Positions 1 to 64,000 of a stretch of 64,000 nt of DNA are shown one piece after another. Position 1 is the first letter of the stretch; the number at the start of each line of letters is the position of its first letter. The notes beneath the pieces were generated by a model. That model was given only the letters and a program-made list of their open reading frames with translations, ran no database searches and was not told the origin of the DNA. Origin of the DNA: Candidatus Multivorans sp. Its GTDB lineage: Bacteria; Acidobacteriota; Thermoanaerobaculia; Multivoradales; Multivoraceae. The stretch covers positions 768,001-832,000 of the forward strand of contig OZ245033.1 in NCBI GenBank assembly GCA_965224025.1. The letters run 5' to 3'. A program made the position numbers and the translations under genes.

Positions 1-18
1 GGCCGGCGTATCCAGCAG

Positions 19-475
19 GTGGCCTCGGTTTCGGCACCAGCGTTGCGCTGCCGCACCCCGGACGCGACGGCGTCCTCCTCGAACACGCCGCTCGCGGACC
101 TGGAGGGCATCGTCACGCCGTCCGGCCTCCACTTCGAGCGGCACCACACCGGCGTGCCGGGGATCGACCCGGACGCCCACCGACTGACCATCCACGGCCT
201 GGTCGACCGGCCGCTGGTGTTCTCGATGGACGACCTGGTCCGCCTGCCCTCGGTGTCCCGCTTCCACTTCGTCGAGTGCTCCGGCAACAGCGGCCGCGAG
301 TGGTCGCCGGCCGGCGCGTCGAACGTGCAACTCAGCCACGGTCTCGTAAGCTGCAGCGAGTGGACCGGTGTTTCTGCTCGCGGATCTGTTGGCCGAAGTC
401 GGGGTCAAGCCCGAGGCGAGCTGGGTCGTCGCCGAAGGCGCCGACGCGGGTCTGATGAGCCGTAGCGTGCCGATC
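19..475 (+). pseudogene. soxC: Sulfite dehydrogenase SoxC (molybdopterin) remnant, frameshifted and truncated
   Basis: TPSGLHFERHH..PxIDP..HRLTIHGLV..FVECSGN..SCSEWTGV. After a frameshift near 370 it continues as LLAEVGVKPEASWVVAEGADAGLMSRSVP and breaks off near 475. Confidence 0.8.
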
Positions 476-642
476 CGGGCTCACTCACGAATGATGAGAT
501 CTACGCCGTTGTCGCCCATCTGCTCAACCTGATGGGACTCGTCGGTGAGGACGCGGCGCTCGACCAGGAGAGCCTGCCCAAGGTCGAGATGCCCAACCGG
601 GACGGCTTCGTCCCGGACGACCGGCCGGATACGGGCGGGTAA
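476..642 (+). pseudogene. soxD: C-terminal fragment of SoxD-like cytochrome c
   Basis: Translates GSLTNDEIYAVVAHLLNLMGLV..LDQESLPKVEMPNRDGFVPDDRPD*, a typical SoxD C-terminus. No heme motif remains. Confidence 0.7.
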
Positions 643-653
643 GGACGACGGCG

Positions 654-1577
654 CTACCGCAGTTGCAGCAAGTCCTGCGGCCGTACCGGCGAGGCCCCGA
701 TGGCCACATAGTCCTCGCCGACCGGACACACGAGTTGGCAGCTCTGGCAGCCGGTGTAGGCGCCCTGCCGCTGGACGGTCAGGTTGTAGAAGATCTGCTG
801 CGTCACGGGGCTCCGGGCGATCTCGACCGCTTCGGCGGCGGACCTCGATGCGAACAGGTCGGCCAGATGTTCGACCATGCGGTCGGGGCCGAAGGGCTGA
901 CAGGCCCGGGCGCAGGCCTCGGTGTCGAGTCCGCGGATCTCGGCCAGCGGCGCTCCGGCACGCGCCGAACCCGGAATCGCCCCAACGGGGCAGACCTCGG
1001 CGCAGCGGCCGCATTCCTCGGGCCCGGGGCAGAGTTCCTCGGCCAGCGGCTGCCCGCAGTCGACGGCGGCATCGGTCAGCACACCGGCGAGGAACACACG
1101 CGGACCGTACTCCGGAGTCAGGATCATCTCGTTGAGGCCGAGGGTGCCCAGGCCGCTGGCGGCCGCCGCCTGCCTCAGGAGCAGGGAGCCCTGGCCGCCC
1201 GGACCGGCGTAGGCCATCGGCTGACGCCTGAGGTCCGGGATCGTCGCCGAGAGCACGCAGGCGATCGCGTCCCGCTGTTCCAGCCAGTAGGCGAGTTCGC
1301 CCGCGGCCTCCTCGAGATGGCGCGCCACGCGGCCGTTCGCGTACTGGCGGAACGCCTGGTCGGGCGAGCAGGCGACGCCGGTGGGGTAGCGCCTGGCGAC
1401 GACGATCAGACGCGAGAGGTAGGTCGAGAGCTGCGACGGCTTGTCGTAGTCCGGCGCTTGCCTTTCCAGTTCCCGCCACGAGCAGAAACCGACCAGGTCG
1501 ATGCCGAGCGCTTTCGCCTGCGCTGCGATCGCTTCGGCGTCGAGGCTCGGGCCGGCGCCGTTGCCGTTGCCGCTCAC
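654..1577 (-). CDS. Epoxyqueuosine reductase/reductive dehalogenase-like 4Fe-4S dicluster protein, paralog 3
   Basis: GLGTLGLNEMILTPEYGPRVFLAGVLT, CxxxxxCGRCAEVCP and CQSCQLVCPVG. GTG start at 1577 is estimated. Confidence 0.75.
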   Translation of the reverse strand: MSGNGNGAGPSLDAEAIAAQAKALGIDLVGFCSWRELERQAPDYDKPSQLSTYLSRLIVVARRYPTGVACSPDQAFRQYANGRVARHLEEAAGELAYWLEQRDAIACVLSATIPDLRRQPMAYAGPGGQGSLLLRQAAAASGLGTLGLNEMILTPEYGPRVFLAGVLTDAAVDCGQPLAEELCPGPEECGRCAEVCPVGAIPGSARAGAPLAEIRGLDTEACARACQPFGPDRMVEHLADLFASRSAAEAVEIARSPVTQQIFYNLTVQRQGAYTGCQSCQLVCPVGEDYVAIGASPVRPQDLLQLR

Positions 1578-1588
1578 GGAACCGCTCG

Positions 1589-2584
1589 TCAGCCGCCGAT
1601 GTGCACGAGGTGGTCGAAGTCGCGGTCGCGAATGTACTCCGGGTCGCGCTCGCTCGGCGGTCCGCGAAAGACGAGTTCGTGCTCCTCCTCGCCGCGGATG
1701 TGCTGCACGCTCCCCGGCGGCAGGTCCTTCTGCCGGTAGGGGATGCGCATGATCTTGCGGATGTCCTTCGACCCCACCGGGCAGATGTACATGCACTCGA
1801 AGCAGGCGGCGAAGGCGCCGCGCTTGCTGTTCGTGGCGAGGAAGAAGTCCCGCCAGTAGCGGTTGTCGAGCACCTGGGAGACGTCGAGGTCGACCTGGGC
1901 GTTCAGCAGCTTGCGCAGCACGACGTAGAGCGAGCGGATGCTGATGCGCATCGCCGCCTGCGAGCAGCCGCGCTGATCGAGATCGCGGATGTCGTTGACG
2001 CCTTCTTCGTTCGACGCCTTGAGCGGAATCGCCTTCGGCGGGCAGATCACCGCGCAGCGGCCGCAGCGGAGCCCCGGGCAGAGGTCGCTGTCGAGCGGCT
2101 GGTCCGGCTCGAGTTCCGCGTCGGTGATGAGCGCTCCCAGGTAGACGCGGGAGCCGTACTCCGGCGTCAGGAAGTTCAGGTTGAGCCCGACGTGGCCGAG
2201 TCCGGCGAACTCGGCCGTCCACTTGAGATCGAGCAGGCCGGCGCCGGTCCACTTCAGGTCGAGGTCGGCGTACTCACCCGAGACCGGCAGGGCGCAGTGG
2301 CCGCGGTCCTCCAGCCACTCGGCGATCTCGTAAGCGGTCTCCTCGGCCGAGTCGAGCGCCAGGTGCGAGTTCGTCGACTGGGTGGCGACGTCCTGGAGCG
2401 CCATCGCGCCCGTGAACAGGTGCTTGGTGACCACGACGATGCTCTTCATCCCCTCGCACAGGTAGTCCGGCACCTGCCCGCTCTGGGTGACAGCGGTGTA
2501 GGCCGCGACATCGGCGACGCCGACGGAATCGGCGCCGCGTTCGAATGCGAAACGGGCGAGTTCCTGCTTCAGGCTCCGGGTCAT
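1589..2584 (-). CDS. Epoxyqueuosine reductase/reductive dehalogenase-like 4Fe-4S dicluster protein, paralog 2
   Basis: GLGHVGLNLNFLTPEYGSRVYLGALIT, CPGLRCGRCAVICP and CFECMYICPVG. ATG overlaps the upstream stop (ATGA). Confidence 0.8.
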   Translation of the reverse strand: MTRSLKQELARFAFERGADSVGVADVAAYTAVTQSGQVPDYLCEGMKSIVVVTKHLFTGAMALQDVATQSTNSHLALDSAEETAYEIAEWLEDRGHCALPVSGEYADLDLKWTGAGLLDLKWTAEFAGLGHVGLNLNFLTPEYGSRVYLGALITDAELEPDQPLDSDLCPGLRCGRCAVICPPKAIPLKASNEEGVNDIRDLDQRGCSQAAMRISIRSLYVVLRKLLNAQVDLDVSQVLDNRYWRDFFLATNSKRGAFAACFECMYICPVGSKDIRKIMRIPYRQKDLPPGSVQHIRGEEEHELVFRGPPSERDPEYIRDRDFDHLVHIGG

Positions 2585-3648
2585 CGGCGCTCCTGGTCCC
2601 AGGTCGTCCGGCGGCGGCTCTGCGGCCCCAGGTTCTCGATCTCGACGAACCCGTCCGCATGGCGCCGGGGCACCCTGTCGGGCAGATCGTGCCGGCGGTG
2701 GATCGACGCGCTCAGGCGCTCGTAGTCGCGGCCGACCGGGCACACCTGGACGCATTCGCTGCAGCCGGTGAGAGCGGCCTCCTTCATCATCGCCATCTCG
2801 GACCAGATCTCGCCGGACTTGCGGCCCCGCATTCGCTGCCACATCTCGTCGCCGGTCCGCGCCTCGAAGATCGCCGCCAGATGGTCGCTGAAGGCCTCGA
2901 AGCCGAAGGGCTGGCAACTGCGGGCGCAGGCCCGTTCGTCGAGCCCGCGGATCGCCGCGAGGCCGGCGCCCTGGGGCGCTCGCCTGGGAATCGCGTCCGA
3001 CGGGCAGATCGCGGCGCAGCGGCCGCATTCCTCGAGCCCGAGGCAGAGGTCCTCCGGGAGTTCGTCGCCCGGCTCGATCTCGGCCGAGGTCAGGACACCG
3101 GCGAAGAAGACCCGCGGGCCGTACTCCGGCGTCAGCACCATGCGATTGAGGCCGAGCGTGCCGAGTCCGGCCAGCACGGCGCCCTGGCGCAAGAGGGGCC
3201 AACCCTGGCCGGCAGGAAGGAGATCGCCGGGCGTCCTCCTGTCGAAGTCGAGCGACGCCGGCGACACGGGCAGCGCGAGAGCGCCACGGCGTTCGAGGTC
3301 GAACGCGATCCGTTCGGCGGCGAACTCCAGCGCCCGGAGGGTGCGGCCGCCGGCAAGCTGCTTGCTCGGCAGGTGCTTCGCCCACAGCACGCCGCGCAGC
3401 GTGCGCTTTCCGAGCACGATGAGAGTGCGGGACTCCGCGCTCAGCGTGGAGGGCCGGTGCCGCTCGTCGAGCCGCTGTTCGAGATGGGCCGCCGACGCGA
3501 AACCGATCAGGTCGATCGCCAAGTCCGCGGCCATCGACCGGACGGTGCTCTCGACTCTGTGCCGTCGTCGGCTTTCCACGGCGTCCAGCGAACCCTCGAT
3601 GACAGTGGTTGTCCTCTCGTTCAAGCGGTGGTCCTCAGTGTAGATCAT
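2581..3648 (-). CDS. Epoxyqueuosine reductase/reductive dehalogenase-like 4Fe-4S dicluster protein, paralog 1
   Basis: GLGTLGLNRMVLTPEYGPRVFFAGVLT, CLGLEECGRCAAICP and CSECVQVCPVG. Start is either 3648 or 3579. Confidence 0.8.
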   Translation of the reverse strand: MIYTEDHRLNERTTTVIEGSLDAVESRRRHRVESTVRSMAADLAIDLIGFASAAHLEQRLDERHRPSTLSAESRTLIVLGKRTLRGVLWAKHLPSKQLAGGRTLRALEFAAERIAFDLERRGALALPVSPASLDFDRRTPGDLLPAGQGWPLLRQGAVLAGLGTLGLNRMVLTPEYGPRVFFAGVLTSAEIEPGDELPEDLCLGLEECGRCAAICPSDAIPRRAPQGAGLAAIRGLDERACARSCQPFGFEAFSDHLAAIFEARTGDEMWQRMRGRKSGEIWSEMAMMKEAALTGCSECVQVCPVGRDYERLSASIHRRHDLPDRVPRRHADGFVEIENLGPQSRRRTTWDQERR

Positions 3649-3909
3649 GTCCTTGCAAGCGGGATTCCTCGCTGTTTTGGGTGTACAGTCCGTGAGTTTG
3701 GCTCCGCGCATGGGTGCGGGGCGGCGGAGGCTGGCCGGGAATACCCTTCCCGACCGCTGCCGTTGCGGACCTTGAGACTGGGATGTAAGCTGATACACGC
3801 CCTTGGGCCACTCTACGAATCGGTGCAGTGCACGCCCCCCATGTTCAACGGGATCATGGTGGCTCATGGAGTCTTCTATTCCGCCCCGGGGGATCTGAGG
3901 AGACGACGA

Positions 3910-4248
3910 ATGGCAGTGACAGGACAGGGCCACTGGACCCTGACGGTCCACGTCGAGTCGCATCGCGAAGATTCGACATGGGTAGCGACATGTCCGGCGC
4001 TTGATGTGGCGAGTCACGGACGGACGAAGAAGGAGTCCTACAAGATGCTTCGGGAAGCACTCGAAGGGTTCTTCGAAGACTGCTTGGCCCATGACACTCT
4101 CTGGACGGTGTTGGAGGAACGCGGCTTAGTACCGTCGCGCACTTCGGCGGTAGTCATGGAGCGCCCAGTTGCCAGCAAAGCGGAGTGGCTGAACATTCCC
4201 GTGTGGGTACTGCCGGATGCCCCCGCGCCCCAAACTTCCATCGGTTAG
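3910..4248 (+). CDS. HicB-family antitoxin
   Basis: WVATCPALDVASHGRTKKESYKMLREALEGF, the HicB N-terminal RNase H-like fold motif. GAGGAG lies upstream. Confidence 0.75.
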   Translation: MAVTGQGHWTLTVHVESHREDSTWVATCPALDVASHGRTKKESYKMLREALEGFFEDCLAHDTLWTVLEERGLVPSRTSAVVMERPVASKAEWLNIPVWVLPDAPAPQTSIG

Positions 4249-4448
4249 CCCCAAGAAGGCGCTCCGGGCCCTCAAGAAGGCGGGATGGAAGGAGTCTCAC
4301 AAGAAGGGCTCGCACCAATACCTGCGGAAGGCGGGGTTGCAGCGCCCGTCTGCATCCGGATGCACACGGGCGACCTGCCTAGGGGCACACTGCACTCCAT
4401 CCTGAAGGCAGCGAAGATGTCACGGCAGGAGTTTCTGGACCTGCTTAG
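4217..4448 (+). pseudogene. HicA-family toxin, frameshifted
   Basis: ALKKAGW..KGSHQYL in one frame, then VCIRMHTGDLPRGTLHSILKAAKMSRQEFLDLL in another. The shift is near 4345. Confidence 0.75.
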
Positions 4449-4475
4449 ACATCGGCGGGGTCCCCGCAGCGGCCA

Positions 4476-5980
<1,505 letters not shown>

Positions 5981-5984
<4 letters not shown>

Positions 5985-7837
5985 GGCCGGTACCAGATCG
6001 GCGACGACCAGGCGCGTTCCTGGATCGTCGACGGCAGGTCGGGCCGCGGTTCGACGCCGGCCCGGATCGCGTCCCAGGTCGACCAGCGGCAGGTCGGGTT
6101 CTCGAGCACCCGCAGGTAGTAGATCGCCCTCTGGCCGGGGTCGAACCTCGGATCCTTGAACACGGCGCGGATCTCGGCGGCGCCCAGGTCCTGCGAGATG
6201 CTGCAGTCGGAGAGGTCGACGGTGGCGCCGTTGTCGGGGCAGCGCGGCGGGTCGCCCGTGGGCGTGCCGCCGTCGGAGCAGGCGACGTCGATAACGGTTT
6301 CGTGCGCCTCGCCGCCGTCGACCCAGCCCTTGACGACCTGGAGCCGCTGCAAACCCGCGCTCTCCGGATCGCCGGCCGCCCAGAGCAACAGCTTCGGCGC
6401 GCGCTCGCCATCAGCCAGCAGGTCGCCGCCCATCGCCACGCCTTGCTCGTAGGCCTTGGCGATCATCTCCGGATCGTCGGCCAGGTCCGCGTCGAAGTCG
6501 TAGCCGCCGAAGAAGCGCACCTGGATCCTCGGACCCGTGGTGGCGAAGGTCTCCTTGCGACGGAAGGCGTCGTAGATCGAGTCCCGCGTGTTCTCCTCGG
6601 CCCAGGCGCCGGTCAGGCCGGAGGCGCCCCAGTTGTGGAAGTAGGTCTGGGCGTAGGCGGGGGAGCCGTCCTCGTTGGACTCGTCCAGCGGCACCGAGCC
6701 CCGAAGTTGCGGCGTGCCGTCCCGGTTGCCGACCTTGCTGTGAAAGTCGTCCTCGTCCGGCGTGCCGCCGGCGTTGTGTGTGTCGGTGGCGCCGGCGAGG
6801 CCGAAACGGAAAGGATTGAATCCCCGGGTTTCCTCGAGCAGCAACCCGTCGAGGTAGGCGGTGCGCACGTAGCTCCCCTTGGGCTCGCTGTAGAGCGTGG
6901 TGGCGATGCGGTGGGGCATGATCTCGAAGTCGGCCCACTCGTCGTTCGGCGACAGCAGCGGATGGACCTCGGACGTGCCCTTGACCTGGGTCACCTCGAC
7001 CAGCGGCTCGTTGCGCATCCGGGTCTCGACGTACTCGGCGTCGAGCGGATCGCCGCCGAACGTCATGAGGCTGAACATGTTGCCGTTGCTGCCGTTCGAG
7101 TTGTGGGGGATGGCGAACGCTTCCGTGCCGCCGGCGCGGAGCGTGTCGAGCCAGGCCCACAGGTCCTCGGGATTGTCCGAGTCCATCGCGGTGAACGGGA
7201 CCTCCGGCGCCTCGCTGCCGCGGAAGATCACGTTGCGGTGGAGGTTGCCCTGGTCGGCCGCGACGGTGGTGTACTCGTAGCCGATGAAGGTTGTGAAGGC
7301 GCCGGGGTCGTTGTTCCGTTCCGCGGACTCGACGATGCGCTGCCAGGCGGAGCGGTTCGCCTCGCTGCCGTCGATCTCGAGGAACTCGCCGCCGCGGTAG
7401 GCCCGCAGCCCGCGCTGGAAGCCCTCGGCGGGCCCCAGTTCGCGCAGCTCCCTGGCGAGCGGCACGTCGTACAGCGGGTCCTCCGGGTCGTCCATTGCCG
7501 GCAGGACGCCGAGCAGGATGCCGTGGTCGGTGACCGCCTGGAAGTCGAGAGGCCGCCGGAGCTGCATCGTGTGGCCGGCGGGGTGAACGAGCGGCTCGCC
7601 GCGGGCGAAGCGGTAGGCGTCGTCCGGCGTGGCCCTCACGTCGAAGATGTACGCGTCCATCGAGAAGCGGGTGTGGACGTGCAGGTCGCCGAAGTAGGCG
7701 TTGCGCAGGGGATTCGGCTGCGGCGCGGTCGCCTGGTCCGGCGCGTCCGGGCCGGCGCCGGCGTCATCGGGGCCGCGGCAGCCGGCGAGCAGGGCCGGGA
7801 TGACAACGGCGAGGGCTGAAAGGCGTGTCCATCTCAT
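5981..7837 (-). CDS. DUF3604 domain lipoprotein (PHP-like metal-binding)
   Basis: YFGDLHVHT..SMDA, VTDH, GNLHRNVIFR, IPHNSNGSNG, QERAWSSPIWY and an LAGC lipobox. Confidence 0.9.
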
Positions 7838-7919
7838 GGAGCGATCTCTCGAACGTGGTTGGGAGTAGAATCCTCAGTGTACGCCAACCAAGCCGGCGCT
7901 TCACGCCGGGTGCGCGAAG

Positions 7920-8005
7920 GATGCCCGCGTTTCGTCCGTGCGCCCGATGACGGGTACACGGAGTGGTTCGCGGGTGGCGCGGATCGCGCCACCGCGGTTC
8001 CCAGG
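7920..8005. repeat. ~85-bp intergenic repeat, copy 1
   Basis: Near-identical inverted copy at 36700-36786. Contains the hairpin GGTGGCGCG-GAT-CGCGCCACC. Confidence 0.85.
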
Positions 8006-8051
8006 ATCGGAGTACGCTGACGCGCTACGTAGTCGAGAGCCACGAACGGAA

Positions 8052-9038
8052 GTGAGCGAAAACCGAAACAACAAGGTGATCTGTCTCGTGCCGCCGGGTC
8101 CGCGTGATCAGATCGCCCGGTTTCCGGAGCACTGGGCGCCATGCTTCGTCCATCGCAACGCCGACCTGACCGACGAACTGACGGAAGGCGCCCGCGCTCT
8201 GCTGACCACCCACCCGTACCTGGTGGGGCGAACCGAGTTGGAGCTGTTGAACGGCGTGGAGCTGGTGCAGCAGGTCGGGGTCGGCGTCGACAACATCGAC
8301 GTGGAAGCGGCCCGCGAACTCGGGGTCCCGGTCTGCAACGTGCCCCAGGCCAACGCCGTGTCGGTGGCCGAATACGTGGTCATGGCGTGCATCTTCCTGC
8401 TGCGCCGGATGGAGGAGGCGACGGCGGCCCTGCGGCGGCTCGAAAACCCGTATCCAGCCCTGTTCGTCAAGGGGAGCCATGAGGTGCGCGGCAAGACACT
8501 GGGGCTCGTGGGCTACGGGGCGATCGCGTACGAAGTCGCGAAGCGGGCCCGGGCGCTGGGGATGGAGCTTCTTTCCGCCTCCACGCCGGAACGCCAGCGC
8601 GGGCGCGGGTTGGCGCCGAGCCCGGGCGAGCGGCAGCTCGGCGTCGAGCGGGTAGCCTTCGAGCGACTGCTGCGCGAGGCCGACGTGGTCAGCATCCACG
8701 TGCCGCTCAACGATTCGACGCGGGACCTGATCGGTGGCCGGGAACTCGGGCTGATGAAGGCGTCGGCGTTCCTCGTCAACACGTCGCGCGGCGGGATCGT
8801 CAGCGAGGAGGATCTCGCCGACGCGCTGGCCACGGGCCGGATCGCGGGCGCCGCCATCGACGTGTTCAGCGTCGAGCCGATTCGGGCCGACAACCCGCTG
8901 CTAGGCGCTCCCAACGCATTCCTGTCTCCCCACAGCGGAGGCAGCACGAACGAATGCGTGATAGACGCGATCCGGGAGAGCATCGCCAACGTCGACCGCG
9001 TACTGCGCGGAGAGGAGCCGCATCATCGTGTCTGCTGA
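8052..9038 (+). CDS. D-isomer-specific 2-hydroxyacid dehydrogenase
   Basis: GVGVDNID, GLVGYGAI, HVPL, VNTSRG, DVFSVEP and SPHSGG. Confidence 0.9.
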   Translation: MSENRNNKVICLVPPGPRDQIARFPEHWAPCFVHRNADLTDELTEGARALLTTHPYLVGRTELELLNGVELVQQVGVGVDNIDVEAARELGVPVCNVPQANAVSVAEYVVMACIFLLRRMEEATAALRRLENPYPALFVKGSHEVRGKTLGLVGYGAIAYEVAKRARALGMELLSASTPERQRGRGLAPSPGERQLGVERVAFERLLREADVVSIHVPLNDSTRDLIGGRELGLMKASAFLVNTSRGGIVSEEDLADALATGRIAGAAIDVFSVEPIRADNPLLGAPNAFLSPHSGGSTNECVIDAIRESIANVDRVLRGEEPHHRVC

Positions 9039-9369
9039 CGTCATCCCGGAGGAACGGGCCTTGAGCAACGACGGCGCCTCGGGCCACGTCATCGAGGCGA
9101 AGGAGGTGCCTCGCCCGGACGTCCAGCGCGGCTACATCGAGATCTTCGAGCAGCTCTGCAAGGGCTGCGACCTGTGCATACCGGCCTGCCCGGTGCGCAT
9201 CATCGAGCCGGGGCGGGGCGCCAACATGATGGGCTGGCGGCCGGTGGTCGTGGAGGCGGACGCGATGAAGTACTGCATCGGCTGCAATCTCTGCGCGATG
9301 GTCTGCCCCGACCAGGCGATCGAGGTCTACCGTTTCGAGCAGCCGGTTCCCCACGAGGAGACGCCATGA
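9028..9369 (+). CDS. 2-oxoacid:ferredoxin oxidoreductase delta subunit (2x4Fe-4S)
   Basis: CKGCDLCIPACP and CIGCNLCAMVCPD; operon context. Confidence 0.9.
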   Translation: MSADVIPEERALSNDGASGHVIEAKEVPRPDVQRGYIEIFEQLCKGCDLCIPACPVRIIEPGRGANMMGWRPVVVEADAMKYCIGCNLCAMVCPDQAIEVYRFEQPVPHEETP

Positions 9370-10628
9370 CCCACGAGCCCTTCGTGCCGCCGATCGGCAA
9401 GCCGACGATGGGCGCTCACGCGATGGGGATCGGCGCCATGGTCGCCGGCCTCGACTACTTCGCCGGCTATCCGATCACCCCGCAGACCGAACTGCTCGAG
9501 TACGTCGCGGAGGCCCTGCCCGAGCACGGCGGCGTGTTCCAGCAGCTCGGCGACGAGATCTCGAGCGTCATGGCGGTGTTTGGCGCCGCCGCCTGCGGCA
9601 AGCGGGCGATGACCGCCTCGGTCGGCCCCGGGCTGACGCTAATGATCGACGGCCTGACCAACGCCGCGGGCGCCGAGACGCCGATGGTGCTGGGGGCGCT
9701 CACCCGGGCCCACGTCGGTGTCTCGGGCGGTCTCTATCCGGCGCAGTCGGACATCCGCATGCTTCGGGGGCTCGGCAACGGCGACTACCAGTTGCCGCTC
9801 TACGCGCCGGCGACGATCACCGAGACGGTGCAACTCACCGCCGAGGCATTCGACGTGGCCGACCTCTACAGCATCCCCGCAGTGGTCTGCATCGACGGCA
9901 AGATGGCGAACATGATCGAGACGCTGCAGCCGTTCGAGGTGCCGGAGCGCGAGCTGCCGGACAAGACCTGGGCGCTCGACCGTTCTCTGCGCGAGAAGCG
10001 CCGGGTGGTCGGCGCGGCCCGTACGCCCGAGCTCGACACGATGGTCTGCTACGAGATCCAGAACAAGCTCGAGCGGATGCGTGTGGAGGAGACGCGCTGG
10101 GACACCTTCCAGTGCGACGACGCCGAGTTCGTCGTGGTCGCCTACGGCATCATGGCGCGGATCGCGAGAGAAGCCGTGCGGCGGGCGCGCGAGGAGGGGA
10201 TCAAGGTCGGCCTGTTCCGGCCGATCACCCTGTTCCCGTTCCCGGAGGAACCGCTCGGCGAACTCGCCTCCACCGCCCGCGAGATGCTGACGGTGGAGAT
10301 CAACTTCGGGCAGGTCCTGACCGATGTGCGTCTGGCGGTCGCCGGTCGATGCCCTGTCCAGTTCTTTGGACAGCCGGCGCTCGCGATCCCGGCCCGGGCG
10401 GTGCTCGAGGCGATCCGGCAGATGGCCGCTGGGCAGCCGGTCGAGCCGCGGAACTTCCACGACATCCATCCCACCGCCTTCCACCTCGCCGAGACCCATC
10501 CGCCGGCGAGAAGACAGATGCTCGACCAACTCGCCGCCAAACGCGGACAGGAGGGGGGCCAGGCCATGCTCGACAACCTGCTCGGCATCCGCAAGAACAC
10601 CGTAATCCCGGAGGTCGGACGTGACTGA
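9366..10628 (+). CDS. 2-oxoacid:ferredoxin oxidoreductase alpha subunit (VorB/KorA-like)
   Basis: GYPITPQTE, ASVGPG, QSD and GLFRPITLFPFP. Confidence 0.9.
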   Translation: MTHEPFVPPIGKPTMGAHAMGIGAMVAGLDYFAGYPITPQTELLEYVAEALPEHGGVFQQLGDEISSVMAVFGAAACGKRAMTASVGPGLTLMIDGLTNAAGAETPMVLGALTRAHVGVSGGLYPAQSDIRMLRGLGNGDYQLPLYAPATITETVQLTAEAFDVADLYSIPAVVCIDGKMANMIETLQPFEVPERELPDKTWALDRSLREKRRVVGAARTPELDTMVCYEIQNKLERMRVEETRWDTFQCDDAEFVVVAYGIMARIAREAVRRAREEGIKVGLFRPITLFPFPEEPLGELASTAREMLTVEINFGQVLTDVRLAVAGRCPVQFFGQPALAIPARAVLEAIRQMAAGQPVEPRNFHDIHPTAFHLAETHPPARRQMLDQLAAKRGQEGGQAMLDNLLGIRKNTVIPEVGRD

Positions 10629-11457
10629 ACCAGCCGCCCGTACGCCCGCGCTCTACACGCCTCCCGAGGGCGTCGCCGCGCGCAAGATCTCACCTCAACT
10701 CGACGTCCACACCGGGCTGCCGTCATCCTGGTGTCCGGGCTGCGGGCACGGGTCGGTCAGCCAGATCCTGTGCGACCTGGTGACCGAACTCGATCTGGCC
10801 GAGAAGACCATTCTGGCGCTTGGCGTCGGCTGTGGTTCGACGATTGCCGCCCAGATGGAGGTGAACACGGTGCTGTCTCCGCATGGGCGCGCCAGCGACA
10901 CCGCCACCGGCGTCTCGCGCATGGCCCCCGACCGCGTCGTCGTCCAGTACTCGGGCGACGGCGACTCCTGCGGCATCGGGCTAGGGGGCCTGATGCACGC
11001 CTGCAACCGGCGCGAGAACTTCATCGTCGTGATCTACAACAACAACGCCTACGGCATGACCGGCGGCCAGATGGGTCCGACGACCACCAAGGAGGTGCCG
11101 ACGACCACCTTCCAGGGCGGCCGCGACGAGGAGGTCATGGGCTACCCCATGGACATCATCAAGACGCTGGCGCACTTCCCCGGCGTGGTCTATGCGGGGC
11201 GTTGCGCTCTGACCTCGGGTGTCCGCTACGGGGAGGCGAGCCGGATGATCCGGCGGGCCTTCGAAATTCACCTCGCCGGCATCAAGGGAATGAAGGTCAT
11301 CGACTGCCTCGGGAACTGCAACGTGAACTGGAAGGGCGGCGGCGTGACCTTCACGCCGGAGAGCTCGAACCAGTTCATCGAAGACAAGATCATGAAGTAC
11401 TTCGAGATGGGCGAGGCGACGGTGCCCGAGGGCTACCCGCCGATTCGCGTGCGATGA
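10621..11457 (+). CDS. 2-oxoacid:ferredoxin oxidoreductase beta subunit (TPP-binding)
   Basis: WCPGCGHG, GVGC, HGRA and GDGD..NN..YGMTGGQ. Confidence 0.9.
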   Translation: MTEPAARTPALYTPPEGVAARKISPQLDVHTGLPSSWCPGCGHGSVSQILCDLVTELDLAEKTILALGVGCGSTIAAQMEVNTVLSPHGRASDTATGVSRMAPDRVVVQYSGDGDSCGIGLGGLMHACNRRENFIVVIYNNNAYGMTGGQMGPTTTKEVPTTTFQGGRDEEVMGYPMDIIKTLAHFPGVVYAGRCALTSGVRYGEASRMIRRAFEIHLAGIKGMKVIDCLGNCNVNWKGGGVTFTPESSNQFIEDKIMKYFEMGEATVPEGYPPIRVR

Positions 11458-12041
11458 CGGGGGGCGGTCACTCGAACGGCGGCGTGGTCGAGCGCGTCGG
11501 CGGCGCCGGCACCGGCGGCGCGGGGCTGCTGACCTGCCTCAAGACGCTCGGCTACGCGGCGGCGGCCAAGGGCTGGCACATGGCCTACACGTCCGACTAC
11601 AACCCCGAGACCCGCGGCGGCCTGGTGGAGGGCACGGTCGTCGTGTCGAGTGACGAGCCGATCGACAACCCGGTGATCGAGTCCTACACCGTGGTGCTGG
11701 CGTTCGACCACGCGGGCTACCTGTCGTACGGCCCGGGCGTCGAGCCCGGCGGGATGATCCTGTGGGACAGCTCGCGGGTCAGAAACCCGCCAGCTCTCGA
11801 AGGCGTCCGCTCCTACGGCGTGCCCGTGTTCCAGTTGGCCCGCGACGGCGGGGCGCCGGGCCTCGCGAACATGGGCATGCTCGGGCTCTACAACCGGATC
11901 GCCGGACACTTCACGATCGACGAACTGCTCGCCGGCATGGAGGACTACCTGCCGGTGTGGCGTCACAAGCTGCTGCCGGGCAATAGAGCGGTGCTGGAGG
12001 CGGTGTCGCAGATCGATCCGGAGCAGTACCGGGTTGTGTGA
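11454..12041 (+). CDS. 2-oxoacid:ferredoxin oxidoreductase gamma subunit
   Basis: GTGGAG, YNPETRGG and NMGMLG; ATGA overlap with the beta subunit gene. Confidence 0.85.
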   Translation: MTGGGHSNGGVVERVGGAGTGGAGLLTCLKTLGYAAAAKGWHMAYTSDYNPETRGGLVEGTVVVSSDEPIDNPVIESYTVVLAFDHAGYLSYGPGVEPGGMILWDSSRVRNPPALEGVRSYGVPVFQLARDGGAPGLANMGMLGLYNRIAGHFTIDELLAGMEDYLPVWRHKLLPGNRAVLEAVSQIDPEQYRVV

Positions 12042-12051
12042 GGAGGTTTCA

Positions 12052-13539
12052 GTGATCAGACGCGTTTTCTTCGTGGCGGCGGTGCTGGGCGCCGCGCTCG
12101 GCTGTACCGAGGACCCGGCCGGCGACACCGCTGGCGGCAACGAGCAGAGGCCGCCCAACGTCGTCTTCATCCTCGCCGACGATCTCGGCTACGGCGACCT
12201 CGGCCTCTACGGGAGCACGATCATCGAGACTCCCCACATCGACGCCCTCGGTGCCGCCGGCGTGCGCTTTGCGGCCGGCTACGTCGCCGCCGCGGTCTGC
12301 AGCCCGTCCCGGGCCGGCCTGATGACCGGTCGCTATCCGCAGCGCCACGGCTACGAGTTCAACGCTTCGGGCCAGGACTACGGCCTGAACCTGGACGAGA
12401 CGACCCTGGCCGAGGTCATGCGCTCCGCCGGTTATGCGACCGGCGCCGTCGGCAAGTGGCAGCTCGGCTGGGGCGACGGCAAGCACCCCCTCGACCGCGG
12501 CTTCGACGAGTTCTTCGGCATGCAGAGCGGCTCGATCTACATCGAACCGTCTACCGAAGGAGTCGAGAACTGGAGTCCGCTGCCGCTGCCCGAGGTGCGC
12601 GGTCGTCCGATCTTTCGCGGCCGGGAAGTCGTTGAAGAGACCGAGTATCTGACCGAGGTCTTGACCCGCGAGGCACTCGACTTCATCGACCGGCACCACG
12701 ACCGGCCCTTCTTCCTCTACCTCGCCCACTACGCACCGCATACCCCGCTGCAGGCGACCGCGAAGTACCTCGACCGCTACCGGCACATCGAGGATCCGAG
12801 GGTCCGCATCTTCGCCGCCATGGTCTCGGCGGTCGACGACAGCGTCGGCGAGGTCAGGGCCCGGCTGCGGGAGCACGGCGTCGAGGACGACACCCTGATC
12901 GTCTTCCTCTCCGACAACGGTTGCGCCTTCTACCTCCAGGGCGGATGCACCAACGGTCCGCTCAGCGGCGGCAAGCGCTGGTTCTTCGAAGGCGGCATCC
13001 GGGTGCCCTTCCTGCTGAACTGGCCGGGAAAGGTGGAACCGAGCCAAGTCTACCGGCCGGCGGTGTCGTCGCTCGATCTGCTGCCCACGCTGGCGGCGGC
13101 GGCCGGCGCTTCGCTGCCCGAGAAGCCGCTCGACGGCGTCGATCTCCTTCCTTACCTTCGCGGCGAGGTCGACGGCGTTCCCCACGAGTTCCTGTTCTGG
13201 CGGGCCGGTCCGAACCGCGCCGTCCGCCGCGGCGACTGGAAGCTCTGGCAGGTCAACCGCGCCTCGGAGGAACAGGTCGCTTCGCTCCCGCTGCTTGGCG
13301 CTCTGTTCCCGGACTGGGAAGCGCCCCACGGGTCGCCGCTCGGCCAGTTGAACCGGCTGCACGACCTGGAGAACGATCTCGGCGAGCGGATCCCCGTCGC
13401 CGACAATGAGCAGGCGGTGCTCGAAGAGCTCAGGCGCGCCCTCGATGCCTGGGAGAGCGAACTCGTCGAGCCGCGGTGGTGGAGCAACCGGGGCACCGCC
13501 GGCATGGTCGACGACGAAGCGATCGAACTCATCTTCTGA
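12052..13539 (+). CDS. Arylsulfatase-family (formylglycine) sulfatase, exported
   Basis: PNVVFILADDLGYGD, CSPSRAGLMTGR, GKW and SDNG; signal peptide; AGGAGG RBS. Confidence 0.92.
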   Translation: MIRRVFFVAAVLGAALGCTEDPAGDTAGGNEQRPPNVVFILADDLGYGDLGLYGSTIIETPHIDALGAAGVRFAAGYVAAAVCSPSRAGLMTGRYPQRHGYEFNASGQDYGLNLDETTLAEVMRSAGYATGAVGKWQLGWGDGKHPLDRGFDEFFGMQSGSIYIEPSTEGVENWSPLPLPEVRGRPIFRGREVVEETEYLTEVLTREALDFIDRHHDRPFFLYLAHYAPHTPLQATAKYLDRYRHIEDPRVRIFAAMVSAVDDSVGEVRARLREHGVEDDTLIVFLSDNGCAFYLQGGCTNGPLSGGKRWFFEGGIRVPFLLNWPGKVEPSQVYRPAVSSLDLLPTLAAAAGASLPEKPLDGVDLLPYLRGEVDGVPHEFLFWRAGPNRAVRRGDWKLWQVNRASEEQVASLPLLGALFPDWEAPHGSPLGQLNRLHDLENDLGERIPVADNEQAVLEELRRALDAWESELVEPRWWSNRGTAGMVDDEAIELIF

Positions 13540-13565
13540 CTGGGTGCGCCGGCGTCCCCGCCGGC
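13540..13565 (-). repeat. REP-like palindromic repeat (GCCGGC-N5-6-GCCGGCGCACCCAG)
   Basis: Related copies at 37755-37780 and 42071-42096, a partial copy at 59676-59691, and the IS110 target site. Confidence 0.75.
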
Positions 13566-13766
13566 TGCCGCCGGAGGCGGCCAGGAAACGCGCGAGGCGT
13601 CAGCCTCGCTCCATGAGCCGCCGGAACATCAGTCGACCGGCGTTTGTTTACCTGCATGCGATCGCCGCCCCGCCGGCCCCTTGGCGTCGCCCCCGACCGG
13701 TTCTGAGGCTTGAGCCTCGCCCGATGTCCTTGCCGGGGCTCGCGGTGTTTCCTGCCCATGCCGACA

Positions 13767-13794
13767 GCACTCGGTAAGCCCTGTTGTCAAGCAT
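13767..13794. other. Putative recombination site, switch 1 left (11-6-11)
   Basis: GCACTCGGTAA-GCCCTG-TTGTCAAGCAT. The core is the reverse complement of the core at 14960-14965. The inner arm is identical to 48503-48513. Confidence 0.7.
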
Positions 13795-13848
13795 GGTCCG
13801 GCCTGGTTCGAGCCCGTCTTGAGGTAAACCGACCGACACCACGAGGTC

Positions 13849-14856
13849 TCACAGAAACGCCGCACCGGCGTGATCCCGGAACGCGTCCGCCTGCCGGATG
13901 TATCGGAGCACCATCTCCGCGTTCGTGTGCCTCGTGACCTCCATGATCTTGTCCAGCCGTGCCGAGTGGACGGCCGCGCTGGTCACGAAACCGGCTCGCA
14001 GGGAGTGGCCCGAGTAGTCGGCGGGATCCAGGCCGATTTCCCGCACGTAGCGCTTCACAAGTCGCGGGATGTCGGTCGGATGCAGGGCCCTGCCGCGCGG
14101 CCTTCCGCCGCGCCACATCGTCTGGAAAGCAGGTCCCTTGGTGATTCCGGACACGGCCAGCCAGCGCCGGAGCCGCTCGACCGGCCGGATGAACGCTCCC
14201 TCAGGGATCGCGACGCTCTGACCCTTTCCGAGCTGGTCCGTCTTCGAGCGACGGATGTGCAGGAGCATTCCCGCCGCTTCACCGGCGCCGTTCACGAACT
14301 CGACATCCTCCATCCGCAGTTGACAGATCTCCGATCGCCGTAGCGCTCCCGCGAAGCCCACCGCAATGATCGCCGCGTCACGTAAGGCGATCGTCCGGTT
14401 CTTTCTCTGAGCCGCCAGCTCGTCGCAGACCGAGAGGATCGCTGCGATCTCCTGCTCCCGGAGCGCCCTGACCTGCCTGGGCCGTGCATCCGTCAACCGC
14501 CCGAGCCCCCGCAGAACGCTCCTCACCGTCACGTTCCTCGCGGGCGATTCGAGGTTCCGGTCTCCGTAGTACCGATTGATCGCGGCCAGGCAGATCCTGA
14601 TCGTGCCCAACGCAAGCGGACGCTCGGCCCTTTTGCCGCCATTGGACGATCCCGGCGTCGCCGCCATCGCAACCAGGAACTCCGCAACGGTGGCAGGCGT
14701 CGCGCCCATCGGGTCGACTCGGCGCTGCTCGCAGAAAGCGGCAAACCGCCGCCAGCCGCTTCGATACGCCCTCCGTGTGTTCTCGGCGAGTGATGTCTCC
14801 AGAGCTTGCCCGACTGAGACTGCTGCAAGGGAATCGAGGTCCTTGTGAAGAGGCAT
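13849..14856 (-). CDS. Cre-like tyrosine recombinase (SAM-like N-domain plus catalytic domain), intact
   Basis: NTRRAY..W..F..FC, GALRRSE, SKTDQ, GHSLRAG, TRH and RYIR give the R-K-H-R-H-Y catalytic set. AAGGAG RBS. Confidence 0.92.
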   Translation of the reverse strand: MPLHKDLDSLAAVSVGQALETSLAENTRRAYRSGWRRFAAFCEQRRVDPMGATPATVAEFLVAMAATPGSSNGGKRAERPLALGTIRICLAAINRYYGDRNLESPARNVTVRSVLRGLGRLTDARPRQVRALREQEIAAILSVCDELAAQRKNRTIALRDAAIIAVGFAGALRRSEICQLRMEDVEFVNGAGEAAGMLLHIRRSKTDQLGKGQSVAIPEGAFIRPVERLRRWLAVSGITKGPAFQTMWRGGRPRGRALHPTDIPRLVKRYVREIGLDPADYSGHSLRAGFVTSAAVHSARLDKIMEVTRHTNAEMVLRYIRQADAFRDHAGAAFL

Positions 14857-14948
14857 CAGCAGTCGTCGTCTCCTTCCAGGGGCATCGGTTGGGTGTGTGT
14901 CCCTCTGCTCTTGGGGACCAGAGGCCCCTCGATCCGAGGGCCCGGACG

Positions 14949-14976
14949 ATCCTCCGTAACAGGGCTAGGGGAGGAT
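14949..14976. other. Putative recombination site, switch 1 right (11-6-11)
   Basis: ATCCTCCGTAA-CAGGGC-TAGGGGAGGAT. The arms are 8/11 complementary. Confidence 0.7.
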
Positions 14977-14982
14977 TATGGT
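14977..14982 (+). promoter_or_regulatory. -10 element (TATGGT) of a split promoter completed on inversion
   Basis: Would lie 18 bp from TTGACA after the segment inverts. Confidence 0.55.
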
Positions 14983-15142
14983 GGGTCCTATGCTCAACGA
15001 CACTGCGTCGTCGCTCTCGTACTGCGCTCTCGAACAACCGGTGCCGCTCATGCCCCGAGTCAGATTCACTTGACTGCATTGCGGCCCATCTCGGCGGTGC
15101 CGTGGACGCAGTCCGGCGCGAGGAGCACCGGCTTCTGCCACC

Positions 15143-15376
15143 ATGCCGAGCCTCGGCGTAGCGGCGAAGGGCTGGGAGAAGAGCAAGGAGATCTGCGTCC
15201 TTGGGCTGGCCGCGGACCTCAACCCTGAGGCGAGGAGCGGAGGGGACGAGTGCGTCGGGGCGCTGAACGAGATGCTGGCGGCGATCATGCCGGATCGCCC
15301 GGGTCTCGGCGCGTTGGAGTGGATCGTGGCGTCGGACTCAACCGACGCCAGAGACAGGGAGGACCGTTCAGAATGA
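15143..15376 (+). CDS. Short hypothetical protein resembling the N-terminus of the next ORF
   Basis: KGWEKSKEICVLGLAAD versus RGLETKKEIFVVGIAAD; ATGA overlap with the next gene. Confidence 0.4.
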   Translation: MPSLGVAAKGWEKSKEICVLGLAADLNPEARSGGDECVGALNEMLAAIMPDRPGLGALEWIVASDSTDARDREDRSE

Positions 15377-15873
15377 CAAGAGTCAAAGTCTGTCTACCGC
15401 GGGTAGCCATCACACACCGGGGCCTAGAAACGAAGAAGGAGATCTTCGTCGTCGGAATCGCTGCGGATGGAAGACACACTGACGTGAAGACGGTGTCACA
15501 GACCTACAAGGGAATTAGGCGCCATGACTCCCTGCCGCTCCATGGCGACGGGATCGTTCTTTACCCGATGCGAGCTGCGAATGGCGACATCGCCCTATCC
15601 TTTAGTGTTGTCGAGTCCGATAAGAAGCAACGCGAAGTGCTGACCGGGTTGGCAGACGCCGTGGACTCGTTCGACCCGACTTCGGGAAAGGTCGCGAAGC
15701 TGTTGGCGAAGCTACTCGGGAATCTGGGGGTCTTCGACGACGATGAGCTGTATACGTGGGAAGAGACTCTCTCACAAGAAGACAATTACCAAGTCGGTCC
15801 GGATGACCGCCTTGACACCGAAGTCGGCAACAAGAAAGTGAACTGCACATTGAGGATCTACGTGGAGCCCTGA
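15373..15873 (+). CDS. Hypothetical protein (lower-GC cargo)
   Basis: Globular-looking 166-aa ORF with a GGAGG RBS. Confidence 0.7.
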   Translation: MTRVKVCLPRVAITHRGLETKKEIFVVGIAADGRHTDVKTVSQTYKGIRRHDSLPLHGDGIVLYPMRAANGDIALSFSVVESDKKQREVLTGLADAVDSFDPTSGKVAKLLAKLLGNLGVFDDDELYTWEETLSQEDNYQVGPDDRLDTEVGNKKVNCTLRIYVEP

Positions 15874-16372
15874 TGTTCGTGTCGGAGTAGCCGTCGTCGA
15901 CCCCAGCGTCGCTGGGTGAGGCTCCGGCACGAGGCGTGACGGCTTGCCCGAGGCCGATCGAAGACTGTATTGGGGGAGGAGCACGGCCATGGCGAAGAGG
16001 ACTGAGCATGGATACTTGACGGACGATCAGGGTCATCCGTCGTCAATGCGGATGATGAGCATGCTCTCGCGACCGAGGAAGAAGGAACCAAGGCAAAGGC
16101 CAAAGGGCAAGCCACGAAAGAGACTGGCTAGCCCGGTCAGTGAGGAAAGAGGATTCTGGCAACGCTTGGCACGTGAGGGTCGAGTTGTCCGACCGGCAAG
16201 ACGACAAAGGAGCTCTTGGATGGCGACCACGGCGGCCGCAGTGCCGCGTCTTCGAGTGACGGAGAAGGGAGTTCAGGCGGCGACTCGAGTCTCGGAGTGC
16301 GGGGAATTCCCTGTTCGGAGCTGCGACGCACACTGGCCGTGCTCAGGCAGGCCGGCATCGCGGCGTCGGCTC

Positions 16373-19300
16373 GTGCTACGGCGGCAGCGGGGATGGACGA
16401 TCGTTGCTGTTGTAGCTGGTCTCTTCGTGTGGACCGGTCAGGCTGCGGCTCAGACCGCGCCGAAGGTGACGGGTGTTTCCTTCATGGGCAGTCCGGACAA
16501 CGACGATACTTATGGCCTGGGCGAGACGATTCAGGTGCTTGTCGAGTTTGACGAAGTGGTCACTCTGTCTTCCCTGCTGGTTCAGTTGGAATTGGTCATC
16601 GGCACGAGGACGAGGCAGGCCTCAGTCGCTTCTGGTACCGCCCGCTCTGGAGTAGCGTCCGTCCCATTTGAGTACTTGGTGCAGGCGGCGGATCTCGACG
16701 GCGACGGGATCAGCATTCCGGCCAACGCCCTTGACGGGACCATCACCGCGTCGACTCGCGAGGCCGCCGCCGCGGACCTGAGTCACGAGGCCGTCGCTCC
16801 AGACCCAAGCCGAAGGGTCGACGGGAGCATTGTCGTCACACCGAAGGTCACGAGCGTCACCATTGGCAGCAGGCCCCGGCGGGCCGGTCACGGCGGTGGT
16901 TTTCCGGTCTACGGCGATACTTACCAACTGGGCGAGGGGATCCAGGTGAACGTGGAGTTTGACAAACCCGTACGACTTACGGGCACACCTCAGGTGGCGC
17001 TTGTTATTGGTGGCCACACGAAGCGAACCTCCTACGCACGTAGCCTCAGCCGCGCTCCATCGACTGTTCTCTTCTACTACCTTGTGCAGCCTGGGGACCT
17101 GGACGCTAACGGGGTCGGGATTCCGGCGAACGCCCTGACCCTCAACGGGGGCACAATCACAATGGCAGGCCATGCGGCCACCGCCGCGGATCTGACCCAT
17201 GACGCGATCGCCAGCGAGCAAATGGTCGACGGAAGCGCGGCCGCCGCGCCACGAGTTCTCTATGGGCTGCAATATGGCTCTACGGGAAACCCGATCAATT
17301 TCGAGGCCTTCGGCCGCGGCGAGACGGTCCAAGTGTTGATTAACCTTGATCGTCGCGTAGAGGTCAGGGGCAATCCCCGAGTAGCACTTCAGATCGGTAC
17401 GAGGACGAGGCAGGCGAATTACCGCGAGACTTATGCTAGGTACGGCATCGTTATTCTCATCTTTGAGTACGTCGTGCAAGCGAAGGACATGGACAGCGAC
17501 GGGATCGGCTTTCCAGCGAACGCTGTGAGCGTCAACGGTGGAGCCATCACGCTTGAAGGCGATGCCACGGTTGCCGCCGATCTGACGCATGACGCTGTCG
17601 AGGTTCTCCTTGGTAACTCTTACAAGGTCGATGGAAGCACCGTTGGCACACCCAGAGTGGCCTGGGTTGCGCAAGACGGGTCGCCTAGTAGCGGTGGCTC
17701 CTACGGCCTCGGCGAGACGATCCATTCCCGAGCCTGTTTTCGTGGAGGAGTGCGGGTGTCGGGCAGGCCCCAACTGGCGCTTCAGGTCGGTGGGCGCACG
17801 AGGCAAGCCTCCTACGGAGGCTCCTCTTTCGACGCTTTAGACTGTGTCCACTACCAGTACCGGGTGCAGGCGGGGGATCTTGAAGAGGATAGCGTCAGAA
17901 TCCCAGCCAATGCCCTGACTCTCAACGGTGGTTCGATAGCCCTTACCGGTGACAGCTCAGTCGCCGCTGATCTGACTCATGACGCGGTCGTCCCCGGCGA
18001 TGGTCTCGACCGCAGGGTCGACGGACGTCATGTTGTCGCACCGAGGGTCACGAGTGTGTCGTTCACGGGCGATCCGGTTGGCGGCTACACGTATGGTGCA
18101 GGCGAGATGATTGGTGTGCGTGTCGCTCTTGACAAGGTCCTTGCGGTGAGCGGCGAGCCTCGACTCCAGATAACCGTAGGGGACCGGCTCAGGGAGGCCG
18201 CCTTCGCGAGGCAGGAACTCAGCGATTCGCTCCGTTACGATGACACCTTCCTTCTCCTCTTCGAGTACACGGTTCAGCCGGGCGACATGGACGCCGACGG
18301 GATCAGTATTGCGGCGAACAGTCTGAGCCTGAACGGCGGTTTGCTAACGCTCGAGGGTTCACCCGGCACCGCAGCCGACCTGTCCCACTCAGCCGTCAAC
18401 CCGGGCGAGACACGTCTGGTGGACGCCCCGGACACGGGGCCGGTCTTCAGCACGTCGATCGCCGGCCAGGTATGGGTGGTGAACGAGGCGGTGAGCCTGG
18501 AGCTGCCGGAGGCAGTGGGCGACGGGGATCTGACCTACAGCCTGTCTCCGGAGCTGCCGGCGGGGCTCTCGTTCGACGCGGAGACGCGGCTGCTCTCGGG
18601 GATGCCGATGGCGGTGGCGGACCTGATGGCGTTCGAGTACACGGTGACGGACGGCGACCCGGAAGACCCGGAGAGCGCGACGCTGAGGTTCTCGGTGAGC
18701 GTGATCCGGCAACCGCCGATGGAGGTGGGCGGCGAGTCCGCCGGCGACGACGCGGTCGAGGTGACGTGGCGTGGTCAATGGTCGGACGAGAGCCGCGGCC
18801 GTCTGGTGATCGAGGCTCGCAGTCCGACGACGGACTGGACGGTGGTGGGAACGGTGGACCCGTCGAGCGGCGAGTTCGTCGTGCGTGGTCTGGCGCCGGA
18901 AACGCCGTACACGTTCCGCCTGCGATTCGAGTCGACTGACGGTGTTGCGGCCAGGACCGCTTCGGCCCAGACGGCGCCTGAGTACTCGGAGGAGTTCAGT
19001 GTCACGACGGGGTCCTATACCGGTCCATGCCGGAGCGGCGGCAGGTACCTGTGCCTGCGGTCGGGCCGTTTCGAGTTGCGGGCGGACTGGACGAACCCGG
19101 ACCGGGCAGGCGACTTCGGCGTTGGCACGGCGGTGCCGGTGGACGTATCGGGCGAGTCGGGCCTGTTCTGGTTCTTCAGTCCGGCGAATGTCGAGCTGGT
19201 GACGAAGGTGCTGGACGGCAGCCGTTTGAACGGCCACTACTGGATGTTCTTCGGCGCGCTGTCGGACGTGGAGTACTGGCTGACGCTGCGTGACACGGCG

Positions 19301-19870
19301 GTAGGCGGCTCCCAGCGGACGTACCACAACCCGCCGAAGGAGATCTGCGGTCAGAGCGACACAAGGGCGTTCCCCGGGGATCTCGCCGCCATGTTGGGGT
19401 TGTCGTCGTCGACGGAGGAGCCCTCGGGTCTTGCGGGTCTTGAGCCGGTTCGCCTGTCGGCGGTGCCGCTCGATCTGAACACCGTGCCTCAGACGGATGA
19501 CGGCGCCGGTCAGTGCGAAGCGACGGCGAATCGGCTGTGCCTGCTGGGGAATCGGTTTGCGGTCGACGTGAGCTTCATCGATCCGAACATCAAGGATCCG
19601 GACGTGGACCCGGAGGGCGCCGCGACGGTGGCGTCGTCGTTGGGAACGCCGAACACGGGCTTCTTCTGGTTCTTCAACCAGGAGAACATCGAGCTCGCGG
19701 TGAAGGTGCTTGACGGTCGGGGGATCAACGGCAAGTTCTGGCTGCTTTACGGGGCGCTGTCGGACGTGGAGTACGAGATCACGGTGACGGACACGATGAC
19801 GAAGCAGTCGAAGATGTACCGCAAGGAAGCCGGGAGCATCTGCGGCGAGGTCGACACGGACGCCTTCTGA
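16373..19870 (+). CDS. Large secreted/surface protein: 5 Ig-like repeats, He_PIG-like, FN3-like and 2 acidobacterial C-terminal domains
   Basis: Signal ending AAAQ; five ~135-aa repeats (TYxxGE.I.V..FeY.VQ..D.D.DG..IPANAL.LNGG); LPAGLSFD; two FWFF..NxELxxKVLDG..GALSDVEY modules. The start is uncertain. Confidence 0.85.
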   Translation: MLRRQRGWTIVAVVAGLFVWTGQAAAQTAPKVTGVSFMGSPDNDDTYGLGETIQVLVEFDEVVTLSSLLVQLELVIGTRTRQASVASGTARSGVASVPFEYLVQAADLDGDGISIPANALDGTITASTREAAAADLSHEAVAPDPSRRVDGSIVVTPKVTSVTIGSRPRRAGHGGGFPVYGDTYQLGEGIQVNVEFDKPVRLTGTPQVALVIGGHTKRTSYARSLSRAPSTVLFYYLVQPGDLDANGVGIPANALTLNGGTITMAGHAATAADLTHDAIASEQMVDGSAAAAPRVLYGLQYGSTGNPINFEAFGRGETVQVLINLDRRVEVRGNPRVALQIGTRTRQANYRETYARYGIVILIFEYVVQAKDMDSDGIGFPANAVSVNGGAITLEGDATVAADLTHDAVEVLLGNSYKVDGSTVGTPRVAWVAQDGSPSSGGSYGLGETIHSRACFRGGVRVSGRPQLALQVGGRTRQASYGGSSFDALDCVHYQYRVQAGDLEEDSVRIPANALTLNGGSIALTGDSSVAADLTHDAVVPGDGLDRRVDGRHVVAPRVTSVSFTGDPVGGYTYGAGEMIGVRVALDKVLAVSGEPRLQITVGDRLREAAFARQELSDSLRYDDTFLLLFEYTVQPGDMDADGISIAANSLSLNGGLLTLEGSPGTAADLSHSAVNPGETRLVDAPDTGPVFSTSIAGQVWVVNEAVSLELPEAVGDGDLTYSLSPELPAGLSFDAETRLLSGMPMAVADLMAFEYTVTDGDPEDPESATLRFSVSVIRQPPMEVGGESAGDDAVEVTWRGQWSDESRGRLVIEARSPTTDWTVVGTVDPSSGEFVVRGLAPETPYTFRLRFESTDGVAARTASAQTAPEYSEEFSVTTGSYTGPCRSGGRYLCLRSGRFELRADWTNPDRAGDFGVGTAVPVDVSGESGLFWFFSPANVELVTKVLDGSRLNGHYWMFFGALSDVEYWLTLRDTAVGGSQRTYHNPPKEICGQSDTRAFPGDLAAMLGLSSSTEEPSGLAGLEPVRLSAVPLDLNTVPQTDDGAGQCEATANRLCLLGNRFAVDVSFIDPNIKDPDVDPEGAATVASSLGTPNTGFFWFFNQENIELAVKVLDGRGINGKFWLLYGALSDVEYEITVTDTMTKQSKMYRKEAGSICGEVDTDAF

Positions 19871-19899
19871 GGATCGCTCAAAGTGGTGGAGGGTGGCAG

Positions 19900-20907
19900 A
19901 TGCTTGACGGACCAATAGTCGATGTTGCGATCGGATTGATCTTCTTCTACGTGGTGCTGAGCCTGATCTGCAGCGCCGTTCAGGAACTCAGCGCCGTTCA
20001 GGAACTCGTCGCCAGCGTCTTCGGCCTTCGTTCCAGCAACCTCGGGAAGGGGATACACAATCTGCTGGGCGAGGAGTATGCGGACAAAGTCTACAAGCAC
20101 CCGCTGATCAGGCACCTCGCGAAGATCGGGAAGAAGCCTTCCTATGTGCGGCCTTCGATCTTCGCGGCGGCGTTGCTGGATGTGGTGGGCAGGCGCGAGG
20201 GGGAGAGTGGCGCGGCCGCGTTGAGCGCGGACGAGGTTCACGCGGCGCTCGACAAGATGGACGGTAAGGAGCCGGTCCGCGGCGTGCTGCTGGCCTTGTC
20301 GCGCGGAAGCGAGGAGTCCCTTGACGAGATGCGCGATGCCGTGGCCGATTGGTACGACGAGGCGATGGACCGCGTGGCGGGCTGGTACAAGCGGAGAGTG
20401 AAGTGGATTCTCCTGATCATCGCTGGCGTGGTTACCGTGGCGGTGAATGCGGACTCGCTTCGCATTGCGGAACAGCTGTGGTACGACGACGAACTCCGCG
20501 CGGCCGTTGTGGAGGCCGCCGAGCCGTACATCACGGAGTCCGTGAAGAAGGACCAAGCGTCCTCCGAAGGGGAGACCGCGAACGGCGGAGAGGACGGCAC
20601 CCCGCCGTTGAGCGAGACGCTGGAGACGCTCAGAGGCGACCTCGGGACCTTCCCCATCGGATATCCAGGGGGCTTCAATCTCTGTTGCATCACGCTGGAG
20701 ATGATCATCGGTTGGCTGCTGACGATCGGGGCGATCAGCCTCGGCGCGCCGTTCTGGTTCGACCTCCTCGGCAAGGTGTCGCATCTCCGGGGCTCCGGCA
20801 CCAGGGAGGCGGACCGAGCGAAGAAGCCCGGCCCGGCGCCTCCTGCCGTGCCCGCCGCTCCGAGAACGGAAGGGGGTGCCTCTAGGCCAGTCGGGGAAGG
20901 TGCCTGA
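19900..20907 (+). CDS. Conserved hypothetical membrane protein
   Basis: DVAIGLIFFY..LSL, WYKR and GWLLT..AISLGAPFWFDLL; several TM segments. Confidence 0.8.
   Translation: MLDGPIVDVAIGLIFFYVVLSLICSAVQELSAVQELVASVFGLRSSNLGKGIHNLLGEEYADKVYKHPLIRHLAKIGKKPSYVRPSIFAAALLDVVGRREGESGAAALSADEVHAALDKMDGKEPVRGVLLALSRGSEESLDEMRDAVADWYDEAMDRVAGWYKRRVKWILLIIAGVVTVAVNADSLRIAEQLWYDDELRAAVVEAAEPYITESVKKDQASSEGETANGGEDGTPPLSETLETLRGDLGTFPIGYPGGFNLCCITLEMIIGWLLTIGAISLGAPFWFDLLGKVSHLRGSGTREADRAKKPGPAPPAVPAAPRTEGGASRPVGEGA
19971..20006 (+). repeat. Perfect 18-bp tandem duplication, in frame (SAVQEL x2)
   Basis: CAGCGCCGTTCAGGAACT occurs twice in tandem. Confidence 0.95.
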
Positions 20908-23006
20908 TGAAGAAGATCATCCTCTTGTCCGACGGTACCGGACAAGGCGCCGCAAAGCAGCACAAGACGAACGTCTGGCGCCTCCACCGGGCCCTGGACC
21001 TGCACCAGGACCAAAGTAAAGATGACCAGAGCGCTTCCCGCGATGACGGCACCGGTGCCGACGCCGACCAGATCGCCTTCTACGACGACGGCGTTGGCTC
21101 GCAGGCGTTTCTTCCCCTCAAGATTCTCGGCGGCGCGTTCGGCTGGGGCATCAAGTACAACGTCATCGAGCTCTACAAGGCCCTTTGCCGGACGTACGAG
21201 AAGGGGGACAGGATCTACCTGTTCGGCTACAGCCGGGGCGCATTCACGGTCCGCATGCTGGCTGGGTTGATCGCCGACAGGGGCCTTTGCACGGCGGTCG
21301 CCGACGAGAAGGAGTTTCACAAGGCCGCCCGGAAGCAGTTCGAGGCCTACCGCTCCAAGCGCGGCAGGGGACTCCTGACGCGGCCGTTTCGGCGCGGTTT
21401 CGCCGCAAGCGCTCCCGAGTGTGCGACGCGGCCTGAGATCGAGTTCATCGGCGTCTGGGACACGGTCGAAGCGTACGGCTTTCCGATCGATGAGATGTCC
21501 TCGATCTGGGACTGGCTTGTCTACCCCCTCAAGTTCGTCGACAAGAAGTTGTCATGCAAGGTCGTGCGCGCCTGCCACGCCTTGGCGATAGACGAGGAGC
21601 GGCTGTCGTTTCATCCGGTGCTCTTCGAGGAGAAGAAGAAGAAGGAGAAGGAGGAGGAGGAAGAGGAGAAGACGCCGAGAATCGAGCAGGTGTGGTTTGC
21701 CGGCGTTCACAACGACGTTGGCGGTGGCTATCCGGAGGAGGATCTCTCGCTAGTGCCGCTCGACTGGATGATCTACAAGGTCGAAGACCGTGACGAAGGC
21801 TGCGATAAGAACCCGGGCGGCCTTCGCTTCCATGAGCACGTTCGCAGAGGCATTCGGAAGCGCAGCGACTGGCACGGCAAGCAGCACGACAATCGCTCCG
21901 GGCTGGGCGCCTTCTACCGGTACAAGCCGCGCGACATCGAGGACCTCAGCCTGAAGTGTGGAATCACCAGGCCCAAGGTTCACCACGGCGTCCGCGAGCG
22001 CATCAAGCGGAAAGTCACGCCCTATGCGCCGACCTCGCTGCCGCGCGGTTGCGAGGTGGTCTCGACCCGCTCCGAGTTGGACGAGGCTGAGGCGGTTCTC
22101 GAGTTTGGCGAGGGGGCGATGGTGGCGGCTCTGGACACGGTCTTCTGGCGCCGCTGGCTCTACTTCGCGATGCAGTGGGCGACGATTGTGGCCCCGTTCG
22201 TCTTCTACCTCACATCGTGGTGGCGACCCGAGGTCTTCTTGCGGGACGGGCAGGCATGGCTTGTGGCTGCCGCTCTCGGCGGGCTCGTCGTGCTCAAGAA
22301 GACCGCTCCACGGGCCACGTTGGCGCGGGCGGGGCTGGCCTGGGCCGAACTGAAGTACGGCGATGCACCGGACCTCCGGCCGCATCCGAGCCTGACCGGG
22401 CGCTTCAGGAAGTTCCTGAAGGATCGGCCCTGGGTGGAGAAGGTCAGGAGGGGCCTCGTCGTGGCGGTCCTGGTCGCGGGGGCTCTGGGAGTCGTCAGCG
22501 CCGGGCTGAGTCGCGCGTCGTTCTTCGTCCAGTCGTGTTGCGAGTCGTTGTGCCTGCCCACCCAAGAACCGGCGTTGCTGACCGGCGAGGAACCGTTCTC
22601 TTTCTCGATCGACAATCCGTGCCATGCCACCGGATTCAAGTTGGAGCGGGGAACGCACTATCGCTTCGAGGTGGCGCGAACGAAGTGGCATGACGGCAGG
22701 CATCCGGCGACCGCCGACGGCTTCTCTCGCCCGAGGTCTAGCTGGGCGCTCCTGCCGTGGGTCCCCTACCGCCGTCATGTCGCTGAACCGTGGTTGAAGC
22801 TGATGGGCCGGGTGGGCGCCGGAGGAGAAGCGTTCGCGATCGGCTCGGGACCCCTCAGGTACGAAGCGAAGTCGGACGGGGAACTCTTCCTCTATGTGAA
22901 CGACGCCGTTCTCGGCCTGTCGGGAGACGGCCGGACGTTGCCCTACCGCTGGTCAGGGGGCAGGAACGTGGGGACGGCGATCGTCAGGGTCAGGCCCGTG
23001 GAGTGA
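20907..23006 (+). CDS. DUF2235 (Tle1-like) alpha/beta hydrolase with TM segments and a C-terminal beta domain
   Basis: DGT..TNV, YDDGVG, FGYSRGA, GVWDTV, HALAIDE and QVWFAGVH.DVGGG. Confidence 0.9.
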   Translation: MKKIILLSDGTGQGAAKQHKTNVWRLHRALDLHQDQSKDDQSASRDDGTGADADQIAFYDDGVGSQAFLPLKILGGAFGWGIKYNVIELYKALCRTYEKGDRIYLFGYSRGAFTVRMLAGLIADRGLCTAVADEKEFHKAARKQFEAYRSKRGRGLLTRPFRRGFAASAPECATRPEIEFIGVWDTVEAYGFPIDEMSSIWDWLVYPLKFVDKKLSCKVVRACHALAIDEERLSFHPVLFEEKKKKEKEEEEEEKTPRIEQVWFAGVHNDVGGGYPEEDLSLVPLDWMIYKVEDRDEGCDKNPGGLRFHEHVRRGIRKRSDWHGKQHDNRSGLGAFYRYKPRDIEDLSLKCGITRPKVHHGVRERIKRKVTPYAPTSLPRGCEVVSTRSELDEAEAVLEFGEGAMVAALDTVFWRRWLYFAMQWATIVAPFVFYLTSWWRPEVFLRDGQAWLVAAALGGLVVLKKTAPRATLARAGLAWAELKYGDAPDLRPHPSLTGRFRKFLKDRPWVEKVRRGLVVAVLVAGALGVVSAGLSRASFFVQSCCESLCLPTQEPALLTGEEPFSFSIDNPCHATGFKLERGTHYRFEVARTKWHDGRHPATADGFSRPRSSWALLPWVPYRRHVAEPWLKLMGRVGAGGEAFAIGSGPLRYEAKSDGELFLYVNDAVLGLSGDGRTLPYRWSGGRNVGTAIVRVRPVE

Positions 23007-23042
23007 ACGGGGCTGGGTGGATCAGCCGCGAGGTGCTTCCGT

Positions 23043-23369
23043 TCAACTCAGAGCAAGGGCGATGATGCCGCTTGTTGTCAGCGCCATGGCGGCGAGCGTT
23101 GTCGCCGCCATCCACCTGATCGTCCTGAACTCTCGGCGTAGCTTGCGCATCTCGTCGACAGTCTCCCGGTCGATGCCCTCGCGCTGGACCCGTACCTCCT
23201 GCCGTATGGCATGGGCCCGGAGTTCCGCGATGCTCTGGCAGAGGTCGTTGCGGAGGTTCGCCATCTCACGCGTGAGCGAACTCTCCACGAAAGCAAGATC
23301 CCGCTTGGTTGCGGGCACTCTCTGACCAGCGCCCATCATTTCGATCGCTCGCCTTCGCCTGACCTCCAT
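23043..23369 (-). CDS. DUF1640/CCDC90-like coiled-coil protein with C-terminal TM (short or degenerate)
   Basis: ATKRDL..coiled coil..IRWM followed by a hydrophobic tail; paralog of the neighbouring gene. Confidence 0.55.
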   Translation of the reverse strand: MEVRRRRAIEMMGAGQRVPATKRDLAFVESSLTREMANLRNDLCQSIAELRAHAIRQEVRVQREGIDRETVDEMRKLRREFRTIRWMAATTLAAMALTTSGIIALALS

Positions 23370-23539
23370 CGGGCTGCTCCTTCAAGCCTTCGCTTTGCTC
23401 CACCGGGTCACGGTGCAGCGTCAACAGCCGTGTGGGTCGGGGCGGGCCGCACACGATACGGAGGAGGCTATCACCGGTGACCGCGCTTCCGGCTTCGGGT
23501 TCGGGGGAGTCCGTAGCGCCTCAAGTGCCGGGGTTAGGC

Positions 23540-24079
23540 TCAGCGCAGAGCAAGCGCGATAATGCTGCCGACCATCGGCACCATCATTGCGAGCACGGTG
23601 CCGAACATCCACTTGAGCGCCCTCAGCTCGCTCCTCATCTCGGCCCGCAGCCCGTTCATCTCGCCCCGCAGCTCCCCCGTCAGTCCGTCTATCTGCCCCG
23701 CGATCTCCTGACGGAAGCTCTCGAAGCGGTCTCGGACCTCCTGACGTAGGGCCTCCATCGCCTTCTCGAGGGCCTCGATTCGGGCTGTGTTCTTCGCTAC
23801 GGTCGTCGCGAGGTCGCTCAGTTCGGCGCGGACTTCGGCGATGTCCTGCTTGAGTTCGGTTCGCACATCGGCGATGTCCTGTTTCAGCGCGCCTTCGAAC
23901 GCGGCGATGTCCTGTTTCAGCGCGCCTTGGGCCGTAACGACATCCTGCTTCGTCGCCAGCGCTTCGTGACTGTCGCTGATCATGTGGAGAAGTGCCTCTG
24001 CCTGCGCCCGGTCGAAGCCGGCTTCTTCAAGCCGTCGTCTTGAACCTTCGGCTTGGGATTCTACCGCGTAGCGTTCCAT
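23540..24079 (-). CDS. DUF1640/CCDC90-like coiled-coil protein
   Basis: RLEEAGF..AQAEAL..LATKQD, LKQDIA repeats and LKWM plus a TM anchor. Confidence 0.8.
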   Translation of the reverse strand: MERYAVESQAEGSRRRLEEAGFDRAQAEALLHMISDSHEALATKQDVVTAQGALKQDIAAFEGALKQDIADVRTELKQDIAEVRAELSDLATTVAKNTARIEALEKAMEALRQEVRDRFESFRQEIAGQIDGLTGELRGEMNGLRAEMRSELRALKWMFGTVLAMMVPMVGSIIALALR

Positions 24080-24234
24080 TCCTGACTCTCCTTGACGATT
24101 GTGTCCCGTGAGCCGTGTGCGGCGAGCTCTCGGGACCGGTTCGGCGTCGGGCCTGCGCGCACTGGGGGCAGTGACAGGCCTGTCTGTGGACCAAGACGGA
24201 TTTCGCGCGCGCGAGCCGGGTAGCCGAAGGCCGC

Positions 24235-25248
24235 CTACTCGAATTCTCGATCCTCTTTGCGAACGCGCCGCCCCGCCGGGGTCAGGCGATAGCGCTGGTT
24301 CCTCGCGCTCGGAGCATCGGGCCGCGTCATCTCGATCAGGCCTGCCTGCAGTGCGGGCCTGAGGTATCCCTGGCGCAGCCACTTCCGGTCGCGCAGGCGC
24401 AAGGCAGCAAGCACTTCGCGCGTGGACATCTCTCCCGTCATTGCCTGCAGGAGCCGCTGGACCTGGGGGGTAACCTGGGGGGTTCGTTGGGGGGTGGCCT
24501 CCCGCGCGGCGCCAAGGATCGCTTCCAGCATGAAGCGTATGAACGGCGTGCTCTCGCCCGCCTCGGAACTTCGCTCGATCGCCTCGTAGTAATCGCTTTG
24601 GCGGGAGCGGACAACGCTCTCAACCGGAACATGGGCAAACAGCGGCTTCCAGCGCGTGAGGATCAGCGTCTGCCAGAGACGCCCAAGCCGGCCATTGCCG
24701 TCTTCGAACGGATGGATGAACTCGAACTCGTAGTGGAAGACCGAACTTGCGATCAGCGGATGCTCCCGCGTCCCACCCAACCAGGCGAGGAGCTCCGCCG
24801 TCAGGCGTGGCACTCGTTTGGCGGGTGGGCCGATGTGATGGACCTCGTTGGGGCCGAGCACGCCGACCTGGCCGGTGCGGTAGCGGCCCGGCGCATCCAG
24901 GAGGCCGGCCATCAACACCTGGTGGGCCGCCAGCAGATCGTCCTCGCTCGACGGTTCCCAGCCGTCGCTCAGGTCGTAGGCCGAGATCGCGTTGCGCACT
25001 TCCTGAACATCCCTGAGTGGTCCGACAACGCGCCTGCCCTCGAGGATTGCCGAGACCTGCTCCTCGGACAGGGCGTTGCCTTCGATGGCGACGGAACCGT
25101 GAACCGTACGAACGCGGGCCTCGCGCCGCAGTCTGAAGTCCATACCGGGACTGGCGGCTTCGGCCTGGCCGATCGCCTCGCCGATCCGTTCCACCAGAGA
25201 AAGGCTCTCGGGCGTGATCGAGTAGGGCGGCGTCGCGGCTGCGGTCAT
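24235..25248 (-). CDS. Fic-family protein with C-terminal winged HTH
   Basis: HPFEDGNGRLGR, SVAIEGN and C-terminal YLRPAL..GLIE..P..PS..QRYRLT. Confidence 0.92.
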   Translation of the reverse strand: MTAAATPPYSITPESLSLVERIGEAIGQAEAASPGMDFRLRREARVRTVHGSVAIEGNALSEEQVSAILEGRRVVGPLRDVQEVRNAISAYDLSDGWEPSSEDDLLAAHQVLMAGLLDAPGRYRTGQVGVLGPNEVHHIGPPAKRVPRLTAELLAWLGGTREHPLIASSVFHYEFEFIHPFEDGNGRLGRLWQTLILTRWKPLFAHVPVESVVRSRQSDYYEAIERSSEAGESTPFIRFMLEAILGAAREATPQRTPQVTPQVQRLLQAMTGEMSTREVLAALRLRDRKWLRQGYLRPALQAGLIEMTRPDAPSARNQRYRLTPAGRRVRKEDREFE

Positions 25249-25273
25249 GTCCGGGACTCTTGCACAGGCCGGG

Positions 25274-26635
25274 CTAGCGCTCGCCGAGGGGCGGGAACAT
25301 GGACGGCGGCCGGTCGACGTCGATTCGCCCGATGTTCGCCCACGGCACGTACTCGGCGCTCTCACCGCCACCGGTGAAAACAAGCATGCCGGCGTTCGTC
25401 GCGCCGAGATCGCCGGTGCACTCGAGTTGCAGGATCTCGCCGTTGTGGAGCGTTACTCCGGCGCGTCGTCCGGCGGCGCACGCCTCACGGTCGAGAGGCG
25501 CAATCGAGGCGACCAGGCCGAAGGGGATCATGTAGTCCACGCCGCCGGATGGCGCGTCGAGCGTCTCGGTCGTTTCGCTCTCGTCGAGGTCGAAGGCCAG
25601 CCGGCCGGCAAGGCGGCGACCGTCGTGGGTGGTGACGGTGCCTGAGAGCGGCAGCCCGGGCGGGAAATCGTCGTAGCCGGGTCCGGTGCCGGCGGGGCTG
25701 AAGTCGAGGCGCTCGAAGGCCTCCCAGGAGACCAGCACCCGGCCGTAGCGCCGGTCGTCGACGTAGACGCCGCGATTGCCGCGCCCGACGGCGCGGGAGC
25801 CGGAGAGCACGAACTCGCGGCCGTCGTGCAGGGTCACCAGCGCGCTGTCGGCCGACCCCCGCGCAATGGTGCGAATTGCGTCGAACGGCAGACTGAGCTC
25901 GCCGCCGGCGGTCCGGCCCTGAAGCTCGTCGGCGCCGACGCTGGACTGCCGGTCCCACTGGATGAAGCCGGTGAAGCTCCCGTATGCGGTGCGTACCGTG
26001 CCGTGCAGCCGGTCCGGAACCGTCCCCAGGTCGGCGGTCGGGAGGAGCTCGATGACGCGGATCCGACGTTCGCCGAGGTCCACGACGCCGTGCTGGTCGT
26101 CCCACACGCGGACACCGTCGGCGAAGTCGTCGGCATCGAAGCGGTCGAGGACGAACTCGGTCCCGCTCTTGAGCGTCACCACGAGCTCGCGTCCGCTCGG
26201 CTCGATCCGTCTGATGTCGCCGAAGCGCGCCATGAACGGCCGGCCGAGGTTGAGCCGGCTCTTGCGCCGGGCGATCTCGACGCCGAGGACGGTGACCGGC
26301 CGGCTCTCAGTCAACCGCTCGGGCGGCACGTCCCCGGCCCAGGGGTTCTCCTCCTTGAAACCGTTGAAGTAGTCGCCCCAGAACGCCTCCTCGTCGCCGC
26401 CGAAGCGCAGTCTGCCTTCGCAGGCGGTGCCGCCGTGCGTCTTGACGCGTCCGTAGAGAAAGCCCTTGTCGGCGTCCGCGGCCGGCGGGTTCGGGCGGGG
26501 AATCGCGGGCGAGACGGTGACGTCAACGTTGACGTCCACGTCTCGCAGCAGACGGGCCGCGACGAGGCCGAGAGCCGCGAGAACGGCGAACAGCAAGAGC
26601 GCGGCGGTACCCCCTGCGATTCCGGCTCTCGTCAT
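25274..26635 (-). CDS. Hypothetical exported protein with internal beta repeats
   Basis: N-terminal TM; repeated LxGTVxT..G...G.L..D..E units. Confidence 0.75.
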   Translation of the reverse strand: MTRAGIAGGTAALLLFAVLAALGLVAARLLRDVDVNVDVTVSPAIPRPNPPAADADKGFLYGRVKTHGGTACEGRLRFGGDEEAFWGDYFNGFKEENPWAGDVPPERLTESRPVTVLGVEIARRKSRLNLGRPFMARFGDIRRIEPSGRELVVTLKSGTEFVLDRFDADDFADGVRVWDDQHGVVDLGERRIRVIELLPTADLGTVPDRLHGTVRTAYGSFTGFIQWDRQSSVGADELQGRTAGGELSLPFDAIRTIARGSADSALVTLHDGREFVLSGSRAVGRGNRGVYVDDRRYGRVLVSWEAFERLDFSPAGTGPGYDDFPPGLPLSGTVTTHDGRRLAGRLAFDLDESETTETLDAPSGGVDYMIPFGLVASIAPLDREACAAGRRAGVTLHNGEILQLECTGDLGATNAGMLVFTGGGESAEYVPWANIGRIDVDRPPSMFPPLGER

Positions 26636-26700
26636 TGCCTGTACATTCTCTTCGAACTGACGGGAAGGCTGCTCCGGCCGCCTCGCCCTCCGAACCGCGC

Positions 26701-27769
26701 ATGAACCTCGATCAGGCCAACGCTCTCCGGTGGACTGCCGCCACCCGCGGCTACTACGAGGTCTACTACCTGACCCTCAACGACCTGGTGAGCGAGACGG
26801 GCTACTGGATTCGATACGTCGTCCAGGCGCCCGAGGTTACAGATCGCTGCGCCGATCTGGAACTCTGGTTCACCTTCTTCGATCGCGGGAATCCCGAGAG
26901 GAGTTTCGGCGTGTTCGAGCGCCGTCCCGTGACGACGCTCGAGTCTAAGGTTGCGCCCTTTCGTTTGGGCCTTCGATGGCGGCCTGGTTGAGGGGTGCCG
27001 CTTCGCGCCGGCGGAGTTGCGCAACGGGCTGGCCCGGGGCGGGATCGGTCAAGGTGGCCGGCGAGTTCGATGGCATCTCGAGTGGCCAGCGGATTCCGAA
27101 CTCATCCTGCCCTTTCCCGAAGCGCTCTACAGCTCGGGTGACGTGCCCGGAGCGATGCTCTACCCGTACCCGGCGGCGCATTTCACCGGGACGATCGAGA
27201 TCGGGGACCGCCGACTGGTGATCGCGGACGCGCCGGGTCAGCAGAGCCACATCTGGGGCCGGAAGCACCCGGCCCACTGGCTGTGGGCGCACTGCAACCG
27301 CTTCGACGACGATCCGGCGGGCTACCTGGAGGTTTCGTGTATCCCGGAGTCCTCCGACGGACCGCCTCCCGTCCACATGTTGATCGCCTGCCTCCATGGC
27401 CGCGAAGTCCGGCTGATCTCGCCGCTTGACGGTTCGGTGGCTCCGAGCGAATCGGCTCCGGGCCGGTGGCGCTTCTCAGCCCAATCGGAACGCGAACGGG
27501 TCGAACTCGAAGTGACCTGCCCGCCGGATCTGATCCTCGAAGCGCCGTACACAGACCCGGACGGGTCGAGTTGCTTCTGCCTGCACAGCGACCTGGCGAG
27601 TTGCCGGCTGCGGCTCTTCGAACGTGTTGCCGCGGAGGGAGACGACCGAGAGTCGGAGTGGGAGAATGTCGGAGAACTGAACAGCGACGGCTGTTGCCAC
27701 GTGGAGTGGGGAGACTGGCATGAGCATCCCGAGATCGAAGGGCGCATCGAGCGTGTCGGTCCGGTCTGA
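26701..27769 (+). pseudogene. Tocopherol-cyclase-like/lipocalin-fold protein, frameshifted near 26970
   Basis: YYEVYYLT..YWIRY in one frame and GQQSHIWGRKH..WLWAHCN..YTDPDG in another. Confidence 0.6.
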
Positions 27770-28784
27770 GCGCGGGCGGGCTGCTCGGCTTGCTTCCGGC
27801 GCCTTGGCGCCGGTGCTGGCCGTCCTTCTCGCCTGCGCGCCTCTCGGCCCGGGCGCGGTCGATTCGGCGGCTTCCGGCGCGGCTCTGACCGTCGCCGAGA
27901 CGCCCTCTTCGGCACAGACCGCGGGCGGCGAGTTCATCTCCTGGCGGGAGCATCGCATCGACGACGAGGTGTCCCTGTTCAGGATCGACGGCGATCCCCT
28001 GGTCGATTCGAGCTGGACCGAGACGGTGCTGGCGACGGTCACCGTGCCGATGAACTCGCGGCCGGTCGACCTGGACGGCGACGGCGACCTGGACATCCTC
28101 GCGGGCAGCCGGTCGGAAGCGAGGATCTTCTGGCTGGAGAACCTGCTGGAGGAAGGTGAGCTCGCCTTCGAGGAGCACCCGATCGAGGTCACGGGTAGAA
28201 CCGAGCCCTGGCAGCGCGGTCCGCGGCGGCTCACCGGCATGAACGTCGAGTTCGCCGACCTGAACCACGACGGCCGGCTCGACATGGTCCTCCAGGAAAC
28301 GCCGGTGCTCAACGTCTGGCTCGAGCAGCCGGCCGACCCGGTGGCGGAACCGTGGACGATCCATCCGATCGGGGACACGGCGCCGGACAATCCCACCGGC
28401 CTCGCGCTCTTCGACATCGATGAAGACGGCGACCTCGACCTCTGGAGCGGCGCCTACAGCTCGAGGCCGCGCGACCGCGACGGCGAGGACAAGACCGCCG
28501 CCAGCGTCTCCGGCCGCCTGGGATGGTTCGCGAATCCCGGCGATCCGACGGGCGAGTGGATCCGGCACGACGTCTCCCGCCGCGTGCGCGGCATGTTCGA
28601 CGAGTTCATCGTCCTCGACATGGACCAGGACGGAGACAGCGACCTGGTGGCCACCCGCGGCAATAGCGGCCACTACGACGGCGTCTTCTGGCTCGAACAG
28701 GTCCGCACGGCAGAGCCCCAGCGGGCCTTTTCCCCGGCCCGCGAATCCGAGAGCCGACACCTGCCGCTGCCGCCGGGCGACTGA
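27720..28784 (+). CDS. FG-GAP/VCBS repeat protein, internally deleted paralog of 4476-5984
   Basis: Shares ISWREH.IDD and GVFWLEQVRTAEP with the first copy but lacks the central repeats. The start is uncertain. Confidence 0.75.
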   Translation: MSIPRSKGASSVSVRSERGRAARLASGALAPVLAVLLACAPLGPGAVDSAASGAALTVAETPSSAQTAGGEFISWREHRIDDEVSLFRIDGDPLVDSSWTETVLATVTVPMNSRPVDLDGDGDLDILAGSRSEARIFWLENLLEEGELAFEEHPIEVTGRTEPWQRGPRRLTGMNVEFADLNHDGRLDMVLQETPVLNVWLEQPADPVAEPWTIHPIGDTAPDNPTGLALFDIDEDGDLDLWSGAYSSRPRDRDGEDKTAASVSGRLGWFANPGDPTGEWIRHDVSRRVRGMFDEFIVLDMDQDGDSDLVATRGNSGHYDGVFWLEQVRTAEPQRAFSPARESESRHLPLPPGD

Positions 28785-28821
28785 GGCTCGCGGCCGTCGC
28801 CGCTGGCGGTGCGGCTGGGCC

Positions 28822-31218
28822 TCAGGCCATGTGGTCCGTTGTTCCAGTCTTGACGGCCATCCAGGCAATAAGGTGGACCTCTTCCTCCTCGACGGCAGGT
28901 AAGAGTCGGACCGGCTCGGGCGGTTGGAGGCCCAGGTCTTTCGCGAGATCCCGGAGCCGCTCGACCTGTACCGTCCTGGGCTCGTCTGTGTTCAGAATCC
29001 CGCGCACGTCGCGTTGCACGCGGGCCGATGGCACGGTGTTGAAACAGGCGATCAACTTGGCCAGTTCGTTGACGCCAAGAACCTCGTCGCCATGGCGATG
29101 TAGTAGTTCCGAGGCATCGCGGAATGCCTTCGGAACGTCCGGTTGAAGGTTGGCCGGGTCCGTGAGTCGCATCCATTGGTTCCAGGCATGCCTGCGCGCG
29201 ATGTCCCAAGCGTCGAACGCGCCTTCGTACATCGCGCGACTCAGTTCGCGCTCAGTGTCCTCATGCACTGGGTCGGCCGCAATCAGCGCCTGCAGGGTGT
29301 CGGCCCCAATGACCGGTTCGCCGGCGGTGTTCCTAAGTGGTCGCCACTTTTCGTCGACGGGAACGTACCGGAAGTGTGGATCGCGCCGGCAGACTTCGCA
29401 ATCGGGTTCGAGGCAGGCCCGGCCACCTCGCGATTCCTCCGAACCGTTGGCGGCGCCGCGGAAGCAGTGGCCGACACGGATGCAGAAGACATAGCCCGAC
29501 TGGTTGCATGCCGAGTTGACGAATCCCGAGCCGGAAGCGAACGGCAACTGTAGAACCCCGGCGCGATCCGCGCCCGGTTGCATCGCCTGCCGGAGGCGGT
29601 GCCGGTACTCCTCGCCGGAGAGCGCCCTGTGCTGGCCTCCCCGCTCCAGGATCCCCGTGTCCTCGGCGTGCAGTTCCATGATCTGTCGACGCGTATCGGT
29701 GAACACCTGACCCTCGCCTGCATCGAAGCCGGGCAGCACCGGCCCCGTACCGACAGCGGCGTCGGCCATGGCGAGCTTACGGTGCAGGCGCTGCTCAAGG
29801 TCGAGGAGTTCCTCCAGTCTGCGGGCTGGGAAGAAGCAATCAAGGACGATTCGCCTGTGCGGCGATCCGATCCGGTCGATTCGGCCGTGACGCTGCACGA
29901 CTCGCATCGGATTCCATGGCAGGTCGTAGTTCACGACCCGTCCGGCCTGCTGGAGGTTGACGCCCTCGGAGAGGACATCGGTTGTGAAGAGCAGGTCGTA
30001 GAGGTTGTCGCTGTAGGGCGTGCCGGCCGTCTCTGGCGCGAAGCCGGCGAGGACGCGGGCGCGGTTCTTCTGATCGATCCCCGTCTTCGAACCGTGGATC
30101 GGGTGGGTGGGAAGGCGGTTCCTGTAGTCGGACAGAGGATCGTCGTCAGCAGCCGCGGCGATTGCCAGCCTCACCCTGCGTTGCAGGTCCTGAACCGTGG
30201 CGACGAAGCTCGAGAATACGATTGTCTTGCGGCGGTCGGAGTCGCTGAGACCGTGCGAACTGGTCGAGCGATCTCGCGGAGTCTGCCGATGAGCTGATCT
30301 GCCTTGGGATCCGTCTCCTTGTCTACTGCGGCCGTCGCAAGGGCCTGCAGGTGCCCAAGAAGGAGGAGGTCAGCCTCGACATCGGCGGTCAGATCCTCGA
30401 TCCCGTAGTCCGCCGCCGGCGCGGCCCCCGACTGCGACCGTTCGTTGAGCCGTTCGAGATGAGATTCCAGGTCCTCGGCATCCGAGGCGACCCATTCCTT
30501 GAGTGCATCGCCGACCAGGACCCAGCCGCTCTGAAGGGCCGAAAGAAAGGCCTCGTGCGACCGGACCAGCGTGTTCAGGGTTGACAGGAGCGCCGCTGGG
30601 GACGACTCCAGGCACTTCAGCAAGGCGGAACGGAGAAGTCCTGCATTCGCGAGCTGGTACTGGTGGTCTCGTGCTGGACCGAGACGATAGGCGTCTGGAG
30701 TGTAGCGGGCCAGGATGAGGCGCTCGGGATCGCTTGCGCGGAAGTCGCCCTCGTCCGGTTCCTCGAGCGCGTGGATCACTGCGGCCAGCAGCGCATCGCC
30801 GACGGGGTCCAGCTCGTAGCCGAGGCGTTGAAGCTTGGGCGTGGGGAAACGGATCGTCTGCTCGGTACCGTCCGGCCCGGGAATGCGGTCGTTCGTGTAG
30901 TACTCCCGCACGAAGCGACGTGTGCGGCGCACGGCGACGCGGTCGAGAAGGTCGAACAGGTGCTCGGGCGAGAGCGACTCGGGGTCCAGCCGCTCGGCGT
31001 CCGCAACGTACTTGCGGATCGACGGAATGCCCGCGTCGGCGAAGAACGCGTCGTTGCGTATGAAGAGCGAAACCAGCGCGTGTAAGTCGCCAAGGCTGTT
31101 GTTGACGGGAGTCGCGGTTAGCAGGATGACCTGCTTGGGATGAGCGCCACCTACCAGGGCGGCCACTGTTTCGGTGCGTTGCGCTTGGGGATTGCGGAGG
31201 TTGTGGGCTTCGTCAATC
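28822..31218 (-). pseudogene. SNF2-like helicase (DrmD/RM-associated type), truncated by IS3 and frameshifted
   Basis: IDEAHNLRN, LLTATPVNN, TDVLSEGVNLQ and QRHGRIDRIG. Split near 30170-30250; Walker A is missing. Confidence 0.85.
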
Positions 31219-31273
31219 TGAGGTTGCCCCGGTTTCGTGGACACTACATCCTTGGAGGAGGAGATATCCCACG

Positions 31274-31582
31274 ATGTCGAGAAAGAGGAGTCGGTACCCG
31301 GCAGAGTACCGGCAACAGATGGTGGATCTGGTCCGGTCCGGGCGCAGCCCGGACCAACTAGCCCGCGAGTTCGAGCCTTCAGCACAGTCGATCCGTAACT
31401 GGGTGGCCCAGGCGGACCGCGACGAAGGTCGCCGCCAGGACGGCACTACGACGGCGTAGCGCCAGGAGTTGCGCCGTCTGCGCCGAGAGGTACGCCGGTT
31501 GCGCGAGGAGCGGGAGATCCTGGCAAAAGCAACGGCCTGGTTCGCTCGGGAGACGGGCCCGAAGGGGTCTTCAAGTTCATGA
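31274..31582 (+). pseudogene. IS3 transposase OrfA with in-frame TAG (31457-31459)
   Basis: HTH YPAEYRQQMV..IRNWV. The leucine zipper ELRRLRRE..EREILAKA continues past the stop. Confidence 0.85.
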
Positions 31583-32427
31583 GAGCGCACCAGGCCGAGT
31601 TCCGGATCACGACGATGGCCCGAGTGCTCGGTGTCTCCACGAGCGGGTACTACGCCTGGTTGAAGCGTGAGCGGTCGGCCAGGGAGAAGTCGGACAGCGC
31701 TCTGGCGGAGCGGGTGCGGGCGATCCACGAACGCAGCCGCGGGACCTACGGAGCGCCGAGGATTCAGGCTGAGTTGGCTGATGAGGGGTTCCCAGTGAGC
31801 CGCAAGCGGGTCGCCAGACTGATGCGAGAGTCCGGTTTGGCGGGCATCAGCCGCCGCAAGCGACCGAAGACGACGCGCCGCGCCCCGTCGGCTCGCCCGG
31901 CGCCTGACCTTGTCGAGCGGGAGTTCACAGCCGAAGGCCCCGACCGGTTGTGGCTCGCGGACATCACCTACGTGCCGACCCTTGCCGGCTTCCTGTACCT
32001 GGCGATCGTCCTTGACGTGTTCAGTCGGCGCATCGTCGGCTGGGCCATGGATTCGTCTCTGGCAACCGACCTCGTGGTCGGCGCGCTGGAGATGGCGATC
32101 GCCCAGCGGAGGCCCGAGGGCGTGATCCACCACTCGGATCAAGGCAGCCAGTACACTTCCCTGACCTTCGGCAAGCGCTGCCGCGACGCCGGCATCGCGC
32201 TCTCGATGGGTTCCGTTGGGGACTGCTACGACAACGCCATGGCCGAGAGCTTCTTCGCCAGCCTCGAATGCGAACTGCTCGACCAGTCCAGCTTTCGGAA
32301 CCATGCCGAAGCCAAGGCCGAGCTCTTCCGGTACATCGAGGGTTGGTACAACACCCACCGTCGTCACTCCGCGATTGGACACTGCTCACCCGTCAACTTC
32401 GAAAAGACCTACCGCGAAGCTGCTTGA
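31579..32427 (+). CDS. IS3 transposase OrfB (DDE)
   Basis: WLADITY, HHSDQGSQY, DNAMAESFF and YNTHRRHS. Confidence 0.95.
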   Translation: MRAHQAEFRITTMARVLGVSTSGYYAWLKRERSAREKSDSALAERVRAIHERSRGTYGAPRIQAELADEGFPVSRKRVARLMRESGLAGISRRKRPKTTRRAPSARPAPDLVEREFTAEGPDRLWLADITYVPTLAGFLYLAIVLDVFSRRIVGWAMDSSLATDLVVGALEMAIAQRRPEGVIHHSDQGSQYTSLTFGKRCRDAGIALSMGSVGDCYDNAMAESFFASLECELLDQSSFRNHAEAKAELFRYIEGWYNTHRRHSAIGHCSPVNFEKTYREAA

Positions 32428-32884
32428 TTCCCCAAACACAAACTGTCCACGAAAACGGGGCAACTCCATGGTACTCAGTACGAAGTCTGTTGGCGGCGCA
32501 GGGCAGATCGGCGGCAGGCGTTGGCGATAGCGGCATGCGGGTGACGTCGCTCTTGCGGGTCACGCGCGTTTGACGCAAAGTCCGACGTGGAAGGGCCTTG
32601 TACCGGACTGGCTGTTTGGTCGCGACGCCGACTCGCATGAGTGGATCGAGGCGAAGTGACAGTTGTTGGTGGTGCATCGGTTGCTGAGCGCTGGTCGCGA
32701 CTGGATCGGGGGCGGCGGCGGCGTGACGGCTCGGGGGTGGCGTTGAGGGCTGGGATGATGGCACAAGGCCAGATGCGGGATGATCGGCCGGGACAGCGGA
32801 ATCGTCCGCGGCCATGCTGGTTGGGCTCCATGATAGTGCGAGCGGGTGCTAGTGCTCCTATCCGTTGTCCAGTCGCACCGCGGT

Positions 32885-34036
32885 TCACGCCCGCCCGTCG
32901 TAGAAGCGTTCACCGAAGCGTTGCAGCTTCTCGTCGTCGATCACGATGCCCAGGCCGGGGCGCTGGGGCAGGTGAACGTAGCCTTCGCCGTCGATCTCCG
33001 TGGTCTCGGCGAGGAGTGCGTCGCGCCCTTCCGTCGTCCAGCCCGGGGGCTCGTAGGGGAACTCGCACCAGTCGCAGTTGGGGCAGGCCGCCATCAGGTG
33101 GAGATTCGCCAGCAGGGCGAAGCCGTTGTTCCAGGTGTGGGCGGCGAAGGCGAGGCTGTTCGCCTCGGCAAGCGCGGCGACACGGCGGCCTTGAGCGATG
33201 CCGCCGAAGAACATCGCGTCGGCCTGGAGGACGTCAAGACACTGCTTCTCGACCAGGAGCCCGTACTCGTTGAACCGCCAGTTCAACTCACCGCCGGCGA
33301 GCGGGATCGAGGTCCGCTGGCGAAGTTCGGCGAGTCCGGCGTAGTTGTTGCGGTCGAGCGGCTCCTCGAGCCAGGTCATGTCGCAGGGCTCGATCGCCTG
33401 GGCGAACGCGGCGGCCGTCTCGACGTCCCACCTCGGTGGAGCGCCGGGACGGAGCGAGAAGTGGAAGCCCTGGTTTGCGTCGACCATCAACGCCAGATCG
33501 GGTCCGACCGCTTCGCGCGCCCGCTCGATGACCGCGACGTCGTCGCGCCAGTCGTGGTGGTGGGCGCGGAGCTTTACGGCTGAAAAGCCCATCTCCTTCA
33601 GTTCGATCAGGTTCTCGGCGCGCTCGTCGGGCGATCGGAGTTCGGAGGTCGAGGCGTAGGCCCTGAGTTTGTGCCTGTCCCCGCCCAGCAACTTGTAGAC
33701 GGGCCGGTCCTGAACCTTGCCCGTGATGTCCCAAAGCGCCGGCTCGAGCCAGGCCAGACGGATGCCGAGGGCCTCCCCGGCGTCGAGGACGCTGCCGAAG
33801 CCCTCGATGTCGAGCGGGTCGCGCCCAAGGATGAAGGGCCCCAGGGCATCGCCGAGGCCAGCGTGAAAGCGGCGCAGGGTCATGCCCGCCGACTCGCCGA
33901 CGACGCCCTGATCCGTCGTCATCCGGACGAAGGTCAGCTCATTGTGCGTTTGCCCGTGGCCGGGCTGCGCGGCGACGTGGAGCGGCGCCGGCAGGGGCGA
34001 CGCGACGTGGTACAGCTCGAGGCGGTCGATCCTCAC
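32885..34036 (-). CDS. Mandelate racemase/muconate lactonizing enzyme family protein
   Basis: ALWDITGK, KLR, MVDANQ, WLEEP and GGE. Confidence 0.9.
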   Translation of the reverse strand: MRIDRLELYHVASPLPAPLHVAAQPGHGQTHNELTFVRMTTDQGVVGESAGMTLRRFHAGLGDALGPFILGRDPLDIEGFGSVLDAGEALGIRLAWLEPALWDITGKVQDRPVYKLLGGDRHKLRAYASTSELRSPDERAENLIELKEMGFSAVKLRAHHHDWRDDVAVIERAREAVGPDLALMVDANQGFHFSLRPGAPPRWDVETAAAFAQAIEPCDMTWLEEPLDRNNYAGLAELRQRTSIPLAGGELNWRFNEYGLLVEKQCLDVLQADAMFFGGIAQGRRVAALAEANSLAFAAHTWNNGFALLANLHLMAACPNCDWCEFPYEPPGWTTEGRDALLAETTEIDGEGYVHLPQRPGLGIVIDDEKLQRFGERFYDGRA

Positions 34037-35073
34037 CGAGGCGGGCTTCCCTCGTTGCCGCCGGAAGCGCCTTCGCCGAACTCGACCGTCTTGAAGTCGA
34101 GTTGGTTGGGTACTCTCGGCGCGTAGCGGCCGCTCTGTTTGGCCCTGGCCAGGTGGTTCTCGGCCTGCGGGTCGGGCCCTCCGGGACGCAGCGCGCGCTG
34201 GAAGAAGCCGAGCACGTTCGTGATCCGCCGTGGGACCGAGCGCCCGGTGTGGGCGGCGCCCCGGACCAGGTGGTATTCGTGCGGGATGGCCGCGTCGAAG
34301 AGCAGGCGATGAACCAGCTCGGCGCTGAGGAACGTAAGGTTCGCGTCCTCGTCGCCGGCCTCCACAAGGAGCTGCAGACCCGATTCGCGAAGCCTGTCCG
34401 CGTTGTCGATGACGATCGTCGGCGGGTGACGCGCCCGCCAGTACTCGATGTCGACGGGATTGCCGAAGCGCTCGTGGAGGAACCGCATCGCGCCGGGACC
34501 GTAGGGCGTGAGGTCGAGGTCGGCGAAGGAGGCCACCGCTGGGAATCCCGGTTCGAGGGCCGCCGCGGCCGCGAACGTCTCGGGGTTGCGGAGGCCGATC
34601 CGGAGCGTGCCCTGGCCCCCCGCGGAGCCGCCGCCGAGCACGGTGCCGGCCCGGTCCTGCGCCACGTTGTAGTGACCTCGGACGTGGGGCAGCAGCTCCT
34701 GGAGTATGAAGGTCTCCCAGCTCTTCCCACCGCCCTTCCAGTCGATGTAGTAGGAGCCGCCTGTGATCGGAGTGACGACCACGATGTGCTCGATCGTTCC
34801 CTCATCCCAGGCGCGTTCGAGATGGGCGCGAAGACGGCGCTCCAGGTTGCCCTCGCCGCTGGAGCCGCCGTGAAGCCAGAGCAGGAGCGGGTAGGGTTCC
34901 GCACGTTCCGGGTCATAGGCCGGCGGCAGCAGGAGATCGAACCGCGGCTCGCCGGGCACCAGGTCGCTGGCGAGGGCGTGGTTCGTGAGACTGGACTCCT
35001 GCCCGGAACTCGCCGTGGCGCCCAGGAGGAGGGCGAGCATCGGGAGTGTGCTGATTTGTGAAACTCGGCGCAT
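34033..35073 (-). CDS. Secreted esterase (alpha/beta hydrolase)
   Basis: YPLLLWLHG, GGSAGG, GDED and AAHT; signal peptide; GAGGAGG RBS. Confidence 0.85.
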   Translation of the reverse strand: MRRVSQISTLPMLALLLGATASSGQESSLTNHALASDLVPGEPRFDLLLPPAYDPERAEPYPLLLWLHGGSSGEGNLERRLRAHLERAWDEGTIEHIVVVTPITGGSYYIDWKGGGKSWETFILQELLPHVRGHYNVAQDRAGTVLGGGSAGGQGTLRIGLRNPETFAAAAALEPGFPAVASFADLDLTPYGPGAMRFLHERFGNPVDIEYWRARHPPTIVIDNADRLRESGLQLLVEAGDEDANLTFLSAELVHRLLFDAAIPHEYHLVRGAAHTGRSVPRRITNVLGFFQRALRPGGPDPQAENHLARAKQSGRYAPRVPNQLDFKTVEFGEGASGGNEGSPPR

Positions 35074-35159
35074 GATCGGACCTCCTCGTTCGTAACGGGT
35101 GCGTTGTGGACGTAGGCTCTCCAGTCTACGCATTGAGCCCGCAGGAAGGCCCGCCCCGC

Positions 35160-36680
35160 ATGAACGCAGCACGACTCGCCATCGAGAGCCTCGCCCGCTT
35201 TGGCGTCTATGACGCCGTTCGCTTCAAGGGGAAGACCAGGACGAACGAAGAGCAGGAACTCCTCGCCCGCAAGCTCGCGGCCGTGCTCCGGGCGCGCGGT
35301 GTCCGCCCCGGCGACCGCGTCGTCGTCATGATGCCGAACTGTCCCGAGATCTTCTGCGCCTTCCAGGCGGTGTGGAAGATCGGCGCCGTCATCCTGCCGG
35401 TGATGCCCCAACTCGGAGAGCGCGAAGTCGGCTACCTGCTCGAAGACTCGGGGGCCAGGGTCGCCCTGGTGGCGCCGGTCCTCGCTCCGGTCGTCGACGC
35501 GGCCCGGGGCGCCGCCCCGACCTGCGAGGCGCTCCTCAGCCTCGGTCCGGCCGAAGTCGCCGGCGTGACGGACATCACCTGCGAGATCGAGGCGGCGGAG
35601 CCGATCGACTCACTGGTCGAGCGGGCTGGCGACGACCTGGCTCTCCTGCTCTACACCTCGGGCACGACCGGCCGGCCCAAGGGGGTGATGCTCACCCACG
35701 ACAACATCCTCTGGTCGTCGCAGCAGATCGCCGGCATGGCCGAGATGCCGGAGGGAATGCCGATCCTGCACGTCATGCCGATGGCCCACTCCTTCGGCGT
35801 CCTGATGATGTGCGTCGGCTTCGTCAAGGGCTTCGAGGCGACGGTGATGGTGCGCTGGGACACGCGGCAGGTGTTCGAGAACGTCGAGCGTCACCGGATC
35901 GAGCGTCTGGGCATGGTGCCGACGATGCTCACCTACCTGCTCGACTTCCCGGAGCGGGAGCGCTTCGACATCAGTTCACTGAGCTGGGTGTGGTCGGGCG
36001 GCGCCGCGCTCGCCAACGAGGTCCGGCTCGACTTCGAGCGCGAGTTCGACTGCACCGTCCGCGACGGCTACGGACTGACCGAGTCCACCGCGGTCGCGAC
36101 CGCCTACTCGGACACCGATGAGTACCGAACGGGCTCCTGTGGCCGCGCGGTCGACGGCGTCGAGGTGGCTCTCATGGACGACGACCACAACCGGATGCCT
36201 GCCGAAACGCCGGGGGAGGTCTGCATCCGCGGCCGGAACGTGATGAAGGGCTACTGGGGCAGTGCCGAGGCGACCGCCGAGACCGTCCGCGACGGCTGGC
36301 TGCACTCGGGCGACATCGGCCACATGGACGCGGACGGTTTCCTGCGCATCACGGACCGAAAGAAGGACCTGATCATCAAGGGCGGCGAGAACATCTCACC
36401 TCGCGAGATCGAGGAGGCGCTCTACGAGCACCCGGCGATCTCGGAGGTCGCCGTCGTTGCGGTACCGCACGGGAAGTACGGCGAGGACATTTGGGCGGCG
36501 GTGGCGTTCAAACCCGGCGCCGCCGTCAGCGAGGAAGAGCTCCGCGCCCACACGGCGGGCTTCGTGACCCGGTTCAAGATCCCGAGCCGCTTCGTGGTCC
36601 AGCCCGAGCTGCCCAAGAACGCGGTCGGCAAGATTCTGAAGCGCGAGGTGCGGGAGAGGTTGCTCCGCGAGTTGTCCTAG
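35160..36680 (+). CDS. Long-chain acyl-CoA ligase (AMP-forming)
   Basis: YTSGTTGRPKG, GYGLTE, SGDIG and PKNAVGK. Confidence 0.92.
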   Translation: MNAARLAIESLARFGVYDAVRFKGKTRTNEEQELLARKLAAVLRARGVRPGDRVVVMMPNCPEIFCAFQAVWKIGAVILPVMPQLGEREVGYLLEDSGARVALVAPVLAPVVDAARGAAPTCEALLSLGPAEVAGVTDITCEIEAAEPIDSLVERAGDDLALLLYTSGTTGRPKGVMLTHDNILWSSQQIAGMAEMPEGMPILHVMPMAHSFGVLMMCVGFVKGFEATVMVRWDTRQVFENVERHRIERLGMVPTMLTYLLDFPERERFDISSLSWVWSGGAALANEVRLDFEREFDCTVRDGYGLTESTAVATAYSDTDEYRTGSCGRAVDGVEVALMDDDHNRMPAETPGEVCIRGRNVMKGYWGSAEATAETVRDGWLHSGDIGHMDADGFLRITDRKKDLIIKGGENISPREIEEALYEHPAISEVAVVAVPHGKYGEDIWAAVAFKPGAAVSEEELRAHTAGFVTRFKIPSRFVVQPELPKNAVGKILKREVRERLLRELS

Positions 36681-36699
36681 CAATTTGCGGGGCTCCGCC

Positions 36700-36786
36700 C
36701 CTGGGAACCCGGGTGGCGCGATCCGCGCCACCCGCGAACCACTCCGTGCGCCCGTCATCGAGGTGCACGGATGAAACGCGGGCGTC
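36700..36786. repeat. ~85-bp intergenic repeat, copy 2
   Basis: Inverted copy of 7920-8005, lying between convergent genes. Confidence 0.85.
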
Positions 36787-36800
36787 TCGCCCGCATCCGC

Positions 36801-37706
36801 TCAGATCCCCGGATCCACCCCCGTCATCTCCACCGACAACTCCCACAACCGCTTGCCGAGTTCCGGATCGCGGCTGGTCGGATTCGACCACGCCTTGGTG
36901 GCTGGGCCGCTCAACTCTCCGAATCGTGCCGGTCCGAGATAGTCCCCTCCGCCGACGCCGGGCGCGGTCGCCGCCATGAGGGTCGGCCATGCACCCATCG
37001 CCTGGGTGTTGAAGAAGGCGCGGACCAGGGGCGCCGCGTACTGGATCAGGGGGAAGTGGCGGCCAATCTCGGTCTGGGCAAGGCCGGGATGGCAGGCGAC
37101 GGCGATCGTTCCAGACGCGCGGGCCTTGAGCCGCCGGTCGAGCTCATTCATGAACAGCAGGTTGGCCAGCTTGCTCTGCTGGTAGCGGGCCTGGCGCGAG
37201 TACACCTTCGCGCCGTCGATGTCCTCCCAGTGGATGCGGCCGCCGCGGTGGGCAAGGCTGGCGGTGATGACGACCCGGCTGCCCTCGGTTTCCTCGAGCT
37301 TCGGCAGGAGGCGCCCGGTGAGCGCGAACGTGCCCAGGTGGTTGACGGCGAACTGCGACTCGAAACCGTCCACGGTCAGGGTCCGGGGCGGCGCCATGAT
37401 GCCGGCGTTGTTGACGAGCACGTCAAGGCGCGGTTCGGAGGACACCTGTTCAGCCGCGGCGCGGACGCTCGCGAGGTCCGCTTGGTCGAGCGGCAGGAAC
37501 TCGACGTCGGCTTCGGGCGACTCGGCGCGGATCTTCGAGATCGCGTCCGCGGCGCGCTGCTCGGAGCGGCATCCCAGCAGCACGCGGCCGCCGCGCCTCG
37601 CCAGCACCTCCGCCGTCTCGAAGCCGATGCCGGTGTTCGCTCCGGTGACGAGGAACGTCCGGCCCGACTGGTCGGGCACGTCGCGGTCGGTGAATCCCTG
37701 GGGCAT
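36801..37706 (-). CDS. Short-chain dehydrogenase/reductase (retinol dehydrogenase-like)
   Basis: TGANTGIG, NNAG and YQQSK. Confidence 0.92.
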   Translation of the reverse strand: MPQGFTDRDVPDQSGRTFLVTGANTGIGFETAEVLARRGGRVLLGCRSEQRAADAISKIRAESPEADVEFLPLDQADLASVRAAAEQVSSEPRLDVLVNNAGIMAPPRTLTVDGFESQFAVNHLGTFALTGRLLPKLEETEGSRVVITASLAHRGGRIHWEDIDGAKVYSRQARYQQSKLANLLFMNELDRRLKARASGTIAVACHPGLAQTEIGRHFPLIQYAAPLVRAFFNTQAMGAWPTLMAATAPGVGGGDYLGPARFGELSGPATKAWSNPTSRDPELGKRLWELSVEMTGVDPGI

Positions 37707-37754
37707 GAGCGTCGTCTCCTCGTTCGTTCGTGCGGATTTCGCCAGCGGCGGGGG

Positions 37755-37780
37755 GCCGGCGGGGACGCCGGCGCACCCGG
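37755..37780 (+). repeat. REP-like repeat copy
   Basis: GCCGGCGGGGACGCCGGCGCACCCGG. Confidence 0.75.
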
Positions 37781-37850
37781 TATCAAGGAAGGGGGCCGAC
37801 GTTACCCTGAGCGAGGGAGAGCCACGCGCCCCGCGTCCACGTTGAAGACG

Positions 37851-38135
37851 CTACTGATACGCAGAACCTCGGTGAGCGGCAGTCAGAAGGAAGACGATCC
37901 GCACCTCTTCGTCGATCTCGTAGAAGAAGCGCCAGGCGCCGATGCGGTAGCGCCAGGTGGGCGGCTTATAGCCTTTGAGGTGCCGAATGTGCGGACCCAT
38001 GTGGGGATGCTGACGCAACTGGGGGTACACGACCCTCGTCAGCTTGTCGACGACGGCTCGATGGCCGGCGCGGGAGATCCGGCGTAGGTCGCGATTGAAC
38101 TGCTCGGTCTCAAAGAGCCGATAGTCAGTCAACAA
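37851..38135 (-). CDS. RelE/ParE-family toxin
   Basis: WRYRIGAWRFFYEID..HRGSAY; overlaps the antitoxin gene. Confidence 0.85.
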   Translation of the reverse strand: MLTDYRLFETEQFNRDLRRISRAGHRAVVDKLTRVVYPQLRQHPHMGPHIRHLKGYKPPTWRYRIGAWRFFYEIDEEVRIVFLLTAAHRGSAYQ

Positions 38136-38367
38136 ACGAGCCTTTGCGCCGCGCCGCGTCGCGCGAGCCCGCTTTTAGCCGGTGGAGCAGCGACTCGTCC
38201 TCCAGAATCTCGGCCATCTCCGCGTCGTCCACGAACTGCTGCTCGCGTACCTTGGCGAGCGCCGCTGTCTGGATGAGATTCGACAAAGGCCTATTCTCGG
38301 CGCGTGCGGCTTCCTTGAACTCCTCGTAAGTCGCCTCGTCAAGCCTCAGCGTGACCGTCTTGCTCAT
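38125..38367 (-). CDS. Ribbon-helix-helix (CopG-like) antitoxin
   Basis: MSKTVTLRLD..AARAENRPLSNLI. Confidence 0.8.
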   Translation of the reverse strand: MSKTVTLRLDEATYEEFKEAARAENRPLSNLIQTAALAKVREQQFVDDAEMAEILEDESLLHRLKAGSRDAARRKGSFVD

Positions 38368-38543
38368 GGCGAACACAGTAGCATGCAGATGTATTCGTAT
38401 CGAGTACATGGAGTGGCGACTGCGGAGACATAGACACTCGTGACCGGCGACGCCTCGCCGCTACCACTTGCGGTCGGCAGCGCGATGAGGAAGGCTCAGC
38501 GCCCACACTCCACATTCAGCCCATGCCCGCGGAGACTCCTGCC

Positions 38544-39419
38544 ATGTCTGAAATCCGCATGCGCCAGATCTGCCTGGTCGCCCACGATTTCGATCGCATT
38601 CAACAGCAGGTCGAGTCGGTGTTCGGCGTCGAGGTCTGTTACCGCGACCCCGGTGTGGGGAAGTACGGGTTGCACAACTTCCTCAGCCTTTCCGGCCAGT
38701 CGATTCGGCTGCCCTTCCTTCAGAGACACGGAACGACCCTCGACCAGCTTGCCCTCGTTTCGGTGAAGAACCACTGGAACGGCGCCCGCAACCCGAACGC
38801 GCAGTTCCAGAGGGAGTGCACGGCCGAGGACGTGCACGCCGCACCGCCGATCGCCGATCCCTTCACCACGTTGCACTGCTGTCCGCTCGGCGAGGGCGCC
38901 GCTGCCGCGGTCGTGGTGTCGGAGGACGGCCTGCGCCGGCTCGGCATCGACAAGGACCGTGCGGTCCGCGTCCTGTGCTCGATCGCCAACAGCGAGCCCC
39001 TCACGCCGCCCGGCGAATCCCCCAATGTCGGGATCACGCGCGACGCGGTCTCGAAGGCCTACGACGAGACGGCTCTGGGCCCGGGCGATCTCGACGTGAT
39101 CGAACTCCACGAAGCCTTCACCATCGAAGAGATCCTCTATGTCGAGGCGATGGGTCTGTGCGCCGAGGGCGAAGGGGGCCCGTTCACCGAGTCGCGGGCC
39201 ACCTGGATCGGCGGCGGCTGAGCGGTCAATCCGTCGGGAGGCCTGCTCGCCATGGGACATCCGTTCGGGCCGACCGGGCTCGGTCAGATCGCCGAGATCA
39301 CCTGCCAGTTGCGGGGCGAAGCCGGCGCCCGTCAGCAGAAAGGCGCCCGTCTCGGGCTGGCCCACGTGGTCGGCGTCGGTGAAGTCTGCGTCGTCCACAT
39401 CCTGAGCAGGGATGGCTGA
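38544..39419 (+). pseudogene. Chimera of a VOC/glyoxalase-like N-terminus and a thiolase (SCP2-type) C-terminal half, with internal TGA
   Basis: MRQICLVA..RDPGVGKYGLHN joined to KNH..G..NPNAQ, IELHEAF and NPSGGLLAMGHP. The stop is at 39219-39221. Confidence 0.75.
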
Positions 39420-39424
39420 GACAA

Positions 39425-39709
39425 CTACGCCGAGAACCGGAGCTTCAAGCCGCAGGCCGCGGTGACTTTCGTGAGCGTGTCGAGTCTTGGGTTCCTACGG
39501 CCCGACAAGGCGCGGGAAAGCGCCACCCGGTCCAGCTCGGCTTGGCGGGCCACTGCGGATATTCCACCCTGCGCCTCGGCCACGTTGCGAAACGCCTTCA
39601 TGAGCAGGCGCGGATCGTCGCCCATCTCCTCCAGCGCCGCATTCAGGTAGGCGGCCGCGTCCTCCGGCGCCTTGAGATAGTCACTGGCCTTATGAGCTTT
39701 CACGGGCAT
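39425..39709 (-). CDS. Addiction module antidote protein (HTH, HigA-like)
   Basis: DYLK..AAAYLNAALE..GGISAVA..LSRALS..NPRLDTL. Confidence 0.85.
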   Translation of the reverse strand: MPVKAHKASDYLKAPEDAAAYLNAALEEMGDDPRLLMKAFRNVAEAQGGISAVARQAELDRVALSRALSGRRNPRLDTLTKVTAACGLKLRFSA

Positions 39710-39713
39710 TTCG

Positions 39714-40026
39714 CTTCTCCTGCTTGTACGCTGCGAACGCAGACGCGCCGCTGTGATGTCAGCCGCCTGGCCCTTCTTCACGCCGCCCCCCAACAGAATC
39801 ACGAGCGTCTCACCGTCGCGACCAAGTAGAGCCGATACCCGGGGCCGCTGTCGATCCGAAGCTCCGAGACTCCGCCACCCACTCTCTTGTGATCTCCGAA
39901 GTTGCCGAGCTCCATGCGGTCGATCCGTGTCTGGACGCGGGCCCGAGCCTCACGCGATTGTCGTCGAAACCAAGTGTCGAAGTAATCTCTGCCGTCCTCG
40001 GAGACGTAGTGGACGACCCGGATCAA
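39714..40026 (-). pseudogene. Addiction module killer protein (RelE/HigB-like), frameshifted
   Basis: GNFGD.K.VG.GVSELRID.GPGYRLY, then a shift near 39822 to GRDGETLVILLGGG.K..Q..DI. Confidence 0.8.
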
Positions 40027-40181
40027 GCACCAGATCGTAGCCAACTGGCTACAGTTCTGTCAACGACTCGTCGCTAGCCACAGGAGCCGAGAATCATGCG
40101 CATCGAAGGACACCGGCGGCGGTACGCCTCTACGTGTTCGACGGTAGACGCGTCCAAAAGCCGCTGCAGGGAGATATCAGC

Positions 40182-41150
40182 ATGAAGTACACGAAGTTGG
40201 GAAGTTCCGGTCTCGAGGTCTCCCGGATCTGCCTCGGGTGCATGAGCTTCGGCGAGAAGTCGCCCGGGGCTCACGACTGGAGCCTCGACGAAGCGAGCAG
40301 CCGTTCGATCATCGAGCGGGCGCTCGACCTGGGCATCAACTTCTTCGACACGGCGAATGCGTACTCGCGCGGTTCGAGCGAGGAGATCACGGGAACGGCC
40401 TTGCGGGACATGGCCGACCGCGACGAGGTCGTGATCGCGACCAAGGTCTACTTCCCGATCCGCCGGGGACGTAACGCCCGCGGGCTCTCTCGCAAGGCGA
40501 TCATGACCGAGGTCGACGCGTCGCTGCGCCGTCTGGGCACCGACTACATCGACCTCTACCAGATCCACCGCTGGGACAACCGGACGTCGATCGAAGAGAC
40601 GCTTGGAGCACTCCACGACGTGGTGACCTCGGGCAAGGTCCGCTACATCGGCGCCTCGTCGATGTGGGCGTGGCAGTTCAGCAAGGCGCTCTACACCAGC
40701 GAGATGCGTGGTCTCTCCAAGTTCATCAGCATGCAGAACCAGTACAGCCTGCTCCAGCGCGAAGAAGAGCGCGAGATGCACCCGCTCTGTGCCGACCAGG
40801 GGGTCGGGACGATCCCGTGGAGCCCGCTGGGCCGGGGTCTCCTGACCCGTGACTGGGACGAGACGACGCGCCGGTCGAAGAGCGACCGGATGACCGCGAG
40901 GCGCTTCGACGAGGCGAAGGATCGACCGATCGTCGAGCGCGTGGCAGAGGTGGCGCGGGAGAAGGGGGTCTCGCGAGCCCAGGTCGCGCTGGCCTGGGTG
41001 CTGGCCAACCCAGTCGTCGCGTCGCCGATCGTCGGCGTCACGAAGATGAGCCATCTCGAAGAGGCGGTGGCGGCGCTTGAGGTCGAGCTCACGGCCGCGG
41101 AGAAGAAGCGGCTCGAGGAGGTCTACACGCTCCGGGCGAACCTCTTCTGA
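40182..41150 (+). CDS. Aldo/keto reductase
   Basis: [24 protein letters not shown] and WSPLGRG. Confidence 0.93.
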
Positions 41151-41174
41151 GAGGCAAGCGGCAGACGGGGTCGT

Positions 41175-41981
41175 CTACGTCGCGGCCTTGTGCCGTGTCC
41201 CCGGGGCCGGTGGCGTCTCGGGCGCGCCCGCGAAACACTGCGCCATGCCCATCCACTCGGTGGCGATGGGTCCCACAACCTCCAGTGACGTGTCGGCGAC
41301 GTTGCGCACCTGGGTGACCACCTGGGCGAAGTCGACGGCCTTCCCGCTGATCACGTTGGACGCTTCCTCCACGTTCCAGGTCCAGATCTCGCCGGACGGG
41401 GCCGTAAGACGCAGGCACGGAACGACCTCGGGCGGCCTAAGTCCGCGCACGGCGTAGGTCCAGCCGAAGGTGTTGAGCCCCAGGAAGACGATGTTCTTGA
41501 TCCTGTCGGTCTCCTGACGGTCGAGGCCGAGCACGTCGAAGACCTCCTGGCCGTGCGCCCAGGTCTCCATCTGCCTTGCGGTGATCGAGCTGCGCACACT
41601 CATCGACGGTCCGAACCACTCCGCGCGCTGCCTCGGATCGACCCCGTCGAGCCGGGCGCACATCCGCGGGTAGTACTCGCGCCAGATGTCGTAGACGGCA
41701 CTGTTGCGCTTGCCCTCGAACCATTCGTCGGTCAGCTCGCGGAGGGTGAGCCGGCCGCGCCGCGCCGCCATGAACTGCTTGAAGTCCTCGAAGGCCGAAA
41801 GGTCCTGGATCGAGGCGTCGGCGGCGTAGTTGAAGATGTGGAGGTGGGCGACGACATCGTGAAGGGTCCACTCCTTGAAGAGGGTGGCTCGCTCGAAGTC
41901 GTCGTCCGACAGCGGCGCCAGGACCTCCGCCAGACAGTCGCACTCGGCTTGGAAGTCGGCGACCTGCTGAAGACTGCTCAA
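41175..41981 (-). CDS. TIGR03084-like metal-binding protein (DinB/MDMPI fold)
   Basis: WTLHDVVAHL, TARQMETWAHGQ and AQCFAG; TTG start after a GAAGGAG RBS. Confidence 0.85.
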   Translation of the reverse strand: MSSLQQVADFQAECDCLAEVLAPLSDDDFERATLFKEWTLHDVVAHLHIFNYAADASIQDLSAFEDFKQFMAARRGRLTLRELTDEWFEGKRNSAVYDIWREYYPRMCARLDGVDPRQRAEWFGPSMSVRSSITARQMETWAHGQEVFDVLGLDRQETDRIKNIVFLGLNTFGWTYAVRGLRPPEVVPCLRLTAPSGEIWTWNVEEASNVISGKAVDFAQVVTQVRNVADTSLEVVGPIATEWMGMAQCFAGAPETPPAPGTRHKAAT

Positions 41982-42070
41982 CTCGTCTCCTTCGCTGGGA
42001 TGGGTCACTGGAACTCGCCGAGGCGAGCGCGGCAGTGTCGTCGCCGCTTCGCGGCGCGTGTCTCTCGGAA

Positions 42071-42096
42071 GCCGGCGGGGGCGCCGGCGCACCCAG
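42071..42096 (+). repeat. REP-like repeat copy
   Basis: GCCGGCGGGGGCGCCGGCGCACCCAG. Confidence 0.75.
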
Positions 42097-42301
42097 TTTC
42101 TGCCGCGCAAGCTCCGAGCTGGTCTCCGGCGCCGCGAGCGTACGCGATGCTTCGCAGGCTGGCACTCGAGAGGAGGCGTCGCGACGCTGATCTGGAGCTT
42201 CGAAGCGGGCTGCTAGGGTGCTCGCCTGAGCGGGAACCGCGGTCTGCCGTCCCGGTCCATTGAACAAGTACCGGCGCAACCTCTCGGAGGAGAAAGAAAT
42301 C

Positions 42302-42808
42302 ATGGCGATCGCCTTCAAGCTCAACGGCAAGTCGACTACCGTCGAGGCGCCAGCGGAGATGCCCCTGCTCTGGGTCCTCCGTGACGAACTCGACCTGAAG
42401 GGAACCAAGTTCGGTTGCGGCCGGTCATTCTGCGGGGCCTGCACCGTGCACGTCGACGGCACAGCAGAGCGCAGTTGCCGCATGCCGGTCTCGCGCGCGG
42501 AGGGGAAGGAGATCACGACGATCGAAGGTCTGTCTCCGGACGGCGGCCATCCCGTGCAGCTCGCCTGGCAGGAGATCGACGTGCCGCAGTGCGGCTACTG
42601 CCAGGCCGGCCAGATCATGTCGGCATCGGCTCTCCTCGCGAGCACTCCCGAACCCACGGACGGGGACATCGACGAGGCCATGAGCGGGAACCTCTGCCGT
42701 TGTGCCACCTACACCCGGATTCGGGCCGCGATCCATCGCGCCGCGGAGATTGCGCAGGCGCCATCATCGAGTGCTGCCGAGACGGCCGCGGGAGGGAGTG
42801 AGGCATGA
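42302..42808 (+). CDS. iorA: Isoquinoline 1-oxidoreductase-like alpha (2Fe-2S) subunit
   Basis: [21 protein letters not shown] and GNLCRC. Confidence 0.9.
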
Positions 42809-45006
42809 GCGCCGCAAACGGAACCACTTCGCGCCGCAGCTTCCTTCAGGTCACCGCTCTGGCGGGAGGAGGAATGCTCCTCGGTGTGCGCTTCGGACTC
42901 GACGGTCCGCGCGGCGCCGGTGCTGCCGTAGCCGTCGCCGATGCCGAGGCGGTGCTCAGCGCGTTCGTACGTCTCACGCCGGACGGCGCGGTGACGATCA
43001 TGGCCCAGAACCCCGAGATCGGGCAGGGCGTCAAGACGATGCTGCCGATGCTCATCGCCGAGGAACTCGACATCCCCTGGAGTCAGGTGCGTGTGGAGCA
43101 GGCGGACTTCGATCCGACGAAGTACCGGGGCCAGATGGCCGGCGGCAGCATGGCGACGCCGATGCACTACGAATCGATGCGCCGCGCCGGGGCCGCCGCT
43201 CGCTCCATGCTCGTGGACGCCGCGGCGAAGGAGTGGAAGACGAAGCCTGAGAAGTGCATCACCGAAGCCGGAGTCGTCCGCTTCAAGAACAAGTCGATGT
43301 CCTACGGCGAGCTGGCGAGCGCCGCGGCGAAGATCGAGCCGCCCGACCCCCGGACCGTCGCCCTCAAGGACCCGAAGGACTTCACGATCATCGGCCAGGA
43401 GATTCCGGGAGTAGACAACCCGAAGATCGTCGTTGGCGAGCCGCTGTTCGGCATCGACGTTTCGGTGCCCGGGATGAAGCACGCCGTGTTCGAGAAGTGC
43501 CCGGTCCACGGCGGTCGGGTGAAGAGCGTCGACCTCGACGCCGTCAAGGCGTCGCCCGGCGTCACCGATGCCTTCGTCGTCGACTCGAACGCCGCTCAAC
43601 TGCCGACCAACGGCGTCGCCATCGTCGGCGATTCCTGGTGGCTGGTCAACGAAGCCCGCGGCAAGCTCGAAGTCACCTGGGAGGAAGGATCCACCGCGAC
43701 CCAGAGCACCGAGGACTTCGATCGTCAGGCGCAGGAGCTGTCGAAGGAGGCGCCGCAGCAGAGTCTCAAGGCCGACGGCGACGCGGCCGGGGCGATGGCC
43801 TCGGCGGCCAAGACGCTCAAGGCCGCCTACCAGTATCCCTTCCTCGCCCACGCGCCGCTCGAGCCGCAGAACACGACGGCCCACGTTCACGATGGTGAGC
43901 TGGAGATGTGGGCGCCGAGCCAGACGCCCCAGTTTGCGCGCGGCGACCTCAGCAAGGCCCTGGGCATTCCCCAGGACAAGATCACGATCCACTTGACCCG
44001 CATGGGTGGGGGCTTCGGCAGGCGGCTGTACTTCGACTACATGCTCGAGGCCGCGCTCATCGCGCAGCAGGCGGGAGTCCCGGTCAAGCTGCTGTGGACC
44101 CGCGAAGACGACACCCGCTTCGACTTCTTCCGCCCCGGCGGCTACCACTTCCTGGAAGGTGGTCTCGACGAAGGCGGGAACCTCGTGGCGTGGCGCGACC
44201 ACTTCGTCACCTTCGGTGAGGGCCGGCGCTTCGCCCCGAGCGCCGAGATGTCCCGGAACGAGTTCCCGCAGGCGTTCGTGCCGAACTTCGCGCTCGAGGC
44301 CTCGAAGATGCCACTCGGCATCCCGACCGGAGCGCTGCGTGCACCGACCAGCAACGCGATCTCGTTCGTGGTGCAGTCGTTCATCGACGAGCTCGCGGCC
44401 GAGGCCGGGAAGGACCCGCTCCAGTTCCGCCTCGACCTCCTCGACTCGGCGGAGGCCGGGACCAGGACCGCGTTCGACCCCCAGAGAATGAAGGCCGTAC
44501 TCGAACTCGTGCGCGACAAGTCGGGCTGGGGCAAGACCGAACTGCCGAAGGGGACCGGCCAGGGCGTCGCGTTCCACTTCAGCCATCGCGGCTACTTCGC
44601 CGAAGTGGTTCAGGCCACGGTCAGTCCGGAAGGAGAACTCGGCGTCGACAAGATCTGGGTCGCCGGCGACGTCGGCAGGCAGCTCGTCAACCCGAGCAAC
44701 GCGGTCAACCAGGTCCAGGGCGCGGCGCTCGACGGCCTCGGTCAGGCGCTCGACCAGGAGATCACCTTCGAGGGCGGACGCACGCGGGAGAGCAACTTCC
44801 ACAACTTCAAGCTGCTGCGCATGGACCAGGCGCCGCCGGTGGAAGTGCACTTCGTCAAGAGCGACAATCAGCCCACCGGCCTCGGCGAGCCGGCGCTGCC
44901 GCCGGTCCCGCCGGCACTGTGCAACGCGATCTTCTCCGTGACGGGGAAGCGGGTGCGATCGCTGCCACTTTCCAAGCACGATCTGAGCTACGGCCTGACC
45001 GCCTGA
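42805..45006 (+). CDS. iorB: Isoquinoline 1-oxidoreductase-like molybdopterin beta subunit (Tat)
   Basis: SRRSFL, EIGQG, GGGFGRR and GLGEP. Confidence 0.9.
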
Positions 45007-47415
<2,409 letters not shown>

Positions 47416-47449
47416 TTCGGTTTCCCCAACTCCCGGCTCAGTCGCTGAA

Positions 47450-48409
47450 GCGGAGCCGGCCTTGCGGCCGGCGCGTCGCTCTGGCCGCCTGCGGCGGCAG
47501 CTCTCGAAGACCCGCGGGGCTTCCTCGAGATGAACGAGCCGCCCGTGATCTTCGACGAAGTGCAGCACGCTCCGAACCTGTTGCCCTACATCCGGGAGCG
47601 GATCGACGCGAATCGCGATGCGCGCGGCCAGTACCTCTTGACGGGATCCCAGAATCTCATGCTGGCCGAGAAGGTGACGGAGTCCCTTGCGGGCCGCGCG
47701 GCGGTTCTCCGGCTGTTTCCTCTCTCGAGGCGTGAGTCCGAAGGCCGCCCGGAACTTCTACTGCCTTGGGAGGGTGGCTCCGCGAGAAGGCCAGCGCCGC
47801 GGGACGCCTACGGTGACCTTTGGCGCGCGTTTTTTCCTGCGGGTGCTGGCGGCACGGAGCGCGCAGTTGCTGAACCTGACCGATGTTGCCAGGGACCTCG
47901 GAGTTGCCGTCAACACGGTCAAGGCATGGCTGTCGATGCTCGAGGCGACATATCAGGTGATCGTGCTCCGTCCGTACTTCGCGAATGTCGGCAAGCGGCT
48001 CGTCAAGACGCCAAAGGTCTACTTCACCGATGTCGGCACGCTGTGCCACCCGGTTGGGTTGAAAGATCCGGGGCACGCGGCCTCGGGGCCAATGAGCGGC
48101 CCGATCATGGAGACTGCGGTCCTCTGCGAGATCGTCAAGACCTTCACTCACCGGGGGGAGGCGCCGCGGGTCTACTTCTGGCGCACGAGGGCCGGGGCCG
48201 AGGTCGACTTCGTGATCGAGGCAGGCGAGAGTCTCGTGCCGGTCAAGGTGAAGGTCTCAGCCACTCCGCGACCGGCGATGGCCAGGACGATCAGGACGTT
48301 GCAGGGGGAGCTCGGAGCGACCGCTACTCGCGGGTACGTCGTGCATCCGGGCGACGTGTCCCTGCCGGTGGGCCAGGGAGCAAGGGCTTTGCCGTTCGGT
48401 GAGTTGTAG
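47450..48409 (+). pseudogene. AAA ATPase/DUF4143 protein remnant
   Basis: DEVQ..P.L and LTGSQ, then in another frame KRLVKTPKVYF.D.G and YFWR..G.EVDF. The N-terminus and middle are deleted. Confidence 0.85.
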
Positions 48410-48485
48410 GCAACGGAGCGTCGGAAGAGACGTCTGTCCAGGATTGTTGACAGCAGTGTGCGGCGCCGCCGGGCCCCGGCGCCAA

Positions 48486-48513
48486 ACGCTCGACAATCGC
48501 GGTTGTCAAGCAT
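48486..48513. other. Putative recombination site, switch 2 left (11-6-11)
   Basis: ACGCTCGACAA-TCGCGG-TTGTCAAGCAT. The arms are 9/11 complementary. Confidence 0.75.
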
Positions 48514-48569
48514 CCTTGACGTGCGCGCGGCACCACGCGAATCCTGGTGTGGCGACACCAGGCTGCGGC

Positions 48570-49586
48570 TCACAGGAAGGCGTCGCCGGCGTGATCCTCG
48601 AAGGCGTCCGCCAGCCGAATGTAGCGCAGCACCATGCCGGCGCTCGCGTGCCGAGTGACGTCCATGATCTTGTCCAGACGGGCGCCGTGGGCGGCGGCGC
48701 TGGTGACGAACCCGGCCCGCAGCGAGTGCCCCGAGTAGTCGGCCGGGTCGAGACCGATGGCCTGCACGCAGCGCTTCACGACACGTGCCACTTCGGTGGG
48801 ATGCAGCGCCTTCCCTCGCGGGCGTCCGCCCCGCCAGAGGCTCTGAAAGGCGGGGCCGTCCGTGTTTCCGGCTACGCTCAGCCAGCGCCGCATCCGCTCC
48901 ACCGGCCGAATGCTTGAACCCTCCGGGACCGCGATTCTCTGGCCCCTGCCTGGCTGGTCCGTCTTCGATCGCCGGATATGCAGGAACATGCCTCCCGGTT
49001 CATCGGTTCTACCCAGGAACTCGATGTCGGCCACCCGCAGGCCGCAAATCTCCGAACGCCTGAGCGCGCCCCGCGAAGCCGACCGCGACGACCGCCGCGT
49101 CCCGGATCGCCAGCGCTCGGCGTTCCCTCCGCGCGGCAAGCCGGTCACAGTAGGAGAGGATCGCTCTGATCTCACCTTCGCGAAGTGCCTTCACACGCCG
49201 CGGCGGCCCGCCGGCCAGTCGCCCGAGGCCCCGAAGAACGCTCCTCACCGTCTCGTGACGGGCCGGGGAGCCGAGGCTGCTCTCCCTGTACTTGCGGTTG
49301 ATCGCGGCCAGACAGATCTTGATCGTGCTGGGCGCCAGCGGCCCGCCTGTTTCATGTCCACACGCCGTGGGCCGGGCCCCGACGCCATCGCGACCAGGAA
49401 CTCCGCCACGTTCTCGGGCGTGACGGCCATCGGATCGAGCTGTCTCTCCTCGCAGTAGGCGGCGAACCGCCGCCAGCCGTTGCGGTACGCCATGCGCGTG
49501 TTCTCCGCCAGCGAGGTTCGCAGCGCGTCGGCGACGGAAACTTCAGTGGTCGGATCGTCGCGTTCAGGTTCGCCGTGGAAGGGCAT
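48570..49586 (-). pseudogene. Cre-like tyrosine recombinase paralog with two compensating frameshifts
   Basis: Collinear with 13849-14856 (SLAENTR.AY, ALRRSE, SKTDQ, GHSLRAG, LRYIR). Shifts near 49345 and 49070, with a stop at 49245. Confidence 0.88.
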
Positions 49587-49674
49587 CGAGAACGTCTCCT
49601 TGTGCGGGGCATCGGTTCATCGTGCTTCCTCTGCTGTCAAGTCACGCGAGAGCGGTTCACCGGGCGGCCGGAGC

Positions 49675-49702
49675 ACGCTCTGTAACCGCGATTGCCGGCG
49701 TT
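49675..49702. other. Putative recombination site, switch 2 right (11-6-11)
   Basis: ACGCTCTGTAA-CCGCGA-TTGCCGGCGTT. The core is the reverse complement of TCGCGG at 48497-48502. Confidence 0.7.
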
Positions 49703-49707
49703 AGTGT
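49702..49707 (+). promoter_or_regulatory. -10 element (TAGTGT) of a split promoter completed on inversion
   Basis: Would lie 17 bp from TTGACA after inversion. Confidence 0.55.
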
Positions 49708-49959
49708 GGTCGGCACAGCAGAGAAGCCAGTCCGGGAGGTTAGAACGTGGGGCGAGGCGATGCACGGGAGCGGCGGAGGGAGTCGTCGTGGTACGCGGTC
49801 TTCCTGTTGCTCGTCGTCTTCGCTAGGGCATTGCGGCGGGCGCGCCGACAGTCGTCCTCCTCAGTGAGGTTCTTGCCCTCTTGGCCCTCGAAGGGGGCGA
49901 CTTGACACAAGCTGCCGGCGTCGGCTCTGGCGCAGGCGATCACCAATGAGAGGATGCTC

Positions 49960-50271
49960 ATGTCCAGAAGACCACTATCGACGACGAAGCTGCTAACGCT
50001 GGTGGCATTGGCCGCCCTGTCGCTTCTCACTTGCTCGGGGATCGACTACAATATCAGCTATGCGCACGGCTACGGAAACACCGAAGCTGCGGCGTGTGAG
50101 CGTGCCCACGAGAACGCCGATGTCTTCGCGGGAAGGTGTCAGTTGGAACCCTGCCGGTACAGGTCCGAGGATGTCATTCCGGACGATATGGACGACTGGG
50201 AAGACTGCAACAAACGTCTGCCCTGTTACCGAGCGACAATCGTCATTGACTGTCCCGATTCGAGTTACTGA
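49960..50271 (+). CDS. Small Cys-rich secreted protein or lipoprotein
   Basis: Signal KLLTLVALAALSLLTC followed by six further Cys; GAGG RBS. Confidence 0.65.
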   Translation: MSRRPLSTTKLLTLVALAALSLLTCSGIDYNISYAHGYGNTEAAACERAHENADVFAGRCQLEPCRYRSEDVIPDDMDDWEDCNKRLPCYRATIVIDCPDSSY

Positions 50272-50331
50272 GTTCGGTGCACAATGCAGGACCTTGCCCG
50301 GAAGCACACATCGGCGCGCAGGAGAAACAGG

Positions 50332-51671
50332 GGCGCTTCAGGGTTGTGTGTGGGCATGAAGTGACTCCGGCGCGAGGTCGAGTCCGCCGAGATGGAAGTA
50401 GATGGCGAGCCGGAAGTGTGCTCGGTTTCGATAGCCGTGCGCTTTTCGCTTGATCTCCTGTATCTTCGCGTTGATGCCTTCGGCGCGGGCGTTGGAGACG
50501 GTGGACACGGCGGCGTTGATGACGGCATCCCAGTGGTTCTTGATCATCTTCGCCACCTGCTTGATCGGTTCCAGGCGACTGCGGACGGCCCAGTTGTACC
50601 AGCGCTTCCACCGTCGCTCGGCCCAGCCGCGGCGCACGTAGCCCCACGAGGAGCGCGCCATCTCCTTGATCGCCCAAGCGCGAGCCACGCGAAGGTGACT
50701 CGCGCGAAGAGCAGCGAAACGCCGCTGCTGCAGGCGCGTCATTCGTCCACTCTTCATCAACCACAGGTAGCGGCTCCGCTTCAGACGCGAATCCCCCGCT
50801 TCGAGCAGCTCCCGCTGCTCAGCACGGCGAACCAGGTCCACGGCGTGGTTCAGGTGCGCGACGATGTGGAACCTGTCGTGCACGATGTCCGCATCCGTGT
50901 ACTCCTCCACCGAGGAGATGTAGGCCGGCCACATGTCCATCGCCACCTGCTCGATACCCGCGCAGCTCTTCTCACCCAACTCCTGGAAGTAACCGTCGAT
51001 GGCCGACCGGCCGCGACCGTCGGCCACATGGGTCACCACCCCGCGTCCCAGATCGTTGACTACCGTCACGTACTCGTGGCGCTTCCGAAACGACGTCTCG
51101 TCCACGCCGATCAACCGAGGCGGCTTCATCTCTCGCCGTGCCAGACCCCGTTCCACGGCCCGCCGCTGAATCCCCGCCGCCTGATCCCAACTCAGACCCA
51201 GACGGCAAGCCGCCGCATGCACGCTTGCCTCACGCAGCCACTCGACAGCCTCCGCTTCGAACAGCGCCGTGAACCGCGAACCCGAGTCCGCCCAAGGCAC
51301 CTTCAACTGGCGAATGCCGTGCTCGACGCAACGCACCCGAGGCACCTCCGCGTGAACCCGAGTCTGGTGCTGCATCGTGTCCAGGTGACGCCAACGGCGA
51401 TGCCTCTTGTCGTAGCCCGGACACGGCAAACCGCACTCCGGACAGCGAGTCTCTCCACAATGCTCGACGTGGATCTCCACCGTGCCGCCAACCACCGGAC
51501 CCCGGCGACGCGGATGCCGCTCGTCCATGCGAAGCACCACCTCCCGCACACCCCACGGCGGCTTGATCCCCAACAGCCTCTCGAACGTCTTGGCACTCTT
51601 CATCCCGCCAGTCTAAGGCCGATCGGCAGCCTCTCTAGCAGCTCCGTCCCCACACAACAGCCTGAAGACCC
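50332..51671 (-). mobile_element. ISL3-family element with 8-bp TSD GAAACAGG
   Basis: Inverted repeats GGCGCTTCAGGGTTGTGTGTGGG and CCCACACAACAGCCTGAAGACCC. TSD at 50324-50331 and 51672-51679. Confidence 0.95.
50338..51603 (-). CDS. ISL3 transposase
   Basis: CPECG zinc finger, IGVDE, AMDMW, DRFH and SNARAEGIN. Confidence 0.95.
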
Positions 51672-51838
51672 GAAACAGGAAGAAGGGTCGGCTCCTGTTG
51701 CCTTCGAGAGAGGGGAGTTGCTCCGGTCGGTCCGACCCCGGCGGGCACGCCCTTAGGTCCTAACTGACTTAACAAGATCCGCAAGCGTAGCTCCTCGCGT
51801 TGCAGTCCACTGACACGACTACAAAGGAGAGGCAAAGA

Positions 51839-52954
51839 ATGAGTGAGAATCCCCAGGGGAGTCGCGGGGCGGCCCGCCTCCGACTTCTCCCGTCCCTGAA
51901 CACGCCGCTTACGGCAGCGGCCTTGATTCTCGGCTGCGTTCCAATCTTATTCTCCTATGCAGAGAGTCACCGCCAGCAGCCGGATGTCAAGCTGCATGTG
52001 GAGCACTACGCGGTTCGGGCTGACCCGGTGAAGCGCGTAACTGCGGACACGTTGGCGCTGGATCTGGAGGGGCTCGAATCCACGTACCGCCACGTCTCAG
52101 GAACTTACCTAATAGACGCGATGGACCGTGTGCTGGAGGTAACCCAGGCGGTGCAATCGAGCGGAGAAGGCGCCTCGCAAGAAGGGGACGCCGTGCAGAC
52201 AAAGGCTGACTTGGTTGCGATTCTCTCGGATACGCAGGATCAACTCGCCGAAGAGCTGAGGAGGAGAGAGGAGCGCAGGGGTGACTTGATAGGTGGACTG
52301 AAAAGGCTCTTGGAGAGCGGGGACGAAGTGTGGTCCGACGAGTCTTGGCACAGTAACATACGCGAGGAACTCGAGAACCTTGAGAGGCTTCACGCGGACC
52401 AGACGGGTCTTGGCATCGTGGCGCTCCTGTGGGAGGTGGATTCGTCGCCTCCCGAGGAAATGAAGGAGCGGATTGGAGGTCTTGTGGTTGCACTGGAGGA
52501 GGAGCGAGGGCTGGATGAGGGGGATCTGGCGGATCTACTCGAAGAACTGGATGGGCTACGTCAGCAGCACGCCGAGAGCGAACCGACACAGCGTCTTCAT
52601 GTGGAGTTGCTTCTTGAGAACCACAGTCAACTCGGTACAGTTGTGCCACGGAAGGCACGCATTCGGTTCACGGCCGCCGACGGCTCTACAGAGGACGTGG
52701 AGCTTACGGCTGACGGGGACGTCCGAATGGAGGGCCACTCGGTGGCGAACATGCAAGTAGAGTCAAAGGGCTTGGGTGATCTTGACAGCGAGGTGGCCGG
52801 ACTACTTCGCGGCCTAGAGGGCCGGCCCGTTAGGTGCGATGTTGTAGTTCTCGACCTCTCCGGGAGGTCTTGGTTTGGCGAGTGCGGAAAGGTGTCGCGA
52901 GCGGTGAGCTTGGACGAGAGACTCAAACAGGCTCTGAGTCAGGCCAAGTTCTGA
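51839..52954 (+). CDS. Hypothetical membrane-anchored coiled-coil protein (lower-GC cargo)
   Basis: AAGGAG RBS, N-terminal TM, acidic helical middle and beta-rich C-terminus. Confidence 0.7.
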   Translation: MSENPQGSRGAARLRLLPSLNTPLTAAALILGCVPILFSYAESHRQQPDVKLHVEHYAVRADPVKRVTADTLALDLEGLESTYRHVSGTYLIDAMDRVLEVTQAVQSSGEGASQEGDAVQTKADLVAILSDTQDQLAEELRRREERRGDLIGGLKRLLESGDEVWSDESWHSNIREELENLERLHADQTGLGIVALLWEVDSSPPEEMKERIGGLVVALEEERGLDEGDLADLLEELDGLRQQHAESEPTQRLHVELLLENHSQLGTVVPRKARIRFTAADGSTEDVELTADGDVRMEGHSVANMQVESKGLGDLDSEVAGLLRGLEGRPVRCDVVVLDLSGRSWFGECGKVSRAVSLDERLKQALSQAKF

Positions 52955-53706
52955 GTGAGGCGCGTCGATAGTTCCGACGTCATCCTCCCCCACACACACC
53001 GGTGAGCGGCCGCTTTCAAGGCGGCAAAAACGGTAGTAGAGGACGACGGGAAGGGCGGCAAACACCGCTTTCGTTAGCGGAATCGACATCGGCCGCCCCG
53101 CCTCCTGCCGCTCAACAGACCAACCCCTGGAACAAGAACGTATCGCCCGGCGGCGACATCGAGAGGCTCGTCTACAAGAAGGTCGACATCGTGCCGCCGA
53201 TCCTGCCGCTCCCTATGGAACCACTCCTCGCCGAACCCGTGAAGCAGGTGCCCCGGCCGACCCCCTCGAAGGGCCCAAACTGAGGTAGTGCCGATCTTCG
53301 CGTGGAGGTCGAGGAATTCCTCCTCGCGGTCGGGACGCCCTCGTGCTGGCAACGCTGAGAACTGGGGCTAGCGTCGCTTGGAGGCATTGCTTGCAAGACG
53401 AGCCACCTCGGCCGTGCTTCAAGTGTACGGGAGTGTTCCTCCTCGTTCTCTTTCGGCGGTCAGTAGTCGCGTCGTTTGCTATGGCGGTGGGGCGTGTGGC
53501 AGCGGGCCATCGGGGGACGGAGGCCGCGTCGGGGCGCGGGAAGAGAACCTGCGTGATCTACTTAGTTGGGGGGCCGAGAAGCTTTGCCGCGCGTGCGGGT
53601 GGCGGCCGCCATGACCGAGCGAAGCATGCATGCGCTGGGAAAGAAAGCTACTGACCTGATTCTCAGGCGGCACGGAGACCCGAAGACATAGACAAGGGGA
53701 GGCAGC

Positions 53707-54207
53707 ATGAGGTTCATCAAGCTCGTCGGATCCACGCTTGGGGTGTTGTTGATTGCATCTCTCGGCCTGATCGTGTGGGTGAACGCGAGTTCGGATGAGC
53801 AGAAAGAGCAGGCGATAGAAGCAGCGGCCGAGGCGATGGTTGCGCCGTTGGAGGTCGCCGTCGCACTCATGGCGGAACCGCCGGCCGAGGAGCTTCCTCC
53901 AGACGACGTCATGCTGGCGGAGATCGAGACCTTGCTGGCGGATGTGGAAGCGCTCTACGCCGAGCTGATCGGCATACGCGAAGCGATCGAGGCTGCGCAT
54001 ACGGACGAATGGGAGAAGCGTTGGGCCAGGGACGCGGTGACCTTGGCGAGGATGGACAAGAAGCGGGCCGTCGAGGCAGTGAACCAGCGGGCTGAGAGCG
54101 CAAGGTCTGGCTTCGGCACGTGGCGCCGCGGAGCTCCAAAAGGCAATGGTGGAGCAGGAGGTCGCCAAAGCCAGGGAGAAGCTGCCGAGCGTCAGACGTG
54201 CACATGA
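53707..54207 (+). CDS. Hypothetical membrane-anchored protein
   Basis: GGGGAGG RBS and N-terminal TM. Confidence 0.6.
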   Translation: MRFIKLVGSTLGVLLIASLGLIVWVNASSDEQKEQAIEAAAEAMVAPLEVAVALMAEPPAEELPPDDVMLAEIETLLADVEALYAELIGIREAIEAAHTDEWEKRWARDAVTLARMDKKRAVEAVNQRAESARSGFGTWRRGAPKGNGGAGGRQSQGEAAERQTCT

Positions 54208-54292
54208 TCCTGTTGAGTGAGTCGTACCCGCGACTGGGACGAGACGGCCTGCCGTTCGGCGAGCGAACCGATGAGGGTTCGGCGCTTCGATC

Positions 54293-55093
54293 CTAGGCCT
54301 TGTGCCGCGAACCCGGCGCCGGCGGTGTCTCGGGCGGCCCGGCAAAGCACTGGGCCATGCCCATCCACTCGGTGGCGATCGGTCCCTCGACGTCGAGTGA
54401 GGTGTCGGCGACGTTGCGCACGTGGGTGACGACCTGGGCGAAGTCGACGGCCTTGCCGGTGATCCGGTTCGCGGTTTCGTCCGCGTTCCAGGTCCAGATG
54501 TCGTCGAATGGGGCAGTCAGGTGCAGGGCCGGAACGGTGTCGGGGATCTCCATTCCGCGGACCGCGTAGGTCCAGCCGAAGGTGTTGAGCCCCAGGAAGA
54601 CGATGTTCCGGATCCGGTCGGTTTCTTCCCGGTCGAGTCCGAGCAGGTCGAAGACCTCCTGGGCGTGCGCCCAAGTCTCCATCTGCCGTGCGGTGATCGA
54701 ACTCCGCGCGCTCATCGGCGGTCCGAACCACTCCACGCGCATTCTCGGGTCGACGCCCTCGAGGCGTTCGCACATCCGGGGGTAGTACTCGCGCCAGACG
54801 TCCTAGACGGCGCGGTTGCGCTTGCCTTCGAGCCATTCGTCGGTCAGCTCGAGCAGGGTGAGCCGGCCGCGCCGGGTGGCCATGAACTGCTTGAAGTCGT
54901 CGAAGGCGGACTGATCGTGGATCGATGCGTCGGCGGCGTAGTTGAAGATGTGGAGCTGGGCGACGACGTCGTGGATCGTCCACTCCTTGAACAGGGTGGC
55001 CCGTTCGAAGTCGTCGTCCGACAGCGGCTCCAGGATCTCGGCCAGACAGTCGCATTCGGCTCGGAAATCAGCGATCTGCGTGAAGCTGCTCAA
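54293..55093 (-). pseudogene. Second TIGR03084-like gene with in-frame TAG (54803-54805)
   Basis: Collinear with 41175-41981; the Tyr codon TAC has become TAG. Confidence 0.88.
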
Positions 55094-55113
55094 CTCGTCT
55101 CCTTTCTCTGGCG

Positions 55114-56736
55114 CTAACGCCGAATCGGCCTGCCCGGCCGATTCCCCGTGGTCTCGCCGCCTTCGAACACCAACTGCCCATTGACCCACACCTTCTCGAT
55201 TCCCAGGGAAGGTATGTGCGGCTCCTCGTATGTCGATTGCTCCGTGACCGTCTCGGGGTCGAACAGCACCAGATCGGCGTAGTGACCCTCCCTGATCGCG
55301 CCGCGTTCAGCGATCCCAACGTGCTGGGCGGAGAGCGAGGTCATCTTCCGGATGCCCTCTTCGAGGGTGACGACGCCGCGGTCACGAACGTAGTGCCCCA
55401 AGAACCGGGTAAAGGCGCCGAACCCGCGTGGATGGGAACCGGCGAGCCCACCGTCGCTGCCGATGACGGTGTGTGGCCAGGCCATGATGGACTCGATGTC
55501 GGGTTCGTCCATGGCGAAACCCAGCATGGGGGATTCGCCGCCCGCTTCGGTGTCGGCCTTCAGTAGCTCCATCAGGGTCGTCTCGGGGTCGGAGCCGCGG
55601 AGTTCGGCGATCTCGGCGAGGGTCAGACCGTTGTAGTCCGGTTCCGGCAGAAAGTCGGGAAGGAGGATGTCCTCGGGCGAAAGCAGATCGCTGAGGATGT
55701 ACTCCGCCCCGTCCCGTCGATCGAGATCTCGATCCGGAAACACGGTCGTCAGCCAGGTGAAGGACGTGGCCCAGGCCCGGTAGGGGTAGATATCCGCCGT
55801 GATCTCGACGCCTGACGCCCGGGCTTCATCCAGCCGGTTCTTGAGACGTTCGGCCTGCCCCCACCAACGGTTCATGGCGAGCTTGATGTGGGCCACCTGC
55901 ACCGGTAGCTGGGCTTCGCGACCGATCTCGATGATCTCTTCGATCGCTTCCCAGAAGTACCGGTCCTCGCTGCGGATGTGGCTGATGTAGCGGCCTCCGT
56001 GGGCGGCGGCAACGCTGGCGAGTTGCACGACTTCTTCGGTCGTCGAGAAGGAACCCGGGTCGTACTCCAGCCCGGACGAAAGTCCGAGAGCGCCGGCTTC
56101 GAGTTCCTGGCGGAACAGATTCGCCATCTCGCCGACCTCTTCCGGCGTGGCATGGCGCATGTAGTCCTCGCCCATGACCTCGCTGCGCAGCGTCCCGAAA
56201 CCGGCGTAGGAGGCGACGTTGACGGCGGCGGGCGTGGTCTCGAGTTCGGCGAAGAACTCCGCCAGTGGGTACTGCTGGCCTCCGTCCTGCCCGGCCACGA
56301 TGGTCGTGATGCCCTGGTTGACCGCCGCCAGCGCCTCCGGGAGCTCGAACAGCTTGAAGTCGTGGTGACTGTGGACATCAATGAATCCGGACGCCAGGAT
56401 CAGGCCGTCCGCGTCGACGACGGCGTCCTCGGCCGACGGCTCGAAGTTGCCGACGGCGGCTATGCGGTCGCCGACGATGCGGACGTTGACGTCGCGGGAG
56501 GGTAGGCCGCTGCCGTCGACGACGCGGGCGTTGACGATGACGACGGGCGTCGGCGCAGGTTCGCCGGGGGCGCAAGTTGCCATGGTCAGGCCGAGGCTGA
56601 CCAGCAGCGCGAGACAGTGTGGCGAGGCTACGCCTCGCCCGATACTCCGCGCGGCGCCGCTTCGCGTCGCCACGCGGGGAGCCGGCCAGAGGCCGGCGGA
56701 CCCAGCGAAGCGATACCGGCGTCCCCGCCCCATCAT
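55114..56736 (-). CDS. N-acyl-D-amino acid deacylase (D-aminoacylase)
   Basis: GFIDVHSH, SHIRSE, IGSDG, HPRGFG and ADLVLFD; ATGA overlap with the upstream gene. Confidence 0.9.
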   Translation of the reverse strand: MMGRGRRYRFAGSAGLWPAPRVATRSGAARSIGRGVASPHCLALLVSLGLTMATCAPGEPAPTPVVIVNARVVDGSGLPSRDVNVRIVGDRIAAVGNFEPSAEDAVVDADGLILASGFIDVHSHHDFKLFELPEALAAVNQGITTIVAGQDGGQQYPLAEFFAELETTPAAVNVASYAGFGTLRSEVMGEDYMRHATPEEVGEMANLFRQELEAGALGLSSGLEYDPGSFSTTEEVVQLASVAAAHGGRYISHIRSEDRYFWEAIEEIIEIGREAQLPVQVAHIKLAMNRWWGQAERLKNRLDEARASGVEITADIYPYRAWATSFTWLTTVFPDRDLDRRDGAEYILSDLLSPEDILLPDFLPEPDYNGLTLAEIAELRGSDPETTLMELLKADTEAGGESPMLGFAMDEPDIESIMAWPHTVIGSDGGLAGSHPRGFGAFTRFLGHYVRDRGVVTLEEGIRKMTSLSAQHVGIAERGAIREGHYADLVLFDPETVTEQSTYEEPHIPSLGIEKVWVNGQLVFEGGETTGNRPGRPIRR

Positions 56737-58235
56737 CGACCGCCTCCGGCGGGAGGAGACCGAACGTCCAGGGCCGGTTGCTTCTCGAACACGAGGCCCC
56801 GCTCCGAGCCCGAACTCAGGCTGAATTCGGTGACTGCGCCGGTCGCGTTGCGTTCGAACTCGAGCCGCGCTGGAGACGCGGCCCACCCGCGGCTCTCGAA
56901 CTCGACCCGGAACTCGTCCTCGGCGACCGGAGCCACCGGAAGCGCCGGCTGCTGCTCGATTCGCACTGTGAGACCGCCATCCTCGACGGCGAATCGGTAG
57001 GTGGCGTCCAGTTCGGGGGAGAAGAAGCTGCCGGAGAACTCGGCCAGCTCGGCGGGCGACGGGGATGGTGCGTCGGGTTGCTCCGCCGCCTCGTCCTCGT
57101 CATCCTCCTCCTCGTCGCTGCCCTCCGACCCGAGCTGGTCCGCCAGGTAGTGGTCGGCAACCCGCCGCGCCAGCTCTCCGGGGTCTCCGTACTCGGCGTT
57201 GCAGGCGACGGCGATCGACAGGCCGGGCTCCACGTACCGCCTGAGTTCCGTCAGGAAGCCCCACGAGTGGCCGCCGTGCCCCACCGTGCGCAAGCCGCGA
57301 TACTCACCCGGAGTGATGCCGTGGGCATAGCCGATCCCGTCGCCGCTGTTGAGCGTGCCCTCGGTCAGCATCTCCCCGTAGATCGCTGGTTTCTCGGCGC
57401 CGTGCAGGTAGTCGTCCCAGCGCAGCAGATCCTCCACCGTCGTGTAGAGCTGCCCGTCGCCGGCGATCTCGAAGTTGTAATTGTGCACGATCCGCAGCCG
57501 TCCGTCGTCGTCTCGGTGGTAGCCGGTGGCGCGCCGCGGGATGATCTCCTCGCGGTTCTCGTACATCCGGCTGCTTTCCATTCCCAGCGGCTCGAAGATC
57601 CGCTCCCGCGCCAGCTCGCCCAGGGACTTGCCGCTGGCGCGCTCGAGGGCATGGGCCAGGAGCATGTAGCCGGTGTTGCTGTACTCGTACCGCTCGCCGG
57701 CAGGGAAGACCGGCGCGAGCTGCCGCGACATCATCGCCAGGAGTTGCTCGCGCGAAACCGCGTAGTAGTCGCCGGCGCTGGCGAGCGGAAACAGGTTCAG
57801 ATAGTCGCGCAGGCCGCCGGTGTGGTGGATCAGGTGCCGCAGGGTGATCGGCCGTTCGTACTCGGGCAGTTCCGGAAGCCACTTGCGAACGTCGTCGTCG
57901 AGCGAGACCGTTCCGCCCAGTGCCAGCATGTTGGCGACGGCGGCGACGAACTGCTTGGTCACCGAGGCGACGTCGAAGACTGTCTGCGGCGTGATCGGAA
58001 TGTCGTAGTCGAGGTTGGCGTAGCCGTAGCCCCGCGAGTAGATGAGGTCGCCGTCCCGCGCCACCGCGAGCGCGCATCCGGGCGAATCCCGCGTGTCCCA
58101 GGATGCGAACAGCGCGTCGACGGCCGGATTGTCGGCTCCGGTGTCGAGGCTGGCTTGCCGGTCGCCGGGGCTCGCGCAGCCGATGGCGAGCGCCAGGATC
58201 GTCACGGTAGCCGGGAGAGCGCGGTAGCGGGTCAC
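56733..58235 (-). CDS. Beta-lactamase-family serine hydrolase (D-aminopeptidase-like), lipoprotein
   Basis: ASVTKQ (SxxK), YSNTGY, HGG and an AIGC lipobox. Confidence 0.9.
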   Translation of the reverse strand: MTRYRALPATVTILALAIGCASPGDRQASLDTGADNPAVDALFASWDTRDSPGCALAVARDGDLIYSRGYGYANLDYDIPITPQTVFDVASVTKQFVAAVANMLALGGTVSLDDDVRKWLPELPEYERPITLRHLIHHTGGLRDYLNLFPLASAGDYYAVSREQLLAMMSRQLAPVFPAGERYEYSNTGYMLLAHALERASGKSLGELARERIFEPLGMESSRMYENREEIIPRRATGYHRDDDGRLRIVHNYNFEIAGDGQLYTTVEDLLRWDDYLHGAEKPAIYGEMLTEGTLNSGDGIGYAHGITPGEYRGLRTVGHGGHSWGFLTELRRYVEPGLSIAVACNAEYGDPGELARRVADHYLADQLGSEGSDEEEDDEDEAAEQPDAPSPSPAELAEFSGSFFSPELDATYRFAVEDGGLTVRIEQQPALPVAPVAEDEFRVEFESRGWAASPARLEFERNATGAVTEFSLSSGSERGLVFEKQPALDVRSPPAGGGR

Positions 58236-59146
58236 TTCGCCCATTCTCGCAACTGTTCGAGGGTCGTCGTAGCGCCGCCGCAGACGATGACCAGGACGGA
58301 CTCGAAGTCCTCGAGTTCCAGTGCGCCGTCGTACACGGCGGCGAGCGACGCTCCGCAGGCCGGCTCCACGACCACCCTGTGATCGGCGAGGAACCTGTGA
58401 CATGCGGACACGGCGGCCTGATCGGAAACCACGACGCTCCGAAGCGGATGATCCCTGGTGCAGTCGAACGCTCGTTTGCAGATCTTCTTCGCCCCAAGCG
58501 TAATGGCGAGGCTGGTGATGGCGGGCAGCTCGACCCGGGAGCCAGCTCGCACCGACTGAGCCAGGGAGTCGGCGCCTTCCGTTTCGACCGCAATCACCGG
58601 GACATCGGACCAGCCGCTGCTCCGTAGCCCCTCCACGAGGCCGCACAGCAGCCCGCCCCCTCCGACGGAGACGACCACGGCGTCGGGCTTGACGCCCGAC
58701 CGCACCACCTCGTCCACCAGGGTGGCATGTCCCTGCCAGACGAGAGGGTCGTCGAACGGATGAACCAGAGCATCAGACTCCTCGACCGTCGACATGGCCA
58801 GTTCATTGGCTTCCTGCCAGGAATCGCCATGGACGACGACTTCGGTGCCTTCCTGCCGGATCAGGGCCTTGGCCCTGTCGGACGTGGTTTCGGGCACCAC
58901 GATGAGCACGGGCACCGAGAGATGGCGTCCGGCGTAGGCGACCGCGATCCCCGCGTTGCCGCCGGACGACGAGATCAAGCGCCTGGCGCCCCGCCGAACG
59001 TACTCCTGGCAGGCGAAGCCGATGCCTCGAATCTTGAACGAGCCGGGCGGCTGCATCGCGTCGAGCTTCAGCCAGATGCTCCGCCCCGCGTGGATGGACA
59101 GCGGGCGCGACTCAAAGAGCGGCGTTTCGATGTGCAGTGGCTTCAT
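58232..59146 (-). CDS. PLP-dependent L-serine/threonine dehydratase
   Basis: GSFKIRG, SSGGNAG, SVGGGG, EPACG and CGG. Confidence 0.9.
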   Translation of the reverse strand: MKPLHIETPLFESRPLSIHAGRSIWLKLDAMQPPGSFKIRGIGFACQEYVRRGARRLISSSGGNAGIAVAYAGRHLSVPVLIVVPETTSDRAKALIRQEGTEVVVHGDSWQEANELAMSTVEESDALVHPFDDPLVWQGHATLVDEVVRSGVKPDAVVVSVGGGGLLCGLVEGLRSSGWSDVPVIAVETEGADSLAQSVRAGSRVELPAITSLAITLGAKKICKRAFDCTRDHPLRSVVVSDQAAVSACHRFLADHRVVVEPACGASLAAVYDGALELEDFESVLVIVCGGATTTLEQLREWAK

Positions 59147-59373
59147 GACTGGTACTTCGTCCCCGGCGAGGCCCTGTAGCCTCGCGACGTTAACGGGTCG
59201 GCCAGGCGCCCGAGCGCTCTCTGGGAGGTGGCGGCGATCCTCTCGGCGCGCTCGTTGCGATCAGTCTGATCTACGGACTCTTTCACCGGCGCTTCTACCG
59301 GCTGAACGGCGAACTGAACGCGCAGACCGAGCTCCAGGTCTCGATCCTGGAGCAGCGTCGCCTGGAGTCGCTC

Positions 59374-59661
59374 GTGACGCACCTCAGGAAGTTGCGCCGA
59401 AGCGAAGTCCGGCTCTCGGACACGGAGGCCGTTCTGTACGGCGGGATCTTCGCCGCCATGTTCGCCTTCGTGCTCGGCAACGTGTGGATCGCGGCGACGA
59501 TTCCGATGATCACGGCGGGCGCGATCTTCGCGATTCTCAGCTACTCCTGGGAGTTCGTGGAGTCGAGCATCGCCCTGCCTATGGCGCTGCAGGAGTGGTC
59601 GCGGCTCGGCGAGATCCGCGATCGGCTGAATCGGGCCACGGAAGTGGCCGAGCCTGTCTAG
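59374..59661 (+). pseudogene. C-terminal fragment of an ABC six-TM-domain protein
   Basis: HL..LRR.EVRLSD.EA..G.IFAI.SY.W.F; no N-terminus. Confidence 0.55.
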
Positions 59662-59795
59662 CGGCGACCATCCTGCGGCGCACCCAGCGGGTGGCTTCGG
59701 TTTCAGTACCAGCGTTGCACTGCCGCACATCCCCCGCTGGGACTCTCCACCCTTTAGCAAGTGTGTTTTGGGGAGGCTGCTGCGGGTCAGGGAGG

Positions 59796-61049
59796 TCATG
59801 CGACCTGGGCATGGCATCGCTTGTTGGGGTCGAAGAGAGTTCGGTCTCGGAGCATGGCGCAGGCGACGCCGAGGAGTCGGTCGACGAGTTGTCTGATGGC
59901 GCGTCCGTGCGTCTTTCCCTGGGCTTTCATGGCGTCGTACTTGGCGCGGCTGATCGGGTCATGCTCGATGGCGACTCGTCCCCAGTGATAGACGGCGTCG
60001 CTGAGGTGTTCGTTGGCGGCGAGTCGTCGCATGACGATGAGCTTCTTGCCGGACTTGACGGTCACCGGCGCCACTCCGCAGAGGCAACGCAGTGCCTCGT
60101 GGTCTCTGCGGCCCAGGCTTTGATCGGCCTCGGAGAGCAGGGTGGCGAGGCCGACCTTGCCGAGTCCGGGCAGCGACCTGAGGATGGCGGCGTCGCTCGG
60201 CTTAGGGGAGTCGTCGTCGTTTTCCCGTTGGGCCGGGGCCTCGAGTGCGCGGGTCATCCGCTCCAGCCGCTTGTCGGCGTCGGCGAGTTGGCGGCAGACG
60301 GTGTCGAGCACCGGCCGGAGGAGTCCTATGTGTTCGACGGCGGCCTTAACGGTGTCCGGGGAAACGGCGATCGGCTCGGCCCGCAGTTGATCGCGCAGTT
60401 GGGCGGAGGTCAGGCGCCGGATGCGGTGTTCCTTGAGCAGTTTGGCGAGCGTGGCTTCGCGCAGCCGTCGAGCCTTGCCGGGGGTCGGCGCCAGTCGCCA
60501 CAAGGCCAGCGCGAAGGGCGCCGACACCTCGTTCTTGACCACGGCGAGAAACTGCGGGTAGTAGCGCCAGAGCTGGTCGCGGACCTGGTTCTCCAGGCGG
60601 TTCTTCTGGTTGACCAACTGCTTGCGGGCGCGGGACACCTCGCGCAGCATGACGATGGCGGCATCGGATGGTTGCACGCGGTTCAGGCACTCGGGGTCGG
60701 TGCGAAGCGCGGCGGCGAGCACCCGTGCATCGCGGCGGTCATCCTTGGCGCCGGCGACGGAGAAGCGGTCCCTGAAGCGGTCGAGCTGCTTGGGGTTGAT
60801 CGAATGCACGGCGAAGCCCCGCTCCAGGAGAGTCTCGACCACCGGTCCGTGCGGCACCTCGATGGCGACGCCGATCTCGTCCGGAGACGTCGGTCGGGTA
60901 TGTCCAAGGAGCCAGTCGGCCATGGCGGCAAGTCCCTTGCCGCTGTGGTCGAACGCCCGCTCCCCCCTCACCTTGCCGTCCCGATCCAGCACACACACGT
61001 GGTGGGTCTCGGACCCCCAGTCCACGCCGACGAACCACGTCCTGGTCAT
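59796..61049 (-). CDS. IS110 recombinase (DEDD RuvC-like plus Tnp domain)
   Basis: VGVDW, IE, KDDRRDA, SLPGLG and GVAPVTVKSG (catalytic Ser); GGAGG RBS. Confidence 0.95.
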   Translation of the reverse strand: MTRTWFVGVDWGSETHHVCVLDRDGKVRGERAFDHSGKGLAAMADWLLGHTRPTSPDEIGVAIEVPHGPVVETLLERGFAVHSINPKQLDRFRDRFSVAGAKDDRRDARVLAAALRTDPECLNRVQPSDAAIVMLREVSRARKQLVNQKNRLENQVRDQLWRYYPQFLAVVKNEVSAPFALALWRLAPTPGKARRLREATLAKLLKEHRIRRLTSAQLRDQLRAEPIAVSPDTVKAAVEHIGLLRPVLDTVCRQLADADKRLERMTRALEAPAQRENDDDSPKPSDAAILRSLPGLGKVGLATLLSEADQSLGRRDHEALRCLCGVAPVTVKSGKKLIVMRRLAANEHLSDAVYHWGRVAIEHDPISRAKYDAMKAQGKTHGRAIRQLVDRLLGVACAMLRDRTLFDPNKRCHAQVA

Positions 61050-61084
61050 CTCGTCCTCCTTCTCCCTTGCGGTAGTGTTGCCTG

Positions 61085-61240
61085 GTCGGCATGCCGCGTT
61101 GCCTGCCCGTACCTGTACTGGTGCTCTAAGGCACTGACTCTCCACTGGGCGTCCAACGCGGCGAAGCAGCCAGGGCACGGGTCCCAGCCAGGTGCTCGAA
61201 GCACAGTGCGCCGGTGGTCGCTCCTGGCTGCTTGCCGACC
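61085..61240 (-). ncRNA. Predicted IS110 bridge RNA (target- and donor-binding loops)
   Basis: Two stem/internal-loop/hairpin modules whose loop strands match the target flanks and the element ends. Confidence 0.8.
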
Positions 61241-61288
61241 TTCCTTCAGTGACTCCGGCAGGCCGGAAACGAAACCGACCGGCGGTCC

Positions 61289-61385
61289 CGGCTGCGGAAG
61301 CTGCCGGTCCCGCGGAAAACGGCAGACCGTTTCCCGCCGGACCTTGGAAAACCGGCAAGCCGGTTTCCCACAGCTACCGCAGCCG
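61289..61385. repeat. Highly structured ~97-bp element inside the IS110 left end
   Basis: Terminal CGGCTGCGG/CCGCAGCCG enclosing two GGAAAAC..GTTTCC hairpins. Confidence 0.6.
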
Positions 61386-61500
61386 CGACGGCTACTGGTC
61401 GATTCCACCTCTCTCAACGACCCACCAGAATCCACCCGAGAAAGGTACAGGTACGCCGGCCTCCGGCCGGCATCCGGCGCGAAGCGCCGGTCTCCGCAAC

Positions 61501-61690
61501 TCAGGCCACAGCCCCGACTTCAACCCGATCAACACCCAGCCGGCCCTCCTCGATCACCAGGCCGACGGCGCCGCAATCCAGCGCGGTGTCGGTGACCTTG
61601 ATCAGCGCCGCGCCGTCGACCTTGCCGATCAGGCGGTCACCATCGACCTGCAGGGTCAACTCGTGGGTCTCGCCGAGCCGCCCCGGCCCG
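61501..61690 (-). pseudogene. C-terminal beta-sandwich remnant of an unknown gene
   Basis: HELTLQVDGDRLIGKVDG..GAVGLVIEEGR; coding-like codon usage but no credible start. Confidence 0.35.
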
Positions 61691-61828
61691 CGTAAGGTTA
61701 GCCTTTCGCTGGCTGCGGCACCGCCCTTTTCCACGACGTCTTGTGCATTGCCGATCCATGTGGCTGCTACTCAGCGGGAGCGGGAATCCCCCGAGTCCGA
61801 GTTCAAGCGGCGCTACGGGCCACGCGGA

Positions 61829-63352
61829 CTAGGCGGCCCGTGTACCTCGCGACTGACGCGGGCTTCCGCAAGCTCGTTCCCGGGCAACGACCGCCTCCAG
61901 GTGAGGCGGCGGCCGCCACAGGCATTCCATGACGTAGGGCAGGTCCATGGGCCGGCCGTCCCAGGCAGGCATCGACTCCTTGCCGGTGATCAGGATGCGG
62001 GCGTCCTCCAGGTGTTCGATCAGTTCTCGGGCTGCATCGAGGCCTACCGGTGGCGGTGCCGGACTCTGGTCCAGCGGCCGGCCGCGCGGATGGAAGAACT
62101 GCACGGCCGTGTTGGCGCTCAGTCGGACTCGGAACCCGCCCTCGTGGAGGAGGCGGTGGTGCCGGCGGCAGAGGAGTACGAGGTTCGACAGCTTCGTTTC
62201 GCCGCCGTCGGCCCAGTGGACGATGTGATGGCCGTCGCAGTGCTTCGACGTGTAGCCGGGGAAGCGGCAACCGCGGTCGCGGAACTCGAGGGCGCGCCGG
62301 ATGGGCGGTGGAATGGTGCGGGTCTTGCGGCCGACGTTGAGGATCTGGCCGGAACGGTGACTCATGCAGACCTTGCCGGCGTCGCAGGCGATTCGTCGCG
62401 CTGTTTCTGCGGAAACAGGAACGTTGGAGTCGCCGAGCCAGGCGCCGCTGCGTGAGGGCGGTTGTCTTGCCGGCTCAAGTCGGTTTCGCGTTTCCGCGGA
62501 AACGCGCGCGGCGGTTGCGTCCCGGGAACGCTTTCCCGACTGGTGCGTCGGTGGCGTTTCCGCGGAAGCGGGCGCTGCTGGCGTTTCCGGGGAAACACGA
62601 GGCGCTCGGGCAGTTGCTGGCGCGTCCCTCCGGGCCTTGAGATCTTCGTCGTTCACATGCACGACGACCTGATACCGATCGCCGCTTGACCCCGGGTCCA
62701 GACCGGCCCTGAGCGCGCTTTCGGCAACGAGGGCGAGAGCGTCGGCGCGCACCTTGCCGACTGGTGGCCGATCCTTCGGTTGCTCGGCATAGAGCCTGTC
62801 GCCCGCAGCCTTGAGCGCCTTCATCAGCACCTCGCCCGCCTCCGGTGCCAGGCGTCCGCGAATCACGAACATGCCGTTCTCGTCGATATGGGTGGTCAGG
62901 TGACTCGACGCGTCACGCAGCTCGTCGTCGGTTGCTTCGACGGTGCGATCGATCCGCCGCCACTCCCGGACGACGCGTTCGGCTTGCGCTGCGGTCCCTG
63001 CCTTGCCGAGGTCGACCAGCGACTCCTCCGTGTCGGGCCGGACTATGCGGGTCAACGCCCTCACCTTGGAGTAGGAGAGTTGGCCGCGTTTCATCGCCTC
63101 GCTCATCAGGGGCAGTTCGCCCAGGGCCCGGGCTACGCGCACCCGTTCGCGGGCCGCATTGGGCGCGAGACCGATGCGCCAGGTGAGCCAGTGGGCGCAA
63201 CTGAGAAAGCCGCAGTTCCAGCCTTCCTGTTCATCGAACTTGCGAATCAGAACGAGCAACTCGTAGGTCGCCGCGTCGATCCGAGCCGCGAGCGTGGCGA
63301 TCTCCTAGCCCATGCGCTCCTTGGCGCTCATGCCGGTTTCCTTGTCAATCAT
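61829..63352 (-). pseudogene. DUF222/HNH endonuclease repeat-family protein with in-frame TAG (63305-63307)
   Basis: SCAHWL, LSYSKVRALTR and RDRGCRFPG..HHIVHW..GG.T.L.NL.LLC..HH. Confidence 0.85.
62402..62598. repeat. Cluster of GTTTCCGCGGAAAC-type palindromes inside the HNH gene
   Basis: Copies near 62403, 62490, 62557 and 62583, plus a degenerate copy near 62519; they encode VSAET. Confidence 0.8.
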
Positions 63353-63676
63353 TGTCGTCACTCGTGCTGGGACCTTGCGGTCCGGGTTGGCACTGTGGCG
63401 GAGGTCACAAACCGGCCGTCGGGGCCTCCGTCGAAGGGAGACAATCTAGCACGAATGGACGTGAAACGCAATCAATCTCGACTTGGCACGGTTTAGGAAT
63501 CCGACGTCACTTGGACGACGGCGGTTCGGTTCTCGAAAAAGCGTCGGTCCAGATCGTCGAGATGCTCGATCAGCGAGCGGACGGCTCTGAGCAGTTCCAG
63601 GATCGCAGTCTCTGGAGACTCGACGCCAGACCCGGTTCCTGCGCCGAGCCTGTCCTCGAGCCGGACTCGGCCGGTC

Positions 63677-64000
63677 TTAGTAGGGATTCGAAGGCGTGAT
63701 CTTCCAGGCCTCGAGCGAGTGCACGTGGGCATCGCCGCCGACGGCGAAGAGCTGAACGCCGACGCTGTCCGGGCGTGACGGATAGATGCGCCGCGCGACG
63801 GCCTGGCGGCTGTTGGCGAAGACCCCGACCACGGACTTGTCGACGAAGACTCTCAGCGTCAACCGCTCGCCGGCCTTCAACTCGAAGGGCGCCGCCTCGA
63901 CGACCTTGGGCGTGTCTTCCGGGTCTGACTTGCGTGTATCTACGTTGAGCAGCTTCTTTTTGGCAACGTAGAAGACCGACGTCTCCTCCTGGCCGTCCGG
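63677..64000 (-). CDS. Glycoside hydrolase family 32 C-terminal domain (partial)
   Basis: LTLRVFVDKSVV.VFAN.RQAVARRIYP; runs off the window. Confidence 0.8.
   Translation of the reverse strand, partial: PDGQEETSVFYVAKKKLLNVDTRKSDPEDTPKVVEAAPFELKAGERLTLRVFVDKSVVGVFANSRQAVARRIYPSRPDSVGVQLFAVGGDAHVHSLEAWKITPSNPY

Follow-up and report, generated by a model that had tools for sequence, protein, structure and literature searches.

The window, by which is meant the whole stretch of 64,000 nucleotides from Candidatus Multivorans sp. that was analysed (contig OZ245033.1, positions 768,001 to 832,000), probably contains a one-gene invertible switch, in which a Cre-like enzyme would flip its own gene and so join or separate two promoter halves facing the neighbouring cargo genes. 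In the proposed mechanism, the 335 aa recombinase would bind four related 11 nt arms, which make up two sites with identical inverted 6 nt cores, and would invert the 1.19 kb segment that holds its own gene. In the ON orientation, TTGACA followed by 18 nt (one base, the core, and arm B) and TAnnGT would form a standard sigma-70-type promoter directed toward the genes on the B side; in the OFF orientation, which is that of the window, the other inner arm would bring TCCGTA to the -35 position. Only the -35 half would be mobile, with the TAnnGT staying fixed outside arm B.

The recombinase gene and its flanking sites

The two 28 nt sites are present in the window letters as the initial annotation had described them, GCACTCGGTAA-GCCCTG-TTGTCAAGCAT on the left (13767-13794) and ATCCTCCGTAA-CAGGGC-TAGGGGAGGAT on the right (14949-14976), with crossover cores at 13778-13783 and 14960-14965 that are exact reverse complements. 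The minus-strand TTGACA (TGTCAA at 13785-13790) and the external TATGGT (14977-14982), directly after the right site, are likewise in place. The left site is made up of outer arm A (13767-13777), which would stay fixed during inversion and has the consensus TTAyCGAGCGy outward from the core in 32 modules, the core, and inner arm 2 (13784-13794, minus strand) at the 3' end of the recombinase gene, which holds the TTGACA proposed as the -35 element. In the right site, inner arm 1 (14949-14959) at the 5' end of the gene currently fills the -35 position, the switch being OFF, and its TCCGTA agrees with TTGACA at 2 of 6 positions. Beyond the right core are outer arm B (14966-14976, plus strand; consensus TAGnGGAGCAG in the 32 modules), which is also fixed and would form the promoter spacer together with the core, and then the fixed -10-like hexamer, which lies outside the segment on the plus strand and faces the cargo. 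The variable and covarying part of the sites is 6 nt long and has a near-invariant A at one border and TT or TA at the other; the sites can be interpreted as having an 11-6-11 geometry, although the six covarying nucleotides do not fix the cleavage spacing.

Among the 64 inverted pairs of the region 13400-15400, the longest is the repeat formed by 13777-13801 and 14942-14966, with 25 nt, 76% complementarity, and a perfect part of 9 nt. By itself, a perfect repeat of 9 nt would be weak evidence, and its significance rests on the relatives. Scanning the window with a matrix of the arms identified four sites, two per module, the next score being far lower, a count that is partly circular because the matrix was built from these very arms. 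The window does not have the more than two sites and several segments that define a shufflon of the Rci type. Some relatives have segments of 2.5-3.4 kb, or a possible third site (L068). An Rfam search of 13400-16000, at E values up to 1, found no match.

The recombinase is encoded by an intact ORF of 335 aa on the minus strand (13849-14856). Its sole Pfam match is PF00589 (E 5.7e-16; 59.2 bits, the cut-off being 27.1), and its best PDB match is Cre (7rhz_B, E 2.9e-11), with residues 33-325 aligned to Cre residues 47-330. Of 19 PDB matches, the first 17 are Cre chains; XerC-like and XerD chains score far lower. The aligned motifs (query/Cre) are LRRSE/LRIAE, RRSKT/GRTKT, GHSLRAG/GHSARVG, RHTN/GWTN, and LRYIR/MNYIR, which we take to be those of the catalytic residues of Cre (Arg, Lys, His-x-x-Arg, His/Trp, and Tyr). 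The R, K, H, R, and Y of the active site pair with their Cre counterparts, and a His replaces Cre Trp315, so that the description of the protein as Cre-like is upheld. Presumably it is this protein that catalyses the inversion.

Other recombinase classes were considered and rejected. The protein scored 16.6 bits as an integron integrase (NCBIfam TIGR02249, cut-off 265) and 38.6-53 bits as a XerC, XerD, or XerA chromosome-dimer resolvase (cut-offs 220-335), and the PF00589 match being the only one in Pfam excludes a serine DNA invertase of the Hin/Gin/Cin type. The leader of the gene (14857-14948, minus strand) carries AAGGAGA as a conserved ribosome-binding site. Inspection of the leader showed no TAnnnT, and neither sequence nor alignment revealed a sigma-70-like promoter for the recombinase. 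A leader hairpin spotted by eye was rejected (z = -0.04; 90 of 200 shuffles fold equally well), and in the folded leader alignment CTCC pairs with the ribosome-binding site through just 4 invariant pairs, with zero covariation.

The cargo ORFs are on the plus strand, between 15143 and 23006. They include small ORFs (15143-15376 and 15250-15873), a 1308 aa He_PIG/fn3 protein (15944-19870), a 335 aa membrane-like protein (19900-20907), and a 699 aa Tle1-like DUF2235 protein (20907-23006). In searches for a function of the cargo there were no PADLOC matches for 8 proteins and no NCBIfam matches for 6, most B-side ORFs had no match in Pfam, and the Atlas placed the 335 aa membrane-like protein only in "hypothetical protein" clusters.

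Core matching and orientation in related genomes

Homologs were collected as 49 unique recombinase copies with at least 57% identity and usable flanks. Their flanks were examined for CTTGACAA within 400 nt downstream and for a reverse-complement 6-mer, in A..T context, within 450 nt upstream. The downstream motif is present at 30 of the 49 copies, and at 25 of these 30 there is an exact reverse-complement core upstream, where the chance of such a match is about 0.007 per locus assuming uniform bases. The other 19 close copies lack CTTGACAA in that 400 nt interval, and at 5 of the 30 the motif has no exact partner. Where the search tolerated one mismatch, CTTGACAA was nevertheless exact at 20 of 20 sites.

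In the 32 modules mapped there are 22 distinct cores, with 29 modules OFF and 3 ON; these counts are not independent, because matched cores were required for inclusion and many of the genomes are related. Cores paired across modules have a mean of 85 of 168 complementary positions and a maximum of 110 in 2000 shuffles, against 168 of 168 within modules, the latter by selection of the set. The expectation that homologs would retain inverted, core-matched sites with covarying cores is thus borne out.

Members of the family are present in 28 of the 36 genomes of the genus that were searched, with up to six matches per genome, and homologs of about 50% identity are found in MAGs of many phyla. The CTTGACAA arm is not present at any of 33 homologs below 57% identity. 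In a strict search, three of these (L085, L086, and L098) have inverted A-N6-TT cores and plausible arms beside the gene. Only 10 loci came back from a metagenome scan, and a clean module was present at none of them.

Four paralogous loci in the same genome share the layout, with the cores GCCCTG, TCGCGG, GTCGGT, and GCCCTG, the last with an imperfect partner. One of these is a second module in the window, of the same family (row L004), on the minus strand at 48486-49707 and in the OFF orientation. It has a left site with core TCGCGG (48486-48513), a right site with core CCGCGA (49675-49701), and a -10-like TAGTGT (49702-49707), and its recombinase gene (48573-49556) is broken by frame shifts into three pieces in different frames. 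Another paralog, C1:2286615, is naturally ON, with TTGACA-N18-TACTGT approximately 165 nt ahead of a gene for a secreted protein. Other naturally ON loci are L013, L017, and L078. In seven modules, the first B-side gene belongs to the same novel secreted family.

Three pairs of orthologous loci from different genomes differ in orientation, the exchange falling precisely at the cores, as would be expected of the inversion put forward in the initial annotation. In each the flanks are conserved, the segment is inverted with its breakpoints at the cores, and the arms are swapped reciprocally. In the pair L043/L042, identity is 91.4% along 2788 nt of the A flank and 88-91% on the B side; in L078/L077 it is 93.7% along 3830 nt of the A flank and 97.7% along 171 nt of the B flank; and in L045/L044 it is 89.2% along 3944 nt of the A flank. 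Judged by the matched cores in relatives and by these inverted pairs, the layout of the sites is beyond chance.

In sequencing run X5, one contig corresponds exactly to 13777-14966, with 51 nt junction contigs at both ends (these being contigs, not raw reads). The break in the assembly graph at the repeats is the only hint of switching within one population, and a mixture of strains may lie behind it. Contigs from X1 and X2, the likely source runs, and from X3 cross both junctions unbroken, so that the second orientation is not seen in these three runs, contigs being prone to drop rare variants. Switching would presumably be frequent enough for phase variation.

Runs X3-X23 hold small shares of the stretch, the share being 0.08 in X23, the only RNA run, which is labelled as a sponge metagenome. 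Several related MAG series are, in our impression, from marine sponges.

The proposed split promoter and competing explanations

Virtual inversion of the segment generates TTGACA-N18-TATGGT, in agreement with the initial annotation, while in the present orientation there is no TAnnnT 16-18 nt after TTGACA, which is consistent with the locus being currently OFF. The external element sought in homologs is there as well. In all 32 modules TAnnGT is present on one outer flank only, 18 nt from the landed TTGACA in 30 and 17 nt in 2, and in none is there a TAnnnT on the A side. A genome-wide count of TTGACA-N-TAnnnT by spacing, used in place of a consensus promoter scan, found 22 occurrences for each of N=17 and N=18, compared with 0-8 for any single spacing in 8-15 and 19-29, and the -10 hexamers of the composites at N=17 and 18 are often TAnnGT. 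Spacing and conservation therefore lend indirect support to the promoter reading, and the assembled promoter would be expected to transcribe.

It is rather unlikely, although it has points in its favour, that the inversion is real and the split promoter is not its output. The conservation of TTGACA and TAnnGT could reflect binding by the recombinase or by an accessory protein, and inversion could change the direction of recombinase transcription or of read-through, or have some other role. The -10-like hexamers agree with TATAAT at no more than 3-4 of 6 positions. Scans for consensus promoters and terminators, in which the second hexamer had to match at 4 or more of 6 positions, found no promoter-like site in 13300-15700 or around the ON paralog, the latter being missed because its TACTGT shares just 3 of 6 positions with TATAAT. 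Such an explanation would also fit the failure to find a promoter for the recombinase gene inside the segment, and the gammaproteobacterial L085 and L086, where the gene is between inverted cores without the TTGACA arm and between two genes for TonB-dependent receptors. It would not readily account for TTGACA being exact in every module, in an arm that, unlike the other three, does not vary much, nor for TAnnGT being confined to one flank at a constant 17-18 nt and the same composite, at the same spacing, being strongly enriched across the genome.

A further explanation is that the recombinase is the mobility enzyme or integrase of an accessory island, or of a small selfish element, in which case the sites would be its ends or att-like and inversion would be incidental. 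The switch and cargo are carried by an island of approximately 11.8 kb (13540-25305), defined by breaks in homology with relatives, and the switch is only 227 nt inside its left edge. On either side of the island is a conserved gene, the two being convergent: a sulfatase whose end is at 13539 and, on the minus strand, a gene spanning 25274-26635. Between 14 and 24 kb GC drops to 0.61-0.67. At least five relatives (L132, L134, L136, L137, and L138) are without the island, and their homology extends up to 13539-13545; in L138 it continues over 13539-13612 and resumes at 25302-25320. Homology with the sister genome (L049/L131) stops exactly at 14983. The multiple copies of the family, its distant homologs in many phyla, and the faster divergence of the segment than of its surroundings (86% identity between L077 and L078, against 94-98% in the flanks) are also points in favour of this reading. 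The cores are inverted rather than direct, however, and recombination between them therefore cannot excise the segment. Neither the island with its cargo nor the rest of the window has a further site that shares this core, the island edges have neither a direct repeat nor a copy of the sites, the right edge included, and modules occupy the same chromosomal position across species, differing only in orientation. This explanation is accordingly considered very unlikely. That the inverted repeat is a chance match beside an ordinary integrase gene, as its 9 perfectly complementary nucleotides in the window might allow, is scarcely credible given the matched but differing cores at 25 of 30 homologous loci with the downstream motif and the inversion in three ortholog pairs.

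Known systems and implications

If the locus is an invertible switch with a split promoter, it has several partial parallels among known systems, one of them Cre/loxP of phage P1. The recombinase is similar to Cre in size, has two domains, and has Cre as its best solved-structure relative, and in both systems two arms surround a short asymmetric core whose orientation sets the outcome. The geometry of loxP is 13-8-13, a symmetry that is not seen here, where arms of about 11 nt, four differing sequences, surround a variable core of 6 nt. In contrast to loxP, the gene of the enzyme lies between the inverted sites, and their role appears to be gene regulation, not plasmid dimer resolution or circularisation.

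The fimS switch of E. coli (FimB/FimE) and the invertons of Bacteroides and Clostridioides are similar in having short inverted repeats and a tyrosine recombinase, and in that promoter orientation sets the ON or OFF state of neighbouring surface or secreted proteins. In invertons of the fimS type the whole promoter is inside a small segment and the recombinase genes are outside it, whereas here the segment is the recombinase gene, the -35 alone is mobile, and the core is within the spacer. Inverted repeats around promoter sequence, the mark of an inverton, are present here, though around the -35 half only.

FLP/FRT of the yeast 2-micron plasmid is also a tyrosine recombinase gene between its own inverted sites, which are in 599 bp plasmid repeats, and the enzyme inverts its own gene; that inversion serves copy-number amplification and not promoter assembly. 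At the circle junctions of IS911 and IS30, recombination brings -35 and -10 ends to the correct spacing. Those junctions, although they too join a split promoter by recombination, are intermediates of DDE transposases and drive the transposase gene, whereas here a reversible inversion would drive cargo on the host side. The Hin segment (Salmonella hix/H) carries a complete promoter and, like the segment here, its own recombinase gene, but the window protein is of the tyrosine family. Hin is a serine invertase that requires an enhancer and Fis, according to PMC3798978. The hsdS invertons of type I restriction-modification loci (PsrA/CreX of S. pneumoniae) are described in PMC7096588 and PMC7672463 as having a tyrosine recombinase within or beside the inverted segments. 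In these invertons several repeat pairs reshuffle coding sequence, unlike the two sites and promoter half here.

The initial annotation did not recognise the architecture as one already described. A recombinase within its own invertible segment is, however, already known from PMC9881135 and PMC5903667, the latter naming Hin as an example; the unusual part is therefore the split promoter together with the core-diversified, multi-copy family. No description of such a system was found in the full-text literature, mostly without subscription journals, and supplementary inverton catalogues could hold related loci.

Most knowledge of phase variation by DNA inversion comes from bacteria of the gut and from pathogens, where the whole promoter flips. 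The design here would be more economical, in that the invertible unit is just the recombinase gene, the binding arm is the -35, and the -10 is left in the chromosome. The presence of 22 cores in 32 modules, with multiple copies per genome, suggests a natural orthogonality set by the core alone, and differing cores would presumably prevent recombination between paralogous switches.

A broader proposal, put forward tentatively as a possibility, is that these modules are a portable and self-contained family of one-gene switches, with overlap of -35 and binding arm, core barcodes, recombinases shared in trans, and combinatorial phase variation. If this were true, bound recombinase would also occlude the promoter that it assembles, the 6 nt cores would be the barcodes, and several switches of one genome, whose arms are near-identical, could use each other's recombinases in trans while staying separate. 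This would give combinatorial phase variation of the novel secreted family and of accessory islands in uncultured Acidobacteriota, and related modules in other phyla would toggle alternative genes, such as the two TonB-dependent receptors.

Confirmation of the switch itself would extend programmed phase variation to the uncultured Acidobacteriota and would tie the mechanism to an uncharacterised family of secreted proteins. It would also provide compact pairs of Cre-like recombinase and site, with a built-in transcriptional output, for use in genetic circuits.

The recombinase and its sites

The two 28-nt sites that the initial annotation had placed around the recombinase gene, GCACTCGGTAA-GCCCTG-TTGTCAAGCAT (13767-13794) and ATCCTCCGTAA-CAGGGC-TAGGGGAGGAT (14949-14976), are exactly there, with the external TATGGT directly after the right site at 14977-14982 and the minus-strand TTGACA present as TGTCAA on the plus strand at 13785-13790. 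The gene between them is intact, as had been reported, being a 335-aa ORF on the minus strand (13849-14856) that matches the tyrosine recombinase catalytic domain PF00589 (E 5.7e-16), which rules out a serine invertase. The top solved-structure matches are Cre chains (7rhz_B, E 2.9e-11, query 33-325 against Cre 47-330) and the Arg, Lys, His-x-x-Arg, and Tyr motifs align with those of Cre, with a His in the place of the Cre Trp. In NCBIfam the Xer families gave only sub-threshold scores, ruling out a Xer protein, and the integron integrase was rejected at 16.6 bits against a cut-off of 265; the description as "Cre-like" is therefore fair.

Among the 64 inverted pairs in 13400-15400 the longest is 13777-13801 / 14942-14966, although its perfect part is only 9 nt and, taken alone, is weak evidence. 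A promoter of the recombinase gene itself was looked for here and not found.

Recombinase paralogs are present in the same genome at C1:2286615 (82% identity) and C1:453163 (62%) on contig C1, with a frame-shifted copy in the window at about 48573-49556, a fragment at C1:4017129-4017350 (66% over 74 residues), and a distant copy at C1:1280457-1281005 (34%). Four loci of this genome, oriented by the gene, have one layout, with an outer arm, a 6-nt core, and TTAC(G/A)GAG upstream, and GCTTGACAA followed by the reverse complement of the core and an outer arm downstream. The cores differ, being GCCCTG at the window locus, TCGCGG in the broken copy, and GTCGGT in the 62% copy. Their shared homology covers only the gene, about 110 nt upstream, and 17 nt downstream, and the neighbouring genes are unrelated to one another. 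A dispersed repeat of about 80-95 nt, at 7922-8000 and 36705-36783 (83-98% identity), also occurs less than 12 kb from all four paralogs, and in relatives.

The broken copy belongs to a second module in the window (48486-49707), a module being the recombinase gene with two core-matched sites. Both of its sites are intact (cores TCGCGG / CCGCGA), TAGTGT is 17 nt from where TTGACA would land, and the module is OFF, while its recombinase gene is split into three frames. The module is followed at 49960-50272 by a small Cys-rich ORF whose start resembles a signal peptide.

The 82% paralog has the upstream core GCCCTG with an imperfect downstream partner, CAGGCT or CAGG-C minus one base. As its TTGACA end abuts the B-type arm, on the promoter-facing side, to give TTGACA-N18-TACTGT, this paralog (C1:2286615-2287700; also L002 and L009 5616-6720 among the homolog loci) is naturally in the ON orientation relative to the window locus, and given the non-matching cores it may be locked there. 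Among its orthologs, the cores are matched in L045 and a site is destroyed in L044.

Matched cores and the proposed split promoter in relatives

A search of 36 other genomes of the genus recovered the recombinase in 28 at E 1e-30 or better, as did 1 of 24 searched genomes from the order's other genera; a single genome gives up to six matches. Named records with relatives are MAGs whose titles read Candidatus Multivorans, Thermoanaerobaculia, Holophagales, or Acidobacteriota, and at about 50% identity copies turn up in MAGs of Gammaproteobacteria, Dehalococcoidia, Gemmatimonadota, Latescibacterota, Opitutales, and others. Deduplication left 88 unique near-full-length copies, 54 of them with at least 57% identity, and 49 of these 54 have flanks of at least 450 nt on both sides.

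The arm CTTGACAA is present within 400 nt downstream of the gene in 30 of these 49 copies, and in 25 of the 30 there is an exact reverse-complement 6-mer in A..T context within 450 nt upstream, for which the uniform-base chance is about 0.007 per locus. Inverted core-matched sites are thus carried by homologs, as the switch model had anticipated. The five copies without an exact partner include one with an imperfect core, one with a changed base before the core, and one in which an IS3-like insertion replaces the upstream site. In an OFF module at L044 (3790-3992), the 3' end of an IS3-like transposase, its tail read by eye, stands in place of the upstream site and the switch is presumably locked.

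In the other 19 of the 49 copies CTTGACAA was not found nearby; several of these are in or beside 2.5-3.4-kb segments bounded by similar sites. Such larger segments, with core GGGGTG, were seen at L024, L038, L060, L068, and L115, some containing or adjoining two tandem recombinase genes. L068 has one TTGACA site and two candidate partner sites, which would be a shufflon-like arrangement.

The arm was found in none of 33 copies below 57% identity. In gammaproteobacterial MAG homologs of about 52% identity (L085 3700-5300, L086, and L098), the gene is flanked by inverted cores GGCACT / AGTGCC, and the arms are related but none carries TTGACA. The L085 recombinase is between two divergent TonB-dependent receptor genes, the starts of which are identical inverted repeats (the first 233 nt, and 40 nt in L086), an arrangement that resembles a toggle between the two genes.

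Thirty-two modules, with 22 distinct cores among them, were mapped in a wider scan, and each of the six core positions has two to four Watson-Crick pair types. Complementarity within modules is 168/168, against a mean of 85/168 and a maximum of 110 for cores paired across modules in 2000 shuffles, although the 168/168 follows from the way the modules were selected, and the 25/30 tally is the fairer measure. Nor are the modules all independent, many being from related genomes.

The external TAnnnT that had been predicted beside homologous modules is present in 32/32 as TAnnGT, on one outer flank and never both, at 18 nt from the actual or landing TTGACA in 30 modules and 17 nt in 2; TAACGT occurs 17 times and TAGCGT 6 times. 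On the opposite flank there is no TAnnnT at 16-18 nt in any of the 32. A genome-wide count of TTGACA-N-TAnnnT gives 22 occurrences at N=17, 22 at N=18, and 6 at N=16, against 0-8 at each other spacing from 8 to 29, and the -10 hexamer is often TAnnGT; what inversion would assemble is thus the organism's own spacing-constrained promoter form.

At the window locus the -35 position presently reads TCCGTA (2/6 matches). In orientation, 29 modules are OFF and 3 ON, to which the ON imperfect-core paralog of this genome is added. The TTGACA arm is invariant across the 32 modules, where the other three arms vary at most positions, which fits a double constraint on that arm.

Evidence for inversion

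In three orthologous locus pairs from different genomes the flanks are conserved and the segment is inverted. Between L043 and L042 the A flank (91.4% over 2788 nt) and two B-side pieces (44 and 828 nt) are reversed and the segment is collinear at 87.7%. Likewise, L078 and L077 have reversed A and B flanks (93.7% over 3830 nt and 97.7% over 171 nt) with a collinear segment at 86.3%, and L045 and L044 a reversed A flank (89.2% over 3944 nt) with a collinear segment at 83.7%.

In each pair the arms are swapped reciprocally at the core. The same exchange can be read in L013, where the A arm is joined to inner arm 1 (at the 5' end of the gene) and inner arm 2 (the TTGACA-bearing arm) to the B arm, and L014, where the B arm is joined to inner arm 1 and inner arm 2 to the A arm, both with core GCCGTG. 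Such a pattern is the trace of conservative site-specific inversion. In L077/L078, L042/L043, L044/L045, and L002/L015, conservation of the segment (79.5-88%) stays below that of the flanks (89-98%), which suggests that the segment evolves faster or that paralogous recombinase genes exchange sequence.

Evidence within samples comes from assembled contigs. Those of X1 and X2, the likely source runs, and of X3 cross both junctions unbroken. In run X5, from a relative of about 93% identity, one 1204-nt contig spans exactly 13777-14966 and a separate 51-nt contig covers each junction; if the Logan word length is 31, a branch over a shared repeat of 9 nt should give a unitig of just 51 nt. Contigs ending at both repeats hint at two orientations in one sample, and may also come from a mixture of strains.

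The island, its cargo, and the family behind other modules

The switch and its cargo are carried on an accessory island of about 11.8 kb (13540-25305) with lower GC, which interrupts the short spacer separating two conserved, convergent genes and which at least five related genomes lack. Five relatives have the sulfatase gene (end 13539) almost directly abutting the homolog of the gene at 25274-26635. The island edges have neither a direct repeat nor a tRNA. Just after the sulfatase stop, at 13538-13584, is a short GC-rich palindromic element, where summed contig depth is 5-15x that of the surroundings and many contigs end, and it is therefore a dispersed REP-type repeat; at the empty site, relative L138 carries several of them.

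Besides small ORFs, the cargo encodes proteins of 1308 aa (He_PIG/fn3), 335 aa (membrane-like), and 699 aa (DUF2235, Tle1-like), for which defence-system and NCBIfam searches gave no match. A coiled-coil gene (23540-24382) and a Fic-domain gene (24235-25383), both on the minus strand, are also in the island. In the sister genome (L049/L131) the module is present at 92.6% identity and collinearity stops at 14983, the base after the -10-like hexamer, beyond which the cargo is a different mosaic. Since pieces 15139-15335 and 19879-20879 recur in other order behind modules L045 and L049 (86-90% identity), and in X3 an extra 442 letters stand exactly at 15138/15139, the cargo has the look of a mosaic that was reshuffled, 15139 being a boundary.

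One uncharacterised family supplies the first B-side gene at seven other modules, two of them in this genome (L009 6879-8207, L010 13585-14724 on the minus strand, L056, L060, L062, L111, and L021). The proteins are about 30% identical to one another and combine a signal peptide and four invariant Cys with the motifs GGF, GGWYWIND, and SGRxGIL, a hypervariable central part, and a tail reading LVPDNPFP. There was no match in Pfam, and the family is a novel secreted one. Phase variation is typically recognised by such an arrangement, in which a switch is followed by a variable secreted family.

Self-inversion is not new in kind, since recombinase genes are occasionally inside their own invertible segment, Hin being the example (PMC5903667). 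In a search of main texts largely from outside the subscription journals, no description was found of a promoter split across a crossover site with its -35 in a binding arm, of a Cre-like enzyme as an invertase, or of a core-diversified multi-copy family in Acidobacteriota.

Follow-up and report, generated by a model that had tools for sequence, protein, structure and literature searches.

The locus at 48486–49707 of the window (the whole 64,000-nt stretch of DNA analysed here, from the source genome G000) very probably belongs to a family of invertible promoter switches that are self-contained. It is the second of two such switches in the window, which we call sw1 and sw2, with the recombinase genes rec1 and rec2. 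In the proposed mechanism, a segment of approximately 1.2 kb would carry the gene for a Cre-like tyrosine recombinase and would be bounded by two lox-like sites, each consisting of 11-bp arms around an asymmetric 6-bp core, with the two cores mutually inverted. The recombinase would swap strands within the cores and thereby flip the segment. At the gene's stop-codon end, the arm CTTGACAA would double as a -35 hexamer, and one fixed flank would bear a -10 hexamer of the form TAnnGT just past its arm. In the OFF orientation, the predicted state of both sw1 and sw2 in the window, the two hexamers would lie approximately 1.2 kb apart, whereas in the ON orientation they would form TTGACA-N17/18-TAnnGT, pointing at the neighbouring genes. 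A core private to each locus would keep the switches of one genome from recombining together.

Architecture of the two probable switches in the window

The features of both loci are listed in Table 1. A sequence check bore out the initial annotation, in which sw2 was described as flanked by two sites with the reverse-complementary cores TCGCGG and CCGCGA, and in which this core was said to differ from that of sw1 (GCCCTG/CAGGGC), itself reverse-complemented from end to end. The inner arm TTGTCAAGCAT is common to the two loci, with exact matches at 13784 and 48503; when up to one mismatch was allowed, it matched four times in the window, against 0.26 matches expected. In sw2, this arm reads TTGACA on the minus strand (48504–48509), the candidate -35 half of the promoter, and the orthologs in the genomes G031 and G014 carry the same left site. 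Between sw2 and sw1, only this TTGACAA arm is identical; by our own count, the remaining arms agree at 5–8 of 11 positions. In a blastn comparison of the two loci, the likeness was confined to the recombinase gene (73.5% identity), in line with the earlier remark that it fades beyond the sites. The sw2 core by itself is weak evidence, because its CGCG centre is self-complementary: read directly, TCGCGG and CCGCGA agree at four of six positions, and the two outer bases alone tell an inverted from a direct arrangement. A search for further sites with sw1 or sw2 cores across the window found none with proper arms, and therefore no additional sites delimit the variable gene block downstream.

Table 1. 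Features of the two switches and of the unit downstream of sw2 (window positions)
Feature	Position	Strand	Description
sw1 left site	13767–13794		GCACTCGGTAA / core GCCCTG (13778–13783) / TTGTCAAGCAT
rec1	13849–14856	-	Intact recombinase, 335 aa; Phage_integrase domain; nearest solved relative Cre
sw1 right site, including hexamer	14949–14982		ATCCTCCGTAA / core CAGGGC (14960–14965) / TAGGGGAGGAT, then -10-like TATGGT (14977–14982)
sw2 left site	48486–48513		ACGCTCGACAA outer arm / core TCGCGG (48497–48502) / TTGTCAAGCAT inner arm
rec2	48573–49586	-	Pseudogene of a Cre-like tyrosine recombinase, paralog of rec1; two 1-nt indels
sw2 right site	49675–49702		ACGCTCTGTAA inner arm / core CCGCGA (49686–49691) / TTGCCGGCGTT fixed outer arm
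sw2 -10-like hexamer	49702–49707	+	TAGTGT, fixed; 17 nt from the TTGACA landing point after inversion
52-aa ORF	49747–49905	+	First ORF past the -10; hydrophobic stretch, membrane-spanning in appearance
105-aa ORF	49954–50271	+	Lipoprotein-like signal LLTCSG (by eye); no Pfam match
ISL3-family insertion sequence	50332–51672	-	Transposase 50338–51603; inside the putative switch-driven unit

Core covariation across the family

A search for related loci yielded 75. Of 79 loci examined, 26 combine an exact CTTGACAA arm and an N6 core at one end with the perfect reverse complement of that core at the other. These 26 resolved loci contain 21 distinct cores, and their 11-6-11 sites, the arms of which are only partly symmetric, lie 41–184 nt past the stop codon and 50–193 nt ahead of the start codon. 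Both ends of the segment carry inverted repeats of the form A-N6-TT (9–10 bp), as invertons do. In a non-circular test, both sites were located from the arm and -10 motifs only, with the core unused, and 22 of the 23 loci with both sites had perfectly complementary cores, against 9 matches in 506 cross-locus control pairings. The initial annotation had read the covarying cores as the mark of a site-specific inversion switch and had staked this reading on core complementarity in other paralogs. Both ideas are upheld by these independently located pairs, by a third paralog (p4) that a search of G000 recovered, with the cores GTCGGT/ACCGAC, and by the opposite-orientation orthologs described below.

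Single-base core changes between orthologs are also mirrored at the partner site: sw1 has CAGGGC/GCCCTG, whereas its ortholog L001, at 92.6% identity, has CGGGGC/GCCCCG, and L006 has CAGGGA/TCCCTG. The exceptions are L020, in which the cores do not match, and the paralog p3 in G000, with CAGGCT versus CAGGGC. The 53 of the 79 examined loci with no such site pair are mostly second tandem copies or relatives of approximately 50% identity, found in metagenome-assembled genomes (MAGs) labelled as several other phyla. Three distant loci, and only these three (L039, L042, and L058, labelled Gammaproteobacteria or Ca. Foliamicus), show an analogous GGTAA-AGTGCC-TTAC arrangement.

Cre-type recombination depends on matching spacers and on spacer orientation, which sets inversion versus excision (PMC11260471, PMC10250229). 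Because strand exchange needs matching cores, the switches within one genome should not cross-recombine. The earlier proposal that locus-specific cores keep the switches orthogonal is plausible: the cores differ within all eight genomes with at least two resolved switches, one exception being p3, which shares GCCCTG with sw1 at one site.

Recombinase genes and their affinity to Cre

The rec1 product scored 59.2 bits (E = 5.7e-16) for Pfam PF00589 (Phage_integrase), above the curated cut-off of 27.1 bits. Its best PDB match was Cre (E = 2.9e-11, residues 33–325), in an alignment that pairs the Arg, Lys, His-x-x-Arg, and Tyr motifs, and tblastn against cre of P1 and P7 gave approximately 25% identity. 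Cre-type membership was assessed from the residues aligned to R173, K201, H289, R292, W315, and Y324 of Cre (list in PMC10250229). In the phmmer alignment, LRRSE pairs with LRIAE, RRSKT with GRTKT, GHSLR with GHSAR, and LRYI with MNYI of Cre, the residue numbering being our reading of the alignment, and the position of Cre W315 is occupied by His (RHTN vs. GWTN). The similarity to Cre is full-length, and inverted half-sites around a spacer adjoin the gene, as expected of a Cre-type enzyme. The best scores against the NCBIfam equivalogs for XerC, XerD, XerA, and the integron integrase were 38.6–53 bits against cut-offs of 220–335, and neither NCBIfam nor Pfam assigned the recombinase to a specific family. 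The recombinase presumably catalyses the inversion of its own segment.

G000 has four copies of the recombinase gene and a fragment, including three intact paralogs at 62–100% identity to rec1. The frameshifts previously noted in rec2 at 49345 and 49070 were confirmed with slightly shifted positions: alignment to the two intact 338-aa orthologs (G031 and G014) placed a 1-nt deletion at approximately 49343 and a 1-nt insertion at approximately 49072. Together, they put approximately 91 codons out of frame, and the region falls into three pieces in tblastn. Contigs from two runs (X1 and X2) also contain both indels, for which a read check had been advised; in run X3, one contig of low depth is missing a letter at 49069.

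Opposite orientations at orthologous loci and an empty site

Four orthologous locus pairs, including sw2, occur in opposite orientations between the same flanks, so that both orientations, as in invertons, are found between genomes. At sw2, G031 is oriented as in the window, whereas in G014 the segment is inverted between the same flanks. The pairs L002/L003 and L038/L048 share a collinear central block with both flanks reversed, and L001/L006 share a collinear central block with one aligning flank, which is reversed. In L002/L003, the inverted block ends at the cores when checked against the site coordinates. Because each core stays with its flank while the inner segment turns in all four pairs, we place the crossover inside the cores. 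Population data were taken from the Logan contigs of three runs from two studies, which show the window in the reference orientation with no strand-changing joints; contigs drop rare variants and cannot show minor ones. Three low-depth 'skip' joints were seen in the contigs; they fall within regions that have look-alikes, namely the recombinase gene or the flank upstream of it.

G016 is empty at the sw2 locus, where it has a single hybrid site, ACGCTCGTCAA-TCGCGG-TTGCCGGTTC followed by TAGTGT, at the position at which G000, G031, and G014 contain the segment. Simple inversion does not explain this site. The flank gene of G016 is 92–94% identical to that of G000, versus approximately 85% for G031 and G014, and because these more distant genomes hold the segment, its loss in G016 is more parsimonious than three gains. 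When the relatives were searched for sw1 and p4 orthologs in an empty or flipped state, no further empty sites were recovered, because homology in most of them ends at the neighbouring gene. A solo-site pattern scan of G000 gave four matches, against none in the reversed control; two were sw1 and p3. The solo-site candidate at C1:3240874 was rejected, as it looks like an ordinary promoter and has no partner core within 4 kb, and that at C1:4572809 was rejected as a weak match.

A putative promoter split across the crossover site

The junction TTGACA-N17-TAGTGT, which the initial annotation had predicted for sw2 after inversion, is present in the flipped ortholog of G014 (GATGCTTGACAA-CCGCGA-TTGCCGGCTC-TAGTGT). 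TAnnGT occurs in exactly one outer flank in all 26 resolved loci, at a spacer of 17–18 from the TTGACA landing point; in 23 of them the hexamer and TTGACA are at opposite ends, and in the other 3 they are assembled. A consensus promoter scanner called the L003 junction as TTGACA-18-TATCGT (0 expected in shuffles), and made no calls on the assembled junctions of G014 or p3 or on the window as it stands. The hexamers TAGTGT, TACTGT, and TAACGT match TATAAT at only three of six positions. Throughout G000, TTGACA-N16-19-TAnnnT was found 53 times, versus 4 in a reversed-sequence control and 3 at out-of-register spacing; spacers 17 and 18 dominate these genome-wide matches, and TAGTGT serves in four of them. 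An ordinary gene at C1:3240874 has CTTGACAA-N18-TACCGT, then a ribosome-binding site and ATG. At the -10 flank, 18 of the 26 loci have Pfam-supported genes that point outward; at L012, an exception, the first such gene beyond this flank reads inward. Together, these patterns suggest that the assembled junctions act as promoters. Because the promoter is split exactly at the crossover site, the putative recombinase-binding arm would also be the -35 box.

The inverted sw2 had been expected to face 49960–54207. The junction was found, but this region is not one gene: it comprises several ORFs and is interrupted by an ISL3 insertion sequence. The start region of the 52-aa ORF, which has no Pfam match, aligns in G016 and G031, the comparison with G014 having been made by eye only. 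The transposase of the insertion sequence matched PF01610 (DDE_Tnp_ISL3, E = 1.1e-73) and also has the HTH and zinc-ribbon domains of the family (PF13542 and PF14690). Elsewhere in the genome, the element is present as three full-length 100% identical copies and one copy in two pieces (100% and 99.8%), and contig depth jumps at 50336–50400, at the element. A 454-aa ORF (50392–51756, plus strand) was rejected as an artefact because it is antisense to the ISL3 transposase. Pfam returned nothing for most ORFs neighbouring sw2, p3, and p4. In G000, sw2 is in the predicted OFF orientation and decaying, with two frameshifts in rec2 and ISL3 in the putative driven unit.

Alternative explanations

The 1.2-kb unit might instead be mainly mobile, of the tyrosine-recombinase 'insertion sequence' type, with target-derived cores, such that differences in orientation or presence reflect independent insertions and excisions. 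The unit is multi-copy (four copies and a fragment in G000, and in the relatives two to six matches with E ≤ 1e-20, of which some are fragmentary or weak), adjoins unrelated gene sets, and has relatives under the labels of several other phyla; the exact empty site in G016, and sw1–L001 homology that ends directly after the -10, also fit mobility. However, circle integration or staggered-cut transposition, by established mechanism, leaves direct and not inverted duplications, and in every opposite-orientation pair the core is kept with the flank and the inner segment alone turns. Loss is also favoured over gain at G016, and mobility and switching are compatible with each other. We consider a mainly mobile unit quite unlikely. 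We also give little credence to the view that the inversion is real but that the TTGACA arm and TAnnGT are binding sequences of the recombinase or an accessory factor, the inversion serving, for example, recombinase self-control or selfish maintenance. Other arms (CTCGACAA and CTCGGTAA) differ from CTTGACAA by one or two substitutions, and arm specificity by itself could therefore have produced the -35 match; the -10 hexamers are poor matches, the scanner missed two of the three assembled junctions scanned, and the L012 neighbour reads inward. Against this, TAnnGT is found in exactly one fixed flank at every resolved locus, always at a spacer of 17–18, this composite motif is strongly over-represented across the genome with its peak at these spacers, an ordinary gene has it, and the genes past the -10 flank read outward in most loci.

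For sw2 in G000 only, the chances are even that it is an inert relic locked OFF, flipped in trans neither by rec1, as the initial annotation had imagined, nor by another paralog. It may be inert because rec2 is broken and the insertion sequence, a recent copy, interrupts the driven unit; moreover, the rec2 frameshifts are absent from the orthologs, the contigs of the three runs are in the reference orientation only, and its sites share just the TTGACAA arm with those of sw1. However, both sw2 sites are intact and still perfect complements, the two 1-nt lesions indicate that the decay of rec2 is recent, G000 has three intact paralogs, and the contigs leave room for minor inverted subpopulations.

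It is also possible, albeit doubtful, that we are dealing with a portable phase-variation cassette that installs itself by plugging into lox-like promoter sites, with cores drifting in concert, more than 20 orthogonal spacers, and occasional excision. Its target would be outer arm-core-outer arm-(-10), as in G016, and a constitutive promoter would become an ON/OFF switch. Drift of the cores would be concerted, since a change in one site is copied to the other by strand exchange, and excision via near-palindromic cores such as TCGCGG would account for the empty site and for spread among genomes and phyla. If this is true, the family would amount to a natural collection of lox-like spacers, more than 20 in number and each orthogonal to the rest.

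Relation to known systems and implications

Promoter inversion by site-specific recombinases is already well known; this family is set apart by its natural, locus-specific 'lox-like' cores and by a putative promoter split across the crossover site. Cre/loxP likewise has simple sites, with two inverted arms around an asymmetric spacer, although the arms of approximately 11 bp and the variable 6-bp core of the switches compare with 13 and 8 bp in loxP. Unlike in Cre/loxP, the inverted sites flank the recombinase gene itself, one arm would double as the -35 box, and several chromosomal copies occur per genome, each with its own core. Cre acts in plasmid resolution and circularisation, whereas the natural role here appears to be switching; other Cre-type tyrosine recombinases include Dre/rox, Vika/vox, and Nigri/nox. 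In Escherichia coli fimS, a tyrosine recombinase (FimB or FimE) also inverts a promoter and turns neighbouring genes on or off, but there a 314-bp element with 9-bp repeats encloses the complete promoter, the recombinases are encoded outside it, and inversion depends on host factors. In the switches described here, the recombinase is inside, the promoter is split at the crossover site, and only the core plus the flanking A and TT (9–10 bp) is repeated identically. Hin/hix of the Salmonella H-segment and Gin, Cin, and Pin also have the recombinase gene and promoter information riding on the invertible segment; these enzymes, however, belong to the serine recombinases and depend on Fis and an enhancer, with a complete promoter within the segment, in contrast to the tyrosine recombinase and split promoter here. 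Among engineered systems, lox511 and lox2272 gain orthogonality from spacer variants on which one type of enzyme acts, and FLEx/DIO cassettes use inverted sites as a flip switch. Those are laboratory constructs, whereas the present family has at least 21 natural cores, apparently arising from concerted change at both sites.

Many Bacteroides-type invertons rely on shared recombinases whose genes lie elsewhere than on the element, unlike the approximately 1.2-kb switches here, each with its own enzyme and core. Such invertons (PhaseFinder, DeepInverton) resemble the present family in that many invertible promoters occur per genome, often beside surface or secreted functions (PMC11602134). The surveyed invertons are mostly <300 bp with longer repeats, the surveys having been trained mostly on elements of that size, and 'Acidobacteri' and 'sponge' are absent from the main text of that report (PMC11602134). 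Because the repeat here is 9–10 bp and the segment approximately 1.2 kb, repeat-based inverton surveys may well miss the family. In a full-text literature search, we found no description of this combination of a recombinase borne on its own switch, a split promoter, and a private 6-bp core that changes in step.

These results suggest how several ON/OFF switches with near-identical enzymes could work independently in an uncultured Acidobacteriota lineage while leaving its chromosome unscrambled, on the same principle as the heterospecific lox sites of engineers. In practical terms, the family offers a panel of natural Cre-like enzymes and many candidate orthogonal cores that could be tried in genome engineering.

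Paired sites of the second putative switch

The second putative invertible promoter switch in the window (sw2) had been described in the initial annotation as flanked by TCGCGG and CCGCGA sites, as sharing its inner arm with the first switch (sw1), and as losing similarity to sw1 outside the sites, and the sequence agrees with this description. Each site comprises an 11-bp outer arm on the fixed flank, a 6-bp core, and an 11-bp inner arm on the segment. The inner arm TTGTCAAGCAT was exact in both switches, and the blastn match between the two loci was confined to the recombinase gene (73.5%). Because the center of TCGCGG (CGCG) is self-complementary, so that only the two outer bases distinguish an inverted from a direct partner, sw2 taken alone would be weak evidence for inverted cores.

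Features of the two switches and their surroundings in the window
Feature	Position	Description
rec1, recombinase gene of sw1	13849-14856	Intact tyrosine recombinase, 335 aa; its sw2 paralog (rec2) lies on the minus strand between the sw2 sites
sw1 sites, either side of rec1		GCACTCGGTAA, GCCCTG, TTGTCAAGCAT / ATCCTCCGTAA, CAGGGC, TAGGGGAGGAT, then TATGGT
Catalase-peroxidase-type gene (Pfam peroxidase)	45058-47415	Upstream neighbor of sw2
AAA_14-domain ORF	47530-48402	Upstream neighbor of sw2
sw2 left site	48486-48513	ACGCTCGACAA, core TCGCGG, then TTGTCAAGCAT
sw2 right site	49675-49702	ACGCTCTGTAA, core CCGCGA, then TTGCCGGCGTT; abuts TAGTGT at 49702-49707
First ORF beyond the -10 of sw2	49747-49905	52 aa, hydrophobic stretch
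Second ORF of the sw2 driven unit	49954-50271	105 aa, lipoprotein-like
ISL3-family insertion sequence	50332 to ~51672	421-aa transposase on the minus strand; within the sw2 driven unit

Core covariation across paralogs and relatives

Besides rec1 and rec2, the genome (G000) holds two full recombinase copies (p3 and p4) and a fragment. The p4 copy (62% identical) lies between GATAA, GTCGGT, TTGTCAAGCCC and CGTTAA, ACCGAC, TTGTAGAGCAG, which adds a third complementary core, independent of the other two. The cores at the two ends of p3 (82% identical) are imperfect (CAGGCT and CAGGGC), and because they do not match, p3 may be locked; its orientation is the assembled, ON-like one (TTGACA-N18-TACTGT). 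Its recombinase is intact (L076, G000:C1:2286603-2287607 plus flanks), and its downstream ORFs (442, 918, and 605 aa) lacked a Pfam family. The fragment (L078, G000:C1:4017138-4017350), which is isolated and encodes 71 aa with 69% identity to rec1 residues 114-184, probably remains from a switch that was lost.

A survey for related loci, using one genome per species, returned 75 loci. The closest relatives (57-94% identity) were MAGs whose labels read Ca. Multivorans, Thermoanaerobaculia, Holophagales, or Acidobacteria; by habitat, the relatives are probably sponge symbionts. When one site was defined by an exact TTGACAA no more than 330 nt 3' of the stop codon and the upstream core by flanking A and TT, a perfect reverse-complement core was found upstream in 26 of 79 loci, with 21 distinct cores. 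In a core-blind test, one site was located via CTTGACAA and the other via the reverse complement of the -10 motif, an arm with A as its last base, six arbitrary nt, and TT; circularity was thus avoided, because the sites were located independently of the core. Both sites were found in 23 loci, in 22 of which the cores were perfect complements, and when sites were paired across loci, 9 of 506 pairs matched, every one between orthologous loci with a common core. The sole mismatch, L020 (gene 4001-4939; CGACGC vs AGGGTG), is perhaps a locked relic, or else a hybrid between two switches. Close orthologs carried mirrored single changes in the core: CAGGGC/GCCCTG in sw1 corresponds to CGGGGC/GCCCCG in L001, which is 92.6% identical to sw1 across the segment and one flank, and to CAGGGA/TCCCTG in L006. 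The core covariation proposed initially is therefore borne out by p4, the core-blind pairs, and the mirrored changes. Within each of the eight genomes with at least two resolved switches, the cores differed, the exception being GCCCTG at one p3 site, which is the sw1 core. The homology between sw1 and L001 stops directly past the -10.

Several loci (L005, at 5155-6111, L011, L015, L016, L018, L021, and L023) contained a second, tandem recombinase paralog, located in L005 directly beyond the site on the stop-codon side of a resolved switch. No flanking inverted sites were found for related copies (L019, L023, and L029), and the tandem recombinase could be a partner or directionality enzyme. More distant loci (L039, L042, and L058; ~52% identity; MAGs labelled Gammaproteobacteria or Ca. 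Foliamicus) had an analogous GGTAA, AGTGCC, TTAC paired with GGCACT at the opposite end, without a TTGACA arm; long inverted repeats (40 and 149 bp) surrounded the gene in L039 and L042.

Inversion between genomes and a predicted split promoter

In the pairs L002/L003 and L038/L048, a central block of ~1.2 kb was collinear and both flanks were reversed in the alignment; comparison with the site coordinates in L002/L003 put the block ends at the cores. L001/L006 likewise had a collinear central block, with the single aligning flank reversed. At the sw2 locus, the related genome G031 was arranged as in the window, whereas in G014 the segment was inverted between the same flanks, with the junctions GATGCTCGACAA, TCGCGG, TTACGGAGCGT on the left and GATGCTTGACAA, CCGCGA, TTGCCGGCTC, then TAGTGT on the right. 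Each core in G014 kept to its own flank, as expected because a crossover inside the core would give just that, and the TTGACA-N17-TAGTGT predicted in the initial annotation to arise on inversion is the right junction of this genome. These comparisons indicate that the segment does invert, between genomes at orthologous loci.

In all 26 resolved loci, one fixed flank carried a TAnnGT motif (TAACGT, TAGCGT, TATGGT, and similar) and the other never did; the motif was placed such that TTGACA would fall 17-18 nt upstream once joined. The halves were apart in 23 of the 26 loci, including sw1 and sw2, and assembled in three (L003, L006, and L048), as well as in G014 and p3. A consensus promoter scanner called TTGACA-18-TATCGT in L003 (0 expected) and made no call on TAGTGT or TACTGT, each of which matches TATAAT at only three of six positions. 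In the G000 genome, TTGACA-N16-19-TAnnnT occurred 53 times, versus 4 in the reversed control and 3 at out-of-register spacing, with 22 matches at a spacer of 17, 22 at a spacer of 18, and TAGTGT used four times; this appears to be the usual promoter form of the organism. The sequence CTTGACAA-N18-TACCGT also precedes the ribosome-binding site and ATG of an ordinary gene at C1:3240874. The flank TAnnGT and the segment TTGACA are thus predicted to be a promoter split across the crossover. Genes with Pfam support read outward past the -10 flank in 18 of the 26 loci and were varied (JmjC, thioredoxin-like plus peptidase C39 in five loci, PQQ propellers, a large fn3 protein, and a He_PIG protein at sw1); ORFs without a family lay past this flank in many loci, and in L012 the first Pfam-supported gene runs inward.

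The recombinase and its arms

The rec1 product contains a Phage_integrase domain and scored under every Xer and integron equivalog cut-off. Among proteins of solved structure, Cre is its best match (E 2.9e-11), aligned over nearly the full length, catalytic motifs included; identity was ~25% to cre of P1 and P7 and up to 37-40% to plasmid "site-specific integrases". The four arms are alike when read towards the core (CTTGACAA; CTCGACAA or CTCGGTAA; CTCCGTAA; CTCCCCTA), the -35 arm being one substitution away from an ordinary arm, and C was the core base adjoining the inner arms in 25 of 26 loci. For Cre-type enzymes, inversion versus excision is set by relative spacer orientation, and partner sites are considered to require matching spacers (PMC11260471, PMC10250229). 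The enzyme of the unit is a tyrosine recombinase with Cre-type features that belongs to no curated subfamily, and the unit resembles an inverted-lox flip switch in its working and fimS or Hin in its outcome. A search of main texts, mostly from open-access journals, yielded no account of a switch that carries its own recombinase, splits a promoter at the crossover site, and has locus-specific covarying cores, and no inverton report for these lineages.

Decay, probable loss, and gene turnover at the sw2 locus

In tblastn, rec2 fell into three pieces in two frames. Alignment to the intact 338-aa orthologs of G031 and G014 revealed one missing base near 49343 and one extra base near 49072, close to where the initial annotation had put the frameshifts (49345 and 49070). 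Contigs from two runs of a single sample, possibly the source sample, were identical to the window at both places, and one low-depth contig from a third run lacked a letter at 49069; it is therefore likely that the indels are real and have not become fixed across all related populations. The ISL3 element has three more full-length, 100% identical copies and one copy in two pieces in G000, and G016 and G026 contain a 100% identical match to its 70-nt end. Further ORFs without a family lie beyond it; a plus-strand ORF at 50392-51756 was rejected as an antisense artefact. In G000, sw2 is in the OFF orientation and, with two frameshifts and an interrupted driven unit, is decaying. In G016, G031, and G014, a conserved AAA_14 ORF adjoins the switch or the empty site; G025 and G035 carry this ORF too, but neither the switch nor the driven unit.

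In G016 (L082, C1 ~2151-2190), there was no recombinase segment but a single site composed of the two outer arms (ACGCTCGTCAA, TCGCGG, TTGCCGGTTC, then TAGTGT). With the outer arm, the sequence becomes TCGTCA-N17-TAGTGT, possibly a weak constitutive promoter. Because the flank gene of G016 is nearer to that of the window (92-94% identity) than are those of the segment-bearing G031 and G014 (both ~85%), loss of the segment in G016 is the more parsimonious reading, compared with its repeated gain. Although sites in inverted orientation cannot excise, excision at this locus might be allowed by the near-palindromic core or by TTG microhomology. Between the switch promoter and a conserved distal gene of 166 aa (53707-54207), gene content differed in every genome compared (window 49822-53522 vs L105, L106, and L107; ~0.26 kb in G016 and 3.7-5 kb in the others), and the block adjoining the switch is a hotspot of gene turnover.
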